Part shown: positions 1-64,000 of the stretch, piece by piece | Numbering within the stretch: position 1 is the first letter of the stretch | Layout of the letters: every line of letters starts with the position of its first letter | Assembly: GCF_044324875.1 (NCBI RefSeq) | Contig: NZ_CP172185.1 | Reading direction: 5' to 3' (one strand) | DNA: 64,000 nt | Source: Escherichia coli | GTDB lineage: Bacteria; Pseudomonadota; Gammaproteobacteria; Enterobacterales; Enterobacteriaceae | Made by a program: the position numbers and the translations under genes | The notes under the pieces: generated by a model | Database searches by the model: none | The model's input: the letters and a program-made list of their open reading frames with translations, nothing else | Told to the model about the DNA's origin: nothing

Positions 1-775
1 ACGAGTCTGTATCATTAGCGTGATGCAGTCTCTGCAAAGGATCTTGTTGATAAAATTGGCAGAAACGTTGCCACAATGAAGGGAAACGAGGAGCAAAAAG
101 TTCTGGGGCGCTAAAGAAATATTCAGAAAGTACGGCAAAACATTCAGCAGGATCACTGGCAGCATAAGCATCAATGCTCGCCGCATTCACGCCAACTAAT
201 TCGATTTCTTCCTGAATGTTGTTCATTGCAGCATGAAGATCGTGTTCCCAGCCAGCAACCTCACGCAACGGAATAAAGGGAACTCCGCTGGCGCGATCGC
301 CGTTACGGGTGTCCAGCTTATGAGCGACTTCATGAATAATCAGGTTAAAACCAGAAGCATCAAAAGAATCTTGTATATCCAACCAGTTCAAAACGATAGG
401 CCCTTGCTGCCAGCTCTGACCTGACTGAACAATACGTTGGTTATGCACCAGACCGATATCGTCTTCCCATTCATCATCGACCACAAATGGCGCAGGATAA
501 ATTAAGACTTCATGAAAACCATCCAGCCATTCCAGTCCTAACTCCAGAACGGGAAGGCAAAATAGAAGTGCTATCCGGCAGCTTCTTAATGAATCCAGTT
601 CAAAGCCCTGTAAAGGAACAAGCCGCTTTTGCTGTAAAAAACGTTCGGCAAGAGTGACTAATTTGCTTTGTTCCTGTTCCGTCAGACACGTTAAAAGGGG
701 GATCGATAGTGCTTCCTGCCAGGGAAGGGCAGTTTGATGTGCTGATTCTTGTACTTTCCAGGGCCACTTAATCAT
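1..775 (-). CDS. mtfA: MtfA (Mlc titration factor A), N-terminal part; 3' end runs off the window start
   Basis: Minus-strand translation from the ATG at 775..773 reads [58 protein letters not shown], recalled as the MtfA N-terminus. No stop before position 1, so it is absent from the ORF track. Confidence 0.8.
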
Positions 776-868
776 CGTTTTGCTCGCAAACTCGTCACTT
801 GAACAAAATTGCACGGACAGGGACTGTTAAAATGCCAAATTTCCTGGCATCATGGCAACCATCTGAAC

Positions 869-958
869 GGAGAGATGCCGGAGCGGCTGAACGGACCGGT
901 CTCGAAAACCGGAGTGGGGGCAACTCCACCGGGGGTTCAAATCCCCCTCTCTCCGCCA
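869..958 (+). tRNA. serU: tRNA-Ser (anticodon CGA), 90 nt, long variable arm
   Basis: GGAGAGATGCCGGAGCGGCTGAACGGACCGGTCTCGAAAACCGGAGTGGGGGCAACTCCACCGGGGGTTCAAATCCCCCTCTCTCCGCCA. Anticodon stem CCGGT/ACCGG with loop CTCGAAA gives anticodon CGA. The variable arm differs from the attR copy by two compensatory changes. Confidence 0.9.
898..958 (+). repeat. attL core: 61 bp 3' portion of tRNA-Ser, directly repeated at 47168..47228 with 2 mismatches
   Basis: GGTCTCGAAAACCGGAGT[G/A]GGGGCAACTC[C/T]ACCGGGGGTTCAAATCCCCCTCTCTCCGCCA occurs at both ends of the phage-gene block. Integrase gene lies immediately inside. Confidence 0.75.
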
Positions 959-1003
959 AAATTCAATCACTTATACATCATTAAGTCAGTGACAAAAATC
1001 ACA

Positions 1004-1040
1004 CTTGGAATTACTTGGAATATTTTCTTGGAATATTTTC
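1004..1040 (+). promoter_or_regulatory. Three tandem direct repeats CTTGGAAT(A/T)TT next to attL; putative integrase arm-type binding sites
   Basis: CTTGGAATTA, CTTGGAATATTTTC, CTTGGAATATTTTC in tandem, overlapping the int stop codon. An inverted copy (TTATTCCAAG) lies near attR at about 47113..47124. Confidence 0.4.
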
Positions 1041-2036
1041 AGGTAACGGGACATCAAGTGTTGGTGAAACTTTAACCTTCCGGTCATAGATTAGCACTTG
1101 CCCTTCGGTTTTGTGACCAGAGAAAAGTTGCTTATCCCGGCTGCTTCCTTCATAGTCTGAAATTCCTTTCGCCTTCAGATCATGAAAGGTGAAGTCGGTT
1201 AAAATACCTGAAACTTTGCCTGCGCGATTTCTTGCTTCTACCCACATTTCGTTAAAGCCTTTGTACATATATCGGTTGCCGTATTGATTGCTGATCACAT
1301 AGGCGGATTTTGGTAACTGTTTTGCTTTTTCGACCGCTGCCTGTAATCGTGGACTCCATGCTTTTATCTGTTTTTTCCCTGTTTTCCCTTGCTGGATAAA
1401 GATCCCGTCGTTTCCAATCTGCTCCCATTTCAGCGATAACACATCGGAAACCCTCGCTGCACACAGATAGGCAATTTCCATTGCGATAAAAACAGGAAGG
1501 GGTGCCACGCTTAATACTGCCTGGTATTCTTTGTCGGTTACATATCGTTCGCGGTTTTTGGCCTTGAATTTACTTACTCCTGCACATGGGTTAGCCTTCA
1601 CGTACCCTCGCTCATACCCCCAACTGTAAACACGGGACATACTGCTTTTTTCATGGTTGGCTTGCGTTTTACTCTGTTCCCCTCTTTTGTCCATGTATCG
1701 ACGGATGTGTTCTGGTTTTATGGAATCCGCTGGTACCTTACCGAATACGGCAAGCAACTTTTTTTGATGTTGCAGATAATCTTTTTGTGTTCTTGGACTA
1801 AGGTCACTGTAACAGGCGCTGGCGAGGAATTTTTCCCACAAGCGACCGAATGTCATTGCACGATCGCGATTATTTACAGTTTCCTCATACTTTTTCCATA
1901 AAGCAGCTAAACCATCCTTGATGGCGGTTAGTGTTACAGATTCTCTGGATGTTGGTTTCCATACATAACTATATTTATTTGGGTATACATTTGGAGGTAA
2001 TTTTTCGTGTTCAGGATTTTTCCTTCGTCTTCCCAT
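1011..2036 (-). CDS. int: Tyrosine integrase, lambda Int family
   Basis: 341 aa ORF. N-terminus MGRRRKNPEHEKLPPNVY resembles lambda Int MGRRRSHERRDLPPNLY. Adjacent to the tRNA attachment site. Confidence 0.9.
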   Translation of the reverse strand: MGRRRKNPEHEKLPPNVYPNKYSYVWKPTSRESVTLTAIKDGLAALWKKYEETVNNRDRAMTFGRLWEKFLASACYSDLSPRTQKDYLQHQKKLLAVFGKVPADSIKPEHIRRYMDKRGEQSKTQANHEKSSMSRVYSWGYERGYVKANPCAGVSKFKAKNRERYVTDKEYQAVLSVAPLPVFIAMEIAYLCAARVSDVLSLKWEQIGNDGIFIQQGKTGKKQIKAWSPRLQAAVEKAKQLPKSAYVISNQYGNRYMYKGFNEMWVEARNRAGKVSGILTDFTFHDLKAKGISDYEGSSRDKQLFSGHKTEGQVLIYDRKVKVSPTLDVPLPENIPRKYSK

Positions 2037-2239
2037 CAGATCGCACCAAAATTCGGCTCTACCTCGCGTGGTGGTAAAGTTTTATTGCAGGTAAATAGAT
2101 CCCGGCTGACAATCGGTTTGCCACTACGATTGGTATAGAACGGAAGCCCGTTTTCCATTAACCATTTTCGCTGGTGGCTTGCATATTTGCAGCCCGTTAA
2201 TATTAGCAATTCATCTTCGGTTAAAAATAAGCTGCTCAT
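2036..2239 (-). CDS. xis: Excisionase-like protein (Xis)
   Basis: 67 aa ORF whose stop overlaps the int start. Small basic protein with a DNA-binding-like motif. Position is canonical for xis. Confidence 0.65.
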   Translation of the reverse strand: MSSLFLTEDELLILTGCKYASHQRKWLMENGLPFYTNRSGKPIVSRDLFTCNKTLPPREVEPNFGAI

Positions 2240-2255
2240 AGCTATATCTCATAAC

Positions 2256-2283
2256 CGCCGCTAACTATATGCGGTTAGCGGCG
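2256..2283. other. 10 bp perfect inverted repeat (CGCCGCTAAC...GTTAGCGGCG) between exonuclease and xis
   Basis: Stem-loop in the 58 bp gap between the two genes; no U-run, so not a simple terminator. Confidence 0.3.
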
Positions 2284-2297
2284 ATTAGGGTTGAACA

Positions 2298-4751
2298 TTA
2301 AAAATCAGCCTGATTCGGGATCAGTTTTTGTATAGTGGCTGTTACGTATTTTGCCTGGTGAAGAGCGTCATCCAGAGCATTATGGCGCACGCCTTCGAAT
2401 GGAATTACGCTTCTGGCATTGAAGTCTGTGATTTTCCCCATCTCAACGATTGTGCGTACATCACGATCGTTGCTGTAATGCCACGGACAGGGGATGTCCA
2501 GACGTTCGTATGAGGTGCGCAAAATTGCGTTATCGAACGTTGCGCCATTACCCCACACCTGAACGAATTTTTCATCAGAGTGTTCATTGACGAATTGCCG
2601 AAAACGCAAAAGGGCATCTTTCATTTTTACCTGGTCAGTTAAAATGGCAGCTCTGGCTTCGCTGGACTGCTTCAGCCACCATTCGATGGTGCCACCATCA
2701 GGAACAGCCCCTGTATTCATTGCGTCAGTCAGGCTGATAACGATATAAAATACCGGCCCGATTTCCCCTGTTTCCGGGTCGAAGAAAACCGCACCAATAA
2801 CTACTATGGGTGCATTGGTGTTGGCTCCCATTGTTTCAAGGTCGACTGACAGGTGATTCCATACTCTGCTGGTGGATGTGATTTCACGATGACCGTTCAT
2901 CTTAATTAAGGAATTTTCTGTTTCGCCAGTTTTATTATCGCTGGCGTGGCCCTGAGCGCCGCCAGTGTTCTCCTTGTGCGGATGCTCAGTGCCTTCCGTT
3001 TCCTCCGGATTTTTTTCCTGAGATTCAGCCTGATTTTCTCCATTGAATGTTTCCTGGTATGTTGCGTCACCCATTACTGAGCCACAATCAGGGCAGTTGC
3101 CGCCGCTGGTCTGACCGCAGGCGGTGCAGACTTTTTCCGGTTCCTGTTGCGCTACTGGCTCAGGTTGTTTCGTTTCTGGCTCGTTTTGTAACGCATTTTG
3201 GCTGTTTTGTTCCGCTTTCTGGTCGTTCTGTTCCGTTTCTTGCTGGTTCTGGTTCACTGAATCGCGAGTCTGGACTCCCTTAACCCATTTCAGATCATTC
3301 GGGTCGCTAATCCCTTCAACGAACTCACCACGCGAGGCCGCCAGTAATTTGTCTGCATCGACAGGATTTTTGGGCGGAATGTTTTTCCTAGCTTCATGGA
3401 GTTCTGCCCGCAGTTTCTGATATTTCGCATCAACAGAATTCACCTGCGGCTGAGCATCCAGCGGCTGCGTGTCCGGATGATGTTCAGTTGTATCCGGTTC
3501 CACTGTTTCAGTCGTTGGCTGTTCATCTGCCATTGCGCCAGACGGTTGCGGTTTTTCTTCATCATCCTGTTTTCCTTCTTCTGTTACACGCTGCGGCATT
3601 GGGGCAGAGGAACGACCGCAGGCAATATCCACGATTTCCGGATCAGGGTTGGCATGATCGGTTTCGGTCAGCACTTTATTCAAGTATTCGGTGACGCGCT
3701 GGGGCATAGCCTCTATACCAACCGGTGCTTCTTTCACGGAGGCAACCACGATGGCGCGGGAATAATCCATCCCGCCTGGCATGTTCAGAAAAGCCTTAAG
3801 GAAGACGGAGAAACAGGGATCATTTTCTGCGATAATTTCGTTAACACGTCTGGTATGTGAAGGATGCATGTTGTAAATATCCACATCCATCGAACGAGCC
3901 AGTTTTCCTGTAGCAACATCGAATGCCATTGACGCATTATCATGCACAAAACCTTCGCCGCGATCGGTAAGAATACCGCCGCCAGCGTTAGCGCCGGATG
4001 GTGTGCGACTGATGCGAGAAACACGATTTCCTTTCATCCACTCTTTTGTAAGCAGACCACGATCAGTGTAGTCAGCGTCCAGGTATGCTTCGATGAAGGA
4101 GGTCATCAGTCCCAGGTCTGAATTTACGGGGGCGGGAAAAACTTTGTCAGTGTCCCGCACCAGTTTGTACAAATCCCGAATCTCCAGCGGTTCGAGTTGC
4201 GCTGCTTTATTTGAGATGGCCAGCGCGGTAACGGCGGGAAGTTTTTCTTCCTGTGCGTTATGTAATGAGCGCAGTTCATCCCGCGAAACGTGCGTTACTG
4301 GTTTTTCGCCGCCGTGTTGCGCCAGCCAGCGAACAGGCAGAATCTGACCTGAAACCGGCAGAAGCATATTCTCCTCAATCTCAGTCATGTCTTCGCCATT
4401 AACATTGGTGTTGTCAGTGCTGGCTGGTTTGTCCTGCGCGGATGGCGGAGGCGCGATAAATATCATTGTGATGCCATCTTCGCCGCCTTTTTCATACCGG
4501 TTACAGAATTCGGTATCAAACACGCCTTCCGGTGGAAGGTCATCAACAACGGGCAAATGGACGCGAACAGGTTTTTTAAAGTCGTCTTCATCATAATCGT
4601 TATCATCCATTGCGGTAATGCAGCGGGAGATGGCAACAGATAATTTTTTTGCTGTAGTCCAGTAAAAACCACCTTTAATCCCAAGGCGTTTTCTGACTTT
4701 GTCATTTTTAGCTTCGCAATATAGCGCAAAAGTTTCTTTATCAGTGCTCAT
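2298..4751 (-). CDS. Large exonuclease with C-terminal DnaQ-like (DEDD) 3'-5' exonuclease domain; the type often annotated exodeoxyribonuclease VIII in E. coli prophages
   Basis: 817 aa ORF. C-terminal region has DLETMG...H...D motifs typical of DEDDh exonucleases. Central acidic/Gln-rich low-complexity region and an internal CxxC...CxxC zinc ribbon ([16 protein letters not shown]). Confidence 0.75.
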
Positions 4752-4870
4752 TGATAAACCTCATTGCTGTTTTAAGGTTGTGCGAATCCCTGCCATTGCT
4801 GGCATATAAGAATCGACCCTTATGTATTTATTAAGCTGAATGTCGTATTGGGTCAGTTATTTATTACAGC

Positions 4871-5092
4871 TCACCATGCCACCGCCTTTACAGGTAAACC
4901 ATCACGACCGAGGAAGACTTTAATCATGCGGTCAGTAATGCATGTTTTTGTAGTGAAATCACGGATATAAAGTTTTTGCTTTTCGATATTGTTTGCCGAG
5001 GCGATATATGTCCGGCCTTCGTAAATAACGTAATCGCCGGGAGTGACGCACTGGCGTGGTATTTCATCGGTTCCGAAGTGATGAGCAATCAT
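4871..5092 (-). CDS. Hypothetical small early protein (73 aa)
   Basis: ORF in the leftward early operon between the Rha-like gene and the exonuclease; no recognisable motif. Confidence 0.45.
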
Positions 5093-5137
5093 AATAATCT
5101 CCTTAATAATTTGTGATATGAAGGAAATTCCAGAAAA

Positions 5138-5692
5138 CTATTTAATACTCAGCAACTGCTCGACGGTCATATTTTTAATTGCGCCCCGGTTTATGAGAGT
5201 CCATCCCTGCTTTTCCAGATAAAAACGGAAAGTATCCAGAGTACAGACCAGTGCGCCATCAGGAACTGTTTCGGTGAATTTGATGTAGCCGTGTTCGTCG
5301 AAGCGGATAACCAGGGTGCGGCCATCACCCGGGATTATTTTGTCAGCGGGTGTGGTGTTATTCCGGCGCAGTTCTTCCTCCATGCGGTCGAACTCGGCAA
5401 TGTAGGCTTCCTTGAATGCAGCGGCCTTTTTGCCCGTGAAGCCCATCACAAGGAAAACGAAGCCGTTTTTGGTGATTTGGTACATTGGGAGTTTGCGTCC
5501 TGTTGAGTCGGTGTATTCGCTCGCCTTAAAATTAAGGGCAGTGAACTCAGCGGAGCAGTCCAGTAATTTTATTTTTTGGATAACATTGTCGTGACGCTTG
5601 CCAAAGAATTCCGCGATCGCAACAGACGTAGTGACAGCGCGACCATTTTCAATGGTTACGTCAGGGTGAGAAAGGGTAAGGGTAGTAGCCAT
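5138..5692 (-). CDS. Phage regulatory protein, Rha-like (185 aa from internal start)
   Basis: Track ORF 5138..5989; the ATG at 5692 is preceded by GGAGG with 8 nt spacing. Sequence from MATTLTLSHPDV...AIAEFFGKRHDNVIQKIKLL resembles the Rha family. A terminator-like hairpin sits inside the upstream extension. Confidence 0.65.
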   Translation of the reverse strand: MATTLTLSHPDVTIENGRAVTTSVAIAEFFGKRHDNVIQKIKLLDCSAEFTALNFKASEYTDSTGRKLPMYQITKNGFVFLVMGFTGKKAAAFKEAYIAEFDRMEEELRRNNTTPADKIIPGDGRTLVIRFDEHGYIKFTETVPDGALVCTLDTFRFYLEKQGWTLINRGAIKNMTVEQLLSIK

Positions 5693-5860
5693 AATGGCAG
5701 CCTCCACGTTGAGTATTGATAACTCACCACCGAGGCTTTCCACGACCATAATGGTGGTGAGACGTACAGGGGTGGAAATACCGGTCAACGTAGAACCCGG
5801 CCAGCCTTGCGGCTGCCCTGCACGCCCCACCATAATCTGAATGTGGCTGTGCTTCACGCA

Positions 5861-5884
5861 TAAAAAAACCGCCTGAGCGCGGTT
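5861..5884 (-). terminator. Rho-independent terminator-like hairpin on the minus strand
   Basis: Minus-strand AACCGC-GCTCAG-GCGGTT followed by a T-run; lies between dicF and the Rha-like gene. Confidence 0.5.
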
Positions 5885-6167
5885 GTGCGCTACGTTTGAC
5901 TTCGGGTTTCCACGCCCGGCACCCGGTTTATGAGGTGCAGGTGCACTATAATTCCACCCGTACTGGTTTTCAATAGCTACATTCAACATTTTCTCTTACC
6001 TTTCATCACCGAAGTGAACTTTGTTGATGCGGTGCCAGGTGCCTCCAGGTGACGTTAACCAGTTAACAATTAACGCCGGATACAGAGAATCCACCCATAA
6101 CTCTGTTTTTGGTTTTAACTGTTCCACGTGCGATCAGCCGCATTCACCACATCACAAAATTCACTTT

Positions 6168-6225
6168 AAAAAGGGCGGCAGAGCAGTCACGGAGTAAAAC
6201 TGATACCGCAAAACGTCACCAGAAA
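6168..6225 (-). ncRNA. dicF: DicF sRNA homolog (ftsZ-targeting sRNA of Qin-type prophages)
   Basis: Minus strand reads TTTCTGGTGACGTTTTGCGGTATCAGTTTTACTCCGTGACTGCTCTGCCGCCCTTTTT, nearly identical to the recalled K-12 DicF (one difference) and ending in its own terminator. Lies downstream of a DicA-like repressor as in Qin. Confidence 0.7.
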
Positions 6226-6480
6226 ATTGATAACAGATGGCGTTGCAGCGGGGTTGTCACTCAGGCGCATGGTCAACCTGACAACCCGGTGTCCTCAAGG
6301 GGAAGGGAACCCCGCCATGCTTACCGCCGCGCCATTTCGCGGAGTGCCACAACCGGAAGCGGACGGTCGACGAAAATTTAACGACAGGCTATATATGAAC
6401 CAGCTACCTCGCCGTGCGCTTTCGTGTTGTGTGCCTGCTTTTAACCACGTCAGGCGAGGTGGTATCCTCTGAGGGGTCTG

Positions 6481-6837
6481 TTACCCGAGAGGAAATTGGT
6501 TATGAATACAATCAAGTTTTCTTGCCCAGAATGTGGTGGCGAAGTCTTCGACACATCCTTTAAGCCGCAGGGCTCTGACAGTTTCGCGGGAGCCATCTGC
6601 AAAAATTGTGGTCACCTTGTAACTGAAGATGAGTCCTCGCAATTCGATGAGGAAATCGTTGACAATATCTTCGGTGTAATCACCGGAGCCTTTCTGAAGT
6701 AAAGGCACATACCGCTTAGTTACCGCTCTGATAATTCTTACCTGCCCGGCAATGGCGCTGATGTCAATATAAAGCGCCATTGCTGCTTCTTTGCCGATCC
6801 CGGGATGCCTTCCATTCTGATGTTTGACTTCGCCCAC
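6481..6837 (-). CDS. Hypothetical protein (118 aa) in leftward operon orientation; overlaps the antisense zinc-ribbon ORF
   Basis: GTG start at 6837 preceded by AGGA at about 7 nt; first ORF after the 7066..7096 terminator. No recognisable domain. Mutually exclusive with 6502..6702. Confidence 0.3.
   Translation of the reverse strand: MGEVKHQNGRHPGIGKEAAMALYIDISAIAGQVRIIRAVTKRYVPLLQKGSGDYTEDIVNDFLIELRGLIFSYKVTTIFADGSRETVRALRLKGCVEDFATTFWARKLDCIHNQFPLG
6502..6702 (+). CDS. Small zinc-ribbon protein (66 aa), antisense to the early-left operon
   Basis: MNTIKFSCPECGGEVFDTSFKPQGSDSFAGAICKNCGHLVTEDESSQFDEEIVDNIFGVITGAFLK has two CxxC pairs about 25 aa apart and an acidic tail. ATG at 6502 preceded by GAGAGGAAATTGGTT. 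Confidence 0.4.
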   Translation: MNTIKFSCPECGGEVFDTSFKPQGSDSFAGAICKNCGHLVTEDESSQFDEEIVDNIFGVITGAFLK

Positions 6838-7065
6838 TGAGAAATCCTCTGTTTCCCCTTAACGCCGGGGTAGCGGAACAAAAACCTGCTGCATAGTTAA
6901 AGTTAAACCCTGCCGTCATGTTCATACGCCTCGGGCTGGCTACTTAACCCCTGACCACTGCCTGGTAACTCGAAGTATTGCCCTGCGTTCTGTGGGGCGG
7001 GGTGGGTTGGTGAAATTAGTTTATACAAAAATAAACTTAACAGTCAATCTGCAACTTAACTAAAC

Positions 7066-7096
7066 AGTAAAAAATAACACTCTCTTTGAGAGTGTT
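7066..7096 (-). terminator. Rho-independent terminator downstream of the parE-like gene
   Basis: 9 bp stem AACACTCTC/GAGAGTGTT with a 3 nt loop, followed on the minus strand by ATTTTTTAC. Confidence 0.6.
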
Positions 7097-7121
7097 TAAG
7101 GCTGTGTTGATGGGCAGAGGG

Positions 7122-7406
7122 TTATGTTACAGGGAACTGTCGGCGGGTATGGACTACGTTTACTATTTCAATACTTGAGGTTGTCACGCGGTACAGAATT
7201 ATATAATTGGGGTGAGCCACAATCTCACGTAAGCCTGGCACTCTGTCGCTTGGGGGGTATAAATACGGATGTTCGGATAATGGCAGCACACACCCCCTTA
7301 ATCGCTGCCATAAGCGTTCTGCCGCATCTATGTCGAAACGAGCAATGTAACTAGTTATATCATCCAGGTCGGTATCTGCGCTTTCAGGCCATAACACAGG
7401 TAACAT
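7122..7406 (-). CDS. parE: ParE/RelE-superfamily toxin (ParE2-like) of a three-gene TA cassette
   Basis: 94 aa. N-terminal LWPESADTDLDDITSYIARFDIDAAERLWQRL and C-terminal IVAHPNYIILYRV fit the ParE pattern. Start abuts the stop of the upstream antitoxin. Confidence 0.8.
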   Translation of the reverse strand: MLPVLWPESADTDLDDITSYIARFDIDAAERLWQRLRGCVLPLSEHPYLYPPSDRVPGLREIVAHPNYIILYRVTTSSIEIVNVVHTRRQFPVT

Positions 7407-7598
7407 TTACTGTTCACTCCGTTCCTTGCGTATTTTAGCAAAGCGTTCTGCCATTCTGCGCTCAACTTCGTCATGGGGAATTGCTGGGCGCGGATCTGCA
7501 AGGCTTGCAGCTACTTTGGCTCGCAGCCATTCGTTGTAACTGTTTTCTTGTTCAATAGTTTCAAACTCAGAAACCATTGGTGAAAGGGCCGTATTCAT
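7407..7598 (-). CDS. paaA: PaaA2-like antitoxin (63 aa)
   Basis: ATG at 7598 preceded by GGAGG. MNTALSPMVSEFETIEQENSYNEWLRAKVAASLADPRPAIPHDEVERRMAERFAKIRKERSEQ resembles the recalled PaaA2 antitoxin of O157 prophage three-component systems. Confidence 0.7.
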   Translation of the reverse strand: MNTALSPMVSEFETIEQENSYNEWLRAKVAASLADPRPAIPHDEVERRMAERFAKIRKERSEQ

Positions 7599-7627
7599 GG
7601 CACACCTCCGTCTGTGTATGGTGGTCA

Positions 7628-8026
7628 TTATGCCCGATGCCCTTTCCGGGCAGCGAGCCATCTTTCAATTGTGCGATCCATTAACTCTTTTTTGTCTTTC
7701 ATCTCCTGAAGCATTTGCTCTTGATCTTCCTCTGGAAATGCCTCAAATGTTTGAAGTAGCTCCTTTTGCCTAGGAGTTATTTTTATTATATCTTGTATTC
7801 TGTCATTTTTTTCTTCATTTAACGGTAAGAAGAACCAATACTGAGGATATCCTGTTGCTTCAGATAGTTTATCTAGATTAGCTGCTGTAGGGCTTGAGAT
7901 ACCACAAACCCATCTTTGAACGGATTGTTGAGTAATGCCAATTCTGCGCGCAAGTTCTGCCTGGCTCCAGCCTGTTACCAACAAAAGCTTCCTAATTCTA
8001 AGAGCACTAATTTCGAGTACACCCAT
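7628..8026 (-). CDS. paaR: PaaR-like HTH regulator (DicA paralog); start uncertain (track ORF extends to 8101 from TTG)
   Basis: XRE-type HTH (GWSQAELARRIGITQQSVQRWVCG). C-terminal LTPRQKELLQTFEAFPEEDQEQMLQEMKDKKELM is paralogous to the C-terminus of the adjacent repressor. Sits directly upstream of the antitoxin-toxin pair. Confidence 0.6.
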   Translation of the reverse strand: MGVLEISALRIRKLLLVTGWSQAELARRIGITQQSVQRWVCGISSPTAANLDKLSEATGYPQYWFFLPLNEEKNDRIQDIIKITPRQKELLQTFEAFPEEDQEQMLQEMKDKKELMDRTIERWLAARKGHRA

Positions 8027-8060
8027 CTGATATATCTTGTTTTTAAGAGTATGCTTCCCA

Positions 8061-8432
8061 TCAGGCGCGGCGACCTTGCTGCGCCAACCAACGTGCGACA
8101 AAATCTTCCATTGCTTCTTTTTTGTTTCTTAGTTCTTTTATGATCTCTTGCTGTTCATTATCAGGAAATGCACTAAATATTTGTAGCAATTCCAGCTGGT
8201 TAGGGGTTAATGCTATAGCTCTTGATGATGGAGACTCTGTTATGTCTTCTGGCTCAATATCAAGATAACCCCCTGGCATCCCATATGTTTGTTCAATACG
8301 TCTAGCTGCTTTTTCGCCAAACGTAGCCTTACCGCTCATTAACTGAGATAAGTAACTTTTCTCTTTGGGTGGCAAAGTTCTGTCTTTGAACCACTCTTTG
8401 AGGCGTAAACGCCGAATCTCTCTTGTTTCCAT
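8061..8432 (-). CDS. dicA: Prophage immunity repressor, DicA-like (HTH_XRE)
   Basis: 123 aa. HTH (SYLSQLMSGKATFGEKAARRIEQTYG) and C-terminal LTPNQLELLQIFSAFPDNEQQEIIKELRNK resemble recalled Qin DicA. Divergent from the cro-like gene. Confidence 0.75.
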   Translation of the reverse strand: METREIRRLRLKEWFKDRTLPPKEKSYLSQLMSGKATFGEKAARRIEQTYGMPGGYLDIEPEDITESPSSRAIALTPNQLELLQIFSAFPDNEQQEIIKELRNKKEAMEDFVARWLAQQGRRA

Positions 8433-8535
8433 ACATGCATTATCTTTAGTAATTGCGAAATAAGCAAATACTTGACTGGTTTATTTAGTTACGTATAAAC
8501 TTTTGCTTGCACTAAAGTATGTTGAGATCGAAATC
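8433..8535. promoter_or_regulatory. Divergent immunity promoter/operator region between the repressor and cro-like genes
   Basis: Sigma70-like rightward promoter TTGACT (8472..8477), 16 bp spacer, TATAAA (8494..8499). Flanked by partially palindromic TTTAGTAA / ACTAAAG motifs that may be operators. Confidence 0.5.
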
Positions 8536-8823
8536 ATGACTCTAAAGGAATTCATCAAATCATTAAAAACTGGAGAAGCAAAAAAATTTGCTGCCAACCT
8601 TGGTGTGTCTCCGTCCTTCTTGTCTCAAATGGCATCTGGCAGTTCACCAGTGTCTCCTGTTCGTGCGTTAATGATAGAAGCAGAAACTGCAGGGCATGTT
8701 ACAAGAAGAGAGTTGAGGCCGAATGACTGGGATCTTATATGGCCGGAATACACCGGAATTACGCCCCCTTCAAGTCATAAATATGAGCTTAACACCAAAA
8801 AAGTTGATGGGGTTGATTCATGA
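8536..8823 (+). CDS. Cro-like regulator, YdaS/DicC-type HTH
   Basis: Internal ATG at 8536 of track ORF 8503..8823. Motif KFAANLGVSPSFLSQMASGSSPVSPVRALMIEAETAGHV resembles Rac YdaS. First rightward gene. Confidence 0.7.
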   Translation: MTLKEFIKSLKTGEAKKFAANLGVSPSFLSQMASGSSPVSPVRALMIEAETAGHVTRRELRPNDWDLIWPEYTGITPPSSHKYELNTKKVDGVDS

Positions 8824-9245
8824 AAATCAAACATGAGCACATCCGCATGGCGATGAATGCCTGGGCGCATCCGGACGGCGAAAAAGTACCGGCTGCGAAA
8901 ATTACCAAAGCGTATTTCGAACTGGGTATGACGTTCCCGGAACTGTACGACGACAGCCACCCTGAAGCCCTGGCGCGTAATACCCAGAAAATTTTCCGCT
9001 GGGTAGAGAAAGACACCCCTGATGCAGTTGAAAAAATTCAGGCGTTGTTACCAGCGATCGAAAAGGCAATGCCACCTTTGCTGGTGGCCAGAATGCGCAG
9101 CCACAGTTCAGCTTATTTTCGGGAGCTGGTGGAGATGCGGGAACGACTGGTGAGAGACGCTGATGATTTTGTCGCGGTGGCAATAGCTGGCTTCAACCAG
9201 ATCAACCGTGGTGGCCCGGCCGGAAATGCTGTGGCTGTGCATTGA
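8820..9245 (+). CDS. YdaT-like protein (proposed CII-like regulator in Rac-type prophages)
   Basis: 141 aa starting MKIKHEHI, as recalled for Rac YdaT; overlaps the cro-like stop (translational coupling). Confidence 0.7.
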   Translation: MKIKHEHIRMAMNAWAHPDGEKVPAAKITKAYFELGMTFPELYDDSHPEALARNTQKIFRWVEKDTPDAVEKIQALLPAIEKAMPPLLVARMRSHSSAYFRELVEMRERLVRDADDFVAVAIAGFNQINRGGPAGNAVAVH

Positions 9246-9316
9246 TCGGCAATATTCATACCGGATCTCTTTCGGTAATACGTGATTAAAAAGATTCGGT
9301 ATCTGAAGAGGTTAGT

Positions 9317-10387
9317 ATGGCTAATGCCTGGCTCAGATTATGGCATGACATGCCAAATGACCCCAAGTGGCGAACCATTGCCCGGGTGTCAGGTCAGCCA
9401 ATTGCAACAGTGATGGCTGTGTATATCCACCTCCTGGTGAGCGCGTCACGAAATGTCACGCGAGGTCACATTGATGTCACGACCGAGGATTTGGCAAGTG
9501 CGCTCGATGTGACAGAAGAGATGATTGATTCAATTTTGCAGACGATGCAGGGGCGGGTACTTGATGGTGATTTAATCACTGGATGGGAAAAACGCCAGGT
9601 GCTGAAAGAGGACAACGGCAATATTTCGCAAACCGCAAAATCTCCTGCAGAGCGCAAGAGGGCGCAGCGAGAGAGGGAAAGAAAGCGGGAACAAAATGGC
9701 GATTGTCACGGCGCGTCACGAAATGTCACGCACATGTCACGACGAGTCACGACAGATAAAGATACAGATAAAGATACAGATCAAGAAGATCAAAACACTA
9801 TGGTCCATGGCGTGAAAAACGCCACGAACCAGGCTGGGGATGTTCAGACCGTCAATCCTGATCAGCCCGCAGGCACGACACCGGAAGCCGATTCAGCGTA
9901 TGCGCTGAAAGCCGATTCGGGCGCTGTGCAGCAGGCGATGACCGCAGGGTCGGAGCAATCACACCAACTGCAGCAGCCTGAAGCCGATTCCGCGATTCAG
10001 CGGGAAGCCGATCGGGTAGTCCCGGAAAACACCGGGCAGCCTGTGGGACGAGTGGATTATCCGGATGTGTTCGAACAGGTCTGGCGGGAATACCCGTTGC
10101 GTGCCGGGGCAAACCCGAAGAAATCCGCTTTCAGTGCCTGGAAGGCCAGATTACGCGAGGGGGTGCCACCGCAGGTCATGCTGGATGGTGTGAGGCGTTA
10201 CGCGAGGTACCTGGCGGCGACCGGGAAAGCGGGAACGGAATTTGTTCAGCGGGCGACAACGTTTTTTGGACCTGACCGGAATTTTGAAAACCCCTGGTTG
10301 CTCCCGACTGGCGGGACGAACAACCAGCGTTGTGTGAATCATATTTCCGAACCGGATACCGAAATTCCACCAGGTTTCAGGGGGTGA
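9317..10387 (+). CDS. Replication initiator / replisome organiser (O-like, with conserved phage C-terminal domain)
   Basis: 356 aa. N-terminal MANAWLRLWHDMPNDPKWRTIA and C-terminal FEQVWREYPLRAGANPKKSAFSAWKARL are typical of phage replication initiators. Iteron clusters lie inside the gene. Confidence 0.75.
   Translation: MANAWLRLWHDMPNDPKWRTIARVSGQPIATVMAVYIHLLVSASRNVTRGHIDVTTEDLASALDVTEEMIDSILQTMQGRVLDGDLITGWEKRQVLKEDNGNISQTAKSPAERKRAQRERERKREQNGDCHGASRNVTHMSRRVTTDKDTDKDTDQEDQNTMVHGVKNATNQAGDVQTVNPDQPAGTTPEADSAYALKADSGAVQQAMTAGSEQSHQLQQPEADSAIQREADRVVPENTGQPVGRVDYPDVFEQVWREYPLRAGANPKKSAFSAWKARLREGVPPQVMLDGVRRYARYLAATGKAGTEFVQRATTFFGPDRNFENPWLLPTGGTNNQRCVNHISEPDTEIPPGFRG
9440..9795. repeat. 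Putative replication origin: two iteron clusters plus an A/T-rich tandem repeat inside the O-like gene
   Basis: TCACGAAATGTCACGC-GAGGTCACATTGATGTCACGA at about 9444..9490 and GTCACGGCGCGTCACGAAATGTCACGCACATGTCACGACGAGTCACGA at about 9700..9750 (at least 8 GTCACG-type repeats); GATAAAGATACA x2 at about 9757..9790. Confidence 0.5.
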
Positions 10388-10393
10388 AGGATT

Positions 10394-11140
10394 ATGAAAA
10401 ATATAGCGGCAGGAGGTGTTCTTGAACGTATCCGCAAGCTGGCACCACAGCATGTAACCGCGCCGTACCGGACGGCAGAAGAGTGGCGTGAGTGGCAACT
10501 TGCGGAAGGCCAGAAACGTTGCGAGGAGATCAACCGTCAGAATCGTCAGTTACGGGTGGAAAAAATTCTGAATCGCTCCGGTATCCAGCCGTTGCACCGC
10601 AAATGTTCGTTTGCGAATTACTGGGTGCAGAACGACGGCCAGCGATATGCGCTGAGCCAGGCAAAATCCATCGCGGACGTACTGAGAACCGGATGCACAA
10701 ATTTCGTGTTCAGCGGTAAGCCGGGTACCGGAAAAAATCACCTGGCAGCCGCCATCGGTAATCATCTTCTGGCGAAAGGTCGCAGCGTGATTGTGGTCAC
10801 GGTGGCTGATGTGATGCTGGCGCTACACGGCATCTACGATAACAAAAACTCAGGCGAAAAATTTTTGCAGGGTTTGTGTGACGTTGACCTGCTGGTTCTG
10901 GATGAGATTGGCATGCAGCGTGATACGCGCAACGAACAGGTCACACTGAACCAGATCGTCGATCGCAGAACAGCCGCGATGCGCAGTGTCGGGATGCTGA
11001 CGAACCTGAATCATACCGCAATGAGCACCCTGCTTGGCGGGCGCGTGATGGACCGCATGACCATGAACGGTGGGCGCTGGGTGAATTTTAACTGGGAGAG
11101 CTGGCGTGCGAATGTCGGTCAGCCAGGAATTGAAAAGTAA
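10394..11140 (+). CDS. DnaC-like helicase loader (IstB/DnaC AAA+ ATPase)
   Basis: 248 aa with Walker A FSGKPGTGKNHLAAAIG and Walker B LLVLDEIG; directly follows the initiator gene. Confidence 0.85.
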   Translation: MKNIAAGGVLERIRKLAPQHVTAPYRTAEEWREWQLAEGQKRCEEINRQNRQLRVEKILNRSGIQPLHRKCSFANYWVQNDGQRYALSQAKSIADVLRTGCTNFVFSGKPGTGKNHLAAAIGNHLLAKGRSVIVVTVADVMLALHGIYDNKNSGEKFLQGLCDVDLLVLDEIGMQRDTRNEQVTLNQIVDRRTAAMRSVGMLTNLNHTAMSTLLGGRVMDRMTMNGGRWVNFNWESWRANVGQPGIEK

Positions 11141-11163
11141 TTTTATCGGGGAGAAAAAATTTA

Positions 11164-11934
11164 ATGGAAACCGTTTTAGACGCACTGAAAGCAATGGGAA
11201 AAGCCACGTCGGTAGAATTGGCTACGCGACTTGATATCAGTCGTGAAGAAGTTCTGAACGAGCTGTGGGAACTCAAAAGAAATGGCCTCGTTGATAAAAC
11301 TGGTCACATCTGGTTTCTGGCTGGCGAAGGTGAATCCCGGGTAACCGAAGAGCGACCAGTAAAATCTGAAGCACAGGATATGCTGACCGGGGAGGTTGAA
11401 CAAAAAGTTACCGCAGACATGATGATTGAGTTTATCAGTCAGGAGGGGGCTAAAACGTGTGAGGAACTGGCGGGTAAGTTCGGTGTCAGCACTCGCAAGG
11501 TTGCTTCCACACTGGCGGTAGTAACCGCAACGGGGCGGCTGGCACGCGTTAATCGGAACGGTAAATTTAGTTACTGCATGCCGGGCGATAATTTACCGGC
11601 AGAGCCGAAAGCTGCACCGGTAACGAAAACGGCTGGTAAGGCCTTTCCTCAGCCAGCAGGTGTTGCGTTACCAGTACAGGAAGCTGCAACACAGGAAGAA
11701 ATTACAACAGATACTGTGGCGGACATTGTGCAGTCGCTGCCATCGTTTACTGAAACGCGAGCGGATGACCTGGTTTTACCATCGCTGCATATGGCAAACC
11801 GCGAATTGCGTCGGGCGAAAAATCATGTTCAGAAGTGGGAGCGAGTCTGCGCCGCGCTGCGGGAGCTGAACAAGCACCGGGATATTGTTCGACAGATTAC
11901 TGATTCTTCCCGCCGTGTTGTATCGGAAAAGTGA
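11164..11934 (+). CDS. Hypothetical phage protein with N-terminal winged-helix-like region
   Basis: 256 aa; N-terminus ELATRLDISREEVLNELWELKRNGLVDKTG is wHTH-like; Ala/Pro-rich linker. Confidence 0.55.
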   Translation: METVLDALKAMGKATSVELATRLDISREEVLNELWELKRNGLVDKTGHIWFLAGEGESRVTEERPVKSEAQDMLTGEVEQKVTADMMIEFISQEGAKTCEELAGKFGVSTRKVASTLAVVTATGRLARVNRNGKFSYCMPGDNLPAEPKAAPVTKTAGKAFPQPAGVALPVQEAATQEEITTDTVADIVQSLPSFTETRADDLVLPSLHMANRELRRAKNHVQKWERVCAALRELNKHRDIVRQITDSSRRVVSEK

Positions 11935-12344
11935 TTGCCGGAGGCGCTTATGGCAAAAGTATTTACACAAGAAGAGCGGGAAAAATTAAAGGGCAGGTTG
12001 TCGAACTCGTGCGACAGAGCGGGCGCGAGACGTTACGACAACTGGAAGCGAAAACAGGTGCGACAAGATATCTGCTGAGCGTTCTTGCCAGAGAGCTGGT
12101 TGCCAGTGGTGATGTATACAATTCAGGCTACGGATTATTCCCGTCTGAGCAGGCGCGTAAAGACTGGCAAAACGCCCGCAAAAAACTATCAAGGGAAAAG
12201 GTGAAAAAACCGGTTGTGGTTGATCCTGACCTTATCTGGTCATTACCAGACGGAGAAATACGCCGCTACGACAGGCGCCTGAATATAATCTGTCGCGAGT
12301 GCCGGAAGAGCGAAGCTATGCAGCGTGTACTGGCATTTTATTAA
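11931..12344 (+). CDS. Hypothetical phage protein (137 aa), wHTH-like
   Basis: GTG start overlapping the upstream stop (GTGA). ETLRQLEAKTGATRYLLSVLARELVASGDV resembles a winged helix. Confidence 0.5.
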   Translation: MIAGGAYGKSIYTRRAGKIKGQVVELVRQSGRETLRQLEAKTGATRYLLSVLARELVASGDVYNSGYGLFPSEQARKDWQNARKKLSREKVKKPVVVDPDLIWSLPDGEIRRYDRRLNIICRECRKSEAMQRVLAFY

Positions 12345-12549
12345 GGAAATGTTAGGTATTTTAGACGTTACTAGATTAAAGAGCATTAGTTCAGATGTGA
12401 ATTGACATTTTCATGGCGCAGGGTAGAGCTAGTGTGGTTGTCCGCTTTGCGTCAAAACCAGATATTACCAGATTTAGACATATATTCCCGATAGCCCTGC
12501 TCTGATGCTACACTCTGTGCTATTTTCATGACCCCCAATAAAAATATTT

Positions 12550-13215
12550 ATGACTATTGCTGATTTCAAACGGCCTAAATTGGAGCTCCCGAACGGGGCA
12601 AACAAACTACTACTGCACTCTTGCTGTGCTCCATGTTCCGGTGAAGTGATGGAGGCGCTTCAGGCCTCGGGAATCGACTACACCATCTTTTTCTACAACC
12701 CGAACATTCATCCTCAGAAAGAGTATTTAATTCGTAAGGATGAAAATATTCGCTTTGCTGAACAACACGGCGTGCCGTTTATCGATGCTGATTACGACAC
12801 CGACAACTGGTTTGAACGTGCCAAAGGAATGGAATGGGAGCCTGAGAGGGGGATCCGTTGTACCATGTGTTTTGACATGCGTTTTGAGCGGACAGCGTTG
12901 TACGCTGCTGAAAATGGTTTCAGTGTGATCAGCAGTTCACTGGGCATTTCACGCTGGAAAAATATGCAGCAGGTTAACGAGTGTGGGCGGCGAGCTGTTG
13001 CGCATTATCCGGGTATGGTGTACTGGGATTATAACTGGCGCAAGCAGGGCGGCTCGTCCCGTATGATTGAAATCAGCAAGCGCGAAAAATTCTATCAGCA
13101 GGAATATTGTGGCTGTGTGTATTCTCTGCGCGATACCAATCTACACCGCAAATCTCAGGGACGCCCTCTTATAAAAATTGGCCAACTCCACTACGGAAAA
13201 GAAGAGAAGGAGTGA
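12550..13215 (+). CDS. queH: QueH-like protein (DUF208; putative cobalamin-independent epoxyqueuosine reductase)
   Basis: 221 aa with N-terminal [10 protein letters not shown] motif, FYNPNIHP...EY, and C-terminal EYCGCVYS cysteines, matching my recollection of DUF208/QueH. Preceded by about 200 bp non-coding with a TTGACA-like element. Confidence 0.6.
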
Positions 13216-13451
13216 TTTTATGGATCACCTTTCTGATTGATTTCATATTGGCGAGGTGACGGGAGTTAAGTAGAATTGCTGCGGGTGCTTGAGGCTATCT
13301 GCCTCGGGCATGAACACCAACGGCAGATAGAGAAAAGCCCCAGTTAACATTATGCGTCCTGCAAGACGCTTAACATTAATCTGAGGCAGAATCTATGTCT
13401 AGCAAATGTAGGTTAGCCTCTTACGTGCCGAAAGGCAAGGAGAAGCAGGCT

Positions 13452-13607
13452 ATGAAGCAGCAAAAGGCGATGTTAGTCGCCCTGATCGTCATCTGTATTA
13501 CCGTCATTGTGACGGCACTGGTAACGAGGAAAGACCTCTGCGAGGTACGAATCCGAACCGGCCAGACGGAGGTCGCTGTCTTCACAGCTTACGAACCTGA
13601 GGAGTAA
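13452..13607 (+). CDS. hok: Hok/Gef-family membrane toxin (type I toxin-antitoxin)
   Basis: MKQQKAMLVALIVICITVIVTALVTRKDLCEVRIRTGQTEVAVFTAYEPEE (51 aa) closely resembles HokD/RelF. Track ORF 13395..13607 carries an in-frame upstream extension. Upstream leader has inverted repeats. Confidence 0.8.
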   Translation: MKQQKAMLVALIVICITVIVTALVTRKDLCEVRIRTGQTEVAVFTAYEPEE

Positions 13608-13711
13608 GAGACCAGGCGAGGGAGAAATCCCTCGCCACCTCTGATGTGTCAGGCATTCTCAACGCACCCGCACTTAACCCGCTTCGGCTGTTCCTTAGTT
13701 TGTCCTGATTT

Positions 13712-14065
13712 TTATTTATTACTAATACATGATTTAATTCCTTGAATCCTCTTGTTTTTTCCATTGGTAGGATCTAACACACCTCGAAGAGAATAAAAAT
13801 CAATAGTGGTAGAGCCGTCTGCTGACTTATAAATGTCGGCATTATCTGCAACTGCTAATACACTGTAATATTTACCAATTTTTTGAGAAGTGATAGTATA
13901 CAAGAGAGGTACACGTTGCCACTCACTGAGAATGCATTCTTGTATTTCTTGTGGTGGAGAATTTGTTTTAAATGAAATGATAATATCCTGCTCTTCTCTA
14001 TAATTATAAGGGTTTACGCATCCAGAAATTGCGAAAGAAAACAGAAGAATAATGATCCTGTTCAT
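13712..14065 (-). CDS. Predicted lipoprotein (about 117 aa from internal Met), AT-rich
   Basis: Internal start MNRIIILLFSFAISGC gives a signal peptide plus lipobox. Gene is markedly AT-rich compared with neighbours. No known family. Confidence 0.55.
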   Translation of the reverse strand: MNRIIILLFSFAISGCVNPYNYREEQDIIISFKTNSPPQEIQECILSEWQRVPLLYTITSQKIGKYYSVLAVADNADIYKSADGSTTIDFYSLRGVLDPTNGKNKRIQGIKSCISNK

Positions 14066-14127
14066 TTTTTTGCCTCTTTTGAAAATATTACTCAATTATT
14101 TTAGTTGCGGTGTGTTATAAGCATTAA

Positions 14128-14427
14128 CTATAAAATATTAGATTCATAATTTTGTCCGCCGTGGTAAACGCCAGCGATAAAGACTTTATTGCCATCAACG
14201 GCAAAAGCAATAATCGTTCTGTGTCGGAAATGAGTTACCCGCATCCCCTGGCGAATATCATCGCGTTTATTGCCCCGATGCGGGAATGTAGAAAACCCAT
14301 CAAGATAATCAAGAAGCGCATTGGCATAATTGTCAGCAATGACGCTTCTTGCTTTCTCCGTTATATATCTGTGCAGGTTTATTATCTGCTGTTCGGCCTC
14401 GGGGGTAATGATGACTTCATATGTCAT
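14128..14427 (-). CDS. parE: ParE-family toxin (type II TA)
   Basis: 99 aa; MTYEVIITPEAEQQIINLHRYI...FRHRTIIAFAVDGNKVFIAGVYHGGQNYE fits ParE/RelE. Immediately downstream of the ParD-like gene. Confidence 0.8.
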   Translation of the reverse strand: MTYEVIITPEAEQQIINLHRYITEKARSVIADNYANALLDYLDGFSTFPHRGNKRDDIRQGMRVTHFRHRTIIAFAVDGNKVFIAGVYHGGQNYESNIL

Positions 14428-14432
14428 GCAGA

Positions 14433-14690
14433 TTACTTCCCGGATCGAATCGCGGCGCGAACCTGTGAAATGGAGCGTCCGTTGTTTGGATTTTCGCGGA
14501 TAGAATCAAGAGAGGGGGCGGCTGAATGCGTTAACCACGCTTCGATTGCTTTATCGCGCTCATTCAGTGCACGAAGCCCTTCACGAATGACCTCGCTTTC
14601 TGAAGCATAGGCACCGGAAGCCACACGGGCGCGCACCATGTCAGCCATCTCGTTAGTTAATGTAATGCTGAATTGTTGGGTTGTACGCAT
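14433..14690 (-). CDS. parD: ParD-family antitoxin (RHH)
   Basis: Internal ATG at 14690 with upstream GAGG. MRTTQQFSITLTNEMADMVRARVASGAYASESEVIREGLRAL is the typical ParD N-terminus. Confidence 0.75.
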   Translation of the reverse strand: MRTTQQFSITLTNEMADMVRARVASGAYASESEVIREGLRALNERDKAIEAWLTHSAAPSLDSIRENPNNGRSISQVRAAIRSGK

Positions 14691-14825
14691 GGTAAACCTC
14701 ACGGAGTAGGATAGAACACTATTCGATGATAGCACGCTGCCTGTTGACGACAACAGAAATCAGAGACAATATTGCCGCACGCCAGCCTGAACAACTGGCA
14801 CCTGCTGCGCCAGCAGAGAAAACAA

Positions 14826-15098
14826 ATGGCGCACAATACCAAAAATCACAATTCTGATGCCGTTCGTGCCAGCAGGCATGGGCGGCGTTCGCGCGTATTT
14901 AAAACCGACTGGTACCAACACCCTCCATGCACTGAAGAACAGGCCGAATGGCTGATTCAGTGTTACCGCAGACACGGATACGAGATTAAGAAAGCCCTCA
15001 GCCTCGATTATCGTCACTGGATAATCTCCGTCAGGCTTCCTTACTCAGAACGCCCACCGCGTCCGTCCCGCACATACCAGCAACGTATCTGGAGGTAA
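14826..15098 (+). CDS. Hypothetical phage protein (about 90 aa)
   Basis: Internal ATG of track ORF 14772..15098; basic N-terminus; stop overlaps the RBS of the next gene. Confidence 0.45.
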   Translation: MAHNTKNHNSDAVRASRHGRRSRVFKTDWYQHPPCTEEQAEWLIQCYRRHGYEIKKALSLDYRHWIISVRLPYSERPPRPSRTYQQRIWR

Positions 15099-15099
15099 C

Positions 15100-16158
15100 G
15101 TGCGGGTATTACTTCGACCTGTTCTGGTACCGGAACTCGGGCTGGTGGTCCTTAAGCCCGGTCGTGAATCCATGCCGGTATTTCACAATCCTCGAGTGCT
15201 GGTGGAGCCGGAACCGAAAAGTATGTGCGGCCTGCCATCCGGAGTCGTCCCTGCCGTTCGCCAGCCGCTGGCGGAGGATAAATCATTACTGCCATTTTTC
15301 AGCGATGATCGGGTGATTCGTGCTGTTGGCGGCGCTGGGGCACTGTCTGACTGGCTGTTGCGTCATGTCAAATCCTGCCAGTGGCCTCATGGTGACTATC
15401 ATCACAGTGAAATCGTCATACATCGTTACGGTACCGGCGCGATGGTGTTGTGCTGGCACTGCGACAACCAGCTGCGTGACCAGACATCCGAATCACTCGA
15501 GCAACTTGCTCATCAAAACCTGTCAGCATGGATGATTGACGTCATCGGTCACGCAATAAGCGGTACGCAGGAGCGTGAATTATCTCTGGCTGAATTATCC
15601 TGGTGGGCGGTCCGCAATCAGGTGGCGGACGCGCTTCCGGAGGCAGTATTACGTCGTTCTCTGGGGTTACGTGCGGAAAAAATCCGCTCCTTGTACCGCG
15701 AAAGCGACATCGTACCGGGAGAGCAGACCGTCACCAGCATACTGAAGCAGCGCACAAAAAATATTGCGCTACCGCCTCTCGTCCACCAGCAACAGAACCC
15801 ACCACAGGAAGAGACGGTGGTCAGCATTGCCGTTGATCCGGAGTCACCGGCTCAGTATCTCCAGCGCCAGAAACCACAACGGGAAGAGATGCCTGTATAC
15901 ACGCGCTGGGTAAAAACGCAGAAATGCATGACGTGCGGTAATCAGGCAGATGATCCGCATCACATCATTGGTCATGGACTGGGAGGGATGGGAACAAAGG
16001 CTGATGATTTGTTTGTTATTCCGCTGTGCCGTAAATGTCATAACGAACTGCACGCCGGGGTAAAAGATTTTGAAGAAAAACACGGCAGCCAGCTGTTGTT
16101 GCTGATTCGTTTTTTAATGCACGCGAGAAATTCAGGTGTCCTGAAGTGGAAAGCATAA
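15100..16158 (+). CDS. DUF968-like phage protein with C-terminal Cys/His (HNH-like) motif
   Basis: 352 aa; GTG start preceded by GGAGG. C-terminal CMTCGNQADDPHHIIGHGLGG...LCRKCHNELH. Position before rusA/Q. Confidence 0.6.
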   Translation: MRVLLRPVLVPELGLVVLKPGRESMPVFHNPRVLVEPEPKSMCGLPSGVVPAVRQPLAEDKSLLPFFSDDRVIRAVGGAGALSDWLLRHVKSCQWPHGDYHHSEIVIHRYGTGAMVLCWHCDNQLRDQTSESLEQLAHQNLSAWMIDVIGHAISGTQERELSLAELSWWAVRNQVADALPEAVLRRSLGLRAEKIRSLYRESDIVPGEQTVTSILKQRTKNIALPPLVHQQQNPPQEETVVSIAVDPESPAQYLQRQKPQREEMPVYTRWVKTQKCMTCGNQADDPHHIIGHGLGGMGTKADDLFVIPLCRKCHNELHAGVKDFEEKHGSQLLLLIRFLMHARNSGVLKWKA

Positions 16159-16524
16159 ATGACTGAAAGCATAGAATTTGTTTTGCCTTACCCGCCAACG
16201 GTGAACACCTACTGGCGACGTCGTGGCAGCACATATTTTGTATCAAAAGCCGGTGAGCGTTATCGCCGTGATGTGGCGCTCATTGTTCGCCAGCAGCGGC
16301 TGAAGTTAAACCTGTCCGGACGGCTGGCGATAAAGATTATTGCAGAGCCACCGGATAAACGTCGTCGTGACCTGGACAATATCCTGAAAGCACCACTGGA
16401 TGCGCTGACGCATGCCGGACTTCTCATAGACGACGAGCAGTTTGATGAAATCAATATTGTGCGCGGTCAGCGCGTTCCTGGGGGGCGGCTGGGCGTGAAG
16501 ATTTACAAAATTGAGAGTGAGTGA
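16159..16524 (+). CDS. rusA: Holliday junction resolvase RusA
   Basis: 121 aa; PPTVNTYWRRRGSTYFVSKAGERYRRDVA...DKRRRDLDNILKAPLDALTHAGLLIDDEQ matches the RusA family. Confidence 0.85.
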   Translation: MTESIEFVLPYPPTVNTYWRRRGSTYFVSKAGERYRRDVALIVRQQRLKLNLSGRLAIKIIAEPPDKRRRDLDNILKAPLDALTHAGLLIDDEQFDEINIVRGQRVPGGRLGVKIYKIESE

Positions 16525-17111
16525 TCGTAAATATGATATACCCGGAAATTACAGGCAAAAGCGGCGAGCATTTACGTCTAAAAACGCTGGAAGCCGTCTG
16601 GATCCAGGGGAAATTACGGATGTGGGGGCGTTGGTCGTATATCAGTGGAGGGACTAGCGGTAACATGTTTAACCAACTGCTTGTATCCAGCAAAATTACC
16701 AAAACTGCAATCAACGATGCGCTGCGCCGTATGAAAAAGTCAGGCATTACGAAACCAGAGCTCGAAGCTTATTTGCGCGAAATACTCAACAGTAAAAACA
16801 AAAGTAGTCTGGCGTTTTGCTCGGACGATGAAGGCCTGAAGATTGACGGTGTGATCGCCTCGGTGCTGATGAATAATGATTACCGTTCTCTATACGGTGT
16901 GATTGTTGGCCGGTATCGTCTGCGTAAGAGCAAGTTGCAAATGGCCAATGAGCTTCATATTAAACATCCTGACTGGGCGCTCATTACCTGTCGCCGCCGA
17001 GTTGACACATGGATAAGTTTGGCCGAATCGCTCCTGTACGTTCCACTATGTGATGCGTTTGGCACAAATAGCGACAGATTTAAATTGCAAAGTGAGCAAG
17101 AAAGTGCTTGA
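16521..17111 (+). CDS. Late-gene antiterminator Q-like protein
   Basis: 196 aa directly upstream of the tR'-like terminator and lysis genes. LEAVWIQGKLRMWGRW resembles the conserved N-terminal motif of phage 82/DLP12-type Q proteins. Family assignment is tentative. Confidence 0.6.
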   Translation: MIVNMIYPEITGKSGEHLRLKTLEAVWIQGKLRMWGRWSYISGGTSGNMFNQLLVSSKITKTAINDALRRMKKSGITKPELEAYLREILNSKNKSSLAFCSDDEGLKIDGVIASVLMNNDYRSLYGVIVGRYRLRKSKLQMANELHIKHPDWALITCRRRVDTWISLAESLLYVPLCDAFGTNSDRFKLQSEQESA

Positions 17112-17160
17112 ATTGTGATAAGCTCGGGACGAAAAGCGAACTGAGCAACATAATAGTAAG

Positions 17161-17186
17161 AACCCGCCATTGTGCGGGTTTTTTTG
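17161..17186 (+). terminator. Rho-independent terminator (tR'-like) about 50 nt after Q
   Basis: AACCCGC-CATTGTG-CGGGTT followed by TTTTTTT. Confidence 0.6.
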
Positions 17187-17510
17187 TCTGCACAACAGGT
17201 AAGAGCACTGAACCCGCAGACCTCGCGGAACTGGTGAAAGGTGCCGCGCAGTGCTCTTATCGTTGTGGTGAAGCTCAATGGCGAGCTAGCAGATAGGCGA
17301 CAGTGAAAATACTAGTCATGTATCTGACCGCCGCGCGTACTGCAATCGGCAGCGCACCGATGGAAGCCGGTTCGATTCCGGCCGCCACAACCCAAACTGA
17401 GCCGTAGCCACTGGCTGTCCTGAACTCCTCAGTGATAGTTACGCTGCGGCCTTCTTTTTCCCCTTCCTAATACAAGAACTACGCAATCCGTTACTGGCGG
17501 AGGCGTTGCT

Positions 17511-17726
17511 ATGAAATCCATGGATAAGATAACAACGGGTGTCGCCTATGGCACCTCGGCAGGCAGTGCCGGGTACTGGTTTTTACAGTGGCTTGATCAG
17601 GTTAGTCCGTCACAGTGGGCTGCTATTGGTGTGCTGGGGAGTCTGGCACTGGGCTTTCTGACTTATCTGACGAATCTGTATTTCAAAATTAAAGATGATC
17701 GGCGCAAAGTGGCGCGGGGAGAGTAG
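17511..17726 (+). CDS. S: Holin, phage 21 S21 pinholin type
   Basis: 71 aa; [71 protein letters not shown] is near-identical to recalled S21. GGAGG RBS. Confidence 0.9.
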
Positions 17727-17729
17727 GCG

Positions 17730-18041
17730 ATGAATAAAAAATACGAACTGGTTATTAAAGGGATAAGTAGTCACCCGGATAAGGTTGTGGTTACTGTGGC
17801 GCTGGAGAGCGACGGCTATCCGACGCTGTTTTCGCCGCATGTGGTGATTAAGCTTGATCGTGTTGACGGCGCAGCGCTGGAGCTTTATGAAGCAGAGGCG
17901 AAAAAACGAGCGAAGAAGATTTTTATGGATGCTGCTGCCGGGTTATGTGAAGCGTGGTCGTTGCCGGAAAAGCGCCTCCATTCAGAGGCGCGGTATACCA
18001 TAAAAATTAACGGTTCAGATAACTCAATTGCTGGTTTTTAA
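17730..18041 (+). CDS. Hypothetical protein (103 aa) inserted between holin and endolysin
   Basis: Starts 4 nt after the holin stop with GGAGAG upstream; no known motif. Confidence 0.5.
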   Translation: MNKKYELVIKGISSHPDKVVVTVALESDGYPTLFSPHVVIKLDRVDGAALELYEAEAKKRAKKIFMDAAAGLCEAWSLPEKRLHSEARYTIKINGSDNSIAGF

Positions 18042-18277
18042 CCTTTTGTCTCAGTTGGCTTTCCAATATCTTTCATTGGTAGCAGCATTTCGATATTGCT
18101 TTTGATATATGGATTATCTGCATGTTCTGTTAATTGATAAATGATAGCATTTTTTTCATTCTGGTCTAATACAGAAAACATAACTGCAATCATATATTTA
18201 AGAGCCTCAATTTCTCCTGTTGTTGAGTTGGGGGATGAACAGTCCGCTGTAACATTAATAAAAGTTTCTTTTTTCAT
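18038..18277 (-). CDS. Hypothetical AT-rich ORF (79 aa), opposite strand, inside the lysis cassette
   Basis: Convergent with 17730..18041; markedly AT-rich compared with flanks, suggesting a horizontally acquired insert. Confidence 0.4.
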   Translation of the reverse strand: MKKETFINVTADCSSPNSTTGEIEALKYMIAVMFSVLDQNEKNAIIYQLTEHADNPYIKSNIEMLLPMKDIGKPTETKG

Positions 18278-18401
18278 ATCAGATCCTTAGATGGGGTAGC
18301 TCAGCCAACCACCCGAGCCTTAACCGGAACGCCAGTGCCCACTACACTACTGGCGGGCTGAGGCTTTAACATATCCAGGGTTCAGAAAACGATAAATATC
18401 C

Positions 18402-18935
18402 ATGAGCACAAAAATCAGATACGGCCTGTCGGCTGCCGTTCTGGCGTTGATTGCTGCAGGTGCATCCGCTCCCGTCATTCTTGACCAGTTTCTGGACGAA
18501 AAAGAAGGTAATCACACTACGGCATACCGTGATGGCTCCGGTATATGGACCATCTGTCGGGGTGCCACGATGGTGGATGGAAAACCCGTTTTTCCCGGTA
18601 TGAAACTGTCGAAGGAAAAATGCGACCAGGTCAACGCCATCGAACGGGATAAGGCGCTGGCATGGGTGGAGCGCAATATTAAAGTTCCACTGACCGAAGC
18701 ACAGAAAGCGGGTATTGCGTCATTCTGTCCCTATAACATTGGCCCCGGTAAGTGTTTCCCGTCGACGTTTTATAAGCGGCTGAATGCCGGTGATCGTAAG
18801 GGCGCATGCGAGGCGATTCGCTGGTGGATAAAAGATGGTGGGCGCGATTGCCGCATACGTTCAAATAACTGCTATGGACAGGTTATTCGTCGTGACCAGG
18901 AAAGCGCATTAGCCTGTTGGGGAATAGATCAGTGA
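18402..18935 (+). CDS. R: SAR endolysin (lysozyme, R21-like)
   Basis: 177 aa. N-terminal hydrophobic signal-anchor-release segment [21 protein letters not shown] followed by a lysozyme domain ([20 protein letters not shown]). Confidence 0.9.
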
Positions 18936-19399
18936 GCAGAGTCGCCGCGATTATTTATGCTCTGGTTATCTGCACTATCGTCTGCCTGTCGTGGGCGGTC
19001 AATCATTACCGTGATAACGCCATAGCCTACAAAGAACAGCGTGATAAAAAAGTCAGTGAGCTGAAGCAGGCGATCGCCACCATCGCTGACATGCAGCAGC
19101 GTCAGCGTGATGTTGCTGCGCTCGATGCAAAGTACTCGAGAGAATTAGCCAATGCGAAAGCTGAAAATGAAACTCTGCGCGCTGATGTTGCCGCTGGTCG
19201 TAAGCGCCTGCGGGTCAATGTCAGTTGCTCCGAAGCCGTGCGTGAAGCCACCGGACCCACCAGCGTGGATAATGCAACCAGCCCCCGACTGGCAGACACC
19301 GCTGAACGGGATTATTTCACCCTCAGAGAACGGTTGATGACGATGCAGAAGCAACTGGAAGGGGCACAGGAGTATATCCGCACTCAGTGCATTAAGTAG
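18932..19399 (+). CDS. Rz: i-spanin Rz
   Basis: GTG start overlapping the endolysin stop. [40 protein letters not shown] resembles lambda Rz. Confidence 0.85.
19152..19337 (+). CDS. Rz1: o-spanin Rz1, embedded in Rz in another frame
   Basis: 61 aa lipoprotein [20 protein letters not shown] with Pro-rich [27 protein letters not shown], like lambda Rz1. Confidence 0.8.
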
Positions 19400-19441
19400 C
19401 CTTTTTATCGTGGTAAACATTTCGCAGGGTATGAGGTATTT

Positions 19442-19792
19442 ATGCCATCACGAATCCCACGCGCCTGCCGTAAGCGTGGATGTGCAGGTACAACCACAGA
19501 CAGTTCTGGTTACTGCGATAAACATCGTGGCGAAGGATGGGTACAGCATCAACGCGGACTGAGCCGCCACCAGCGTGGCTATGGCTCGAAATGGGATGCC
19601 ATACGTGCGCGCATACTGAAGCGTGATAATCATCTGTGTCAGAACTGCCTGTGCAATGGGAGAGCTGTTGAAGCCAGAACTGTGGACCACATCATTCCGA
19701 AAGCTCATGGTGGCACGGATGCAGACAGTAACCTGCAGAGTCTGTGCTGGCCCTGTCATAAAGCAAAAACAGCGCGCGAACGCATCAATTGA
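19442..19792 (+). CDS. HNH endonuclease (terminase-associated)
   Basis: 116 aa with Cys clusters and HIIPKAHGGTDADSNLQSLCWPCH motif; located just upstream of terS/terL as in HK97-like phages. Confidence 0.8.
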   Translation: MPSRIPRACRKRGCAGTTTDSSGYCDKHRGEGWVQHQRGLSRHQRGYGSKWDAIRARILKRDNHLCQNCLCNGRAVEARTVDHIIPKAHGGTDADSNLQSLCWPCHKAKTARERIN

Positions 19793-19939
19793 TAACAGCT
19801 CCCATCTGCAGGGGAGGGGCGGGTCAAATCTCTGCAACCCAGGCTGCTCAGTACCGCCGCCTTGCCTTTCCTCGCATCGCCGCAGGTTCGAAAACTTTTT
19901 TTTGGAAAGTTATTAAATGATTGATAGGTAAAACCGATT

Positions 19940-20422
19940 ATGTCAGGACCCCCGAAAACCCCGCCACGCCTGCATTTGATACGAGGCAACCCCTCAAAGC
20001 GCCCCGTTAAAGACCCAAAAAAAACCGCTAAAAAGGATGAAAAAGGTCTCCCTAAAATTCCGCAACATTTAGGGTCGCAGGGGAAGTACTGGTTCAGGCG
20101 AATGGCGGAAGAACTGAATGCGGAAGGGATCATTTCTCAGCTTGATGCGCGTGCACTCGAGTTACTGGTGGAAGCCTACACCGAATACCGGCATTACTGC
20201 GAAACACTCGATGTTGAGGGGTATACCTACCGCACGGAAACGCAGAACGGTGATGTGCTGATTAAGGCACACCCGGCTGCTGCGATGAAAGCGGATGCCT
20301 GGAAGCGGATCCGGGCGATGCTTGCAGAATTTGGTATGTCACCGGCAAGCCGGGCGAAAGTAAATACCGCCGGACCGGATGATGTTGATCCGCTGGCGGA
20401 GCTTTTAAAAGCGAGAGACTGA
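19940..20422 (+). CDS. terS: Terminase small subunit
   Basis: 160 aa, basic N-terminus; stop overlaps the terL start. Confidence 0.7.
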   Translation: MSGPPKTPPRLHLIRGNPSKRPVKDPKKTAKKDEKGLPKIPQHLGSQGKYWFRRMAEELNAEGIISQLDARALELLVEAYTEYRHYCETLDVEGYTYRTETQNGDVLIKAHPAAAMKADAWKRIRAMLAEFGMSPASRAKVNTAGPDDVDPLAELLKARD

Positions 20423-22179
20423 TGGCAAAAGTGGCTGACGGGATCCGCTACGCCGAACGTGTTGTTGCAGGAGAAATTGTTGCTGGCGAATTTGTCCGCC
20501 TAGCCTGCCAGCGTTTTCTTGATGATCTGAAGTACGGCGAAGAGCGGGGGATTTATTTCAGTGAACCCCGTGCGCAGCACATCCTGAATTTCTACAAATT
20601 TGTGCCCCATGTGAAAGGGGCGCTGGCAGGCCAGCCCATTGAGTTGATGGACTGGCATGTATTTATCCTCATTAATATTTTTGGTTTTGTCATTCCGCTG
20701 GTGAATGAAGAGACCGGGGAAGTTGTCATGCGCAGCGATGGCAGCGGACGCCCGGTGATGGTGCGCCGGTTCCGGACGGCGTACAACGAAGTCGCCCGTA
20801 AAAACGCAAAATCAACCCTGTCATCGGGTATCGGCCTGTATATGACGGGGGCAGATGGTGAAGGCGGTGCTGAGGTTTATTCAGCCGCAACCACGCGTGA
20901 TCAGGCCAGAATTGTGTTTGAAGACGCCAAAAATATGGTCAGAAAAGCCCGGTCGACACTCGGGCGGTTGTTTGATTTCAACAAGCTGGCGATTTACCAG
21001 GAGCAGAGCGCATCAAAATTTGAGCCGCTTTCCTCGGATGCAAACAATCTGGACGGTCTGAACATCCACTGCGCCATTATTGATGAGCTGCATGCACATA
21101 AAACCCGTGACGTGTGGGACGTTCTGGAAACGGCAACCGGTGCCCGTCTGCAGTCCCTTTTATTTGGTATCACCACGGCAGGGTTTAACAAGGAAGGGAT
21201 TTGTTACGAGCAGCGTGATTACGCCATCAAGGTATTGCGTGGCTATAACAGCGACGTGGAGGGCGCGGTAAAAGACGACTCCTACTTTGCGATTATTTAC
21301 ACCCTCGATGAGGGAGATGATCCGTTTGATGAAACGGTCTGGCAGAAAGCGAATCCCGGCCTGGGCATCTGTAAACGCTGGGATGATCTGCGTCGCCTGG
21401 CGAAAAAAGCGAAAGAACAGGTCTCTGCGCGGGTGAATTTTTTTACCAAACACATGAATGTGTGGGTCACTGCCGAATCAGCCTGGATGGACATGATTAA
21501 GTGGGAGAAGTGCGAATATATTGCTCCACGACATGAGCTGAAAACATATCCCATGTGGGTCGGCGTTGACCTTGCTCATAAGATTGATATCTGTGCAGCG
21601 GCAAAACTCTGGCGAACGGATAACGGGCATGTTCATGCCGATTTTAAATTCTGGCTTCCGGAAGGACGGCTGGAACGATGCTCGCGGCAGCAGGCAGAAC
21701 TTTACCGGAAGTGGGCGGAGATGGATAAGCTGATTCTGACGGATGGTGATGTTATCGATCATGGCCAGATAAAAAGTGACTTACTGGAATGGACTGGTGG
21801 TGAAAACCTCAGGGAACTGGGATTTGACCCGTGGAGCGCGATGCAGTTCAGCCTGGCACTGGCTGAAGAAGGGATACCGCTGGTGGAGGTTCCGCAGACG
21901 GTTCGCAATCTGTCAGAGGCCATGAAGGAAACGGAATCACTGGTCTATGCCGGGCGTTTCCATCACAGCAATCACCCGGTCATGAACTGGATGATGTCTA
22001 ACGTTACGGTGAAACCGGACAAAAACGACAATATCTTCCCGAATAAATGCACGCCGGAAGCCAAAATCGACGGCCCTGTTGCGCTTTTTACAGCCATGAG
22101 CCGCCTTCTGGTAAATGGCGGGGACGTGAATGACTTTCTGTCCACGCTTGATCCTGATGAGGACCTGTTAATTCTGTGA
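20422..22179 (+). CDS. terL: Terminase large subunit
   Basis: 585 aa with ATPase motifs and acidic nuclease residues, recognised as HK97-type TerL. Confidence 0.9.
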   Translation: MAKVADGIRYAERVVAGEIVAGEFVRLACQRFLDDLKYGEERGIYFSEPRAQHILNFYKFVPHVKGALAGQPIELMDWHVFILINIFGFVIPLVNEETGEVVMRSDGSGRPVMVRRFRTAYNEVARKNAKSTLSSGIGLYMTGADGEGGAEVYSAATTRDQARIVFEDAKNMVRKARSTLGRLFDFNKLAIYQEQSASKFEPLSSDANNLDGLNIHCAIIDELHAHKTRDVWDVLETATGARLQSLLFGITTAGFNKEGICYEQRDYAIKVLRGYNSDVEGAVKDDSYFAIIYTLDEGDDPFDETVWQKANPGLGICKRWDDLRRLAKKAKEQVSARVNFFTKHMNVWVTAESAWMDMIKWEKCEYIAPRHELKTYPMWVGVDLAHKIDICAAAKLWRTDNGHVHADFKFWLPEGRLERCSRQQAELYRKWAEMDKLILTDGDVIDHGQIKSDLLEWTGGENLRELGFDPWSAMQFSLALAEEGIPLVEVPQTVRNLSEAMKETESLVYAGRFHHSNHPVMNWMMSNVTVKPDKNDNIFPNKCTPEAKIDGPVALFTAMSRLLVNGGDVNDFLSTLDPDEDLLIL

Positions 22180-22337
22180 AACAGCTTATTACTGATATGA
22201 CCGGGCTGATCGGTTTCGGTCTGCTCACTGCTGGCGTTTATCTGTATGCAGGTCTGCCAGCGTCTCTGATCCTGTCCGGCTGTTTGTTACTGCTTTATGC
22301 ACTGGTGGTGTCCATGAGGAGAAAACATGCTTCTTGA
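22176..22337 (+). CDS. Possible small membrane protein (about 53 aa) between terL and portal
   Basis: GTG overlapping the terL stop. VKQLITDMTGLIGFGLLTAGVYLYAGLPASLILSGCLLLLYALVVSMRRKHAS has two hydrophobic segments. Below the track's 60 aa cutoff. Confidence 0.35.
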   Translation: MKQLITDMTGLIGFGLLTAGVYLYAGLPASLILSGCLLLLYALVVSMRRKHAS

Positions 22338-23553
22338 TGCTCTGTTTCGCAGTGAACCTCTGGAAAATCCCTCGGTTCCGGTAACCGGAGAGACAGCTGA
22401 GACGGATAATATTTTTGCCCGGGATGTGTATGTCAGTCCGGAAACATCCATGAAGCTGGCTGCTGTCTATGCCTGTATTTATGTTATTTCATCCAGTGTG
22501 GCTCAGATGCCCCTGCATGTGATGCGAAAAACGGATGACCAGGTTCATCCGGCACGCGATCACCCGTTGTTCTGGCTCGTTCATGATGAACCGAATGCCT
22601 GGCAGACCAGCTATAAGTGGCGGGAACTGAAGCAGCGTCATGTGCTGGGGTGGGGCAATGGTTATACGTGGGTAAAACGTAATCGTCGTGGCGAGGTTAC
22701 CAGTCTTGAATGCTGTATGCCATGGGAAACCACGTTACTTAACACCGGTGGGCGTCATACCTACGGGGTGTATAACGAAGAGGGCGCATTTGCGGTAAGT
22801 CCGGACGACATGATCCATATCAGGGCACTGGGAAACAATCAGAAAATGGGACTGAGTCCGATCATGCAGCATGCTGAAACCATTGGCATGGGGATGAGCG
22901 GCCAGCAGTATACCAGTGCCTTTTTTAATGGTAACGCGCGTCCTGCCGGTATTATTTCTGTGAAAAATGAACTGAACGAACAGAGCTGGAGCAGGCTTAA
23001 AAATATGTGGCAGCGGGCGGTGACAGGGCTTCGCAGTCAGGAAAATAAAACTATGCTCCTGCCCGCGCAACTGGATTACCGTGCTCTGACAGTTTCACCG
23101 GTGGATGCTCAGATCATTGATATGACCAAACTGAACAGGTCGATGATTGCCGGGATTTTTAATGTCCCGGCGCACATGATTAATGACCTGGAAAAAGCCA
23201 CGTTTTCGAATATTACACAGCAGGCGATTCAGTTTGTTCGCTACACGATGATGCCCTGGGTTGCGAACTGGGAGCAGGAGCTTAACCGCCGCCTGTTTAC
23301 CCGTACAGAACGGGCTGCCGGGTATTACGTTCGTTTCAACCTCACGGGGTTGCTCCGTGGGACCCCACAGGAGCGTGCGCAGTTCTATCACTTTGCCATT
23401 ACAGATGGCTGGATGAGCCGGAATGAAGCCAGGGCATTTGAGGACATGAACCCGGTTGACGGTCTGGATGAAATGCTGGTCAGCGTAAATGCAGCAAATC
23501 CGTTGAATAACTTTAAAGATACGAAAGGCAAAGAGGAAAAGGACGATGAATGA
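22327..23553 (+). CDS. Portal protein (HK97 family)
   Basis: 408 aa ORF after terL; recognised as HK97-type portal by sequence and position. Confidence 0.85.
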   Translation: MLLDALFRSEPLENPSVPVTGETAETDNIFARDVYVSPETSMKLAAVYACIYVISSSVAQMPLHVMRKTDDQVHPARDHPLFWLVHDEPNAWQTSYKWRELKQRHVLGWGNGYTWVKRNRRGEVTSLECCMPWETTLLNTGGRHTYGVYNEEGAFAVSPDDMIHIRALGNNQKMGLSPIMQHAETIGMGMSGQQYTSAFFNGNARPAGIISVKNELNEQSWSRLKNMWQRAVTGLRSQENKTMLLPAQLDYRALTVSPVDAQIIDMTKLNRSMIAGIFNVPAHMINDLEKATFSNITQQAIQFVRYTMMPWVANWEQELNRRLFTRTERAAGYYVRFNLTGLLRGTPQERAQFYHFAITDGWMSRNEARAFEDMNPVDGLDEMLVSVNAANPLNNFKDTKGKEEKDDE

Positions 23554-24148
23554 CCGTGAAATCCGTTGTTACAGCGGTGAGGTGCGTGCTGAGAAGCATG
23601 ACGATAACCCGGCGCACATTATCGGTTATGGATCGGTGTTTGACAGTCGTTCTGAGCTGATATTCGGTTCATTCCGCGAAATCATCCGGCCCGGCGCTTT
23701 TGACGATGTGCTTGGTGATGATGTACGCGCACTGTTTAACCACGATCCTAATTTTATTCTTGGGCGTAGTGCAGCAGGCACGCTGAATCTTTCAGTTGAT
23801 GAACGTGGATTGCGCTATGACATCCAGGCTCCGGAGACACAGACCATTCGTGACCTGGTGCTGACCCCGATGCAACGCGGAGATATTAACCAGTCATCTT
23901 TCGCTTTCCGTGTCGCCCGTGACGGCGAGGAGTGGTATCAGGATGAGGACGGGGTTGTTATTCGCGAGATAACCCGCTTTTCCCGCCTGTTTGATGTCAG
24001 CCCGGTGACATATGCGGCCTATCAGGAGGCAGAATCTGGCGTTCGCTCGATGAAAGCCTGGCAGGAAGCGCGGGCGAGTGGTGCGCTGAAGAAAGCTGTT
24101 AATGAACGAATGGCGCGTGAGCGCCTTTTGACCCTTCTTAATGCATAA
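23546..24148 (+). CDS. Prohead protease (HK97 family)
   Basis: 200 aa between portal and capsid genes; overlaps the portal stop. Confidence 0.8.
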   Translation: MNDREIRCYSGEVRAEKHDDNPAHIIGYGSVFDSRSELIFGSFREIIRPGAFDDVLGDDVRALFNHDPNFILGRSAAGTLNLSVDERGLRYDIQAPETQTIRDLVLTPMQRGDINQSSFAFRVARDGEEWYQDEDGVVIREITRFSRLFDVSPVTYAAYQEAESGVRSMKAWQEARASGALKKAVNERMARERLLTLLNA

Positions 24149-24162
24149 GGATACTACTGACG

Positions 24163-25380
24163 ATGAAACTTCATGAGATGAGGCAAAAACGAAACACCAT
24201 TGCAAAGGATATGCGTGCACTGCATGAAAAAATTGGTGATAACGCATGGACTGATGAGCAACGGGCAGAGTGGAACAGGGCGAAAGCTGAGCTGGATGCG
24301 CTGGATGAGCAAATCGCCCGTGAAGAAGAGTTGCGCCGTCAGGATCAGGCATATGTGGATGAGTCCGGGCCGGAAGAGCGCCAGAATAATGAGGCGGAGA
24401 ACGGGAAAAAGGCGGTGGAAGAGAAGCGTGCTGCGGCATTTAACCGTTTTCTGCGTGCCGGATTTGCAGAACTGAATGCTGAAGAGCGTAATCTGATGCG
24501 TGAACTGCGGGCTCAGGGTGTAACAACGGATTCTCAGGGCGGATATACGGTGCCCACGCAGATGCGTAACAAAATCATTGACGCCATGAAGGCTTATGGC
24601 GGGATTGCCGGTGTGGCACAACTTCTGACCACATCAACCGGGCAGGATATCACCTGGTCAACGTCTGACGGCACGACTGAAGAGGGCGAACTGCTGGCGG
24701 AAAATACAGCCGCAACGGAGCAGGATGTGACGTTCGGGACTGCTATTCTGGGGGCTAAAAAGCTGTCATCAAAAATAATTCGTGTGTCCAATGAGCTGCT
24801 CCAGGACAGTGGGGTGGATATTGAATCTTATCTGGCAAACCGTATTGCCCAGCGTATTGGTCGTGGAGAGGCAAAATATCTGGTTCAGGGGACCGGAACG
24901 GGATCACCGTTACAGCCAAAAGGGCTGGCAGCGTCGGTGACGGGAACCATCCAGACTGCAGCTTCTGCCGCTTTCACCTGGAAAGAAATGAATGCCCTGA
25001 AACATGCCATTGATCCGGCATATCGTGGTGGGCCGAAATACCGCTGGGCATTCAATGATGCCACATTGCAGACTATTGAACAGATGGAGGATGGACAGAA
25101 ACGCCCGTTATGGCTTCCGGATATTGCAGGCGGTACGCCAGCTACTGTGCTGGGGATCCCTTATGTTATTGATCAGGCTATTGACGGGATTGGTACCGGG
25201 AAAAAATTCATTTTCCTGGGGGATTTCAACCGCTTTATCATTCGCCGCGTTACTTATATGGAGCTGAAACGTCTGGTTGAGCGTTATGCTGAGTTTGATC
25301 AGGTAGCATTTCTTGCTTTCCATCGTTTTGACTGTGTGCTGGAAGATGTGGCAGCCATCAAGGCGCTCACTGGCAAATAA
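24163..25380 (+). CDS. Major capsid protein (HK97 fold) with N-terminal delta/scaffold domain
   Basis: 405 aa; coiled-coil-like charged N-terminal 100 aa followed by a capsid domain. Confidence 0.9.
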   Translation: MKLHEMRQKRNTIAKDMRALHEKIGDNAWTDEQRAEWNRAKAELDALDEQIAREEELRRQDQAYVDESGPEERQNNEAENGKKAVEEKRAAAFNRFLRAGFAELNAEERNLMRELRAQGVTTDSQGGYTVPTQMRNKIIDAMKAYGGIAGVAQLLTTSTGQDITWSTSDGTTEEGELLAENTAATEQDVTFGTAILGAKKLSSKIIRVSNELLQDSGVDIESYLANRIAQRIGRGEAKYLVQGTGTGSPLQPKGLAASVTGTIQTAASAAFTWKEMNALKHAIDPAYRGGPKYRWAFNDATLQTIEQMEDGQKRPLWLPDIAGGTPATVLGIPYVIDQAIDGIGTGKKFIFLGDFNRFIIRRVTYMELKRLVERYAEFDQVAFLAFHRFDCVLEDVAAIKALTGK

Positions 25381-25401
25381 CCACACGTTGTTCAGTTACA
25401 G

Positions 25402-25423
25402 ACCGCGCCGACGCGGTTTTTTT
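25402..25423 (+). terminator. Terminator-like hairpin after the major capsid gene
   Basis: ACCGCG-CCGA-CGCGGT followed by TTTTTTT. Confidence 0.5.
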
Positions 25424-25456
25424 ATGCCCGCACAGTGTTGCGGGCAGGAGTTTCTG

Positions 25457-25774
25457 ATGGCAGCAATAGTGGAAAAACTCAGGACGCAGTGCCGTATTGA
25501 TACAGATGATGCAACTGATGATGAGTTACTGATGCTGTATTTCCGGGCTGCCTGTCGTAAGGCAGAAAACTTTATCAACCGTAAGCTCTATGAGGAGACG
25601 GTGCCGGAGGATGATCCTGAAGGGGTGCTTATTGCTGATGATGTTTTGCTGGCGCTCATGTTGCTGGTCGGGCACTGGTACGAAAACCGGGAAAATTCCT
25701 CAGATGTCAGCAAGGCTCCCATACCGTTTGGTTTTTCCTCTCTTCTGGAGCCTTATCGTTTTATTCCTTTGTAG
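25457..25774 (+). CDS. Head-tail connector (gp6-like)
   Basis: Internal ATG at 25457 preceded by GCAGGAG; 106 aa product MAAIVEKLRTQCRIDTDDATDDELLMLY. Confidence 0.7.
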   Translation: MAAIVEKLRTQCRIDTDDATDDELLMLYFRAACRKAENFINRKLYEETVPEDDPEGVLIADDVLLALMLLVGHWYENRENSSDVSKAPIPFGFSSLLEPYRFIPL

Positions 25775-25782
25775 GAGGAGCC

Positions 25783-26121
25783 ATGCAGGCGGGAAGATTA
25801 CGCGATCGTGTGGTTATTCTGAATGCCACCACCGTTCGCTCTCCGTCAGGGCACCCGGTGGAGACGATGACGGAGGGAGCCACCGTATGGGCAGAGGTTA
25901 AAGGGATCAGTGGACGGGAACGTATATCGGGCGGTGCGGAAACCGCTCAGGCTACCGTGAGAGTCTGGATGAGATTCCGGCGCGATGTGACAGCAACTTC
26001 ATGTCTGAAAGTGCTGACTGGTGCATTCAAAGGAGCGATTCTGAGTATAGACGGTCCGCCGATACCGGATGCACGTGCCACCCGGATTGAAATACTCTGC
26101 TCTCAGAAGGGGAATGTGTGA
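25783..26121 (+). CDS. Head closure / head-tail adaptor protein
   Basis: 112 aa ORF in canonical HK97 module order. Confidence 0.65.
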   Translation: MQAGRLRDRVVILNATTVRSPSGHPVETMTEGATVWAEVKGISGRERISGGAETAQATVRVWMRFRRDVTATSCLKVLTGAFKGAILSIDGPPIPDARATRIEILCSQKGNV

Positions 26122-26567
26122 TGGATTTCAGTCTTGATTTTTCCGGCCTGGCAGATATTGCACGGGATCTGGAGACGCTCAGCAGGGCAGAAAACAATAA
26201 GGTACTGCGCGATGCCACCCGTGCCGGTGCTGAAATTATGCGGGATGCGGTTGTTGAACGTGCGCCGGAGCAAACCGGGAAACTGAAGAAAAATGTGGTT
26301 GTTCTCACTCAGCGTTCAAAGCGTCGGGGGGAAATTATCTCGGGTGTCCACATTCGCGGACGGAACCTGCGAACCGGAAACAGTGATAACAGCATGAAAG
26401 CCAGCGATCCCCGGAATGCGTTTTACTGGCGCTTTGTCGAACTGGGCACGGTAAATATGCCCGCACATCCGTTCATTCGTCCGGCGTTTGATACGACTGA
26501 GGAACTGGCGGCACGGGTTGCCATACAGAGAATGAATCAGGCTATTGATGAGGTATTAAGTAAATGA
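26118..26567 (+). CDS. HK97 gp10-like tail-neck protein
   Basis: 149 aa with overlapping start/stop codons in the morphogenesis operon. Confidence 0.65.
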   Translation: MMDFSLDFSGLADIARDLETLSRAENNKVLRDATRAGAEIMRDAVVERAPEQTGKLKKNVVVLTQRSKRRGEIISGVHIRGRNLRTGNSDNSMKASDPRNAFYWRFVELGTVNMPAHPFIRPAFDTTEELAARVAIQRMNQAIDEVLSK

Positions 26568-26908
26568 GGGAGGCCGCACTGTATTCCCGGCTCTCTGAGC
26601 TGGCCGGAGGACAGGTTTACCCTTATGTGGTCCCGCTGACGGAGGGAAAGCCTGCGGTATCTCCGCCGTGGCTGGTGTTTTCTGTGGTGTCTGATACCGC
26701 ATCTGATGTGCTTGATGGTCAGGCTGAATCCAGAATTACCGTGCAGATCGATGTCTGGGCAAGGATACCTGATGACGCAGATAATATCCGTGAGCAGGCG
26801 CTTGATGCGGTAAGGCAACTTGCACCCTCCGTTATTTCTAAAACGCAGGGTTATGATCCTGATTCCCGTCTGAGCAGAGCCACGCTTGAATTTCAGGTAA
26901 TAGCCTGA
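26564..26908 (+). CDS. Tail completion protein (gp11-like)
   Basis: 114 aa, position-based with family-like sequence. Confidence 0.6.
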   Translation: MREAALYSRLSELAGGQVYPYVVPLTEGKPAVSPPWLVFSVVSDTASDVLDGQAESRITVQIDVWARIPDDADNIREQALDAVRQLAPSVISKTQGYDPDSRLSRATLEFQVIA

Positions 26909-26929
26909 GGTCGTTAATGATTTTACCCA

Positions 26930-26950
26930 CCCGCCGCTGGCGGGTTTTTT
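26930..26950 (+). terminator. Strong hairpin plus T-run between tail-completion and major tail genes
   Basis: CCCGCC-GCT-GGCGGG followed by TTTTTT. Confidence 0.5.
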
Positions 26951-26967
26951 ATTTTCAGGAGACGAGT

Positions 26968-27672
26968 ATGCCCTCGAATTTTGAACGTTCGCAACTGACG
27001 AAAATTATGATTTCGTCCGTACCGGTAAGGAAAGAAACACTGGATTCTGCCAGTTTTCTTGAACTGAGCTGTACGATTAAAGAGGTTCAGTTTACCGCCG
27101 GGCAGAAACAGGACATTGACGTCACCACGCTGTGTTCTGTTGAGCAGGAGAATATCAACGGTCTTGGGGCTGCTTCAGAGATTTCCATGTCAGGAAATTT
27201 TTATGTCAATGCTGCCCAGAACGCGTTGCGCAGTGCCTATGACAATGACGCCACGTATGGCTTTAAAGTTATTTTTCCGTCAGGCAACGGATTTACCTTT
27301 ATGGCAGAGGTGCGTCAGCATACCTGGTCTGCAGGTACTAACGGCGTGGTGGCTGCCACATTTTCCCTTCGCCTGAAAGGTAAGCCTGTGCTGACCACAC
27401 AGTTGCTGAAAGTTAAGCTTGACTTAAAAAGTACGCTGAAAGTCTCTACCGGCAATAAACTGGAAATGGTGGTTGAGGCTGCCGGTGGTGTGCCGCCTTA
27501 TTCTTATGTCTGGAAGAAAGGTGGTTCTCCTGTTGCCGGACAGACGGCGGCAACGTTCAGTAAGGCATCCGCAGTATCCGGTGATGCCGGTGCGTATACC
27601 TGCGAGATTTCTGATTCAGCAAGCCCTGTTAACAAGGTGACCTCCACTTCCTGCACTGTTACCGTCAGTTAA
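26968..27672 (+). CDS. Major tail protein with C-terminal Ig-like domain
   Basis: Internal ATG at 26968 with GGAG RBS. C-terminal 90 aa (KVSTGNKLEMVVEAAGGVPPYSYVWKKGGSPVAG...YTCEISD) is Ig-like. Confidence 0.8.
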   Translation: MPSNFERSQLTKIMISSVPVRKETLDSASFLELSCTIKEVQFTAGQKQDIDVTTLCSVEQENINGLGAASEISMSGNFYVNAAQNALRSAYDNDATYGFKVIFPSGNGFTFMAEVRQHTWSAGTNGVVAATFSLRLKGKPVLTTQLLKVKLDLKSTLKVSTGNKLEMVVEAAGGVPPYSYVWKKGGSPVAGQTAATFSKASAVSGDAGAYTCEISDSASPVNKVTSTSCTVTVS

Positions 27673-28058
27673 TGAGGATAGATGTGATGACTAAAAATAT
27701 CCGTAATCTGGCACTGGCAACGATGTCGGGGTTTCGCCATAAAACTGTTGATGTGCCTGAATGGGAAGGGGCAACGGTTGTGTTACGGGAACCTTCTGCA
27801 GAAGCCTGGTTGCGCTGGCAGGAGATCGTTAAAGCAAAAGATGATGAGACACCGTTATCCGTTGCGGAGCGCGCCCGCCGAAATCTGAAAGCGGATGTTG
27901 AACTGTTCATCGATGTTCTGTGTGATACCGGACTGCAACCTGTATTTTCAGAGGATGATCGTGAACAGGTGATTGCCGTGTATGGCCCGGTGCATGCGCG
28001 GCTTCTTCGTCAGTCACTGGAACTGATCAGTGATGCCGGAGAGGTTAAAAAAAAGTAG
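27672..28058 (+). CDS. Tail assembly chaperone (lambda gpG analog)
   Basis: 128 aa ending at a slippery A AAA AAG site. Confidence 0.8.
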   Translation: MRIDVMTKNIRNLALATMSGFRHKTVDVPEWEGATVVLREPSAEAWLRWQEIVKAKDDETPLSVAERARRNLKADVELFIDVLCDTGLQPVFSEDDREQVIAVYGPVHARLLRQSLELISDAGEVKKK

Positions 28059-28360
28059 CGCTTCCGGGGATGCGTTTTCTGATGATGCTGGCGCTCAGGA
28101 TGGGGCGCACATTGTCAGAATTACGCCGGGAAATGTCCGCATCAGAAATCATGATGTGGGCAGAATTTGACAGGTTCAGCCCGCTGGGGGACGAACGGGC
28201 TGATATCCGGGCTGCCCAGATAGTTTCTGCGGTTTACGGTGCGCAGGGTGTCAAAGTACCACTGAATGACGCGCTTCTTCAGTGGGAACAAGAGCTGACA
28301 GAAGGCGCCTCAGATCCATTTGCCGGACTGGAAAACGCGCTTTTAACCGTGTCTCAGTGA
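27672..28360 (+). CDS. Tail assembly chaperone G-T fusion made by programmed -1 frameshift
   Basis: A -1 slip at A AAA AAG (28049..28055) reads through into the frame of ORF 28070..28360 (MRFLMMLALRMGR...), the conserved G/GT arrangement of long-tailed phages. Confidence 0.65.
28049..28055 (+). promoter_or_regulatory. -1 programmed ribosomal frameshift slippery heptamer A AAA AAG
   Basis: Heptamer is in the zero frame of the chaperone gene, 1 codon before its stop; the -1 frame is open into the next ORF. Confidence 0.7.
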
Positions 28361-28368
28361 GTCAACAT

Positions 28369-28390
28369 AACCGCTTCGGCGGTTTTTTTT
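28369..28390 (+). terminator. Hairpin with TTCG tetraloop plus T8, just upstream of the tape measure gene
   Basis: AACCGC-TTCG-GCGG followed by TTTTTTTT. Confidence 0.5.
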
Positions 28391-28400
28391 CGTCCGGAGA

Positions 28401-31400
28401 GTGAGTGTGGCGACATTACGTGAACTGATTATTAAAATCTCGGCAAATTCCCGGTCATTCCAGTCAGAGATCTCCCGGGCTTCGCGTATGGGGCAGGATT
28501 ACTACCGTACCATGCAGAACGGAGGCCGACAGTCCGCTGCTGTATCCCATGAAATGCGGCGTGCACTGGCAGAAGTGACGGATCAGATAAATACAGCTAA
28601 ATCTTCGGCACTGAACATGGCGGGGGCATTTGCCGGGGCTTTTGCTACCGGTCATCTTATTTCTCTCGCCGATGAGTGGAATTCAGTAAATGCCCGTCTG
28701 AAGCAGGCCTCACAGTCCAGTGATGATTTTCAGTCATCACAGCGTGAATTAATGGCGATCAGCCAGAGAACGGGGACGGCTTTTTCTGATAACGCCAGCC
28801 TTTTTGCCCGCTCTGCAGCTTCCATGCGGGAGTATGGTTACAGTTCTGAGGAGGTACTGAAAGTCACCGAGGCGATCTCCACGGGCCTGAAATTATCCGG
28901 TGCCAGTACAGCAGAAGCCAGTTCGGTGATCACGCAGTTCAGTCAGGCTCTGGCGCAGGGAGTGCTGCGCGGTGAAGAGTTTAACTCGGTGAATGAGAGT
29001 GGCGATCGTGTTATTCGTGCTCTGGCTGCGGGAATGGGAGTTGCCCGTAAGGATCTGAAGGCCATGGCGGATAACGGAAAGTTGACCGCCGATAAGGTTG
29101 TTCCTGCACTGATTAGTCAGCTTGGGGCATTACGTGATGAATATGCGGCAATGCCTGATACGGTTTCATCCTCTGCAACCAAAGTTGAAAACGCCTTTAT
29201 GGCCTGGGTTGGTGGTGCGAACGAGGCAAGCGGAGTGACGAAGACGCTCTCCGGTGTGCTGAATGGTATTGCAGGCAATATTGACACCGTGGCAACCGCT
29301 GCCGGTGCTCTGGTTGCCGTCGGGGTAGCCCGATATTTTGGCAATATGGCGTCGTCTGCTGGATCTGCAACTGCCGGATTAATTACTGCAGCCAGAAACG
29401 AAGTGGCTCTTGCTGAAGTGCAACTTCGGGGGACACAGATAGCAACCGCCAGGGCGCGTGCGGCGGTTTATCGTGCGCAACAGGCGGTTGTTGCTGCTCG
29501 CGGTACCGAAAGGCAGGCCGCAGCAGAAGCGAAGCTGACAGCTGCCCAGGCGTCACTTACCCGTAATATTGCGGCCAGAACAGCGGCACAGACAACGCTG
29601 AATAATGTTACGTCAGTGGGGAGTCGTTTATTAAGTGGCGCGCTGGGGCTGGTTGGTGGTGTGCCGGGGCTTGTCATGCTGGGGGCTGCGGCCTGGTACA
29701 CGATGTATCAGAATCAGGAGCAGGCCAGAGAATCTGCACGCCAGTATGCCGCAACAATCGACGAAATTCGCCAGAAAACGTCGGCAATGTCGCTTCCTGA
29801 AGCGTCAGATAATGAGGAAAAGACGCGACAGGCACTGAAGGAGCAAAACAGGTTAATTGACGAGCAGAAAAGTAAGATTAAATCCTTACAGGAAAAAATT
29901 GCTGGCTATCAGTATGTGCTGGCAAATCCGGGTTGGACAACCGATAACGGTTTTATGATTAACCACATGACGTCGGTAAAAACTGTCACAGAAGGGCTTG
30001 CAGAAGCAACAAATCAACTGGCAGTTGAACAGTCTCGCCTCACTCAAATGCAGGGCAAAGCGCAATCCATTCAGGATGTGCTTGCCGGGCTGGAGGAGCG
30101 ACGGGTGGCGTTGATCCGTCAACAGGCAGCGGAACAAAACAAAGCGTATCAGTCCCTGTTGATCATGAATGGGCAGCATACCGAGTTTAATCGCCTTCTC
30201 GGGCTCGGTAATGAATTACTTCAGCAGCGACAGGGGCTGGTGAATGTACCGTTACGGCTACCACAGGCAACCCTGGATGATAAACAGCAGACCGCACTGA
30301 ATAACAGCGAGCGCGAACTGGCTCTGTCCCGCCTGAAGGGGGAAGCCCGTGAGCGTGCCCGCCTGGGTTATGCTGCGGATGATCTCGGCTTTGTGGGAGA
30401 GGCGTATCAGACAGCAAGACTGAATTATATAAATAACTCACTGGATGCATGGCGAAATAACCAGGCAAATAAACCCAAAGCGCATAAAAAGACCGAAGCG
30501 GAAAAAACAGAAGATACTTATAAGCGACTGATTAAACAGCAAAAAGAGCAAATAGCACTGGCAGGGCAGAATACTGAACTGGCTAAGATGAAATATCAGG
30601 TCAGCAAGGGCGAATTATCAACCCTGTCAGAAGCGCAGAAAAAAACGCTTTTGCAGAATGCAGCACTCATCGACCAGAAAAAGATTCGTGAGCAGCTTGC
30701 TGCGTATGAGAGCAGTCTGGCGGACAGTAATGCCAGTGTCAGAGCATCAAATGAGGCTCAGTTACTGGGATATGGTGAAGGCTCACGGATGCGTGAACGA
30801 CTTCAGGAAATGTGGAGCATCCGGCAGGAGTTTGAGCAGAAAAATAACGAGCTACTGAGACAGTATCAGGCCGGAGAAATTGAAGAAGCCCTGTGGAAAC
30901 AGGAAAAATCTCTGAATGAAAAATATCTGGAAGAGCGTCTCAGCGATCAGCAGGATTATTATGCAAAGGCTGATGCTTTACGCAGTAACTGGAATGCCGG
31001 ACTCCAGGAGGGACTGACGAACTGGGCAGACAGTGCCACCGATTATGCTTCGCAGGCGGCAGATGCTGTCGTTTCCACTATGGACGGGCTGGTATCAAAT
31101 ATTTCCGATGCACTGGCCGGAAATGTTGTGGACTGGAGAAACTGGGGGAGTTCAATTCTCCAGGAAGTTTCAAAAATTCTGATGAACGCTGCCATCGTTA
31201 ACGGGCTGAAGTCACTTTCCAAAAGCATGTCCGGTGCCGGAGGATGGCTTGGTACAGTCGGCGACTGGCTTTCCGGTGCAGTGGCAAACGCAAAAGGTGG
31301 TGTTTATACATCGGCAAATCTGAGTGCTTACAGTAACACCATTGTGGATACCCCGACGTATTTTGCTTTTGCGAAAGGTGCCGGGCTGATGGGCGAGGCC

Positions 31401-31646
31401 GGGCCTGAAGCTATCATGCCACTGACTCGGGCAGCGGACGGCTCTCTTGGAGTCAGAGCCATTGGCAATGTGAATGGTGGCGGTGGATTTGTTTATTCTC
31501 CCGTGTATCACATCAGCATTCAGAATCAGGGGAGCAATGGCGAGATAGATGCGCGCTCAGCCAGGGGACTGGTGGATCTGATCGACAGCAGGGTTGTGTC
31601 AGTTATGCAGTCATCGCGTCGGGATGGAGGATTGTTGAGTGGGTGA
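28401..31646 (+). CDS. Tail tape measure protein
   Basis: 1081 aa, Ala/Gln-rich coiled-coil-like, canonical position. Confidence 0.9.
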   Translation: MSVATLRELIIKISANSRSFQSEISRASRMGQDYYRTMQNGGRQSAAVSHEMRRALAEVTDQINTAKSSALNMAGAFAGAFATGHLISLADEWNSVNARLKQASQSSDDFQSSQRELMAISQRTGTAFSDNASLFARSAASMREYGYSSEEVLKVTEAISTGLKLSGASTAEASSVITQFSQALAQGVLRGEEFNSVNESGDRVIRALAAGMGVARKDLKAMADNGKLTADKVVPALISQLGALRDEYAAMPDTVSSSATKVENAFMAWVGGANEASGVTKTLSGVLNGIAGNIDTVATAAGALVAVGVARYFGNMASSAGSATAGLITAARNEVALAEVQLRGTQIATARARAAVYRAQQAVVAARGTERQAAAEAKLTAAQASLTRNIAARTAAQTTLNNVTSVGSRLLSGALGLVGGVPGLVMLGAAAWYTMYQNQEQARESARQYAATIDEIRQKTSAMSLPEASDNEEKTRQALKEQNRLIDEQKSKIKSLQEKIAGYQYVLANPGWTTDNGFMINHMTSVKTVTEGLAEATNQLAVEQSRLTQMQGKAQSIQDVLAGLEERRVALIRQQAAEQNKAYQSLLIMNGQHTEFNRLLGLGNELLQQRQGLVNVPLRLPQATLDDKQQTALNNSERELALSRLKGEARERARLGYAADDLGFVGEAYQTARLNYINNSLDAWRNNQANKPKAHKKTEAEKTEDTYKRLIKQQKEQIALAGQNTELAKMKYQVSKGELSTLSEAQKKTLLQNAALIDQKKIREQLAAYESSLADSNASVRASNEAQLLGYGEGSRMRERLQEMWSIRQEFEQKNNELLRQYQAGEIEEALWKQEKSLNEKYLEERLSDQQDYYAKADALRSNWNAGLQEGLTNWADSATDYASQAADAVVSTMDGLVSNISDALAGNVVDWRNWGSSILQEVSKILMNAAIVNGLKSLSKSMSGAGGWLGTVGDWLSGAVANAKGGVYTSANLSAYSNTIVDTPTYFAFAKGAGLMGEAGPEAIMPLTRAADGSLGVRAIGNVNGGGGFVYSPVYHISIQNQGSNGEIDARSARGLVDLIDSRVVSVMQSSRRDGGLLSG

Positions 31647-31980
31647 ACTTAAAATTTTTAGGTGGCTCCCCAGGGAGGGGATGGAGACGACACGAAAGCC
31701 ATCTGTTATTACGGTAAAGTTCGGTGACGGATATGAACAGCGAAGGGCGGGTGGTCTGAATGCAGATCTGAAAACGTTTAAACCGGTATTTCGTGTCACA
31801 GATGAATATTCCCGCGCAGCACTGGACAGTTTTTTATCCCGTCATGCCGGGGTTCGTGCTTTTTTATGGCGACCACCAAAATACAACAGAACTGTCCGGG
31901 TTGTCTGCAGGGAGTGGAGTATTTCGGATAATGCCATGTATACCGATTTTAGCTGTACCTTTGAAGAGGTTACTCACTGA
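31639..31980 (+). CDS. M: Minor tail protein M
   Basis: 113 aa; RFGDGYEQRRAGGLNADLKTF...FLWRPP resembles lambda gpM. Confidence 0.85.
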   Translation: MGELKIFRWLPREGMETTRKPSVITVKFGDGYEQRRAGGLNADLKTFKPVFRVTDEYSRAALDSFLSRHAGVRAFLWRPPKYNRTVRVVCREWSISDNAMYTDFSCTFEEVTH

Positions 31981-32678
31981 TGCAGGATCTACAGCCGCAA
32001 ACACTTAATGAGTGTACAAAATCGCAGCAATCCGCACTGGTCGTGCTCTGGGAAATCGATCTGACAGAGGTCGGTGGAGAACGTTATTTTTTCTGTAATG
32101 AGCAGAACGAAAAAGGTGAGGCGGTCACCTGGCAGGAGCGGCAGTATCAGCCGTATCCCATTCAGGGGAGCGGATTTGAGATGAACGGCAAAGGAGCCAG
32201 TGCCAGACCAACACTGAAAGTCTCTAATCTGCACGGTATGGTCACCGGTATGGTGGAAGATATGCAGAGTCTGGTCGGCGGAACGGTGGTCAGGCGTAAG
32301 GTTTACGCCCGTTTTCTGGATGCGGTGAACTTCGTCAACGGAAACAGCGACGCCGATCCGGAGCAGGAGGTGATCAGCCGCTGGCGCATCGAGCAGTGCA
32401 GCGAACTGAGCGCGGTGAGTGCCTCCTTTGTACTGGCCACGCCGACGGAAACGGACGGCGCTGTTTTTCCGGGACGTATCATGCTGGCCAACACCTGCAC
32501 CTGGACCTATCGCGGCGATGAGTGCGGTTATAGCGGTCCGGCGGTCGCGGATGAATATGATCAGCCGACGTCCGATATCACGAAGGATAAATGCAGCAAA
32601 TGCCTGAGCGGCTGTAAGTTTCGCAATAACGTCGGCAACTTTGGCGGTTTTCTTTCCATTCACAAACTTTCGCAGTAA
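31980..32678 (+). CDS. L: Minor tail protein L
   Basis: 232 aa; resembles lambda gpL, with C-terminal Cys cluster CSKCLSGC. Confidence 0.85.
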   Translation: MQDLQPQTLNECTKSQQSALVVLWEIDLTEVGGERYFFCNEQNEKGEAVTWQERQYQPYPIQGSGFEMNGKGASARPTLKVSNLHGMVTGMVEDMQSLVGGTVVRRKVYARFLDAVNFVNGNSDADPEQEVISRWRIEQCSELSAVSASFVLATPTETDGAVFPGRIMLANTCTWTYRGDECGYSGPAVADEYDQPTSDITKDKCSKCLSGCKFRNNVGNFGGFLSIHKLSQ

Positions 32679-32682
32679 TTCC

Positions 32683-33426
32683 ATGACAGAGACAGAATCA
32701 GCGATTCTGGCGCACGCCCGGCGATGTGCGCCAGCGGAGTCGTGCGGCTTCGTGGTGAGAACGCCGGAGGGGGAAAGATATTTTCCCTGCGTGAATATCT
32801 CCGGTGAGCCGGAGGATTATTTCCGGATGGCTCCGGAGGACTGGCTGCGGGCAGAAATGCAGGGTGAGATTGTGGCGCTGGTCCACAGCCACCCCGGTGG
32901 TCTGCCCTGGCTGAGTGAGGCCGACCGGCGGCTGCAGGTGCAGAGTGATTTGCCGTGGTGGCTGGTTTGCCGGGGGACGATTCATAAGTTCCGCTGTGTG
33001 CCGCATCTCACCGGGCGGCGTTTTGAGCACGGGGTGACGGACTGTTACACGCTGTTCCGCGATGCCTATCATCTTGCAGGTATCGATTTGCCGGATTTTT
33101 ACCGACATGATGACTGGTGGAAATCAGGTCAGAATCTCTATCTTGACAATATGGAGGCGACTGGTTTTTACCGTGTCGCACTGACAGAGGCGCAGCCCGG
33201 CGACGTGCTGCTGTGCTGTTTTGGTTCATCGGTGCCGAATCATGCCGCCATTTACTGCGGCGACGGCGGGCTGCTGCACCATATTCCTGAACAACTGAGC
33301 AAACGAGAGAGGTATACCGACAAATGGCAGCGACGCACACACTCCCTCTGGCGTCACCGGGCATGGCACGCATCTGCCTTTACGGGGATTTGCAACGATT
33401 TGGCCGCCGCATCGACCTTCGTGTGA
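32683..33426 (+). CDS. K: Tail assembly protein K (NlpC/P60 plus MPN-like)
   Basis: Internal ATG at 32683 of track ORF 32641..33426; lambda gpK-like sequence (HSHPGG...). Confidence 0.8.
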   Translation: MTETESAILAHARRCAPAESCGFVVRTPEGERYFPCVNISGEPEDYFRMAPEDWLRAEMQGEIVALVHSHPGGLPWLSEADRRLQVQSDLPWWLVCRGTIHKFRCVPHLTGRRFEHGVTDCYTLFRDAYHLAGIDLPDFYRHDDWWKSGQNLYLDNMEATGFYRVALTEAQPGDVLLCCFGSSVPNHAAIYCGDGGLLHHIPEQLSKRERYTDKWQRRTHSLWRHRAWHASAFTGICNDLAAASTFV

Positions 33427-33971
33427 AAACGGGAGCCGAAGCCATCCGGGCGCTGGCCACGCAGCTCCCTGCGTTTCGTCAGAAACTGAGCGACGGCTGG
33501 TATCAGGTGCGTATTGCCGGGCGTGATACAGGCGAAAACGAATTATCAGCCCGTCTTAATGAACCGCTGGCAAATGGTGCCGTGATCCACATCGTGCCGC
33601 GTCTGGCGGGAGCCAAACGTGGTGGTGTGTTTCAGGCAGTGCTGGGCGCGGCGCTGATTGCGGTGGCATGGTGGAACCCTGCAGGCTGGCTGGGGGCTGC
33701 GGCTTTATCGGGCATGTATGCGGCAGGGGCCAGTATGGTGCTCGGTGGTGTGGCGCAGATGCTGGCACCGAAAGCCAGAATGCCCGGAGTATCAGCCACG
33801 GATAACGGCAAACAGAACACCTATTTCTCCTCACTGGATAACATGGTTGCCCAGGGGAATGCTCTGCCCGTTCTGTACGGTGAAATGCGCGTGGGGTCAC
33901 GGGTAATTTCGCAGGAGATCAGCACAGCGGATGAGGGGGATGGCGTCCGGGTTGTGGTGATTGGTCGCTGA
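33324..33971 (+). CDS. I: Tail assembly protein I
   Basis: 215 aa starting MAATHTLPLASPGMARICLYGDLQRFGRR; lambda gpI-like. Confidence 0.8.
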   Translation: MAATHTLPLASPGMARICLYGDLQRFGRRIDLRVKTGAEAIRALATQLPAFRQKLSDGWYQVRIAGRDTGENELSARLNEPLANGAVIHIVPRLAGAKRGGVFQAVLGAALIAVAWWNPAGWLGAAALSGMYAAGASMVLGGVAQMLAPKARMPGVSATDNGKQNTYFSSLDNMVAQGNALPVLYGEMRVGSRVISQEISTADEGDGVRVVVIGR

Positions 33972-34031
33972 TGAAAAACGTTTTATGTGAAACCGCCTCC
34001 GGGCGGTTTTGTCGTTTATGGAGCGTGAGGA

Positions 34032-35474
34032 ATGGGTAAAGGCAGCAGTAAGGGGCATACCCCGCGCGAAGCGAAGGACAACCTGAAGTCCACGCAGTTG
34101 CTGAGTGTGATCGATGTCATCAGCGAAGGGCCGATACAAGGACCGGTGGATGGATTAAAAAGCGTGCTGCTGAACGGTACGCCGGTGCTGGACAGTGAGG
34201 GGAATACCAATATATCCGGCGTCACGGTGGTATTCCGGGCCGGTGAGCAGGAGCAGACGCCGCCGGAGGGATTTGAATCCTCCGGCTCCGAGACGGTGCT
34301 GGGTACGGAAGTGAAGTACGACACGCCGATTACCCGGACCATCACGTCGGCAAACATCGACCGTCTGCGCCTGACCTTCGGTGTGCAGGCACTGGTGGAA
34401 ACCACCTCAAAGGGGGACCGGAATCCGTCGGAAGTCCGCCTGCTGGTTCAGATACAGCGTAACGGTCGCTGGTTAACGGAAAAAGACATCACCATTAAGG
34501 GCAAAACCACCTCGCAGTATCTGGCCTCGGTGGTGGTGGGTAACCTGCCGCCGCGCCCGTTCAGTATCCGGATGCGCAGGATGACGCCGGACAGCACCAC
34601 AGACCAGCTGCAGAACAAAACGCTCTGGTCGTCATACACCGAAATCATCGATGTGAAACAGTGCTACCCGAACACGGCACTGGTCGGTGTGCAGGTGGAT
34701 TCGGAGCAGTTCGGCAGCCAGCAGGTGAGCCGTAATTATCATCTTCGCGGGCGCATTCTGCAGGTGCCGTCGAACTATAACCCGCAGACGCGGCAATACA
34801 GCGGTATCTGGGACGGAACGTTTAAACCGGCATACAGCAACAACCCGGCCTGGTGTCTGTGGGATATGCTGACCCATCCGCGCTACGGCATGGGGAAACG
34901 TGTTGGCGCAGCGGATGTGGATAAATGGGCGCTGTATGTCATCGGCCAGTACTGCGACCAGTCAGTGCCGGACGGCTCTGGTGGCACGGAGCCGCGCATC
35001 ACCTGTAATGCCTGGCTGACCACACAGCGTAAGGCGTGGGATGTGCTCAGTGATTTCTGCTCGGCGATGCGCTGTATGCCGGTATGGAACGGGCAGACGC
35101 TGACGTTCGTGCAGGACCGACCGTCGGATAAGGTGTGGACCTATAACCGCAGTAATGTGGTGATGCCGGATGATGGCGCGCCGTTCCGCTACAGCTTCAG
35201 CGCCCTGAAGGACCGCCATAATGCCGTTGAGGTGAACTGGAGTGACCCGGATAACGGCCAGGAGACGGCGACAGAGCTTGTGGAGGACACGCAGGCCATT
35301 GCCCGTTACGGTCGTAACGTCACGAAGATGGATGCCTTTGGCTGTACCAGCCGGGGGCAGGCACACCGCGCCGGGCTGTGGCTGATTAAAACAGAACTGC
35401 TGGAGACGCAGACCGTGGATTTCAGCGTGGGTGCTGAAGGGCTTCGCCATGTACCGGTGCAAAATGGCATCTGA
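34032..35474 (+). pseudogene. J: Host specificity protein J, N-terminal fragment (interrupted by IS21-family insertion at about 35458)
   Basis: MGKGSSKGHTPREAKDNLKSTQLLSVIDVISEGPIQGPVDGLKSVLLNGTPVLD matches lambda J. The reading frame runs into the IS and stops at 35474. Confidence 0.85.
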
Positions 35475-35659
35475 ATCGATCGCAGTTTGGCATTCGAATC
35501 GATCATGATTTGGCATCCATCTCCGATCACAGTTTGGCATCACAATCGATCACGATTTGGCATGCTTCCGATCATTGATTGGCATCCTGCCAGTCACTCC
35601 GGGAATTAACTCTTTTCACCACAGTCTCCATTGCCGTGTTTAAACCAGTGGAGACGTCA

Positions 35660-37225
35660 ATGTCCAGAAAGAGAAAATCCAGGAGCACTATGGAAACCTG
35701 TTTTAAGATCCTTCAGCTCAAGTTCGACAAGAAGCTGACTAACCGTTGTATCGGACTGACGTTACACATCAGCGCCTCAACCGTTTTTGAGGTTCTTGCC
35801 CGCTTCAAAGCCTCTTCTCTGTCATGGCCATTACCTGCTGATATATCCCATGACACGCTGGAGAAACTCATTTTTCCGCCCAAAGACACCTTTGCATCAG
35901 AGCTTGTAATGCCTGACATGTTGTACTTCGATACGGAAATGAGAAAACCAGGTGTGACGCGGCAACTGTTGTGGATGGAATACAAGGCACAGGCGGGTAA
36001 CAAAGCGATGGGATACTCGCACTTCTGCCGTTGCTACCGGGAGTGGAAAAAAACGCGACGTCTCTCCATGCGCCAGGAGCATCGTGCCGGCGAAAAGCTT
36101 TTTATCGACTTCTGTGGTCCTACGGTTCCTGTTATTAATCCGGACACCGGTGAGATACGCCGCGTGGCAATCTTCGTGGCCGTAATGGGGGCGTCCAACT
36201 ATACCTACGTTGAAGCGTGCGAAGGTCAGGACATGATGTCATGGTTAAATGCCCACAGCCGTTGCCTGACCTTCCTGGGCGGCGTACCGAAGCTGCTCAT
36301 CCCCGATAACCTCAGAAGCGCAGTGAAAAAGGCCGATCGATATGAGCCTGTCATCAACGACAGTTATCAGGCACTGGCTGAGCACTATGGCACGGTTATC
36401 ATCCCGGCCCGACCACGCAAACCTAAAGATAAACCAAAAGCAGAAAACGGCGTCCTCATCGTTGAACGATGGCTTCTTGCCCGCATCCGTAATGAAACCT
36501 TCCACACGCTCAGGGCGCTGAATGCGCGCCTTAGGGAGTTACTGACAGACATGAATAACCGGCCAATGAAGGGGTACGGCAATCAAACCCGTGCAGAACG
36601 CTTCCGCATACTGGATGCGCCAGCACTCTCTCCGCTGCCTCTGGCACCTTATGAATACACGGAATACAAAGCTGTGAAGGTTGGCCCTGACTACCACGTT
36701 GAATATGCCCGTCACTGGTACTCCGTTCCACACGAACTGGTCGGTCAGCGTCTGTCACTGAAGGCGGGGCAGTCGGTGGTACAGCTCTGGCACAAGGGGC
36801 AGTGTGTGGCGCAACATCCGCGCAGCACACATGAATATAAACACACAACCAATCCGCTTCACATGCCAGAGCGCCACCGGCAGCACGGGACATGGACACC
36901 GGAACGCCTGATCGAGCAGGGAAAACGTACGGGCCCGTCCACAGGCCGGGTGGTTGAATCCATGCTGAAGGCAAAACCCCATCCGGAACTGGCTTATCGT
37001 GCAGTTCTGGGGCTGCTGGCACTTCAGAAAAAATACGGCCCGGAACGGCTGGAAAAGGCCTGTTACGTTGCCCTGCACTATAACGCCCCTGACAGACGCT
37101 TTATCGACAATCTGCTGCGTCACCATCGGGAGAACCTGGAGCTTCCATTATCCCGCCAGGGCGAACAACATCCGGCATATGCTTCAGAGCATGAAAACCT
37201 GCGTGGTCCGGGCTACTACCACTGA
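35660..37225 (+). CDS. istA: IS21-family transposase IstA
   Basis: Internal ATG at 35660 with GGAG RBS; about 521 aa with N-terminal HTH and DDE-type core. Confidence 0.85.
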   Translation: MSRKRKSRSTMETCFKILQLKFDKKLTNRCIGLTLHISASTVFEVLARFKASSLSWPLPADISHDTLEKLIFPPKDTFASELVMPDMLYFDTEMRKPGVTRQLLWMEYKAQAGNKAMGYSHFCRCYREWKKTRRLSMRQEHRAGEKLFIDFCGPTVPVINPDTGEIRRVAIFVAVMGASNYTYVEACEGQDMMSWLNAHSRCLTFLGGVPKLLIPDNLRSAVKKADRYEPVINDSYQALAEHYGTVIIPARPRKPKDKPKAENGVLIVERWLLARIRNETFHTLRALNARLRELLTDMNNRPMKGYGNQTRAERFRILDAPALSPLPLAPYEYTEYKAVKVGPDYHVEYARHWYSVPHELVGQRLSLKAGQSVVQLWHKGQCVAQHPRSTHEYKHTTNPLHMPERHRQHGTWTPERLIEQGKRTGPSTGRVVESMLKAKPHPELAYRAVLGLLALQKKYGPERLEKACYVALHYNAPDRRFIDNLLRHHRENLELPLSRQGEQHPAYASEHENLRGPGYYH

Positions 37226-37241
37226 CAGAAGGAACAACAGT

Positions 37242-37997
37242 ATGAGTGATAACCTGTTAAACAAACTGACCCAACTGAAACTCCCGGCGATGGCCGGGAG
37301 CCTGATACGGCAGCGGGAAACGCCTCAGACCTACGACGAACTGTCGTTCGAGGAAAGGCTGACGCTGCTGGTTGATGACGAGCTTCTGAGCAGGGAAAAC
37401 AGCCGTGTGGCACGGTTGAGAAAAAATGCCGGCCTGAAATACCAGGCAACACCGGAAGGGCTGCGCTATCCGGCCTCAAGAGGTCTGCGGGCTGAACAGA
37501 TGAGAGAACTGCTGAACGGCCACTACATAACCCACAGGAAAAACCTGCTGATAACCGGTCCGACAGGATGTGGCAAGAGCTGGATAGCCAATGCGCTGGG
37601 CGAACAGGCATGTCGACAGAAACACAGCGTCCGGTACTGTAGAACCGGGCGATTACTGGAACAACTGGCTCAGGGACGTGTTGATGGCAGCTGGCTGAAA
37701 TATCTGAAACAGTTGCAAAAAATACAGGTTCTAATCCTGGACGATCTGGGGCTGGAACAGTTAAGTAACGCCCAGTGTAATGACCTTCTGGAGCTCATAG
37801 AGGATCGTTACGGACAAAGCAGCACGATAGTGGTAAGCCAGTTCCCGGTAGATAAATGGCATGGTCTGATGGAGAACCCAACAACAGCAGATGCCATCCT
37901 GGACAGACTGGTACATAACTCACACCGAGTGGTCCTTCAGGGAGAGTCACTGAGGAAAAATCCCCCGGTAGTGGAAAGCAGCGAAAAAACGCGTTAA
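37242..37997 (+). CDS. istB: IS21-family ATP-binding helper IstB
   Basis: MSDNLLNKLTQLKLPAMAGSL...LITGPTGCGKSWIANALG (Walker A)...LILDDLG (Walker B). Confidence 0.85.
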   Translation: MSDNLLNKLTQLKLPAMAGSLIRQRETPQTYDELSFEERLTLLVDDELLSRENSRVARLRKNAGLKYQATPEGLRYPASRGLRAEQMRELLNGHYITHRKNLLITGPTGCGKSWIANALGEQACRQKHSVRYCRTGRLLEQLAQGRVDGSWLKYLKQLQKIQVLILDDLGLEQLSNAQCNDLLELIEDRYGQSSTIVVSQFPVDKWHGLMENPTTADAILDRLVHNSHRVVLQGESLRKNPPVVESSEKTR

Positions 37998-38096
37998 AAA
38001 GCGGTAGAAAAAGTTAAGTTCCCGGTTGATCGAATGGATGCGAATCGCTGATCGGACTTCGATGCCAATCCGTGATCGAATAGAGCGGAATACGCA

Positions 38097-40219
38097 TACC
38101 GGGCGATGTCATTGAAATCTGTGATGATGACTATGCCGGTATCAGCACCGGTGGTCGTGTGCTGGCGGTGAACAGCCAGACCCGGACGCTGACGCTCGAC
38201 CGTGAAATCACGCTGCCATCCTCCGGTACCACGCTGATAAGCCTGGTTGACGGAAGTGGCAATCCGGTCAGCGTGGAGGTTCAGTCCGTCACCGACGGCG
38301 TGAAGGTAAAAGTGAGCCGGGTTCCTGACGGCGTTGCCGAGTACAGCGTGTGGGGGCTGAAGCTGCCGACGCTGCGCCAGCGCCTGTTCCGCTGCGTGAG
38401 TATCCGTGAGAACGACGACGGCACGTATGCCATCACTGCCGTGCAGCATGTACCGGAAAAAGAGGGCATCGTGGATAACGGGGCACACTTTGACGGTGAC
38501 CAGAGCGGCACGGTGAATGGTGTCACGCCGCCAGCAGTGCAGCACCTGACTGTCGAAGTCACCGCAGACAGCGGGGAGTATCAGGTACTGGCCCGCTGGG
38601 ACACGCCGAAGGTGGTGAAAGGCGTGAGTTTCATGCTTCGCCTGACCGTGGCAGCGGATGACGGCAGTGAGCGGCTGGTCAGCACGGCCCGGACGACGGA
38701 AACCACATACCGCTTCAGGCAGCTGGCGCCGGGGAACTACAGGCTGACAGTCCGGGCAGTAAATGCCCGGGGGCAGCAGGGAGACCCGGCGTCGGTATCG
38801 TTCCGGATTGCCGCACCGGCAGCGCCGTCGCGGATTGAGCTGACGCCGGGCTATTTTCAGATAACCGCCACGCCGCATCTTGCCGTTTATGATCCGACGG
38901 TGCAGTTTGAGTTCTGGTTCTCGGAAAAGCGGATTACCGATATCAGGCAGGTTGAAACCACAGCCCGTTATCTTGGTACCGGAAGTCAGTGGCTTGTCTC
39001 CGGCCAGAATATTAAACCTGGCCATGATTATTACTTTTATATCCGCAGTGTTAACACTGTCGGTAAATCGGCATTCGTGGAGGCAGTCGGTCGGGCGAGT
39101 AATGATCCTGCCGGTTACCTTAATTTTTTCAGGGGGGCGATAAATAAAACGCATCTGGGACGGGAGATCAATGAACGCATTGATGCCTCTGCACGGCGCA
39201 CTGAAGTTGAGCAACTGGAGAATGCGATTAACCGCGAAATGACGCAGCTGGAGAATGCGATTAACCGCGAAATGACGCAGCTGGAGAAAGATGTGAGGCA
39301 GCGTGCGGAGCGTGATATCGCAGAGGTGACGAAAAAAATCACGGCGTCTGAAAACAGCATAACGGAACTGGTGGCGAAAAAGAGCGGTGAACAGTCGCTG
39401 GCCATTGCGAAAGTCGACAGGAAAGTTGACAGCGTGAGCAGTGAAATCCGGCAGACAGTAAGCAGGAGCACGGAGGAGAACAGCCGACAGATAGCGCAGG
39501 TCAGGCAGTATGTTGATGATAAAAGTGCGCAAATAAGTACTGTTGTGGCGAAAAAGAGCGGTGAACAGTCAATGGCCATTGCGGAAGTTGACAGAAAAGT
39601 TGACAGGATGGGCAGCGAAATCCGGCAGACAGTAAGCAGGAGCACGGAGGAGAACAGCCGACAGATAGCGCAGATCAGACAGTATGTTGATGATAAGGGA
39701 AGTCAGATCAAACAGAGCACGGATAAAAAACTGGGATCCTGGAATGCCAGCATTGAGCAGATACAGAAAGTTCAGGAGGACACGCGCCGGAACCTGAACA
39801 GCATGTGGGCTGTGAAGCTGCAGCAGACACGGGATGGACGTCTCTATATTGCAGGTATTGGTGCCGGAATCGAAAATACGTCTGACGGAATTCAGAGTCA
39901 GATCCTGATGCAGGCAGATCGTATTGCGATGATTAACCCGGAAAATGGCAATACAACACCTTTGTTTGTGGCTCAGGGTGATCAGCTGTTCATGAATGAT
40001 GTTTTCATGAAAAAACTGACCGTGGATTTTGCCAGAGTGACGGGAGATATCCGGTCAGATAATTTTCATTCCGGTAGTCCGGGGTGGCGTTTATCAAGAA
40101 ACGGCAGCCTTGAAATTAACTCAGGAAGGCCCGGCGCAGGCCGCCTGTTTTTCAATGGCGAGCGAATCGACGTATATGACGATAACAATGTGTTAAGAGT
40201 ACGACTGGGGAGACTGTAA
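38097..40219 (+). pseudogene. J: Host specificity protein J, C-terminal fragment (distal tip diverges from lambda and carries tandem duplications)
   Basis: Continues the lambda-J-like sequence [43 protein letters not shown]. Track ORF 38159..40219. Confidence 0.85.
39214..39718 (+). repeat. Tandem duplications inside the J distal region: 2 x 33 bp and 2 x about 174 bp
   Basis: CTGGAGAATGCGATTAACCGCGAAATGACGCAG twice ([11 protein letters not shown] x2). A larger unit starting GTGGCGAAAAAGAGCGGTGAACAGTC repeats at about 39371 and 39545 with about 90 percent identity. Confidence 0.7.
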
Positions 40220-40479
40220 TGTTCGGAGTCCGGGTATGGCGCAAAGGGCGCCTTGTGACACATGAAATAAACCCAACAGGGGTGCTGGATGTGATCACTG
40301 AAGGGACGGGGCAGCGTTCTTATACTCCTTTGCAGGGCTGGCGTCTGGAAGTCTGTTCACCGGCCATTCTGATTAACGGTCAGGGAAGTCATACCAGTGC
40401 CAGTGTATCCGGCTGGACAGTGCACTATGCCAACACAAGCTGGCTAAGACCCGTGCTGGTCATGATAAGGGGGATCTGA
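40219..40479 (+). CDS. Hypothetical protein (86 aa), translationally coupled to J
   Basis: Start overlaps the J stop (TAATG); no known motif. Confidence 0.5.
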   Translation: MFGVRVWRKGRLVTHEINPTGVLDVITEGTGQRSYTPLQGWRLEVCSPAILINGQGSHTSASVSGWTVHYANTSWLRPVLVMIRGI

Positions 40480-41141
40480 TGTTTGCACTTAAATTAACTG
40501 ATGAGCGGGGGAGAGAATGGATATCACCTGTTGCGCCGCCACTGAACCTTGTGCGCCGTTTTCATTTCACACTGAGTGCGCGTGATGCGGTGATGCAGTT
40601 TATCGACACCGGGGTGCCGACGAATTATCGTTGCGTGATTTTTATTAAACAGATAAGCGGTAATCAGTCCTTCCATGGTGAAATGGTTCAGCTTAACGGT
40701 ACCTGGCAGTATGACATTTTCAGCGCTGGTACAGGGCAGGAGCCGGGCATGGAACAGGACAGCACATATGTTGTTTATGTTTTTGCCAACATGGTGAATG
40801 TATGGCCGCAATGGGGAATACAGTTGTGCGACAGTCATGGCAGGGTGGTCTGGAACACGGAAATGCTGCCACTGGAAGTAAAAATGACGCGAATATGGGA
40901 AAAGGATGTACCGATCAGTGTGGGACATGATGTGGCCGTAATGCCGGGGTGTACCCAGTGGACGACAGTTCAGGAAGGGGAGAGTTATTACTGGTATACC
41001 GCCAGTTTTAATGCCAGAAACTCACAGTTATGGCGTCAGTCAACTTTTGCTGAAGATAACGTAGCGGCGCCCAATGATAATTCAGGTGTTGTTAATAACC
41101 TCTGTTATTACATAAATGCAGAAATTTATGATGCGTACTGA
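40479..41141 (+). CDS. Hypothetical protein (220 aa) downstream of J
   Basis: Start overlaps the previous stop (TGATG); Trp/Tyr-rich; no family recognised. Confidence 0.5.
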   Translation: MFALKLTDERGREWISPVAPPLNLVRRFHFTLSARDAVMQFIDTGVPTNYRCVIFIKQISGNQSFHGEMVQLNGTWQYDIFSAGTGQEPGMEQDSTYVVYVFANMVNVWPQWGIQLCDSHGRVVWNTEMLPLEVKMTRIWEKDVPISVGHDVAVMPGCTQWTTVQEGESYYWYTASFNARNSQLWRQSTFAEDNVAAPNDNSGVVNNLCYYINAEIYDAY

Positions 41142-41162
41142 TAGTTATGTTGAGGGCATGTA

Positions 41163-41408
41163 ATGAAAATAATCGTCTGCACTTTTTTGCTGTTTCTTGT
41201 ATCAGGTTGCGCGGGGTACCGTTCCGTTACGGAGAGAGTCCGGTGCACCGGTGTGCTGAGTCCCGGGGTTTTACAGCGAGCTTATACGGTAGATCTTACA
41301 GGGAAAATAGAAACGAAAAGCGGCACTGTGTATAAAGTATCAGCTCCGAGATTTTATGGTCAGTGGGTGAGTGAAGATATGTTTACGAAAGTTTCGTGCG
41401 TGAAGTAA
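41163..41408 (+). CDS. Small predicted lipoprotein (81 aa); possible Cor-like superinfection-exclusion protein
   Basis: MKIIVCTFLLFLVSGC lipobox; located between J and the side tail fibre, where cor-type genes sit in some lambdoid phages. Function is inferred from position only. Confidence 0.5.
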   Translation: MKIIVCTFLLFLVSGCAGYRSVTERVRCTGVLSPGVLQRAYTVDLTGKIETKSGTVYKVSAPRFYGQWVSEDMFTKVSCVK

Positions 41409-41483
41409 TCATAAAAACACCCGATTGTAAATGAATGACGACGCCCGCAATTTTGCGGGATTATTTTTATTTGTGGAGCGAGT

Positions 41484-42812
41484 ATGGCGGCTGTAAAAAT
41501 TTCAGGCGTGCTCAGGGACGGAACCGGAAAACCGGTACCGGGATGCATTATTGAGCTGAAAGCGAAGAGAACCAGCGAGACAGTCATCGCCACGACAGTG
41601 GCTTATGGCATGCCGGAAGAGACGGGGAGTTACAGTATGGATGTGGAGCCAGGAATATACAGGGTGACACTCAATACAGAAGGTTACCGTCCTTCGTATG
41701 TGGGAGATATCGTGGTCAGGGAGGATTCTTCACCGGGAACACTGAATAAATTTCTGATGGAGATGGAAGATGCTCCTTATTATCCGAAGGCGTTGTCAGA
41801 GCTGGAGGCTGTGGTGCAGTCCATACTGCACAGAGCAGAGTCCGCGGCATCTGAGGCGGAGGAAGCCCGGAAGCGAGCAGCATCTGCCCGGGGACCACGA
41901 GGAGAGAAAGGGGATACCGGCGCTCGTGGTGAAAGAGGCATTACCGGGCCACAGGGGCCAAAAGGTGAAACAGGAGCACGTGGCCCGGCAGGACCACAGG
42001 GACCAAAAGGTGAAACAGGTGAACGCGGTCCGGCAGGTCCACAGGGACCAAAGGGCGATACAGGTGAACGCGGCCCGGCAGGTCCACAGGGACCAAAAGG
42101 TGAAACAGGTGCACGTGGTCCGGAAGGTCCACAGGGAGCAAAAGGTGAAACAGGTGAACGCGGCCCGGCAGGTCCACAGGGAGCAAAGGGCGAAACAGGT
42201 GCACGTGGTCCGGAAGGCCCTCAGGGTCTGAAGGGAGAAAAGGGTGAGCGAGGAGAAAAAGGCCCTAAGGGGGATAAAGGAGATCCGGGAGGTCCACAGG
42301 GACCAAAAGGTGAAACAGGTGAACGTGGCCCGGCAGGTCCACAGGGACCAAAAGGTGAAACAGGTGAACGTGGCCCGGCAGGTCCACAGGGACCAAAGGG
42401 CGATACAGGTGAACGCGGTCCGGCAGGTCCACAGGGGCCAAGAGGGTATACAGGTGAACGCGGGCCGACAGGTCTACAGGGGCCAAGAGGGTATACAGGT
42501 GAACGCGGGCCGGCAGGTCCACAGGGGCCAAGAGGAGAAGCGGGGCGGCCAGCGAGCGTCGGAAGTGTTTATTCCGTGGGGTCTTATGTTCTGGGGATCA
42601 TAGAACGAAATCATGAGATAACAAATACCCGTCAAATACCCGGGTATCGTATCAGACAGGCCGTTATTGTGTCGTCGTCATCGGATAAACTTACAGATAT
42701 CCGCTTTTTATTTGGCAATCCTATGCTTGGTACATGGATGTTATGCACAACTAACATGGCGGTGAATAATATCAGTGGGACGATTTGGGGCCTGTTTCAG
42801 AGAATACTGTGA
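41484..42812 (+). CDS. stf: Side tail fibre protein with collagen-like Gly-X-Y repeats
   Basis: N-terminal tail-fibre domain ([63 protein letters not shown]) followed by about 70 G-X-Y triplets. Confidence 0.85.
41884..42546 (+). repeat. Collagen-like triplet repeat array (tandem about 45 bp units) within the tail fibre gene
   Basis: Repeated GGTCCACAGGGACCAAAAGGTGAAACAGGTGAACGCGGCCCGGCA-type units encoding [15 protein letters not shown]; explains the many antisense ORFs in the track here. Confidence 0.8.
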
Positions 42813-42827
42813 CAGGGGGAGAAATGA

Positions 42828-42950
42828 ATGAAGGTCGATAAAATCACGTCACCAGTGTGGGCTGACAGGGGTCATACGACCATAAACTGTATAGTGAAGT
42901 TTTCAGACGCGGAAACAGAATGTGTATTTACAGCAAGTGCGGATGATCCG
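42828..42950 (+). pseudogene. tfa: Tail fibre assembly protein, N-terminal 41 codons (interrupted by IS66-family insertion)
   Basis: ATG at 42828 with GGGGGAG RBS; MKVDKITSPVWADRGHTTINCIVKFSDAETECVFTASADDP then a stop inside the IS end. Confidence 0.6.
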
Positions 42951-43032
42951 TAACCGGCTCATTTAAACCGTCTGGTCTGTTTCCTCCGGCTCTACAAAAA
43001 TAATGTCCATCATTTTTAATGGACACTATCGT

Positions 43033-43680
43033 ATGAAACACCGGACCTGGATCACTGAAGCTTTACGTCTTCACTTTGAAGAACATTTACCCCGGGTTGT
43101 GGCCGGGCGTCGCCTGGGTGTACCAAAATCAACAGTTTGTAGTATGTTCGTGCGCTTTCGGAGAGCTGGCCTTTCGTGGCCTTTGCCCGCAGGCATGTCG
43201 GAGCAGGAACTTGATGCCTGCCTTTACGGACAATTTTCCACGGTACCAGTCGTACGTCCTGAAAGCACCGTTATATCCGAAGCCCCCGTGGTAAAAAAAC
43301 GTCCCCGGCGGCCCAACTTCCCTTATGAGTTTAAAATCGCCTTAGTGGAGCAGTCACTGCAGCCCGGAGCCTGTGTGGCGCAGATCGCCCGGGAAAACGG
43401 AATCAACGATAACCTGCTCTTCAACTGGCGCCATCAATACCGGAAAGGTGGCCTGCTGCCTTCCGGAAAAAATATGCCGGCACTGCTTCCCGTGACGTTA
43501 ACGCCGGAGCCGGATAATAAAATCCCGGCCCCCGCACAGGAACCAGAGCAGATAAATACACCGTCCGACAGTCTGTGTTGTGAGCTGGTTCTGCCGGCCG
43601 GAACTCTCAGGCTTAAAGGTAAACTGACGCCGGCGTTATTACAGACACTTATCCGCGAAATAAAAGGGAGCAGCCACTGA
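43033..43680 (+). CDS. tnpA: IS66-family accessory protein TnpA (orf1)
   Basis: Internal Met of track ORF 43003..43680; HTH-like N-terminus. Confidence 0.7.
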   Translation: MKHRTWITEALRLHFEEHLPRVVAGRRLGVPKSTVCSMFVRFRRAGLSWPLPAGMSEQELDACLYGQFSTVPVVRPESTVISEAPVVKKRPRRPNFPYEFKIALVEQSLQPGACVAQIARENGINDNLLFNWRHQYRKGGLLPSGKNMPALLPVTLTPEPDNKIPAPAQEPEQINTPSDSLCCELVLPAGTLRLKGKLTPALLQTLIREIKGSSH

Positions 43681-44027
43681 TGATATCTCTCCCTGCAGGT
43701 TCGCGTATCTGGCTGGTTGCAGGTATCACCGATATGCGAAATGGCTTTAACGGCCTGGCATCAAAAGTTCAGAACGTCCTGAAGGATGACCCGTTCTCCG
43801 GACACCTGTTCATCTTCCGCGGACGCCGGGGTGACCAGATAAAAGTGTTGTGGGCTGACAGTGACGGACTGTGCCTCTTCACCAAACGCCTGGAGCGGGG
43901 CCGCTTCGTCTGGCCAGTCACCCGTGACGGCAAGGTGCACCTTACTCCGGCTCAGTTATCCATGCTTCTTGAAGGTATCAACTGGAAGCACCCGAAACGA
44001 ACGGAACGCGCTGGAATCCGCATATAA
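43680..44027 (+). CDS. tnpB: IS66-family TnpB (orf2)
   Basis: 115 aa; MISLPAGSRIWLVAGITDMRNGFNGLASKVQNVLKDDPFSGHLFIFRGRRGDQIKVLWAD is the typical IS66 Orf2. Confidence 0.85.
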   Translation: MISLPAGSRIWLVAGITDMRNGFNGLASKVQNVLKDDPFSGHLFIFRGRRGDQIKVLWADSDGLCLFTKRLERGRFVWPVTRDGKVHLTPAQLSMLLEGINWKHPKRTERAGIRI

Positions 44028-44046
44028 CCCGTTGTAAAGTGAGGAT

Positions 44047-45618
44047 ATGGACACCTCACTTGCTCATGAGAACGCCCGCCTGCGGGCACTGTTGCAGACG
44101 CAACAGGACACCATCCGCCAGATGGCTGAATACAACCGCCTGCTCTCACAGCGGGTGGCGGCTTATGCTTCCGAAATCAACCGGCTGAAGGCGCTGGTTG
44201 CGAAACTGCAACGTATGCAGTTCGGTAAAAGCTCAGAAAAACTTCGTGCAAAAACCGAACGGCAGATACAGGAAGCACAGGAGCGAATCAGCGCACTTCA
44301 GGAAGAAATGGCGGAAACGCTGGGTGAGCAATATGACCCGGTACTGCCATCCGCCCTGCGCCAGTCTTCAGCCCGTAAACCGTTACCGGCCTCACTTCCC
44401 CGTGAAACCCGGGTTATCCGGCCGGAAGAGGAATGCTGTCCTGCCTGTGGTGGTGAACTCAGTTCTCTGGGATGTGATGTGTCAGAGCAACTGGAGCTTA
44501 TCAGCAGCGCCTTTAAGGTTATCGAAACACAACGTCCGAAACAGGCCTGTTGCCGGTGCGACCATATCGTGCAGGCACCAGTACCTTCAAAACCCATTGC
44601 ACGCAGTTATGCCGGAGCGGGGCTTCTGGCCCATGTTGTCACCGGGAAATATGCAGACCATCTGCCGTTATACCGCCAGTCAGAAATATACCGTCGTCAG
44701 GGAGTGGAGCTGAGCCGTGCCACACTGGGGCGCTGGACAGGTGCTGTTGCTGAACTGCTGGAGCCGCTGTATGACGTCCTGCGCCAGTATGTGCTGATGC
44801 CCGGTAAAGTCCATGCTGATGATATCCCCGTCCCGGTCCAGGAGCCGGGCAGCGGTAAAACCCGGACAGCCCGGCTGTGGGTCTACGTCCGTGATGACCG
44901 TAACGCCGGTTCACAGATGCCCCCGGCGGTCTGGTTCGCGTACAGTCCGGACCGGAAAGGTATCCATCCACAAAATCACCTGGCCGGTTACAGCGGTGTG
45001 CTTCAGGCCGATGCTTACGGTGGTTACCGGGCGTTATACGAATCCGGCAGAATAACGGAAGCCGCGTGTATGGCTCATGCCCGGAGAAAAATCCACGATG
45101 TGCATGCAAGAGCGCCCACCTACATCACCACGGAAGCCCTGCAGCGTATCGGTGAACTGTATGCCATCGAGGCAGAGGTCCGGGGCTGTTCAGCAGAACA
45201 GCGTCTGGCGGCAAGAAAAGCCAGAGCCGCGCCACTGATGCAGTCACTGTATGACTGGATACAGCAACAGATGAAAACACTGTCGCGTCACTCAGATACG
45301 GCAAAAGCGTTCGCATACCTGCTGAAACAGTGGGATGCACTGAACGTGTACTGCAGTAATGGCTGGGTGGAAATCGACAACAACATCGCAGAGAACGCCT
45401 TACGGGGAGTGGCCGTAGGCCGGAAAAACTGGATGTTCGCGGGTTCCGACAGCGGTGGTGAACATGCGGCGGTGTTGTACTCGCTGATCGGCACATGCCG
45501 TCTGAACAATGTGGAGCCAGAAAAGTGGCTGCGTTACGTCATTGAACATATCCAGGACTGGCCGGCAAACCGGGTACGCGATCTGTTGCCCTGGAAAGTT
45601 GATCTGAGCTCTCAGTAA
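44047..45618 (+). CDS. tnpC: IS66-family transposase TnpC (orf3)
   Basis: 523 aa with N-terminal coiled coil, Cys cluster CPACGG...CCRCDH, and DDE-type core. Confidence 0.85.
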
Positions 45619-45648
45619 ATATCAATACGGTTCTGACGAGTCGCTTAC

Positions 45649-46110
45649 GATGATCCTGAGTCTTACGGTCGTGAAATATTTGAAGCCTGCATAAGAGGTG
45701 ATGCAGGGCCGGTAGGTGAGTACCGGGCAAATGATGATATGGCTGTGGAAGAAGCACGCAGGATGAAAAACGCGGAGATAAATGCCTGGCGTGATGCGAT
45801 GGAGGCGTCAGGGTATGTTTTTGAGCACAGAGGACGGAAATGGGATTATGGAAAGGAAACCATGACACGTCTTGGAATGTCGGCATCAGCGGCCAGAGGC
45901 GGTGTGTTGCCGGAAGGATTTTTCTGGACGGACGCAGAGAATAATGATGTACCGATGACGGCAGATGAACTGATATCCCTGAGTGATGCTGCTGGTAAAG
46001 CGATGTTCAGGAAAGGCCTTGAAATACATATAAGGCAAAGGGAGATGAAAAAGGCAATAGCAGAACTGAGTGACAGTGAAACCATTCTGGCGTACAGGGT
46101 TGGATGGTGA
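45649..46110 (+). pseudogene. tfa: Tail fibre assembly protein, C-terminal fragment
   Basis: In frame with the N-terminal fragment once the IS and one TSD copy are removed (..ADDPESYGREIFEACIRGDAGPVGEY..); track ORF 45739..46110. Confidence 0.6.
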
Positions 46111-46127
46111 AACTGATAAAAAAACCC

Positions 46128-46160
46128 CTCTGAAAATTCTGTCAGAGGGGGGCAAGGATC
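46128..46160. terminator. 9 bp perfect hairpin CCCCTCTGA/TCAGAGGGG with flanking A-run (T-run on minus strand)
   Basis: Located just after tfa; geometry favours minus-strand termination. Confidence 0.4.
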
Positions 46161-46336
46161 TATATTTATTATGCGGTAATGCTTTCACTCCGGTAATTAA
46201 TTTCAGTGATTAACTGCTTTCGATCAATAAAGGAATTGCAAAAAGGTGATCTTGTTCACGACATTGTGGATGATAATATGCCTGATGTCTGAATCCGGAA
46301 ACAGTGATCTGGCGGGTTTCATGTGAAGTTGACGGA

Positions 46337-46368
46337 TAAAAAATCCGCACGACCAGACAGACGTGCGG
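46337..46368 (-). terminator. Rho-independent terminator downstream of the ykgJ-like gene
   Basis: CCGCACG-loop-CGTGCGG hairpin, followed on the minus strand by a T-run. Confidence 0.5.
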
Positions 46369-46475
46369 TTTACGAAATTCGTAACAAGAGGCTTTTCTAG
46401 GGATCACGTGGTGCGTGCCACGTGAAATTTTTGTAGCGCAAAATGTGTAATGTGTAAATACAAGGAAGGAAAAAG

Positions 46476-46805
46476 TTAAATCGGTGGAAGTCCATACCGG
46501 GAACGTGCACGGTTACATGCTTCGTTTTCAATACCATTTTCACCAGACATGGCAAATTCCCGGCACGTTGATGAACGGTTTTCGTAGATGGTACAGCTCG
46601 CTTCTTTACCTGGTGTTCCTGCAAGGGCAATACATCTGGGGTTTTTCTGGTTTGTACCGATCATGCATCGGTGCAAAGGCGATACTTGTTCAGTAAGTCT
46701 GGCTGGAATGGTGCCGCCAGCATCGTCGGCTTCGGCCCAGTAAAAAGAGACGCGGAAAAATGCACAACAGGCACCACACGTTATGCATGGATTTGGATTG
46801 CTCAT
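46476..46805 (-). CDS. YkgJ-family (UPF0153) Cys-rich putative metal-binding protein; cargo gene at the prophage right end
   Basis: [31 protein letters not shown]...[16 protein letters not shown] closely resembles recalled E. coli YkgJ (CxxCGxCC motif). Confidence 0.75.
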
Positions 46806-47167
46806 AATTCACCACAGCTATAAATTATAAAGAAAACCGCAGCATGTCGTATGCAAGAACGTGCTGCAGCTGGCTGGTTAACTTTCGATAGTGCGAGTAT
46901 TGAATGATTTCCAGCCGTTACCGATTTTATATAACTGCAGTGGAATTATTCAACACAGGCAAAACGGAATAAGCTGAGAAAAAAGCGTACTTTCCCAATC
47001 TGGGGCAAATCACGTCTGAATGACACCTGACAACAGATGGTGGCCTCAAGAAGGCTTGGAATATTCTTCTTTAATGTTATGTAAATTATTGATTTTTCGT
47101 GTACGATTTTAAGACATTTATTCCAAGAAAAATTTTTAACTCTTTGATTTTTCGACTCTGTATCATC

Positions 47168-47228
47168 GGTCTCGAAAACCGGAGTAGGGGCAACTCTACC
47201 GGGGGTTCAAATCCCCCTCTCTCCGCCA
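47168..47228 (+). repeat. attR: partial 3' copy of tRNA-Ser with the host-type variable arm
   Basis: GGTCTCGAAAACCGGAGTAGGGGCAACTCTACCGGGGGTTCAAATCCCCCTCTCTCCGCCA; lacks the tRNA 5' half. Confidence 0.75.
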
Positions 47229-47775
47229 CTTTATCAATGACTTATCTCCCGACTTCCCGCCTTGCTTTTCCTAAACAGAACAATCGTAGAATATTCTTGA
47301 AGGGTTAGATCGTCACTGTTTTCTGTTCGATACTGTGACATTCAGCACTTGATTCGCTATGGATCTGACAGGAAGGTTTCGAGCGAAAATCTGCAATTAT
47401 TCAGTCGTTTTCTTATCGGTCACCATTATTCTTTTAGACATTGATCCTACAAAGCTGCCGCAAAGTTGGTGGTGGGAACTGAAGTTGCGTAGAGAAGTGG
47501 TCAATAATTGAGCAAAAAAAGGAACGCGGCCGTCAGATTAAAGCCGCGGGACAAAGTCCATAATTTCCAAGAGTTGTTGAATTTCCCAGCTTTTTTGAAA
47601 GCCTTCGTATCATACTAACAAGTAAAAAAGGTTTAAATACCAAAATTAACCTATATTTCTGGTTAGCTTTACCATGACAGATGACTTGCTCCTGGAGACA
47701 TTGGCGCAGCCAGTCTGTATTGGTGAGTTGTGTATTTATTGTTCGCCGTTTTCTCAGTTTTTTCTACAGACATAA

Positions 47776-47815
47776 TAAAAAAGACACGTCTCAAGCATGA
47801 GCGTGTCTGAGTTTG
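47776..47815 (-). terminator. Rho-independent terminator downstream of zinT
   Basis: AGACACG...CGTGTCT hairpin, followed on the minus strand by TTTTTTATT. Confidence 0.5.
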
Positions 47816-47895
47816 TCTTATTTATTTGTCTTGGTAAATTATTGTCGTTACTACCAGGCACTGTTCTGTTAAATAATTGAATCAGCGAAAAAAAA

Positions 47896-48546
47896 TCAAT
47901 GAGACATCATTTCCTCGACCACTTCTTCGCTACTCAACTGATAGGGATAATACGTTGGCCAGTTTTCCATTTCATTTAATAAAGATTGCTGTGAATCATT
48001 ACCCATAAAAATGTGAAAATGAGATGATTTTCGTGGTGCAATTATATGATCGCTAAATTGAATATATTTAGGGGCTTTGCTTTCAGGATCTTTACATTCG
48101 AATAAATAACGAACGCCTTTCTTACCTGATTTATAGGTGAGTATTTTGTATCCATCGTAATCATATTTACAGGATGTTGTTTCATTATTTCTATGGAATT
48201 CAACAATGCCGTCCTCAATGCCAATCATCTCGATATCTGTCACATAACCTTTGCGATAATAATCTTTAATTTCAGCAAATGTTTTGGTTTTATCTGCATC
48301 CGCTTTCTTCTGAAAGACGGGGTCAAGTTTGCCACTTTGCAGTAAAGGATAAACGGATTGCCATACTCCATCCCAGTCACTTAGCGTTCGGTTTTGTACA
48401 TTGGCATCATCAAAAACACCATTAGCAGCTTTTTGTTCGACCTCTGTTAAGGGTTTGCCGTGTGAGTGATGACCATGCGAAAAGGCAGGAGCGCTAACAA
48501 TAAAGACACCTAAAGCAACAGCCAGTTTATGAAGACGAATCGCCAA
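47896..48546 (-). CDS. zinT: Zinc/cadmium-binding periplasmic protein ZinT (YodA)
   Basis: 216 aa with signal peptide and His-rich [12 protein letters not shown]; recognised as ZinT. Confidence 0.9.
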
Positions 48547-48802
48547 AACAGTTTCCTCCAGAGTTAATGTATATAATGTGTAATGTTATATTGTAACATA
48601 TAACAAAATGCAACAACTCTTAGGAAACGAGTGCAAAGTTACCTCAGGTATATTTTCCTATCTTATTGAAATGACATAAATTATGTCGATGATTTGAGGT
48701 TGATGACAAACGAAACATAACCTGATGTGATCTGCGTAGGCCGGATAGGGCGCTCGCGCCGCATCCGGCAGGGATAACGCGTACTTTGTCGGTAATATGA
48801 AG

Positions 48803-49438
48803 TTATAGAGATAATTTGTTGTGAACCTGCTTGCGTAACCGGTTGAAAAGGGAAAGCAACTTCTTATACCGTAAGGCTAAAAGCAGTACCGCCAGCCCAG
48901 CGTAGATGAGTGGCTGCGGTGAAATAATCTTCACTGACCACAGATAATGTATTGGGGCCAGGATCGCGACAAGATAGACGAAATTATGCAACTGTTGCCA
49001 GTGCTTGCCGAGTTTTCGCTGCATCGCCTGGGTTGAAGTAAACGCTAAAGCAAGCAAAATAACCCAGCTGATAATTCCTAACGTTAAATAAGGCCGGGTA
49101 ATTAACTCCTTACCTAATAACGCCAGATTATTCACGCCCAGCTCCAGTAATGCGTAACTGGTTAAATGCAGTGTCGCCCAGGCAAAGCACCATAAGCCTA
49201 ACAGGCGGCGAGTGCGTATCAATAACGGCTGTTTTGCGTAGCGTGCCAGAGGTGTGATTAACAAGGTCGCCAGCAAAAATTTCAGTGCAGTGCGACCAGT
49301 AAAATGCTGAATATCTTTCACTGGATCGGCACCCAGTCCACCGTGATTGATCGCCCAGACCAGCCAGAGAAACGGCAACAATCCGGCAAGATGCAGGCAA
49401 ACTTTCATCCATGTCACCTGTTTTGCTGTCAGACGCAT
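48803..49438 (-). CDS. msrQ: Methionine sulfoxide reductase haem-binding subunit MsrQ (YedZ)
   Basis: 211 aa polytopic membrane protein immediately downstream of msrP. Confidence 0.9.
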
Positions 49439-50449
<1,011 letters not shown>

Positions 50450-50551
50450 TCACACTTTTTTGTCGTTAGCCAGCAAGAGCCGTTTACTGTTAATCTGTCA
50501 GGGAGTGTCCTCCCTAACAGTAGCAGAGATCTGCTTTTACATATTTATGCA

Positions 50552-50965
50552 TTAACTGCCACGATAGGTTGAATACCCATATTGGCTAAGTAATAAAGGC
50601 ACATGATAATGCTCGTTCACTTTATTAATATGAAATTCAACGGGGATCTCAGGGAAGAAACTTTCAAGATTTTGTTTCTTGAAATAGTCCCCGGTTTTAA
50701 ATACGACACGGTAATCGCCCGTAGTTGCAGTTTGCTCGGGCCACAGTGCCTTAATTCGTCCATCCTTATCTGTTTTGGCGGTATTAAGTTGTAACCAGCC
50801 GTTGTCCGCTTTCTTTTCAAGAGTGACTGTCACGTCGGCAGCGGGTTTTCCTGTTTGCTGGTTCAAAATGTGCACGCTAAGAATGTTTTGTTGTGCAGCA
50901 TAGACCAAAGAAGGTAATGAAAATGCAGCCGTTACTACGGAGAGTACTAAATAACGCTTTAACAT
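50552..50965 (-). CDS. hiuH: 5-hydroxyisourate hydrolase (transthyretin-like) HiuH
   Basis: 137 aa with signal peptide and C-terminal YRGS motif. Confidence 0.85.
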
Positions 50966-51097
50966 GTTTATATCCTTGTCATGTGAATGAGTTTTGAGGA
51001 TAGCGAAAAAGCGTCCAGGGTAACCTTACAGCAGCATTACAATTTTGTAATGAACCAGGCTGTTTCTATAACATATGATTTATGGCATATTATTTTC

Positions 51098-51769
51098 ATG
51101 AAGATTTTACTTATTGAAGATAATCAAAGGACCCAGGAGTGGGTAACGCAGGGGCTTTCCGAAGCGGGTTATGTCATTGATGCCGTTTCTGATGGCAGAG
51201 ATGGGCTTTATCTTGCGCTGAAGGATGATTATGCATTGATCATTCTGGATATTATGCTTCCGGGTATGGATGGCTGGCAGATCTTACAAACGTTAAGAAC
51301 AGCAAAGCAAACCCCTGTTATTTGCCTTACTGCAAGGGATTCTGTCGATGACAGAGTCAGAGGGCTGGACAGTGGAGCAAATGATTATCTGGTAAAACCT
51401 TTTTCATTTTCTGAGTTGCTGGCAAGGGTTCGGGCACAATTAAGGCAACATCATGCTTTGAATTCAACATTAGAAATCAGTGGCTTAAGAATGGACTCTG
51501 TTAGTCAAAGTGTGAGCAGGGACAATATCAGTATTACACTGACGCGCAAGGAGTTTCAGTTACTTTGGCTACTGGCCTCCAGAGCTGGCGAAATTATACC
51601 CAGAACGGTTATTGCGAGTGAAATTTGGGGAATCAACTTTGATAGTGATACCAATACGGTGGACGTCGCCATTCGCAGGCTCCGCGCAAAAGTTGATGAT
51701 CCTTTTCCTGAAAAGCTAATCGCCACAATCCGGGGGATGGGCTATTCATTCGTAGCGGTAAAAAAATAA
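51098..51769 (+). CDS. hprR: Two-component response regulator HprR (YedW), OmpR family
   Basis: Internal ATG at 51098 (MKILLIEDNQRTQEW) of track ORF 50987..51769; receiver plus winged-helix domains. Confidence 0.85.
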   Translation: MKILLIEDNQRTQEWVTQGLSEAGYVIDAVSDGRDGLYLALKDDYALIILDIMLPGMDGWQILQTLRTAKQTPVICLTARDSVDDRVRGLDSGANDYLVKPFSFSELLARVRAQLRQHHALNSTLEISGLRMDSVSQSVSRDNISITLTRKEFQLLWLLASRAGEIIPRTVIASEIWGINFDSDTNTVDVAIRRLRAKVDDPFPEKLIATIRGMGYSFVAVKK

Positions 51770-53127
51770 TGAAAAGATTATCTATAACCGTCCGTTTAAC
51801 CTTGCTTTTTATATTGGTGCTGTCTGTTGCTGGCGCTGGAATTGTCTGGACTCTCTATAATGGCCTGGCAAGTGAGTTGAAATGGCGCGATGATACAACA
51901 CTCATTAACCGGACAGCGCAGATCAAGCAGTTGTTAATTGATGGGGTAAATCCAGATACGTTACCTGTGTACTTTAACCGGATGATGGATGTTAGTCAGG
52001 ATATCTTGATCATTCATGGTGATAGCATCAACAAAATTGTTAACCGGACGAATGTCAGTGATGACATGTTAAATAACATACCTGCTACTGAGACAATCAG
52101 CGCAGCTGGCATTTACAGAAGCATTATTAATGATACAGAGATAGATGCTTTACGAATTAATATTGATGAAGTTTCGCCATCATTAACGGTTACTGTGGCT
52201 AAATTGGCTTCAGCCAGACATAACATGCTTGAACAGTATAAAATTAATAGCATTATAATTTGCATTGTCGCCATTATACTTTGTTCAGTATTAAGTCCGC
52301 TGTTAATCAGAACGGGGTTACGAGAGATCAAAAAGTTGAGTGGTGTAACGGAAGCGCTGAATTATAACGATAACCGGGAGCCTGTTGAGGTTAGCGCATT
52401 ACCGAGAGAACTAAAACCTCTTGGGCAGGCGTTGAATAAAATGCACCAAGCCTTAGTCAAAGATTTTGAACGCCTAAGTCAATTTGCTGACGATCTCGCT
52501 CATGAACTTAGAACGCCAATTAATGCATTACTGGGTCAGAATCAGGTTACGCTCAGTCAAACCAGAAGTATCGCTGAATATCAAAAAACAATTGCCGGAA
52601 ACATTGAAGAGCTGGAAAATATTTCGCGGTTAACAGAGAACATACTGTTTCTTGCCAGGGCAGATAAAAATAATGTTTTGGTGAAACTGGACTCGCTTTC
52701 TCTCAATAAGGAAGTCGAAAATTTGTTGGACTATCTTGAATACCTTTCAGACGAGAAAGAGATTTGCTTTAAGGTCGAGTGCAATCAGCAAATCTTTGCG
52801 GATAAAATTTTACTACAACGAATGTTATCGAATCTTATTGTTAACGCTATTCGATATTCGCCAGAAAAATCGCGCATTCTTATAACCAGTTTTCTTGATA
52901 CCAACGGCTCTCTTAATATTGATATCGCCAGCCCTGGTACGAAAATTAATGAGCATGAAAAACTCTTCCGTAGATTTTGGCGCGGAGATAATTCGCGTCA
53001 TTCCGTAGGTCAGGGACTTGGTCTTTCTTTAGTCAAAGCGATTGCCGAATTGCATGGGGGAAGTGCTACGTATCACTATCTCAATAAGCTTAATGTGTTC
53101 CGGATTACGTTACCGCAAAGAAATTAA
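51769..53127 (+). CDS. hprS: Sensor histidine kinase HprS (YedV)
   Basis: 452 aa with two TM segments, H-box (LAHELRTPINAL) and ATPase motifs. Confidence 0.9.
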   Translation: MKRLSITVRLTLLFILVLSVAGAGIVWTLYNGLASELKWRDDTTLINRTAQIKQLLIDGVNPDTLPVYFNRMMDVSQDILIIHGDSINKIVNRTNVSDDMLNNIPATETISAAGIYRSIINDTEIDALRINIDEVSPSLTVTVAKLASARHNMLEQYKINSIIICIVAIILCSVLSPLLIRTGLREIKKLSGVTEALNYNDNREPVEVSALPRELKPLGQALNKMHQALVKDFERLSQFADDLAHELRTPINALLGQNQVTLSQTRSIAEYQKTIAGNIEELENISRLTENILFLARADKNNVLVKLDSLSLNKEVENLLDYLEYLSDEKEICFKVECNQQIFADKILLQRMLSNLIVNAIRYSPEKSRILITSFLDTNGSLNIDIASPGTKINEHEKLFRRFWRGDNSRHSVGQGLGLSLVKAIAELHGGSATYHYLNKLNVFRITLPQRN

Positions 53128-53233
53128 CATAGGGCTTCAGTACGCCATAAATTAACCGTGAAAAACGCAGCCACGTCGTGAGTATTAACGTGGCTGCGAT
53201 TGATTATGCGCTTACATTACAATGTAACAGGGA

Positions 53234-54085
53234 TTAACTCGAGTAAGCGGCCAGCATTTCCTGCGCCGCCAGTTTACCCAACGCATTCGCTGCGAAAGGA
53301 CTGTCGCCGGTGAGAACTTTACGGTCCTTATGTACTCGCCCGGTGATGTCGTCATTAATAATGTTCATGCCCATTTTCTTCAGCTCTTCGCCGAAGTACC
53401 AGGTGAGATGACCCGGCATATAGCCTATCTCTGGCGTTTGTTTGTCTGCGGCGTCTGGGAATGCGCAAATGGAATAACCATTCAGTGGGTTATCGCCGTG
53501 GCGAAGTGCCAGAAAAGCCGCCGGACCGTGGCAAAGGGATATAACAAAACGGTCATTTTTGATTGCCCACTGTAAAGCGGCAGCCACGTCCTGGCTTTCT
53601 GGTAAACCAATAAGTGCGCCATGACCACCAGGAACAAAGATTGCTGCATATTCGCTGTCAGCGTTGAGGCTGGCGACAACATCCGCGAGTTTATTCGGAT
53701 TGCGGAACAACGATTTATGCTGCTCAAAGAATGGCATTACTTTTTCATCTTTGTGTGGCATAGCCCAGTATTCAAACTTGGTCATCAGACCGGAAATGGT
53801 CGCCACTTCGAATTCGAAACCTGCAGCATGGAGATGATACAACGGCAGCAACGTTTCAATCGGATGGTTACCGGTCGAAAACAGTTTGCCGTTATCGGTC
53901 GGCAAATAACGTTCGTCCGCGGCGATCACCAGAATTTTATGTTTACCACGATAAGGTTTTGGGTAGTCCACGCCATCAAGATCAGAGACAGGACTAGTAT
54001 ATTGGCTAAGCGAATATTCTGAAGGGAAGAATGCATTATCTTCAGCAATATCGACCTGCGGATTTTTACTTGTTTGAACAGTCAT
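53234..54085 (-). CDS. hchA: Hsp31 chaperone / glyoxalase III HchA
   Basis: 283 aa; MTVQTSKNPQVDIAEDNAFFPSEYSLSQYTSPVSDLDGVDYPKPYRGKHKILVIAADERYL recognised as HchA. Confidence 0.9.
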   Translation of the reverse strand: MTVQTSKNPQVDIAEDNAFFPSEYSLSQYTSPVSDLDGVDYPKPYRGKHKILVIAADERYLPTDNGKLFSTGNHPIETLLPLYHLHAAGFEFEVATISGLMTKFEYWAMPHKDEKVMPFFEQHKSLFRNPNKLADVVASLNADSEYAAIFVPGGHGALIGLPESQDVAAALQWAIKNDRFVISLCHGPAAFLALRHGDNPLNGYSICAFPDAADKQTPEIGYMPGHLTWYFGEELKKMGMNIINDDITGRVHKDRKVLTGDSPFAANALGKLAAQEMLAAYSS

Positions 54086-54676
54086 AGTGTATTCCTTATT
54101 GTTGCTTAGTTAGGGTAGTCACTATATTTGCGACTGAGCTGGTCGCTATTTTTAACCAGGCTGGAAAATTGAGTCAATATATCGAAAGCGGTAGTCGGCG
54201 GGTGTAAGTATGTAATGATGATGCTGCACTGGTGTTGAATATTATTCACGCCAAATTTTCCTTATTGAGCAACGTCGTCGCAAGTGGCCTCAATGATTTT
54301 AGACCATTATCAGAGGTCCGGGGCGGCAGGGAGAGATTTAGTGCTGTGGAATATTGTGGTGCTGATGAATATTTATATCCCGGATTGGTAGAGAAAAAGC
54401 TTTTTCCATGCACTTTTTTTGCAAATATTTCTGTATGGGAGGCGGTTTTGTTGCAGATTAATTCATAAAGAAATGCATTTGGGTGTTGGCTGGAAGAGTC
54501 GCGGGTAGATGTTATTGTGCCAGCAGGGGCAGGGTAAGGTACTGTATCGATATGCTTTGGCAATTGCATGTGCCGCAGAGGGAGATGAAATGCCAATAAA
54601 AAAGCCTGAGTTCGATGAGGGACGAACTCAGGCTAGTGTTAACTTTTACAGTAACACGCCGCGGCGCGTTGGCTGA

Positions 54677-55870
54677 TTAGAACTGGTAGACTAAGCCCAC
54701 AGCAACGATATCATCGGTAGCGATGCCGTTTGCTTTGTAGAAGTCGTCGTCGTTGTCCAGCAGGTTGATTTTGTAATCAACGTAGGTGGACATGTTTTTG
54801 TTGAAGTAGTAAGTCGCACCAATATCAACGTATTTAACCAGATCTTTATTGGTGTAACGTGGGTCGCCGTTGCCGTCATGAGCCCAACCACCTAAATCCT
54901 TACCTTTAGATTGCAGGTAAGCGATGGACGGGCGTAGGCCGAAGTCGAACTGATACTGAGCAACAACTTCAAAGTTTTGGGTTTTGTTCGCAATACCACC
55001 TCTGTCAATGTCGTTATTGTCTTTTCCGCTGCCATATGCAGTCATATTACGTGTTTCTGCATACATTGCCGCTAAATAGACATTATTCGCATCATATTTA
55101 GCACCGACTGTCCATGCTTCAGCTGTTTCACCACCAGCATATTTATTCGAGCGTTGCTCACCTAAACCAGTAGCACGTTGGTTATCAGTACGGTCAGAGT
55201 TTGAATATGCAGCCCCGAGGCTTAACCCGAAGTCAAAGTCATAGGAAGTGGACATACCGAAACCGTCACCATTTTCTTTAGACAGTTTACGATTATTACC
55301 ATTACCAGAACCTTCTTGATCCCAAAGCCCACCCGATCCTTCATTATTACCCTGATATTGCAGAGCAAAGTTCAGGCCATCGACCTGACCAAAGAAGCCA
55401 TTGTTACGGTAGGTTGCAACACCATTAGCACGACCGTTCAGGAAGTTGTCGGCACCAGCATAGGTATCGCCACCAAATTCTGGCAGCATATCGGTCCATG
55501 CTTCGATGTCATATACGACACCGTAGTTACGACCATAGTCGAAAGTACCATTCTGACCAAAGCCTAAACCTGCAAATGCCAGACGCGTTGCGGTATTACC
55601 TTTGTCGCTTTCAGGACCGTTTGCGCCAATGTTAAATTCCCACTGACCATAACCAGTGAATTGGTCAGCGATCTGAGTTTCACCTTTGAAACCGATACGG
55701 GCATATGACATGTCGCCATCGCTGCCAGCATCATCAGAGAAGTAGTGCAGGCCCGCTACTTTTCCGTACAAATCCAGTTTATTACCATCTTTATTATAGA
55801 CTTCAGCCGCATTTGCTGCGCCAGCAACTAATAACGCCGGGACCAGCATTGCCAGAACTTTTCTTTTCAT
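54677..55870 (-). CDS. yedS: OmpC-family outer membrane porin YedS, apparently intact
   Basis: Internal start [37 protein letters not shown] (signal peptide) of track ORF 54677..55900; C-terminal porin motif ending F. Confidence 0.8.
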
Positions 55871-56498
55871 TATGTATTCCCTTGTGATTATAATCTTCAT
55901 GAATATATCAATAAGTGCCGTTATCCAAAAAAAAGCACATTTGGATACTATTCTATGAAGTTCATTTTATTTTAAAGATTACATGTAACAAATATATTTA
56001 AAAGATTTCAAAATGTTTCTAATCTATTTAATATAATTCAGAATTATGAATTCTAAATATAAATATTCATGAAAATTATAAATGTATATCAATATGTTAT
56101 GAGTTGAGCGGAAACATAGGGGGTATCAATGATTGTTGCGCCAAACGGCTGGTGTGATCACGCGCACATTAATGAAGGCATAAAAAAAGCCGGCATCATG
56201 CCGGCCCAAAAAAAATAAACAAGACGATAAAAGGCTAATAACGGAAGCATCATGACACAGAATAATAAAAAGGTATAATTGTAATCAGTGCTAATATATT
56301 GATTGAATGAATTAATAAAGCCGATATCAAAGATAAATAAAATCGCTCAAAACGATTTTTCCTGTATTCACTGCCGTTGCGCAAAAATTATCTATTTGTT
56401 CAAAAAATGATTGAGTCTTGACTGGCTCATCCAATGTGGAAAAATGTGACTTTTATCACATAATAGTACTAAGTCTGAATTTTCCGGGTTATCTCAAA

Positions 56499-56801
56499 AT
56501 GGAATACGGTTCGACAAAGATGGAAGAGAGACTCTCTCGCAGCCCTGGCGGCAAATTGGCTTTGTGGGCTTTCTATACATGGTGTGGCTATTTCGTCTGG
56601 GCAATGGCGCGTTACATCTGGGTGATGAGCCGGATCCCTGATGCCCCGGTGTCGGGATTTGAAAGCGATTTAGGCTCTACCGCGGGAAAGTGGTTAGGGG
56701 CACTGGTTGGCTTTTTATTTATGGCTCTGGTCGGGGCATTGTTAGGCAGCATTGCCTGGTACACCCGACCTCGTCCCGCACGTAGCAGACGCTATGAATA
56801 A
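56499..56801 (+). CDS. yedR: Inner membrane protein YedR
   Basis: Internal ATG (MEYGSTKMEERL...) of track ORF 56418..56801; two hydrophobic segments. Start is uncertain. Confidence 0.6.
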   Translation: MEYGSTKMEERLSRSPGGKLALWAFYTWCGYFVWAMARYIWVMSRIPDAPVSGFESDLGSTAGKWLGALVGFLFMALVGALLGSIAWYTRPRPARSRRYE

Positions 56802-56840
56802 AAACTGCTAAGGTTGCGATTCTTTGGCAACGGAGCGCGT

Positions 56841-57535
56841 ATGGACTTACAACACTGGCAGGCACAGTTCGAAAACTGGTTGAAAAACCATCATCAGCAC
56901 CAGGACGCGGCCCATGACGTATGTCATTTTCGCCGCGTCTGGGCTACGGCACAGAAGCTGGCGGCAGATGACGATGTCGATTGCTGGTGATTTTAACCGC
57001 CTGTTATTTTCACGATATTGTGAGCCTGGCGAAAAATCATCCGCAACGGCAGCGTTCTTCAATCCTGGCGGCAGAAGAGACGCGTCGCCTGCTCCGTGAA
57101 GAGTTCGTGCAATTTCCGGCGGAGAAAATTGAGGCCGTTTGTCATGCCATTGCCGCGCACAGTTTCAGCGCGCAAATCGCCCCCTTAACAACGGAAGCTA
57201 AAATCGTCCAGGATGCGGATCGGCTGGAAGCCCTGGGGGCGATTGGCCTGGCGCGCGTGTTTGCCGTTTCAGGGGCATTGGGCGTGGCGCTGTTTGATGG
57301 TGAAGATCCGTTCGCACAGCATCGCCCGCTTGATGATAAACGCTACGCGCTGGATCATTTCCAGACTAAGTTGCTGAAGCTACCGCAAACCATGCAAACC
57401 GCAAGAGGCAAGCAGCTGGCGCAGCACAACGCGCAATTTTTAGTCGAGTTTATGGCGAAGCTCAGTGCCGAACTGGCGGGGGAGAATGAAGGTGTCGATC
57501 ACAAGGTGATAGATGCGTTTTCACCCGCGGGCTGA
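56841..57535 (+). pseudogene. yedJ: HD-domain phosphohydrolase YedJ with apparent frameshift near 56980
   Basis: ATG at 56841 encodes the HD motif ([47 protein letters not shown]) then hits TGA at 56988. The rest of the HD domain continues in the +2 frame (track ORF 56981..57535). Frames overlap by 1 nt, consistent with a single-base deletion or sequencing error. Confidence 0.65.
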
Positions 57536-57601
57536 GCGCGTGGCCCTAAATGGCTGTAATTATGTTAACCTGTCGGCCATCTCAGATGGCCGGTTAAATC
57601 T

Positions 57602-59020
57602 ATGCAGGAAAATATATCAGTAACCGATTCATACAGCACCGGGAATGCCGCACAGGCAATGCTGGAGAAACTGCTGCAAATTTATGATGTTAAAACGCTG
57701 GTGGCGCAGCTTAATGGTGTGGGTGAGAATCACTGGAGCGCGGCAATTTTAAAACGTGCACTGGCGAATGACTCGGCATGGCACCGTTTAAGTGAGAAAG
57801 AGTTCGCCCATCTGCAAACGTTGTTACCCAAACCACCGGCACATCATCCGCATTATGCGTTTCGCTTTATCGATCTATTCGCCGGAATTGGCGGCATTCG
57901 TCGCGGTTTTGAATCGATTGGCGGACAGTGCGTCTTTACCAGCGAATGGAACAAACATGCGGTTCGCACTTATAAAGCCAACCATTATTGCGATCCGGCG
58001 ACGCATCATTTTAATGAAGATATCCGCGACATCACCCTCAGCCATAAAGAAGGCGTGAGTGATGAGGCGGCGGCGGAACATATTCGTCAACACATTCCTG
58101 AACACGATGTATTACTGGCGGGTTTTCCTTGTCAGCCATTTTCGCTGGCTGGCGTATCGAAAAAGAACTCGCTCGGGCGGGCGCACGGTTTTGCCTGCGA
58201 TACCCAGGGCACGCTGTTCTTTGATGTGGTGCGCATTATCGACGCGCGTCGTCCGGCGATGTTTGTGCTCGAAAACGTCAAAAACCTGAAAAGTCACGAT
58301 AAAGGAAAAACGTTCCGCATCATCATGCAGACGCTGGAGGAACTGGGCTATGACGTGGCTGATGCAGAAGATAACGGGCCGGACGATCCGAAAATCATCG
58401 ATGGTAAACATTTCCTGCCGCAGCACCGTGAACGCATCGTGCTGGTGGGGTTTCGTCGCGATCTGAATCTGAAAGCCGATTTTACTCTGCGTGATATCAG
58501 CAAATGTTTCCCTGCACAGCGAGTGACGCTGGCGCAGCTGCTGGACCCGATGGTCGAGGCGAAATATATCCTGACGCCGGTGCTGTGGAAGTACCTCTAT
58601 CGTTATGCGAAAAAACATCAGGCACGCGGTAACGGCTTCGGTTATGGAATGGTTTATCCGAACAATCCGCAAAGCGTCACGCGTACGCTGTCTGCTCGTT
58701 ATTACAAAGATGGCGCGGAAATTTTAATCGATCGCGGTTGGGATATGGCCACGGGTGAGAAAGACTTTGACGATCCGCTGAATCAGCAACATCGTCCACG
58801 TCGGTTAACGCCTCGGGAATGCGCGCGCTTAATGGGTTTTGAAGCGCCGGGAGAAGCGAAATTCCGCATTCCGGTTTCGGACACTCAGGCCTATCGCCAG
58901 TTCGGTAACTCGGTGGTCGTACCGGTCTTTGCCGCGGTGGCAAAACTGCTTGAGCCAAAAATCAAACAGGCGGTGGCGTTGCGTCAGCAAGAGGCACAAC
59001 ATGGCCGACGTTCACGATAA
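57602..59020 (+). CDS. dcm: DNA-cytosine methyltransferase Dcm
   Basis: 472 aa with C5-MTase motifs FAGIGG and [11 protein letters not shown]. Confidence 0.9.
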
Positions 59021-59471
59021 GGCCACTCGCAGCAAAAATATGCGCGCGATTGCCACGCGTGATACGGCGATTGAGAAGCGCCTCGCCAGTCTGTTAACCG
59101 GGCTGGGCCTGGCGTTTCGCGTTCAGGACGCCAGTCTGCCCGGACGCCCGGATTTTGTCGTTGATGAATATCGCTGCGTGATATTTACCCACGGCTGCTT
59201 CTGGCACCATCATCACTGCTATTTGTTTAAAGTGCCTGCGACTCGAACCGAGTTCTGGCTGGAGAAGATAGGTAAAAATGTTGAACGCGATCGCCGCGAT
59301 ATCAGTCGCTTGCAGGAACTCGGCTGGCGCGTATTGATTGTCTGGGAGTGTGCGTTACGTGGGCGCGAGAAGCTGACGGATGAAGCGCTTAGCGAGCGTC
59401 TGGAAGAGTGGATCTGCGGCGAAGGTGCCAGCGCGCAGATCGACACGCAGGGGATTCATTTACTCGCTTGA
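59001..59471 (+). CDS. vsr: Very-short-patch repair endonuclease Vsr
   Basis: ATG at 59001 overlapping the dcm 3' end; [32 protein letters not shown]...[12 protein letters not shown]. Confidence 0.9.
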
Positions 59472-60380
59472 TGCGTCCTGAATAACGGGCGCAACTACGG
59501 GTTTTGCCGGGAAGAGATATTTTCCCAACGTGACCAGTAACACCGCGAAGACAATCACGCCGAGCGCCAGCCATTCAATCTTCGACAGCGTCTCTCCGCC
59601 CAGTCCCGTACCCAGCAAGACCGCGACCACCGGGTTAACGTAGGCGTAGCTGGTGGCGAGAGCCGGACTGACGTTGCGGATTAAATACATATAAGCGTTA
59701 ATGGCGATAATTGAACCAAACAGCGCCAGATAGCCGACCGCAAGGAAGCCTGAAAGGGAAGGGAGCGCCGTCAGTTTTTCACCCGCAATCATCGACGCGA
59801 TCATTAACACCACGCCTGCTGCCAGCATCTCAATCGCACCCGCCATCATCCCTACAGGTAAGGTAATGCGCGAGCCATAAACCGAGCCAAACGCCCAGCT
59901 AATCGAGCCGATTAAAATCAGAATCGCGCCCCACGGATTGCCGCTTAAATTTCCACCGCTATAGAGCATGATGATTCCGGCAAGCCCAATGGCGATACCC
60001 ACCCATTCCAGTTTGCGCGTTTTAATGCCAAACAGGCGGCTGAAGCACAGGGTAAAGAGGGGCACGGTTGCAACCACTACGGCGGCGATGCCGGAAGGAA
60101 CATTTTGATGTTCGGCAACCGTCACCATGCCATTACCGACAGCCAGCAATAACAGGCCAATCAGCGCGGCATTGAGCAGCGGACGTAGCGGGGGGAGTTT
60201 GTGTCCGCGCAGTAGCAAAAATGCCAGCAATAAAATACCGGCTGCCAGGAATCGAACGCCCGCCATCATTAACGGCGGCCAGCTTTCCACGCCAATCCGA
60301 ATGACAAAATAGGTTGAGCCCCAAATGATATACAACGCAAACAACGCGCCAAAAAGCGGTAACAACTGGCGGAAACGCAT
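59460..60380 (-). CDS. yedA: EamA/DMT-family transporter YedA
   Basis: 306 aa polytopic membrane protein with the duplicated EamA pattern. Confidence 0.85.
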   Translation of the reverse strand: MRFRQLLPLFGALFALYIIWGSTYFVIRIGVESWPPLMMAGVRFLAAGILLLAFLLLRGHKLPPLRPLLNAALIGLLLLAVGNGMVTVAEHQNVPSGIAAVVVATVPLFTLCFSRLFGIKTRKLEWVGIAIGLAGIIMLYSGGNLSGNPWGAILILIGSISWAFGSVYGSRITLPVGMMAGAIEMLAAGVVLMIASMIAGEKLTALPSLSGFLAVGYLALFGSIIAINAYMYLIRNVSPALATSYAYVNPVVAVLLGTGLGGETLSKIEWLALGVIVFAVLLVTLGKYLFPAKPVVAPVIQDASSE

Positions 60381-60552
60381 AATCCCTCACGGTGGAAATA
60401 AAAAGGTGGTTCATAGTAAACGTGAAAATCATTCTGCTGGCGAGAGATATAATTGCACTTGATTGTTAAAAAAATGTTGACCTGTGAAGCAAGTATCAGA
60501 GCTACCGTTTTTGCTTCATACTTACACCCTTCAACAATAAAAATGAGAGGGA

Positions 60553-61470
60553 ATGCTTTTGGCCGGGAGTAGTTTACTGACGTTGCTCGATGATATCGCC
60601 ACACTGCTGGACGATATCTCCGTGATGGGCAAACTGGCGGCGAAGAAAACCGCCGGTGTATTAGGGGATGACTTATCGCTCAATGCGCAACAAGTTTCAG
60701 GCGTGCGGGCCAACCGGGAACTTCCCGTGGTCTGGGGCGTGGCGAAAGGATCGCTGATCAATAAAGTGATTCTGGTGCCGCTGGCGCTGATCATCAGTGC
60801 GTTTATCCCGTGGGCGATTACGCCACTGTTGATGATTGGCGGCGCGTTTCTCTGCTTTGAAGGGGTAGAGAAAGTGCTGCATATGCTGGAGGCGCGTAAA
60901 CATAAAGAAGATCCGGCGCAGAGTCAGCAGCGTCTGGAGAAGCTGGCGGCGCAGGATCCGCTGAAGTTTGAAAAAGACAAAATAAAAGGGGCGATTCGTA
61001 CCGATTTTATATTGTCTGCGGAAATCGTCGCCATCACGCTGGGGATTGTGGCAGAAGCGCCGTTGCTTAATCAGGTGCTGGTGCTTTCAGGCATCGCGCT
61101 GGTAGTGACCGTGGGCGTCTATGGTCTGGTAGGGGTTATCGTTAAGATTGATGACCTGGGGTATTGGCTGGCGGAAAAATCCAGCGCGCTGATGCAGGCA
61201 TTAGGTAAAGGGTTATTGATCATTGCGCCCTGGTTGATGAAGGCGTTATCGATTGTCGGCACGCTGGCGATGTTCCTCGTCGGCGGCGGGATTGTGGTAC
61301 ATGGTATTGCGCCGCTGCATCACGCCATTGAACATTTCGCCGGGCAGCAAAGTGCAGTGGTGGCGATGATATTACCGACTGTTTTAAATCTGATTCTTGG
61401 TTTTATCATCGGCGGCATCGTGGTGCTGGGAGTGAAAGCCGTAGCGAAAATGCGCGGTCAGGCACATTAA
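60553..61470 (+). CDS. yedI: DUF808 inner membrane protein YedI
   Basis: 305 aa membrane protein; start is an alternative codon per track. Confidence 0.8.
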
Positions 61471-61548
61471 TACTCGCACTGGCTATTATGCAAAATTCGC
61501 CATCTTAAACTAAGGTGAACAAGTTTCACTCGAAAAAAGGAGGCGAGT

Positions 61549-61731
61549 ATGAGCTTTATGGTTAGTGAGGAAGTTACGGTTAAAGAGGGCGGCCCGCGGA
61601 TGATTGTCACCGGATACTCCAGCGGTATGGTTGAGTGTCGTTGGTATGACGGTTACGGGGTCAAGCGGGAAGCTTTTCATGAAACCGAGCTTGTTCCAGG
61701 GGAGGGGAGTCGTCCTGCGGAAGAAGTTTGA
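61549..61731 (+). CDS. yodC: Small protein YodC
   Basis: 60 aa; GGAGG RBS upstream; MSFMVSEEVTVKEGGPRMIVTGYSSGMVECRWYDGYGVKREAFHETELV. Confidence 0.7.
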   Translation: MSFMVSEEVTVKEGGPRMIVTGYSSGMVECRWYDGYGVKREAFHETELVPGEGSRPAEEV

Positions 61732-61901
61732 AAGGGTATCATTAACACCAGGCCGGATCACATCCGGCCTGGTGTGCCAATGCCTGCAATGAATGATAGT
61801 CGCGTCTTATCATGCCACCATTATAAAATTATCGCTGTTTTGCGGTACGTTATCGCCGGGTTATGCCAGAATCATAAAAAAGCAGGTTGGGAGTCGTCAG
61901 G

Positions 61902-64000
<2,099 letters not shown>

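Follow-up and report, generated by a model that had tools for sequence, protein, structure and literature searches.

The yedJ locus and its neighbourhood

We analysed a 64,000-nucleotide stretch of Escherichia coli chromosomal DNA (contig NZ_CP172185.1), referred to below as the window, in which the gene yedJ is divided over two reading frames. The genes surrounding it are zinT, msrQP, hiuH, hprRS, hchA, a porin gene, rseX, drpB, yedJ itself, dcm, vsr, yedA, and yedI. The features of the locus are as follows.

54677-55900, minus strand: intact OmpC-like porin ORF (Porin_1, 477 bits), called ompC in a relative and located at the position of yedS
56182-56271, minus strand: rseX, Hfq-binding small RNA (95 bits), between the porin gene and drpB as in K-12
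56520-56801, plus strand: drpB (yedR), upstream of yedJ; annotation transferred by alignment from a close relative
56841-57535, plus strand: yedJ as a whole, very probably a pseudogene; 695 nt versus 696 nt in the intact allele, 99.9% identity to yedJ of NZ_AP022261.1
56841-56990, plus strand: yedJ 5' fragment; 47 native codons, two out-of-frame codons (Cys-Trp), and TGA; encodes H25, D26, and H29
56981-56982, plus strand: site of the 1-nt deletion, with an A absent between two T residues (GATATGCTG changed to GATTGCTG), from pairwise alignments to NZ_AP022261.1 and K-12
56987-57535, plus strand: yedJ 3' fragment in the other frame; 182-aa CDS called from the GTG at 56987; encodes H58-D59 and QDADRL
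57602-59020, plus strand: dcm, intact, 472 aa, 66 nt downstream of yedJ
59001-59471, plus strand: vsr, intact, 156 aa, overlapping the end of dcm; gene calls transferred by alignment

The gene yedS, whose position the porin ORF occupies, is a pseudogene in K-12.

An earlier note on this DNA had described an N-terminal ORF of 49 codons that ends at a TGA at 56988 and a continuation in the +2 frame from 56981, and all of these coordinates hold. The 5' ORF starts with the ATG at 56841 and comprises 49 sense codons (MDLQ...DDDVDCW) followed by the TGA at 56988-56990. The second ORF, which lies in the +2 frame relative to 56841, is open either from a TTG at 56981 (184 aa), an alternative start for the 3' fragment, or from the GTG at 56987 (182 aa), which overlaps the stop codon of the 5' ORF as GTGA; it ends with the stop at 57533-57535. 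The overlap of 1 nt reported earlier is correct for the point at which homology switches from one frame to the other, but not for the ORFs, which share 10 nt (56981-56990). The missing A belongs to the Met48 codon (ATG to -TG). The length of the indel is not a multiple of three, and the premature stop at 56988 is encountered two codons past the deletion. When an A is inserted after 56981, a single ORF of 231 aa is restored, as had been predicted, and its product is identical to YedJ of the closest complete genome, NZ_AP022261.1.

Mobile elements elsewhere in the window

Apart from yedJ, the window contains a lambdoid prophage (869-42812) that adjoins tRNA-Ser(CGA) (869-958). Its integrase is encoded on the minus strand (1011-2036), and we additionally found an exonuclease VIII-like gene, a Rha/Ash regulator, terminase, portal, tape measure, and L/K/I/J tail genes, as well as a collagen-repeat tail fibre (41484-42812). 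The tip-attachment gene J (34032-40219) is split into an N-terminal part (34032-35474) and a C-terminal part (38159-40219), between which lies an IS21-family element with an istA-like (35579-37225) and an istB-like gene (36999-37997). Because gene J is interrupted by this element, the prophage is probably defective. Rfam matches within the prophage comprise a C4 antisense RNA (5750-5837), isrK (5862-5938), DicF (6173-6224), and a sok antitoxin RNA (13283-13457), the last of which implies a hok/sok-type toxin locus. Just past the tail-fibre gene, an IS66-family element (43003-45618) carries an HTH_Tnp_1 ORF (43003-43680) and an IS66 DDE transposase (44047-45618).

Comparison with intact yedJ alleles

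A megablast search with window positions 56700-57700 as the query detected the locus in 5,367 of 5,426 complete RefSeq E. coli genomes. The top matches shared 99.8% identity with the query and exceeded it by one base. Compared with the best match, NZ_AP022261.1, the 1,001 nt contain two differences, namely a T for C at 56820 and the missing A between 56981 and 56982. Within yedJ, the single gap is the sole difference from the NZ_AP022261.1 allele, which is annotated as an intact CDS of 696 nt, and since the gene shows no other change relative to this intact allele, the event appears to be recent. Over 4 kb, the missing A is also the sole indel relative to the closest complete genome.

Alignment with K-12 MG1655, the check proposed in the earlier note, revealed 22 substitutions and the same lone indel in 1,295 nt. 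The K-12 gene is one ORF of 231 aa, and a two-frame arrangement was not seen in this reference. Both alignments locate the missing base, which had been suspected near 56980, as one A between 56981 and 56982. NZ_AP022261.1 and K-12 are thus relatives with one uninterrupted yedJ of 696 nt and 231 aa, and a single-ORF gene is present in K-12 and about 4,900 complete genomes. In a sample of 40 records spread down the ranking of matches, the 36 full-length ones had a yedJ of 692-696 nt without a pseudogene flag.

K-12 YedJ (b1962; PDB 3GW7) is encoded by the same gene, likewise located in the order drpB-yedJ-dcm-vsr. The two are 98.6% identical at the DNA level, and the restored window protein differs from 3GW7 at 3 residues. 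In contrast to the single 231-aa ORF of K-12, the window gene is one A short in codon 48 and falls into a 49-aa and a 182-aa part.

The deletion itself was found in none of the 5,426 complete RefSeq E. coli genomes: a query of 76 nt across the junction gave no match of at least 99% identity, and the best one, at 98.7%, corresponds to a one-base gap. Because none of these genomes carries it, the deletion marks one clone.

The deletion in independent assemblies

The earlier note had left open whether the frameshift is a genuine pseudogene mutation or a sequencing or assembly error. In case of an error, the A would be present in the organism and would have been dropped by the base caller or the assembler. 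Single-base indels are indeed the commonest assembly error, and the absence of the deletion from all complete RefSeq genomes fits with such an explanation. However, exact copies of the 49-aa and the 182-aa product are found on 132 and 131 public contigs, respectively (NCBI, ENA, and Logan in both cases), and the two have been deposited as SRB07811.1 and SRB07810.1 in this order. Moreover, four assembled loci that we fetched from three samples (GCA_002467655.1, SRR31122216, and SRR31139910) all contain a deletion-specific 29-mer that is absent from the loci of NZ_AP022261.1 and NZ_CP024862.1, while among the fetched loci the corresponding 30-mer of the intact allele occurs only in the intact relative NZ_AP022261.1. 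The deleted base was not part of a homopolymer either, as it was an A between two Ts and the nearest run, TTTT, lies 10 nt downstream. Finally, no gap and no more than 2 substitutions separate the window from the four carrier loci over 17 kb. For the 132-kb contig of GCA_002467655.1, the comparison extends over 17,014 nt and shows 2 substitutions and 0 gaps, which indicates that the window is from the same clone and that its assembly is not prone to indels.

At least three separate sources of the deletion allele agree, although the number of contigs may overstate the number of independent isolates: in about 117 index blocks the longest carrying contig is 20-50 kb (43 kb for the two that were read), and given these lengths many of the approximately 130 contigs may be from one project and represent the same clone. 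In view of the recurrence of the deletion in independent assemblies and of its position outside a homopolymer, we consider an error extremely unlikely and are confident that yedJ has become a pseudogene through a genuine 1-bp deletion, which is recent and specific to the clone.

The second difference from NZ_AP022261.1 noted above, at position 56820, is a private substitution of the window. The window has a T here, as opposed to a C in K-12, in NZ_AP022261.1, and in each of the four loci fetched from the frameshift clone. The change is located in the drpB-yedJ spacer, 21 nt upstream of the yedJ start, and makes up one of the 2 substitutions counted over 17 kb against the GCA_002467655.1 contig.

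Lineage of the clone

Among the locally closest complete genomes, RM14516 is O17:H18 and belongs to phylogroup D, while ESC818 (OgGp9:H18) groups with UMN026 and 042. One close genome, WP8-S18-ESBL-07, was compared at length and showed 99.95% identity to the window over 4 kb and 99.29% over 17 kb. We tentatively assign the clone to phylogroup D or a related group; the placement is tentative because WP8-S18-ESBL-07 is close only locally. An accession search retrieved no paper on the assemblies or runs that carry the allele.

A mosaic pattern is also apparent when window positions 46820-64000 are aligned with the complete genome that is closest at yedJ. The alignment has 1 substitution and 1 gap within 4 kb around yedJ, compared to 116 substitutions and 5 gap openings over the 17 kb, a distribution of similarity that suggests recombination tracts.

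Predicted consequences for the YedJ protein

Restored YedJ matches PDB 3GW7 ("Uncharacterized protein yedJ") with an E value of 1e-150 and the Pfam HD family (PF01966) with 60.7 bits over residues 29-131, which is above the gathering score. The 3' fragment alone still reaches 45.3 bits, covering profile positions 26-115 only, and the 49-aa 5' fragment gave no significant Pfam match.

A functional frame of reference is provided by Bacillus subtilis YpgQ (5DQV), to which YedJ is homologous over almost its full length (E value of 6.9e-20). According to a review of the HD superfamily, YpgQ is a homodimeric, Mn2+-dependent (d)NTP pyrophosphohydrolase in which the invariant residues H29, H58, D59, and D124 bind a catalytically essential mononuclear Mn and H25 lies near the active site (PMC8177086). 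YedJ has the H..H...HD...D pattern at nearly the same positions (H25, H29, H58, D59, and the equivalent of D124). In addition, the motifs HD..H..RV (H25, D26, H29), FHD (H58, D59), and QDADRL (124-129) are kept in the four distant PDB homologues 3DTO, 2PQ7, 3B57, and 2QGS. YpgQ is nevertheless a distant relative at the level of a paralogue, and the activity of E. coli YedJ is putative only; targeted literature searches found no enzymatic characterisation of the E. coli protein.

Unlike in YpgQ, the ligand set in the window is divided over two polypeptides, neither of which carries the complete H...HD...D series. H29 resides on the 49-aa fragment, and H58, D59, and the QDADRL aspartates on the 182-aa fragment. 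The H...HD motif that the earlier note assigned to the N-terminal piece is not complete there. This piece carries the conserved H25-D26, a dipeptide taken wrongly for the canonical dyad, and the first metal ligand His29, whereas the canonical dyad itself, H58-D59 (FHDIV), and the QDADRL aspartate are encoded downstream of the break.

The loss of the A of Met48 shifts the frame, such that translation from the normal start ends after 49 residues, while the remaining 182-184 codons stay open in the other frame and lack the first 47 residues. Based on these observations, we propose the following consequences. The break would part His29, together with the conserved His25 and Asp26, from the other ligands (His58, Asp59, and an aspartate of QDADRL). 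Ribosomes may to some extent re-initiate at the GTG within GTGA, but this would yield only the C-terminal piece deficient in a ligand. Because the break divides the metal ligands as judged by homology to YpgQ, neither fragment should be active and the function of YedJ should be lost; a loss of catalytic function is hence what we expect from this analysis.

Recoding and split-gene explanations

Two alternatives would allow the allele to retain some function. A GTGA-type overlap of stop and start codon is a classical arrangement for translational coupling. Termination at the TGA at 56988 might accordingly be coupled to re-initiation at the GTG at 56987, and the 49-aa and 182-aa products might together form an enzyme that is at least partly active; alternatively, the C-terminal fragment might keep a residual or altered activity. 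In line with this, the downstream ORF is intact and free of further mutations, which is, however, equally expected for a very recent pseudogene. We found no Shine-Dalgarno-like sequence before the restart codons and nothing that points to selection for keeping the split, and with the break the main fragment has lost a metal ligand. Overall, a functional split gene appears highly improbable.

The 10-nt overlap of the ORFs, together with the fact that the downstream frame is the one reached by a -1 shift, might also be taken as a sign of recoding, in which programmed -1 ribosomal frameshifting or transcriptional slippage would join the frames and full-length YedJ would still be made. Yet no slippery heptamer of the type X_XXY_YYZ is present anywhere in the 5' ORF, and no A or T run is found at the junction. 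The two-frame layout is also not conserved, given the single ORF in K-12 and about 4,900 complete genomes, and represents a derived state in one clone. We assign a next to negligible probability to recoding and retain loss of yedJ by a genuine frameshift as our interpretation.

Loss of yedJ in other E. coli genomes

Of the 5,367 complete genomes that gave a match, 454 (about 8%) covered less than 80% of yedJ, and the four listed among these 454 all lack the 5' part of the gene. As an example, we inspected AR_0015 (NZ_CP024862.1, 2504-4438), in which an IS1 element is located at the junction of a deletion. The lost DNA comprises the 5' end of hchA, the porin gene, rseX, drpB, and 257 nt from the start of yedJ, whereas dcm-vsr has been retained. 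Similar to the allele studied here, this one represents a yedJ gene inactivated in nature with dcm-vsr preserved, but it arose by an IS1-linked deletion rather than by a point frameshift. The class with a short yedJ (454 genomes, with AR_0015 as the one example examined) is an independent and much commoner yedJ-null state than the frameshift. Because about 8% of the complete genomes have such a short yedJ match, with the 5' end missing in those listed, loss of the gene is tolerated in nature. Further YedJ products with a truncation or a fusion have been recorded as well, e.g., a drpB-yedJ fusion of 252 aa.

Our targeted searches of the yedJ literature returned only its operon context, an unvalidated Dub-seq phage-resistance score, and a listing in a promoter screen. 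The Dub-seq score is the only phenotype that we found for yedJ; it was not validated and was ascribed to the neighbouring rseX (PMC7553319). Overall, the loss of yedJ is probably neutral or nearly so.

Position of the frameshift upstream of dcm and vsr

In K-12, drpB (yedR), yedJ, dcm, and vsr are on the same transcript according to SMRT-Cappable-seq (PMC6131387). One may speculate that the premature stop in yedJ could, in principle, exert polarity on dcm-vsr. We scanned the stretch that is left untranslated past the stop for the C-over-G bias of Rho utilisation sites and obtained C/G ratios of 0.46-1.35, with no clear C-rich, G-poor tract. A scan for the sigma-70 consensus located sites only upstream of drpB and none in yedJ or in the yedJ-dcm spacer; their total was not above the expectation from shuffled sequence.

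A further possibility is that the frameshift is adaptive rather than neutral, be it through the nucleotide pool, following loss of a YpgQ-like (d)NTP pyrophosphohydrolase, or through polarity on dcm-vsr. We regard this as very unlikely. If it acted through polarity, cytosine methylation, very-short-patch repair, the mutation rate, or phage and restriction behaviour could change in this phylogroup-D-like clone. Since yedJ shares its K-12 transcript with dcm-vsr, the clone would offer a natural test case for polarity on Dcm and Vsr, with no sign of an effect in the present data.

Significance of the frameshift allele

Overall, the finding is an ordinary lineage-specific pseudogene, formed by a frameshift in the gene of an HD-domain hydrolase that is dispensable and poorly characterised, and its importance is small. 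Public databases already contain the allele in the form of two split CDSs. With regard to annotation, yedJ of this clone is better recorded as a frameshifted pseudogene than as two "putative phosphohydrolase" CDSs, as is the case for SRB07810.1 and SRB07811.1. The 29-mer GACGATGTCGATTGCTGGTGATTTTAACC, which occurs in none of the 5,426 complete RefSeq E. coli genomes, can be used as a marker specific to the clone. Together with the IS1-associated deletion allele, the frameshift further indicates that E. coli can do without YedJ in nature.
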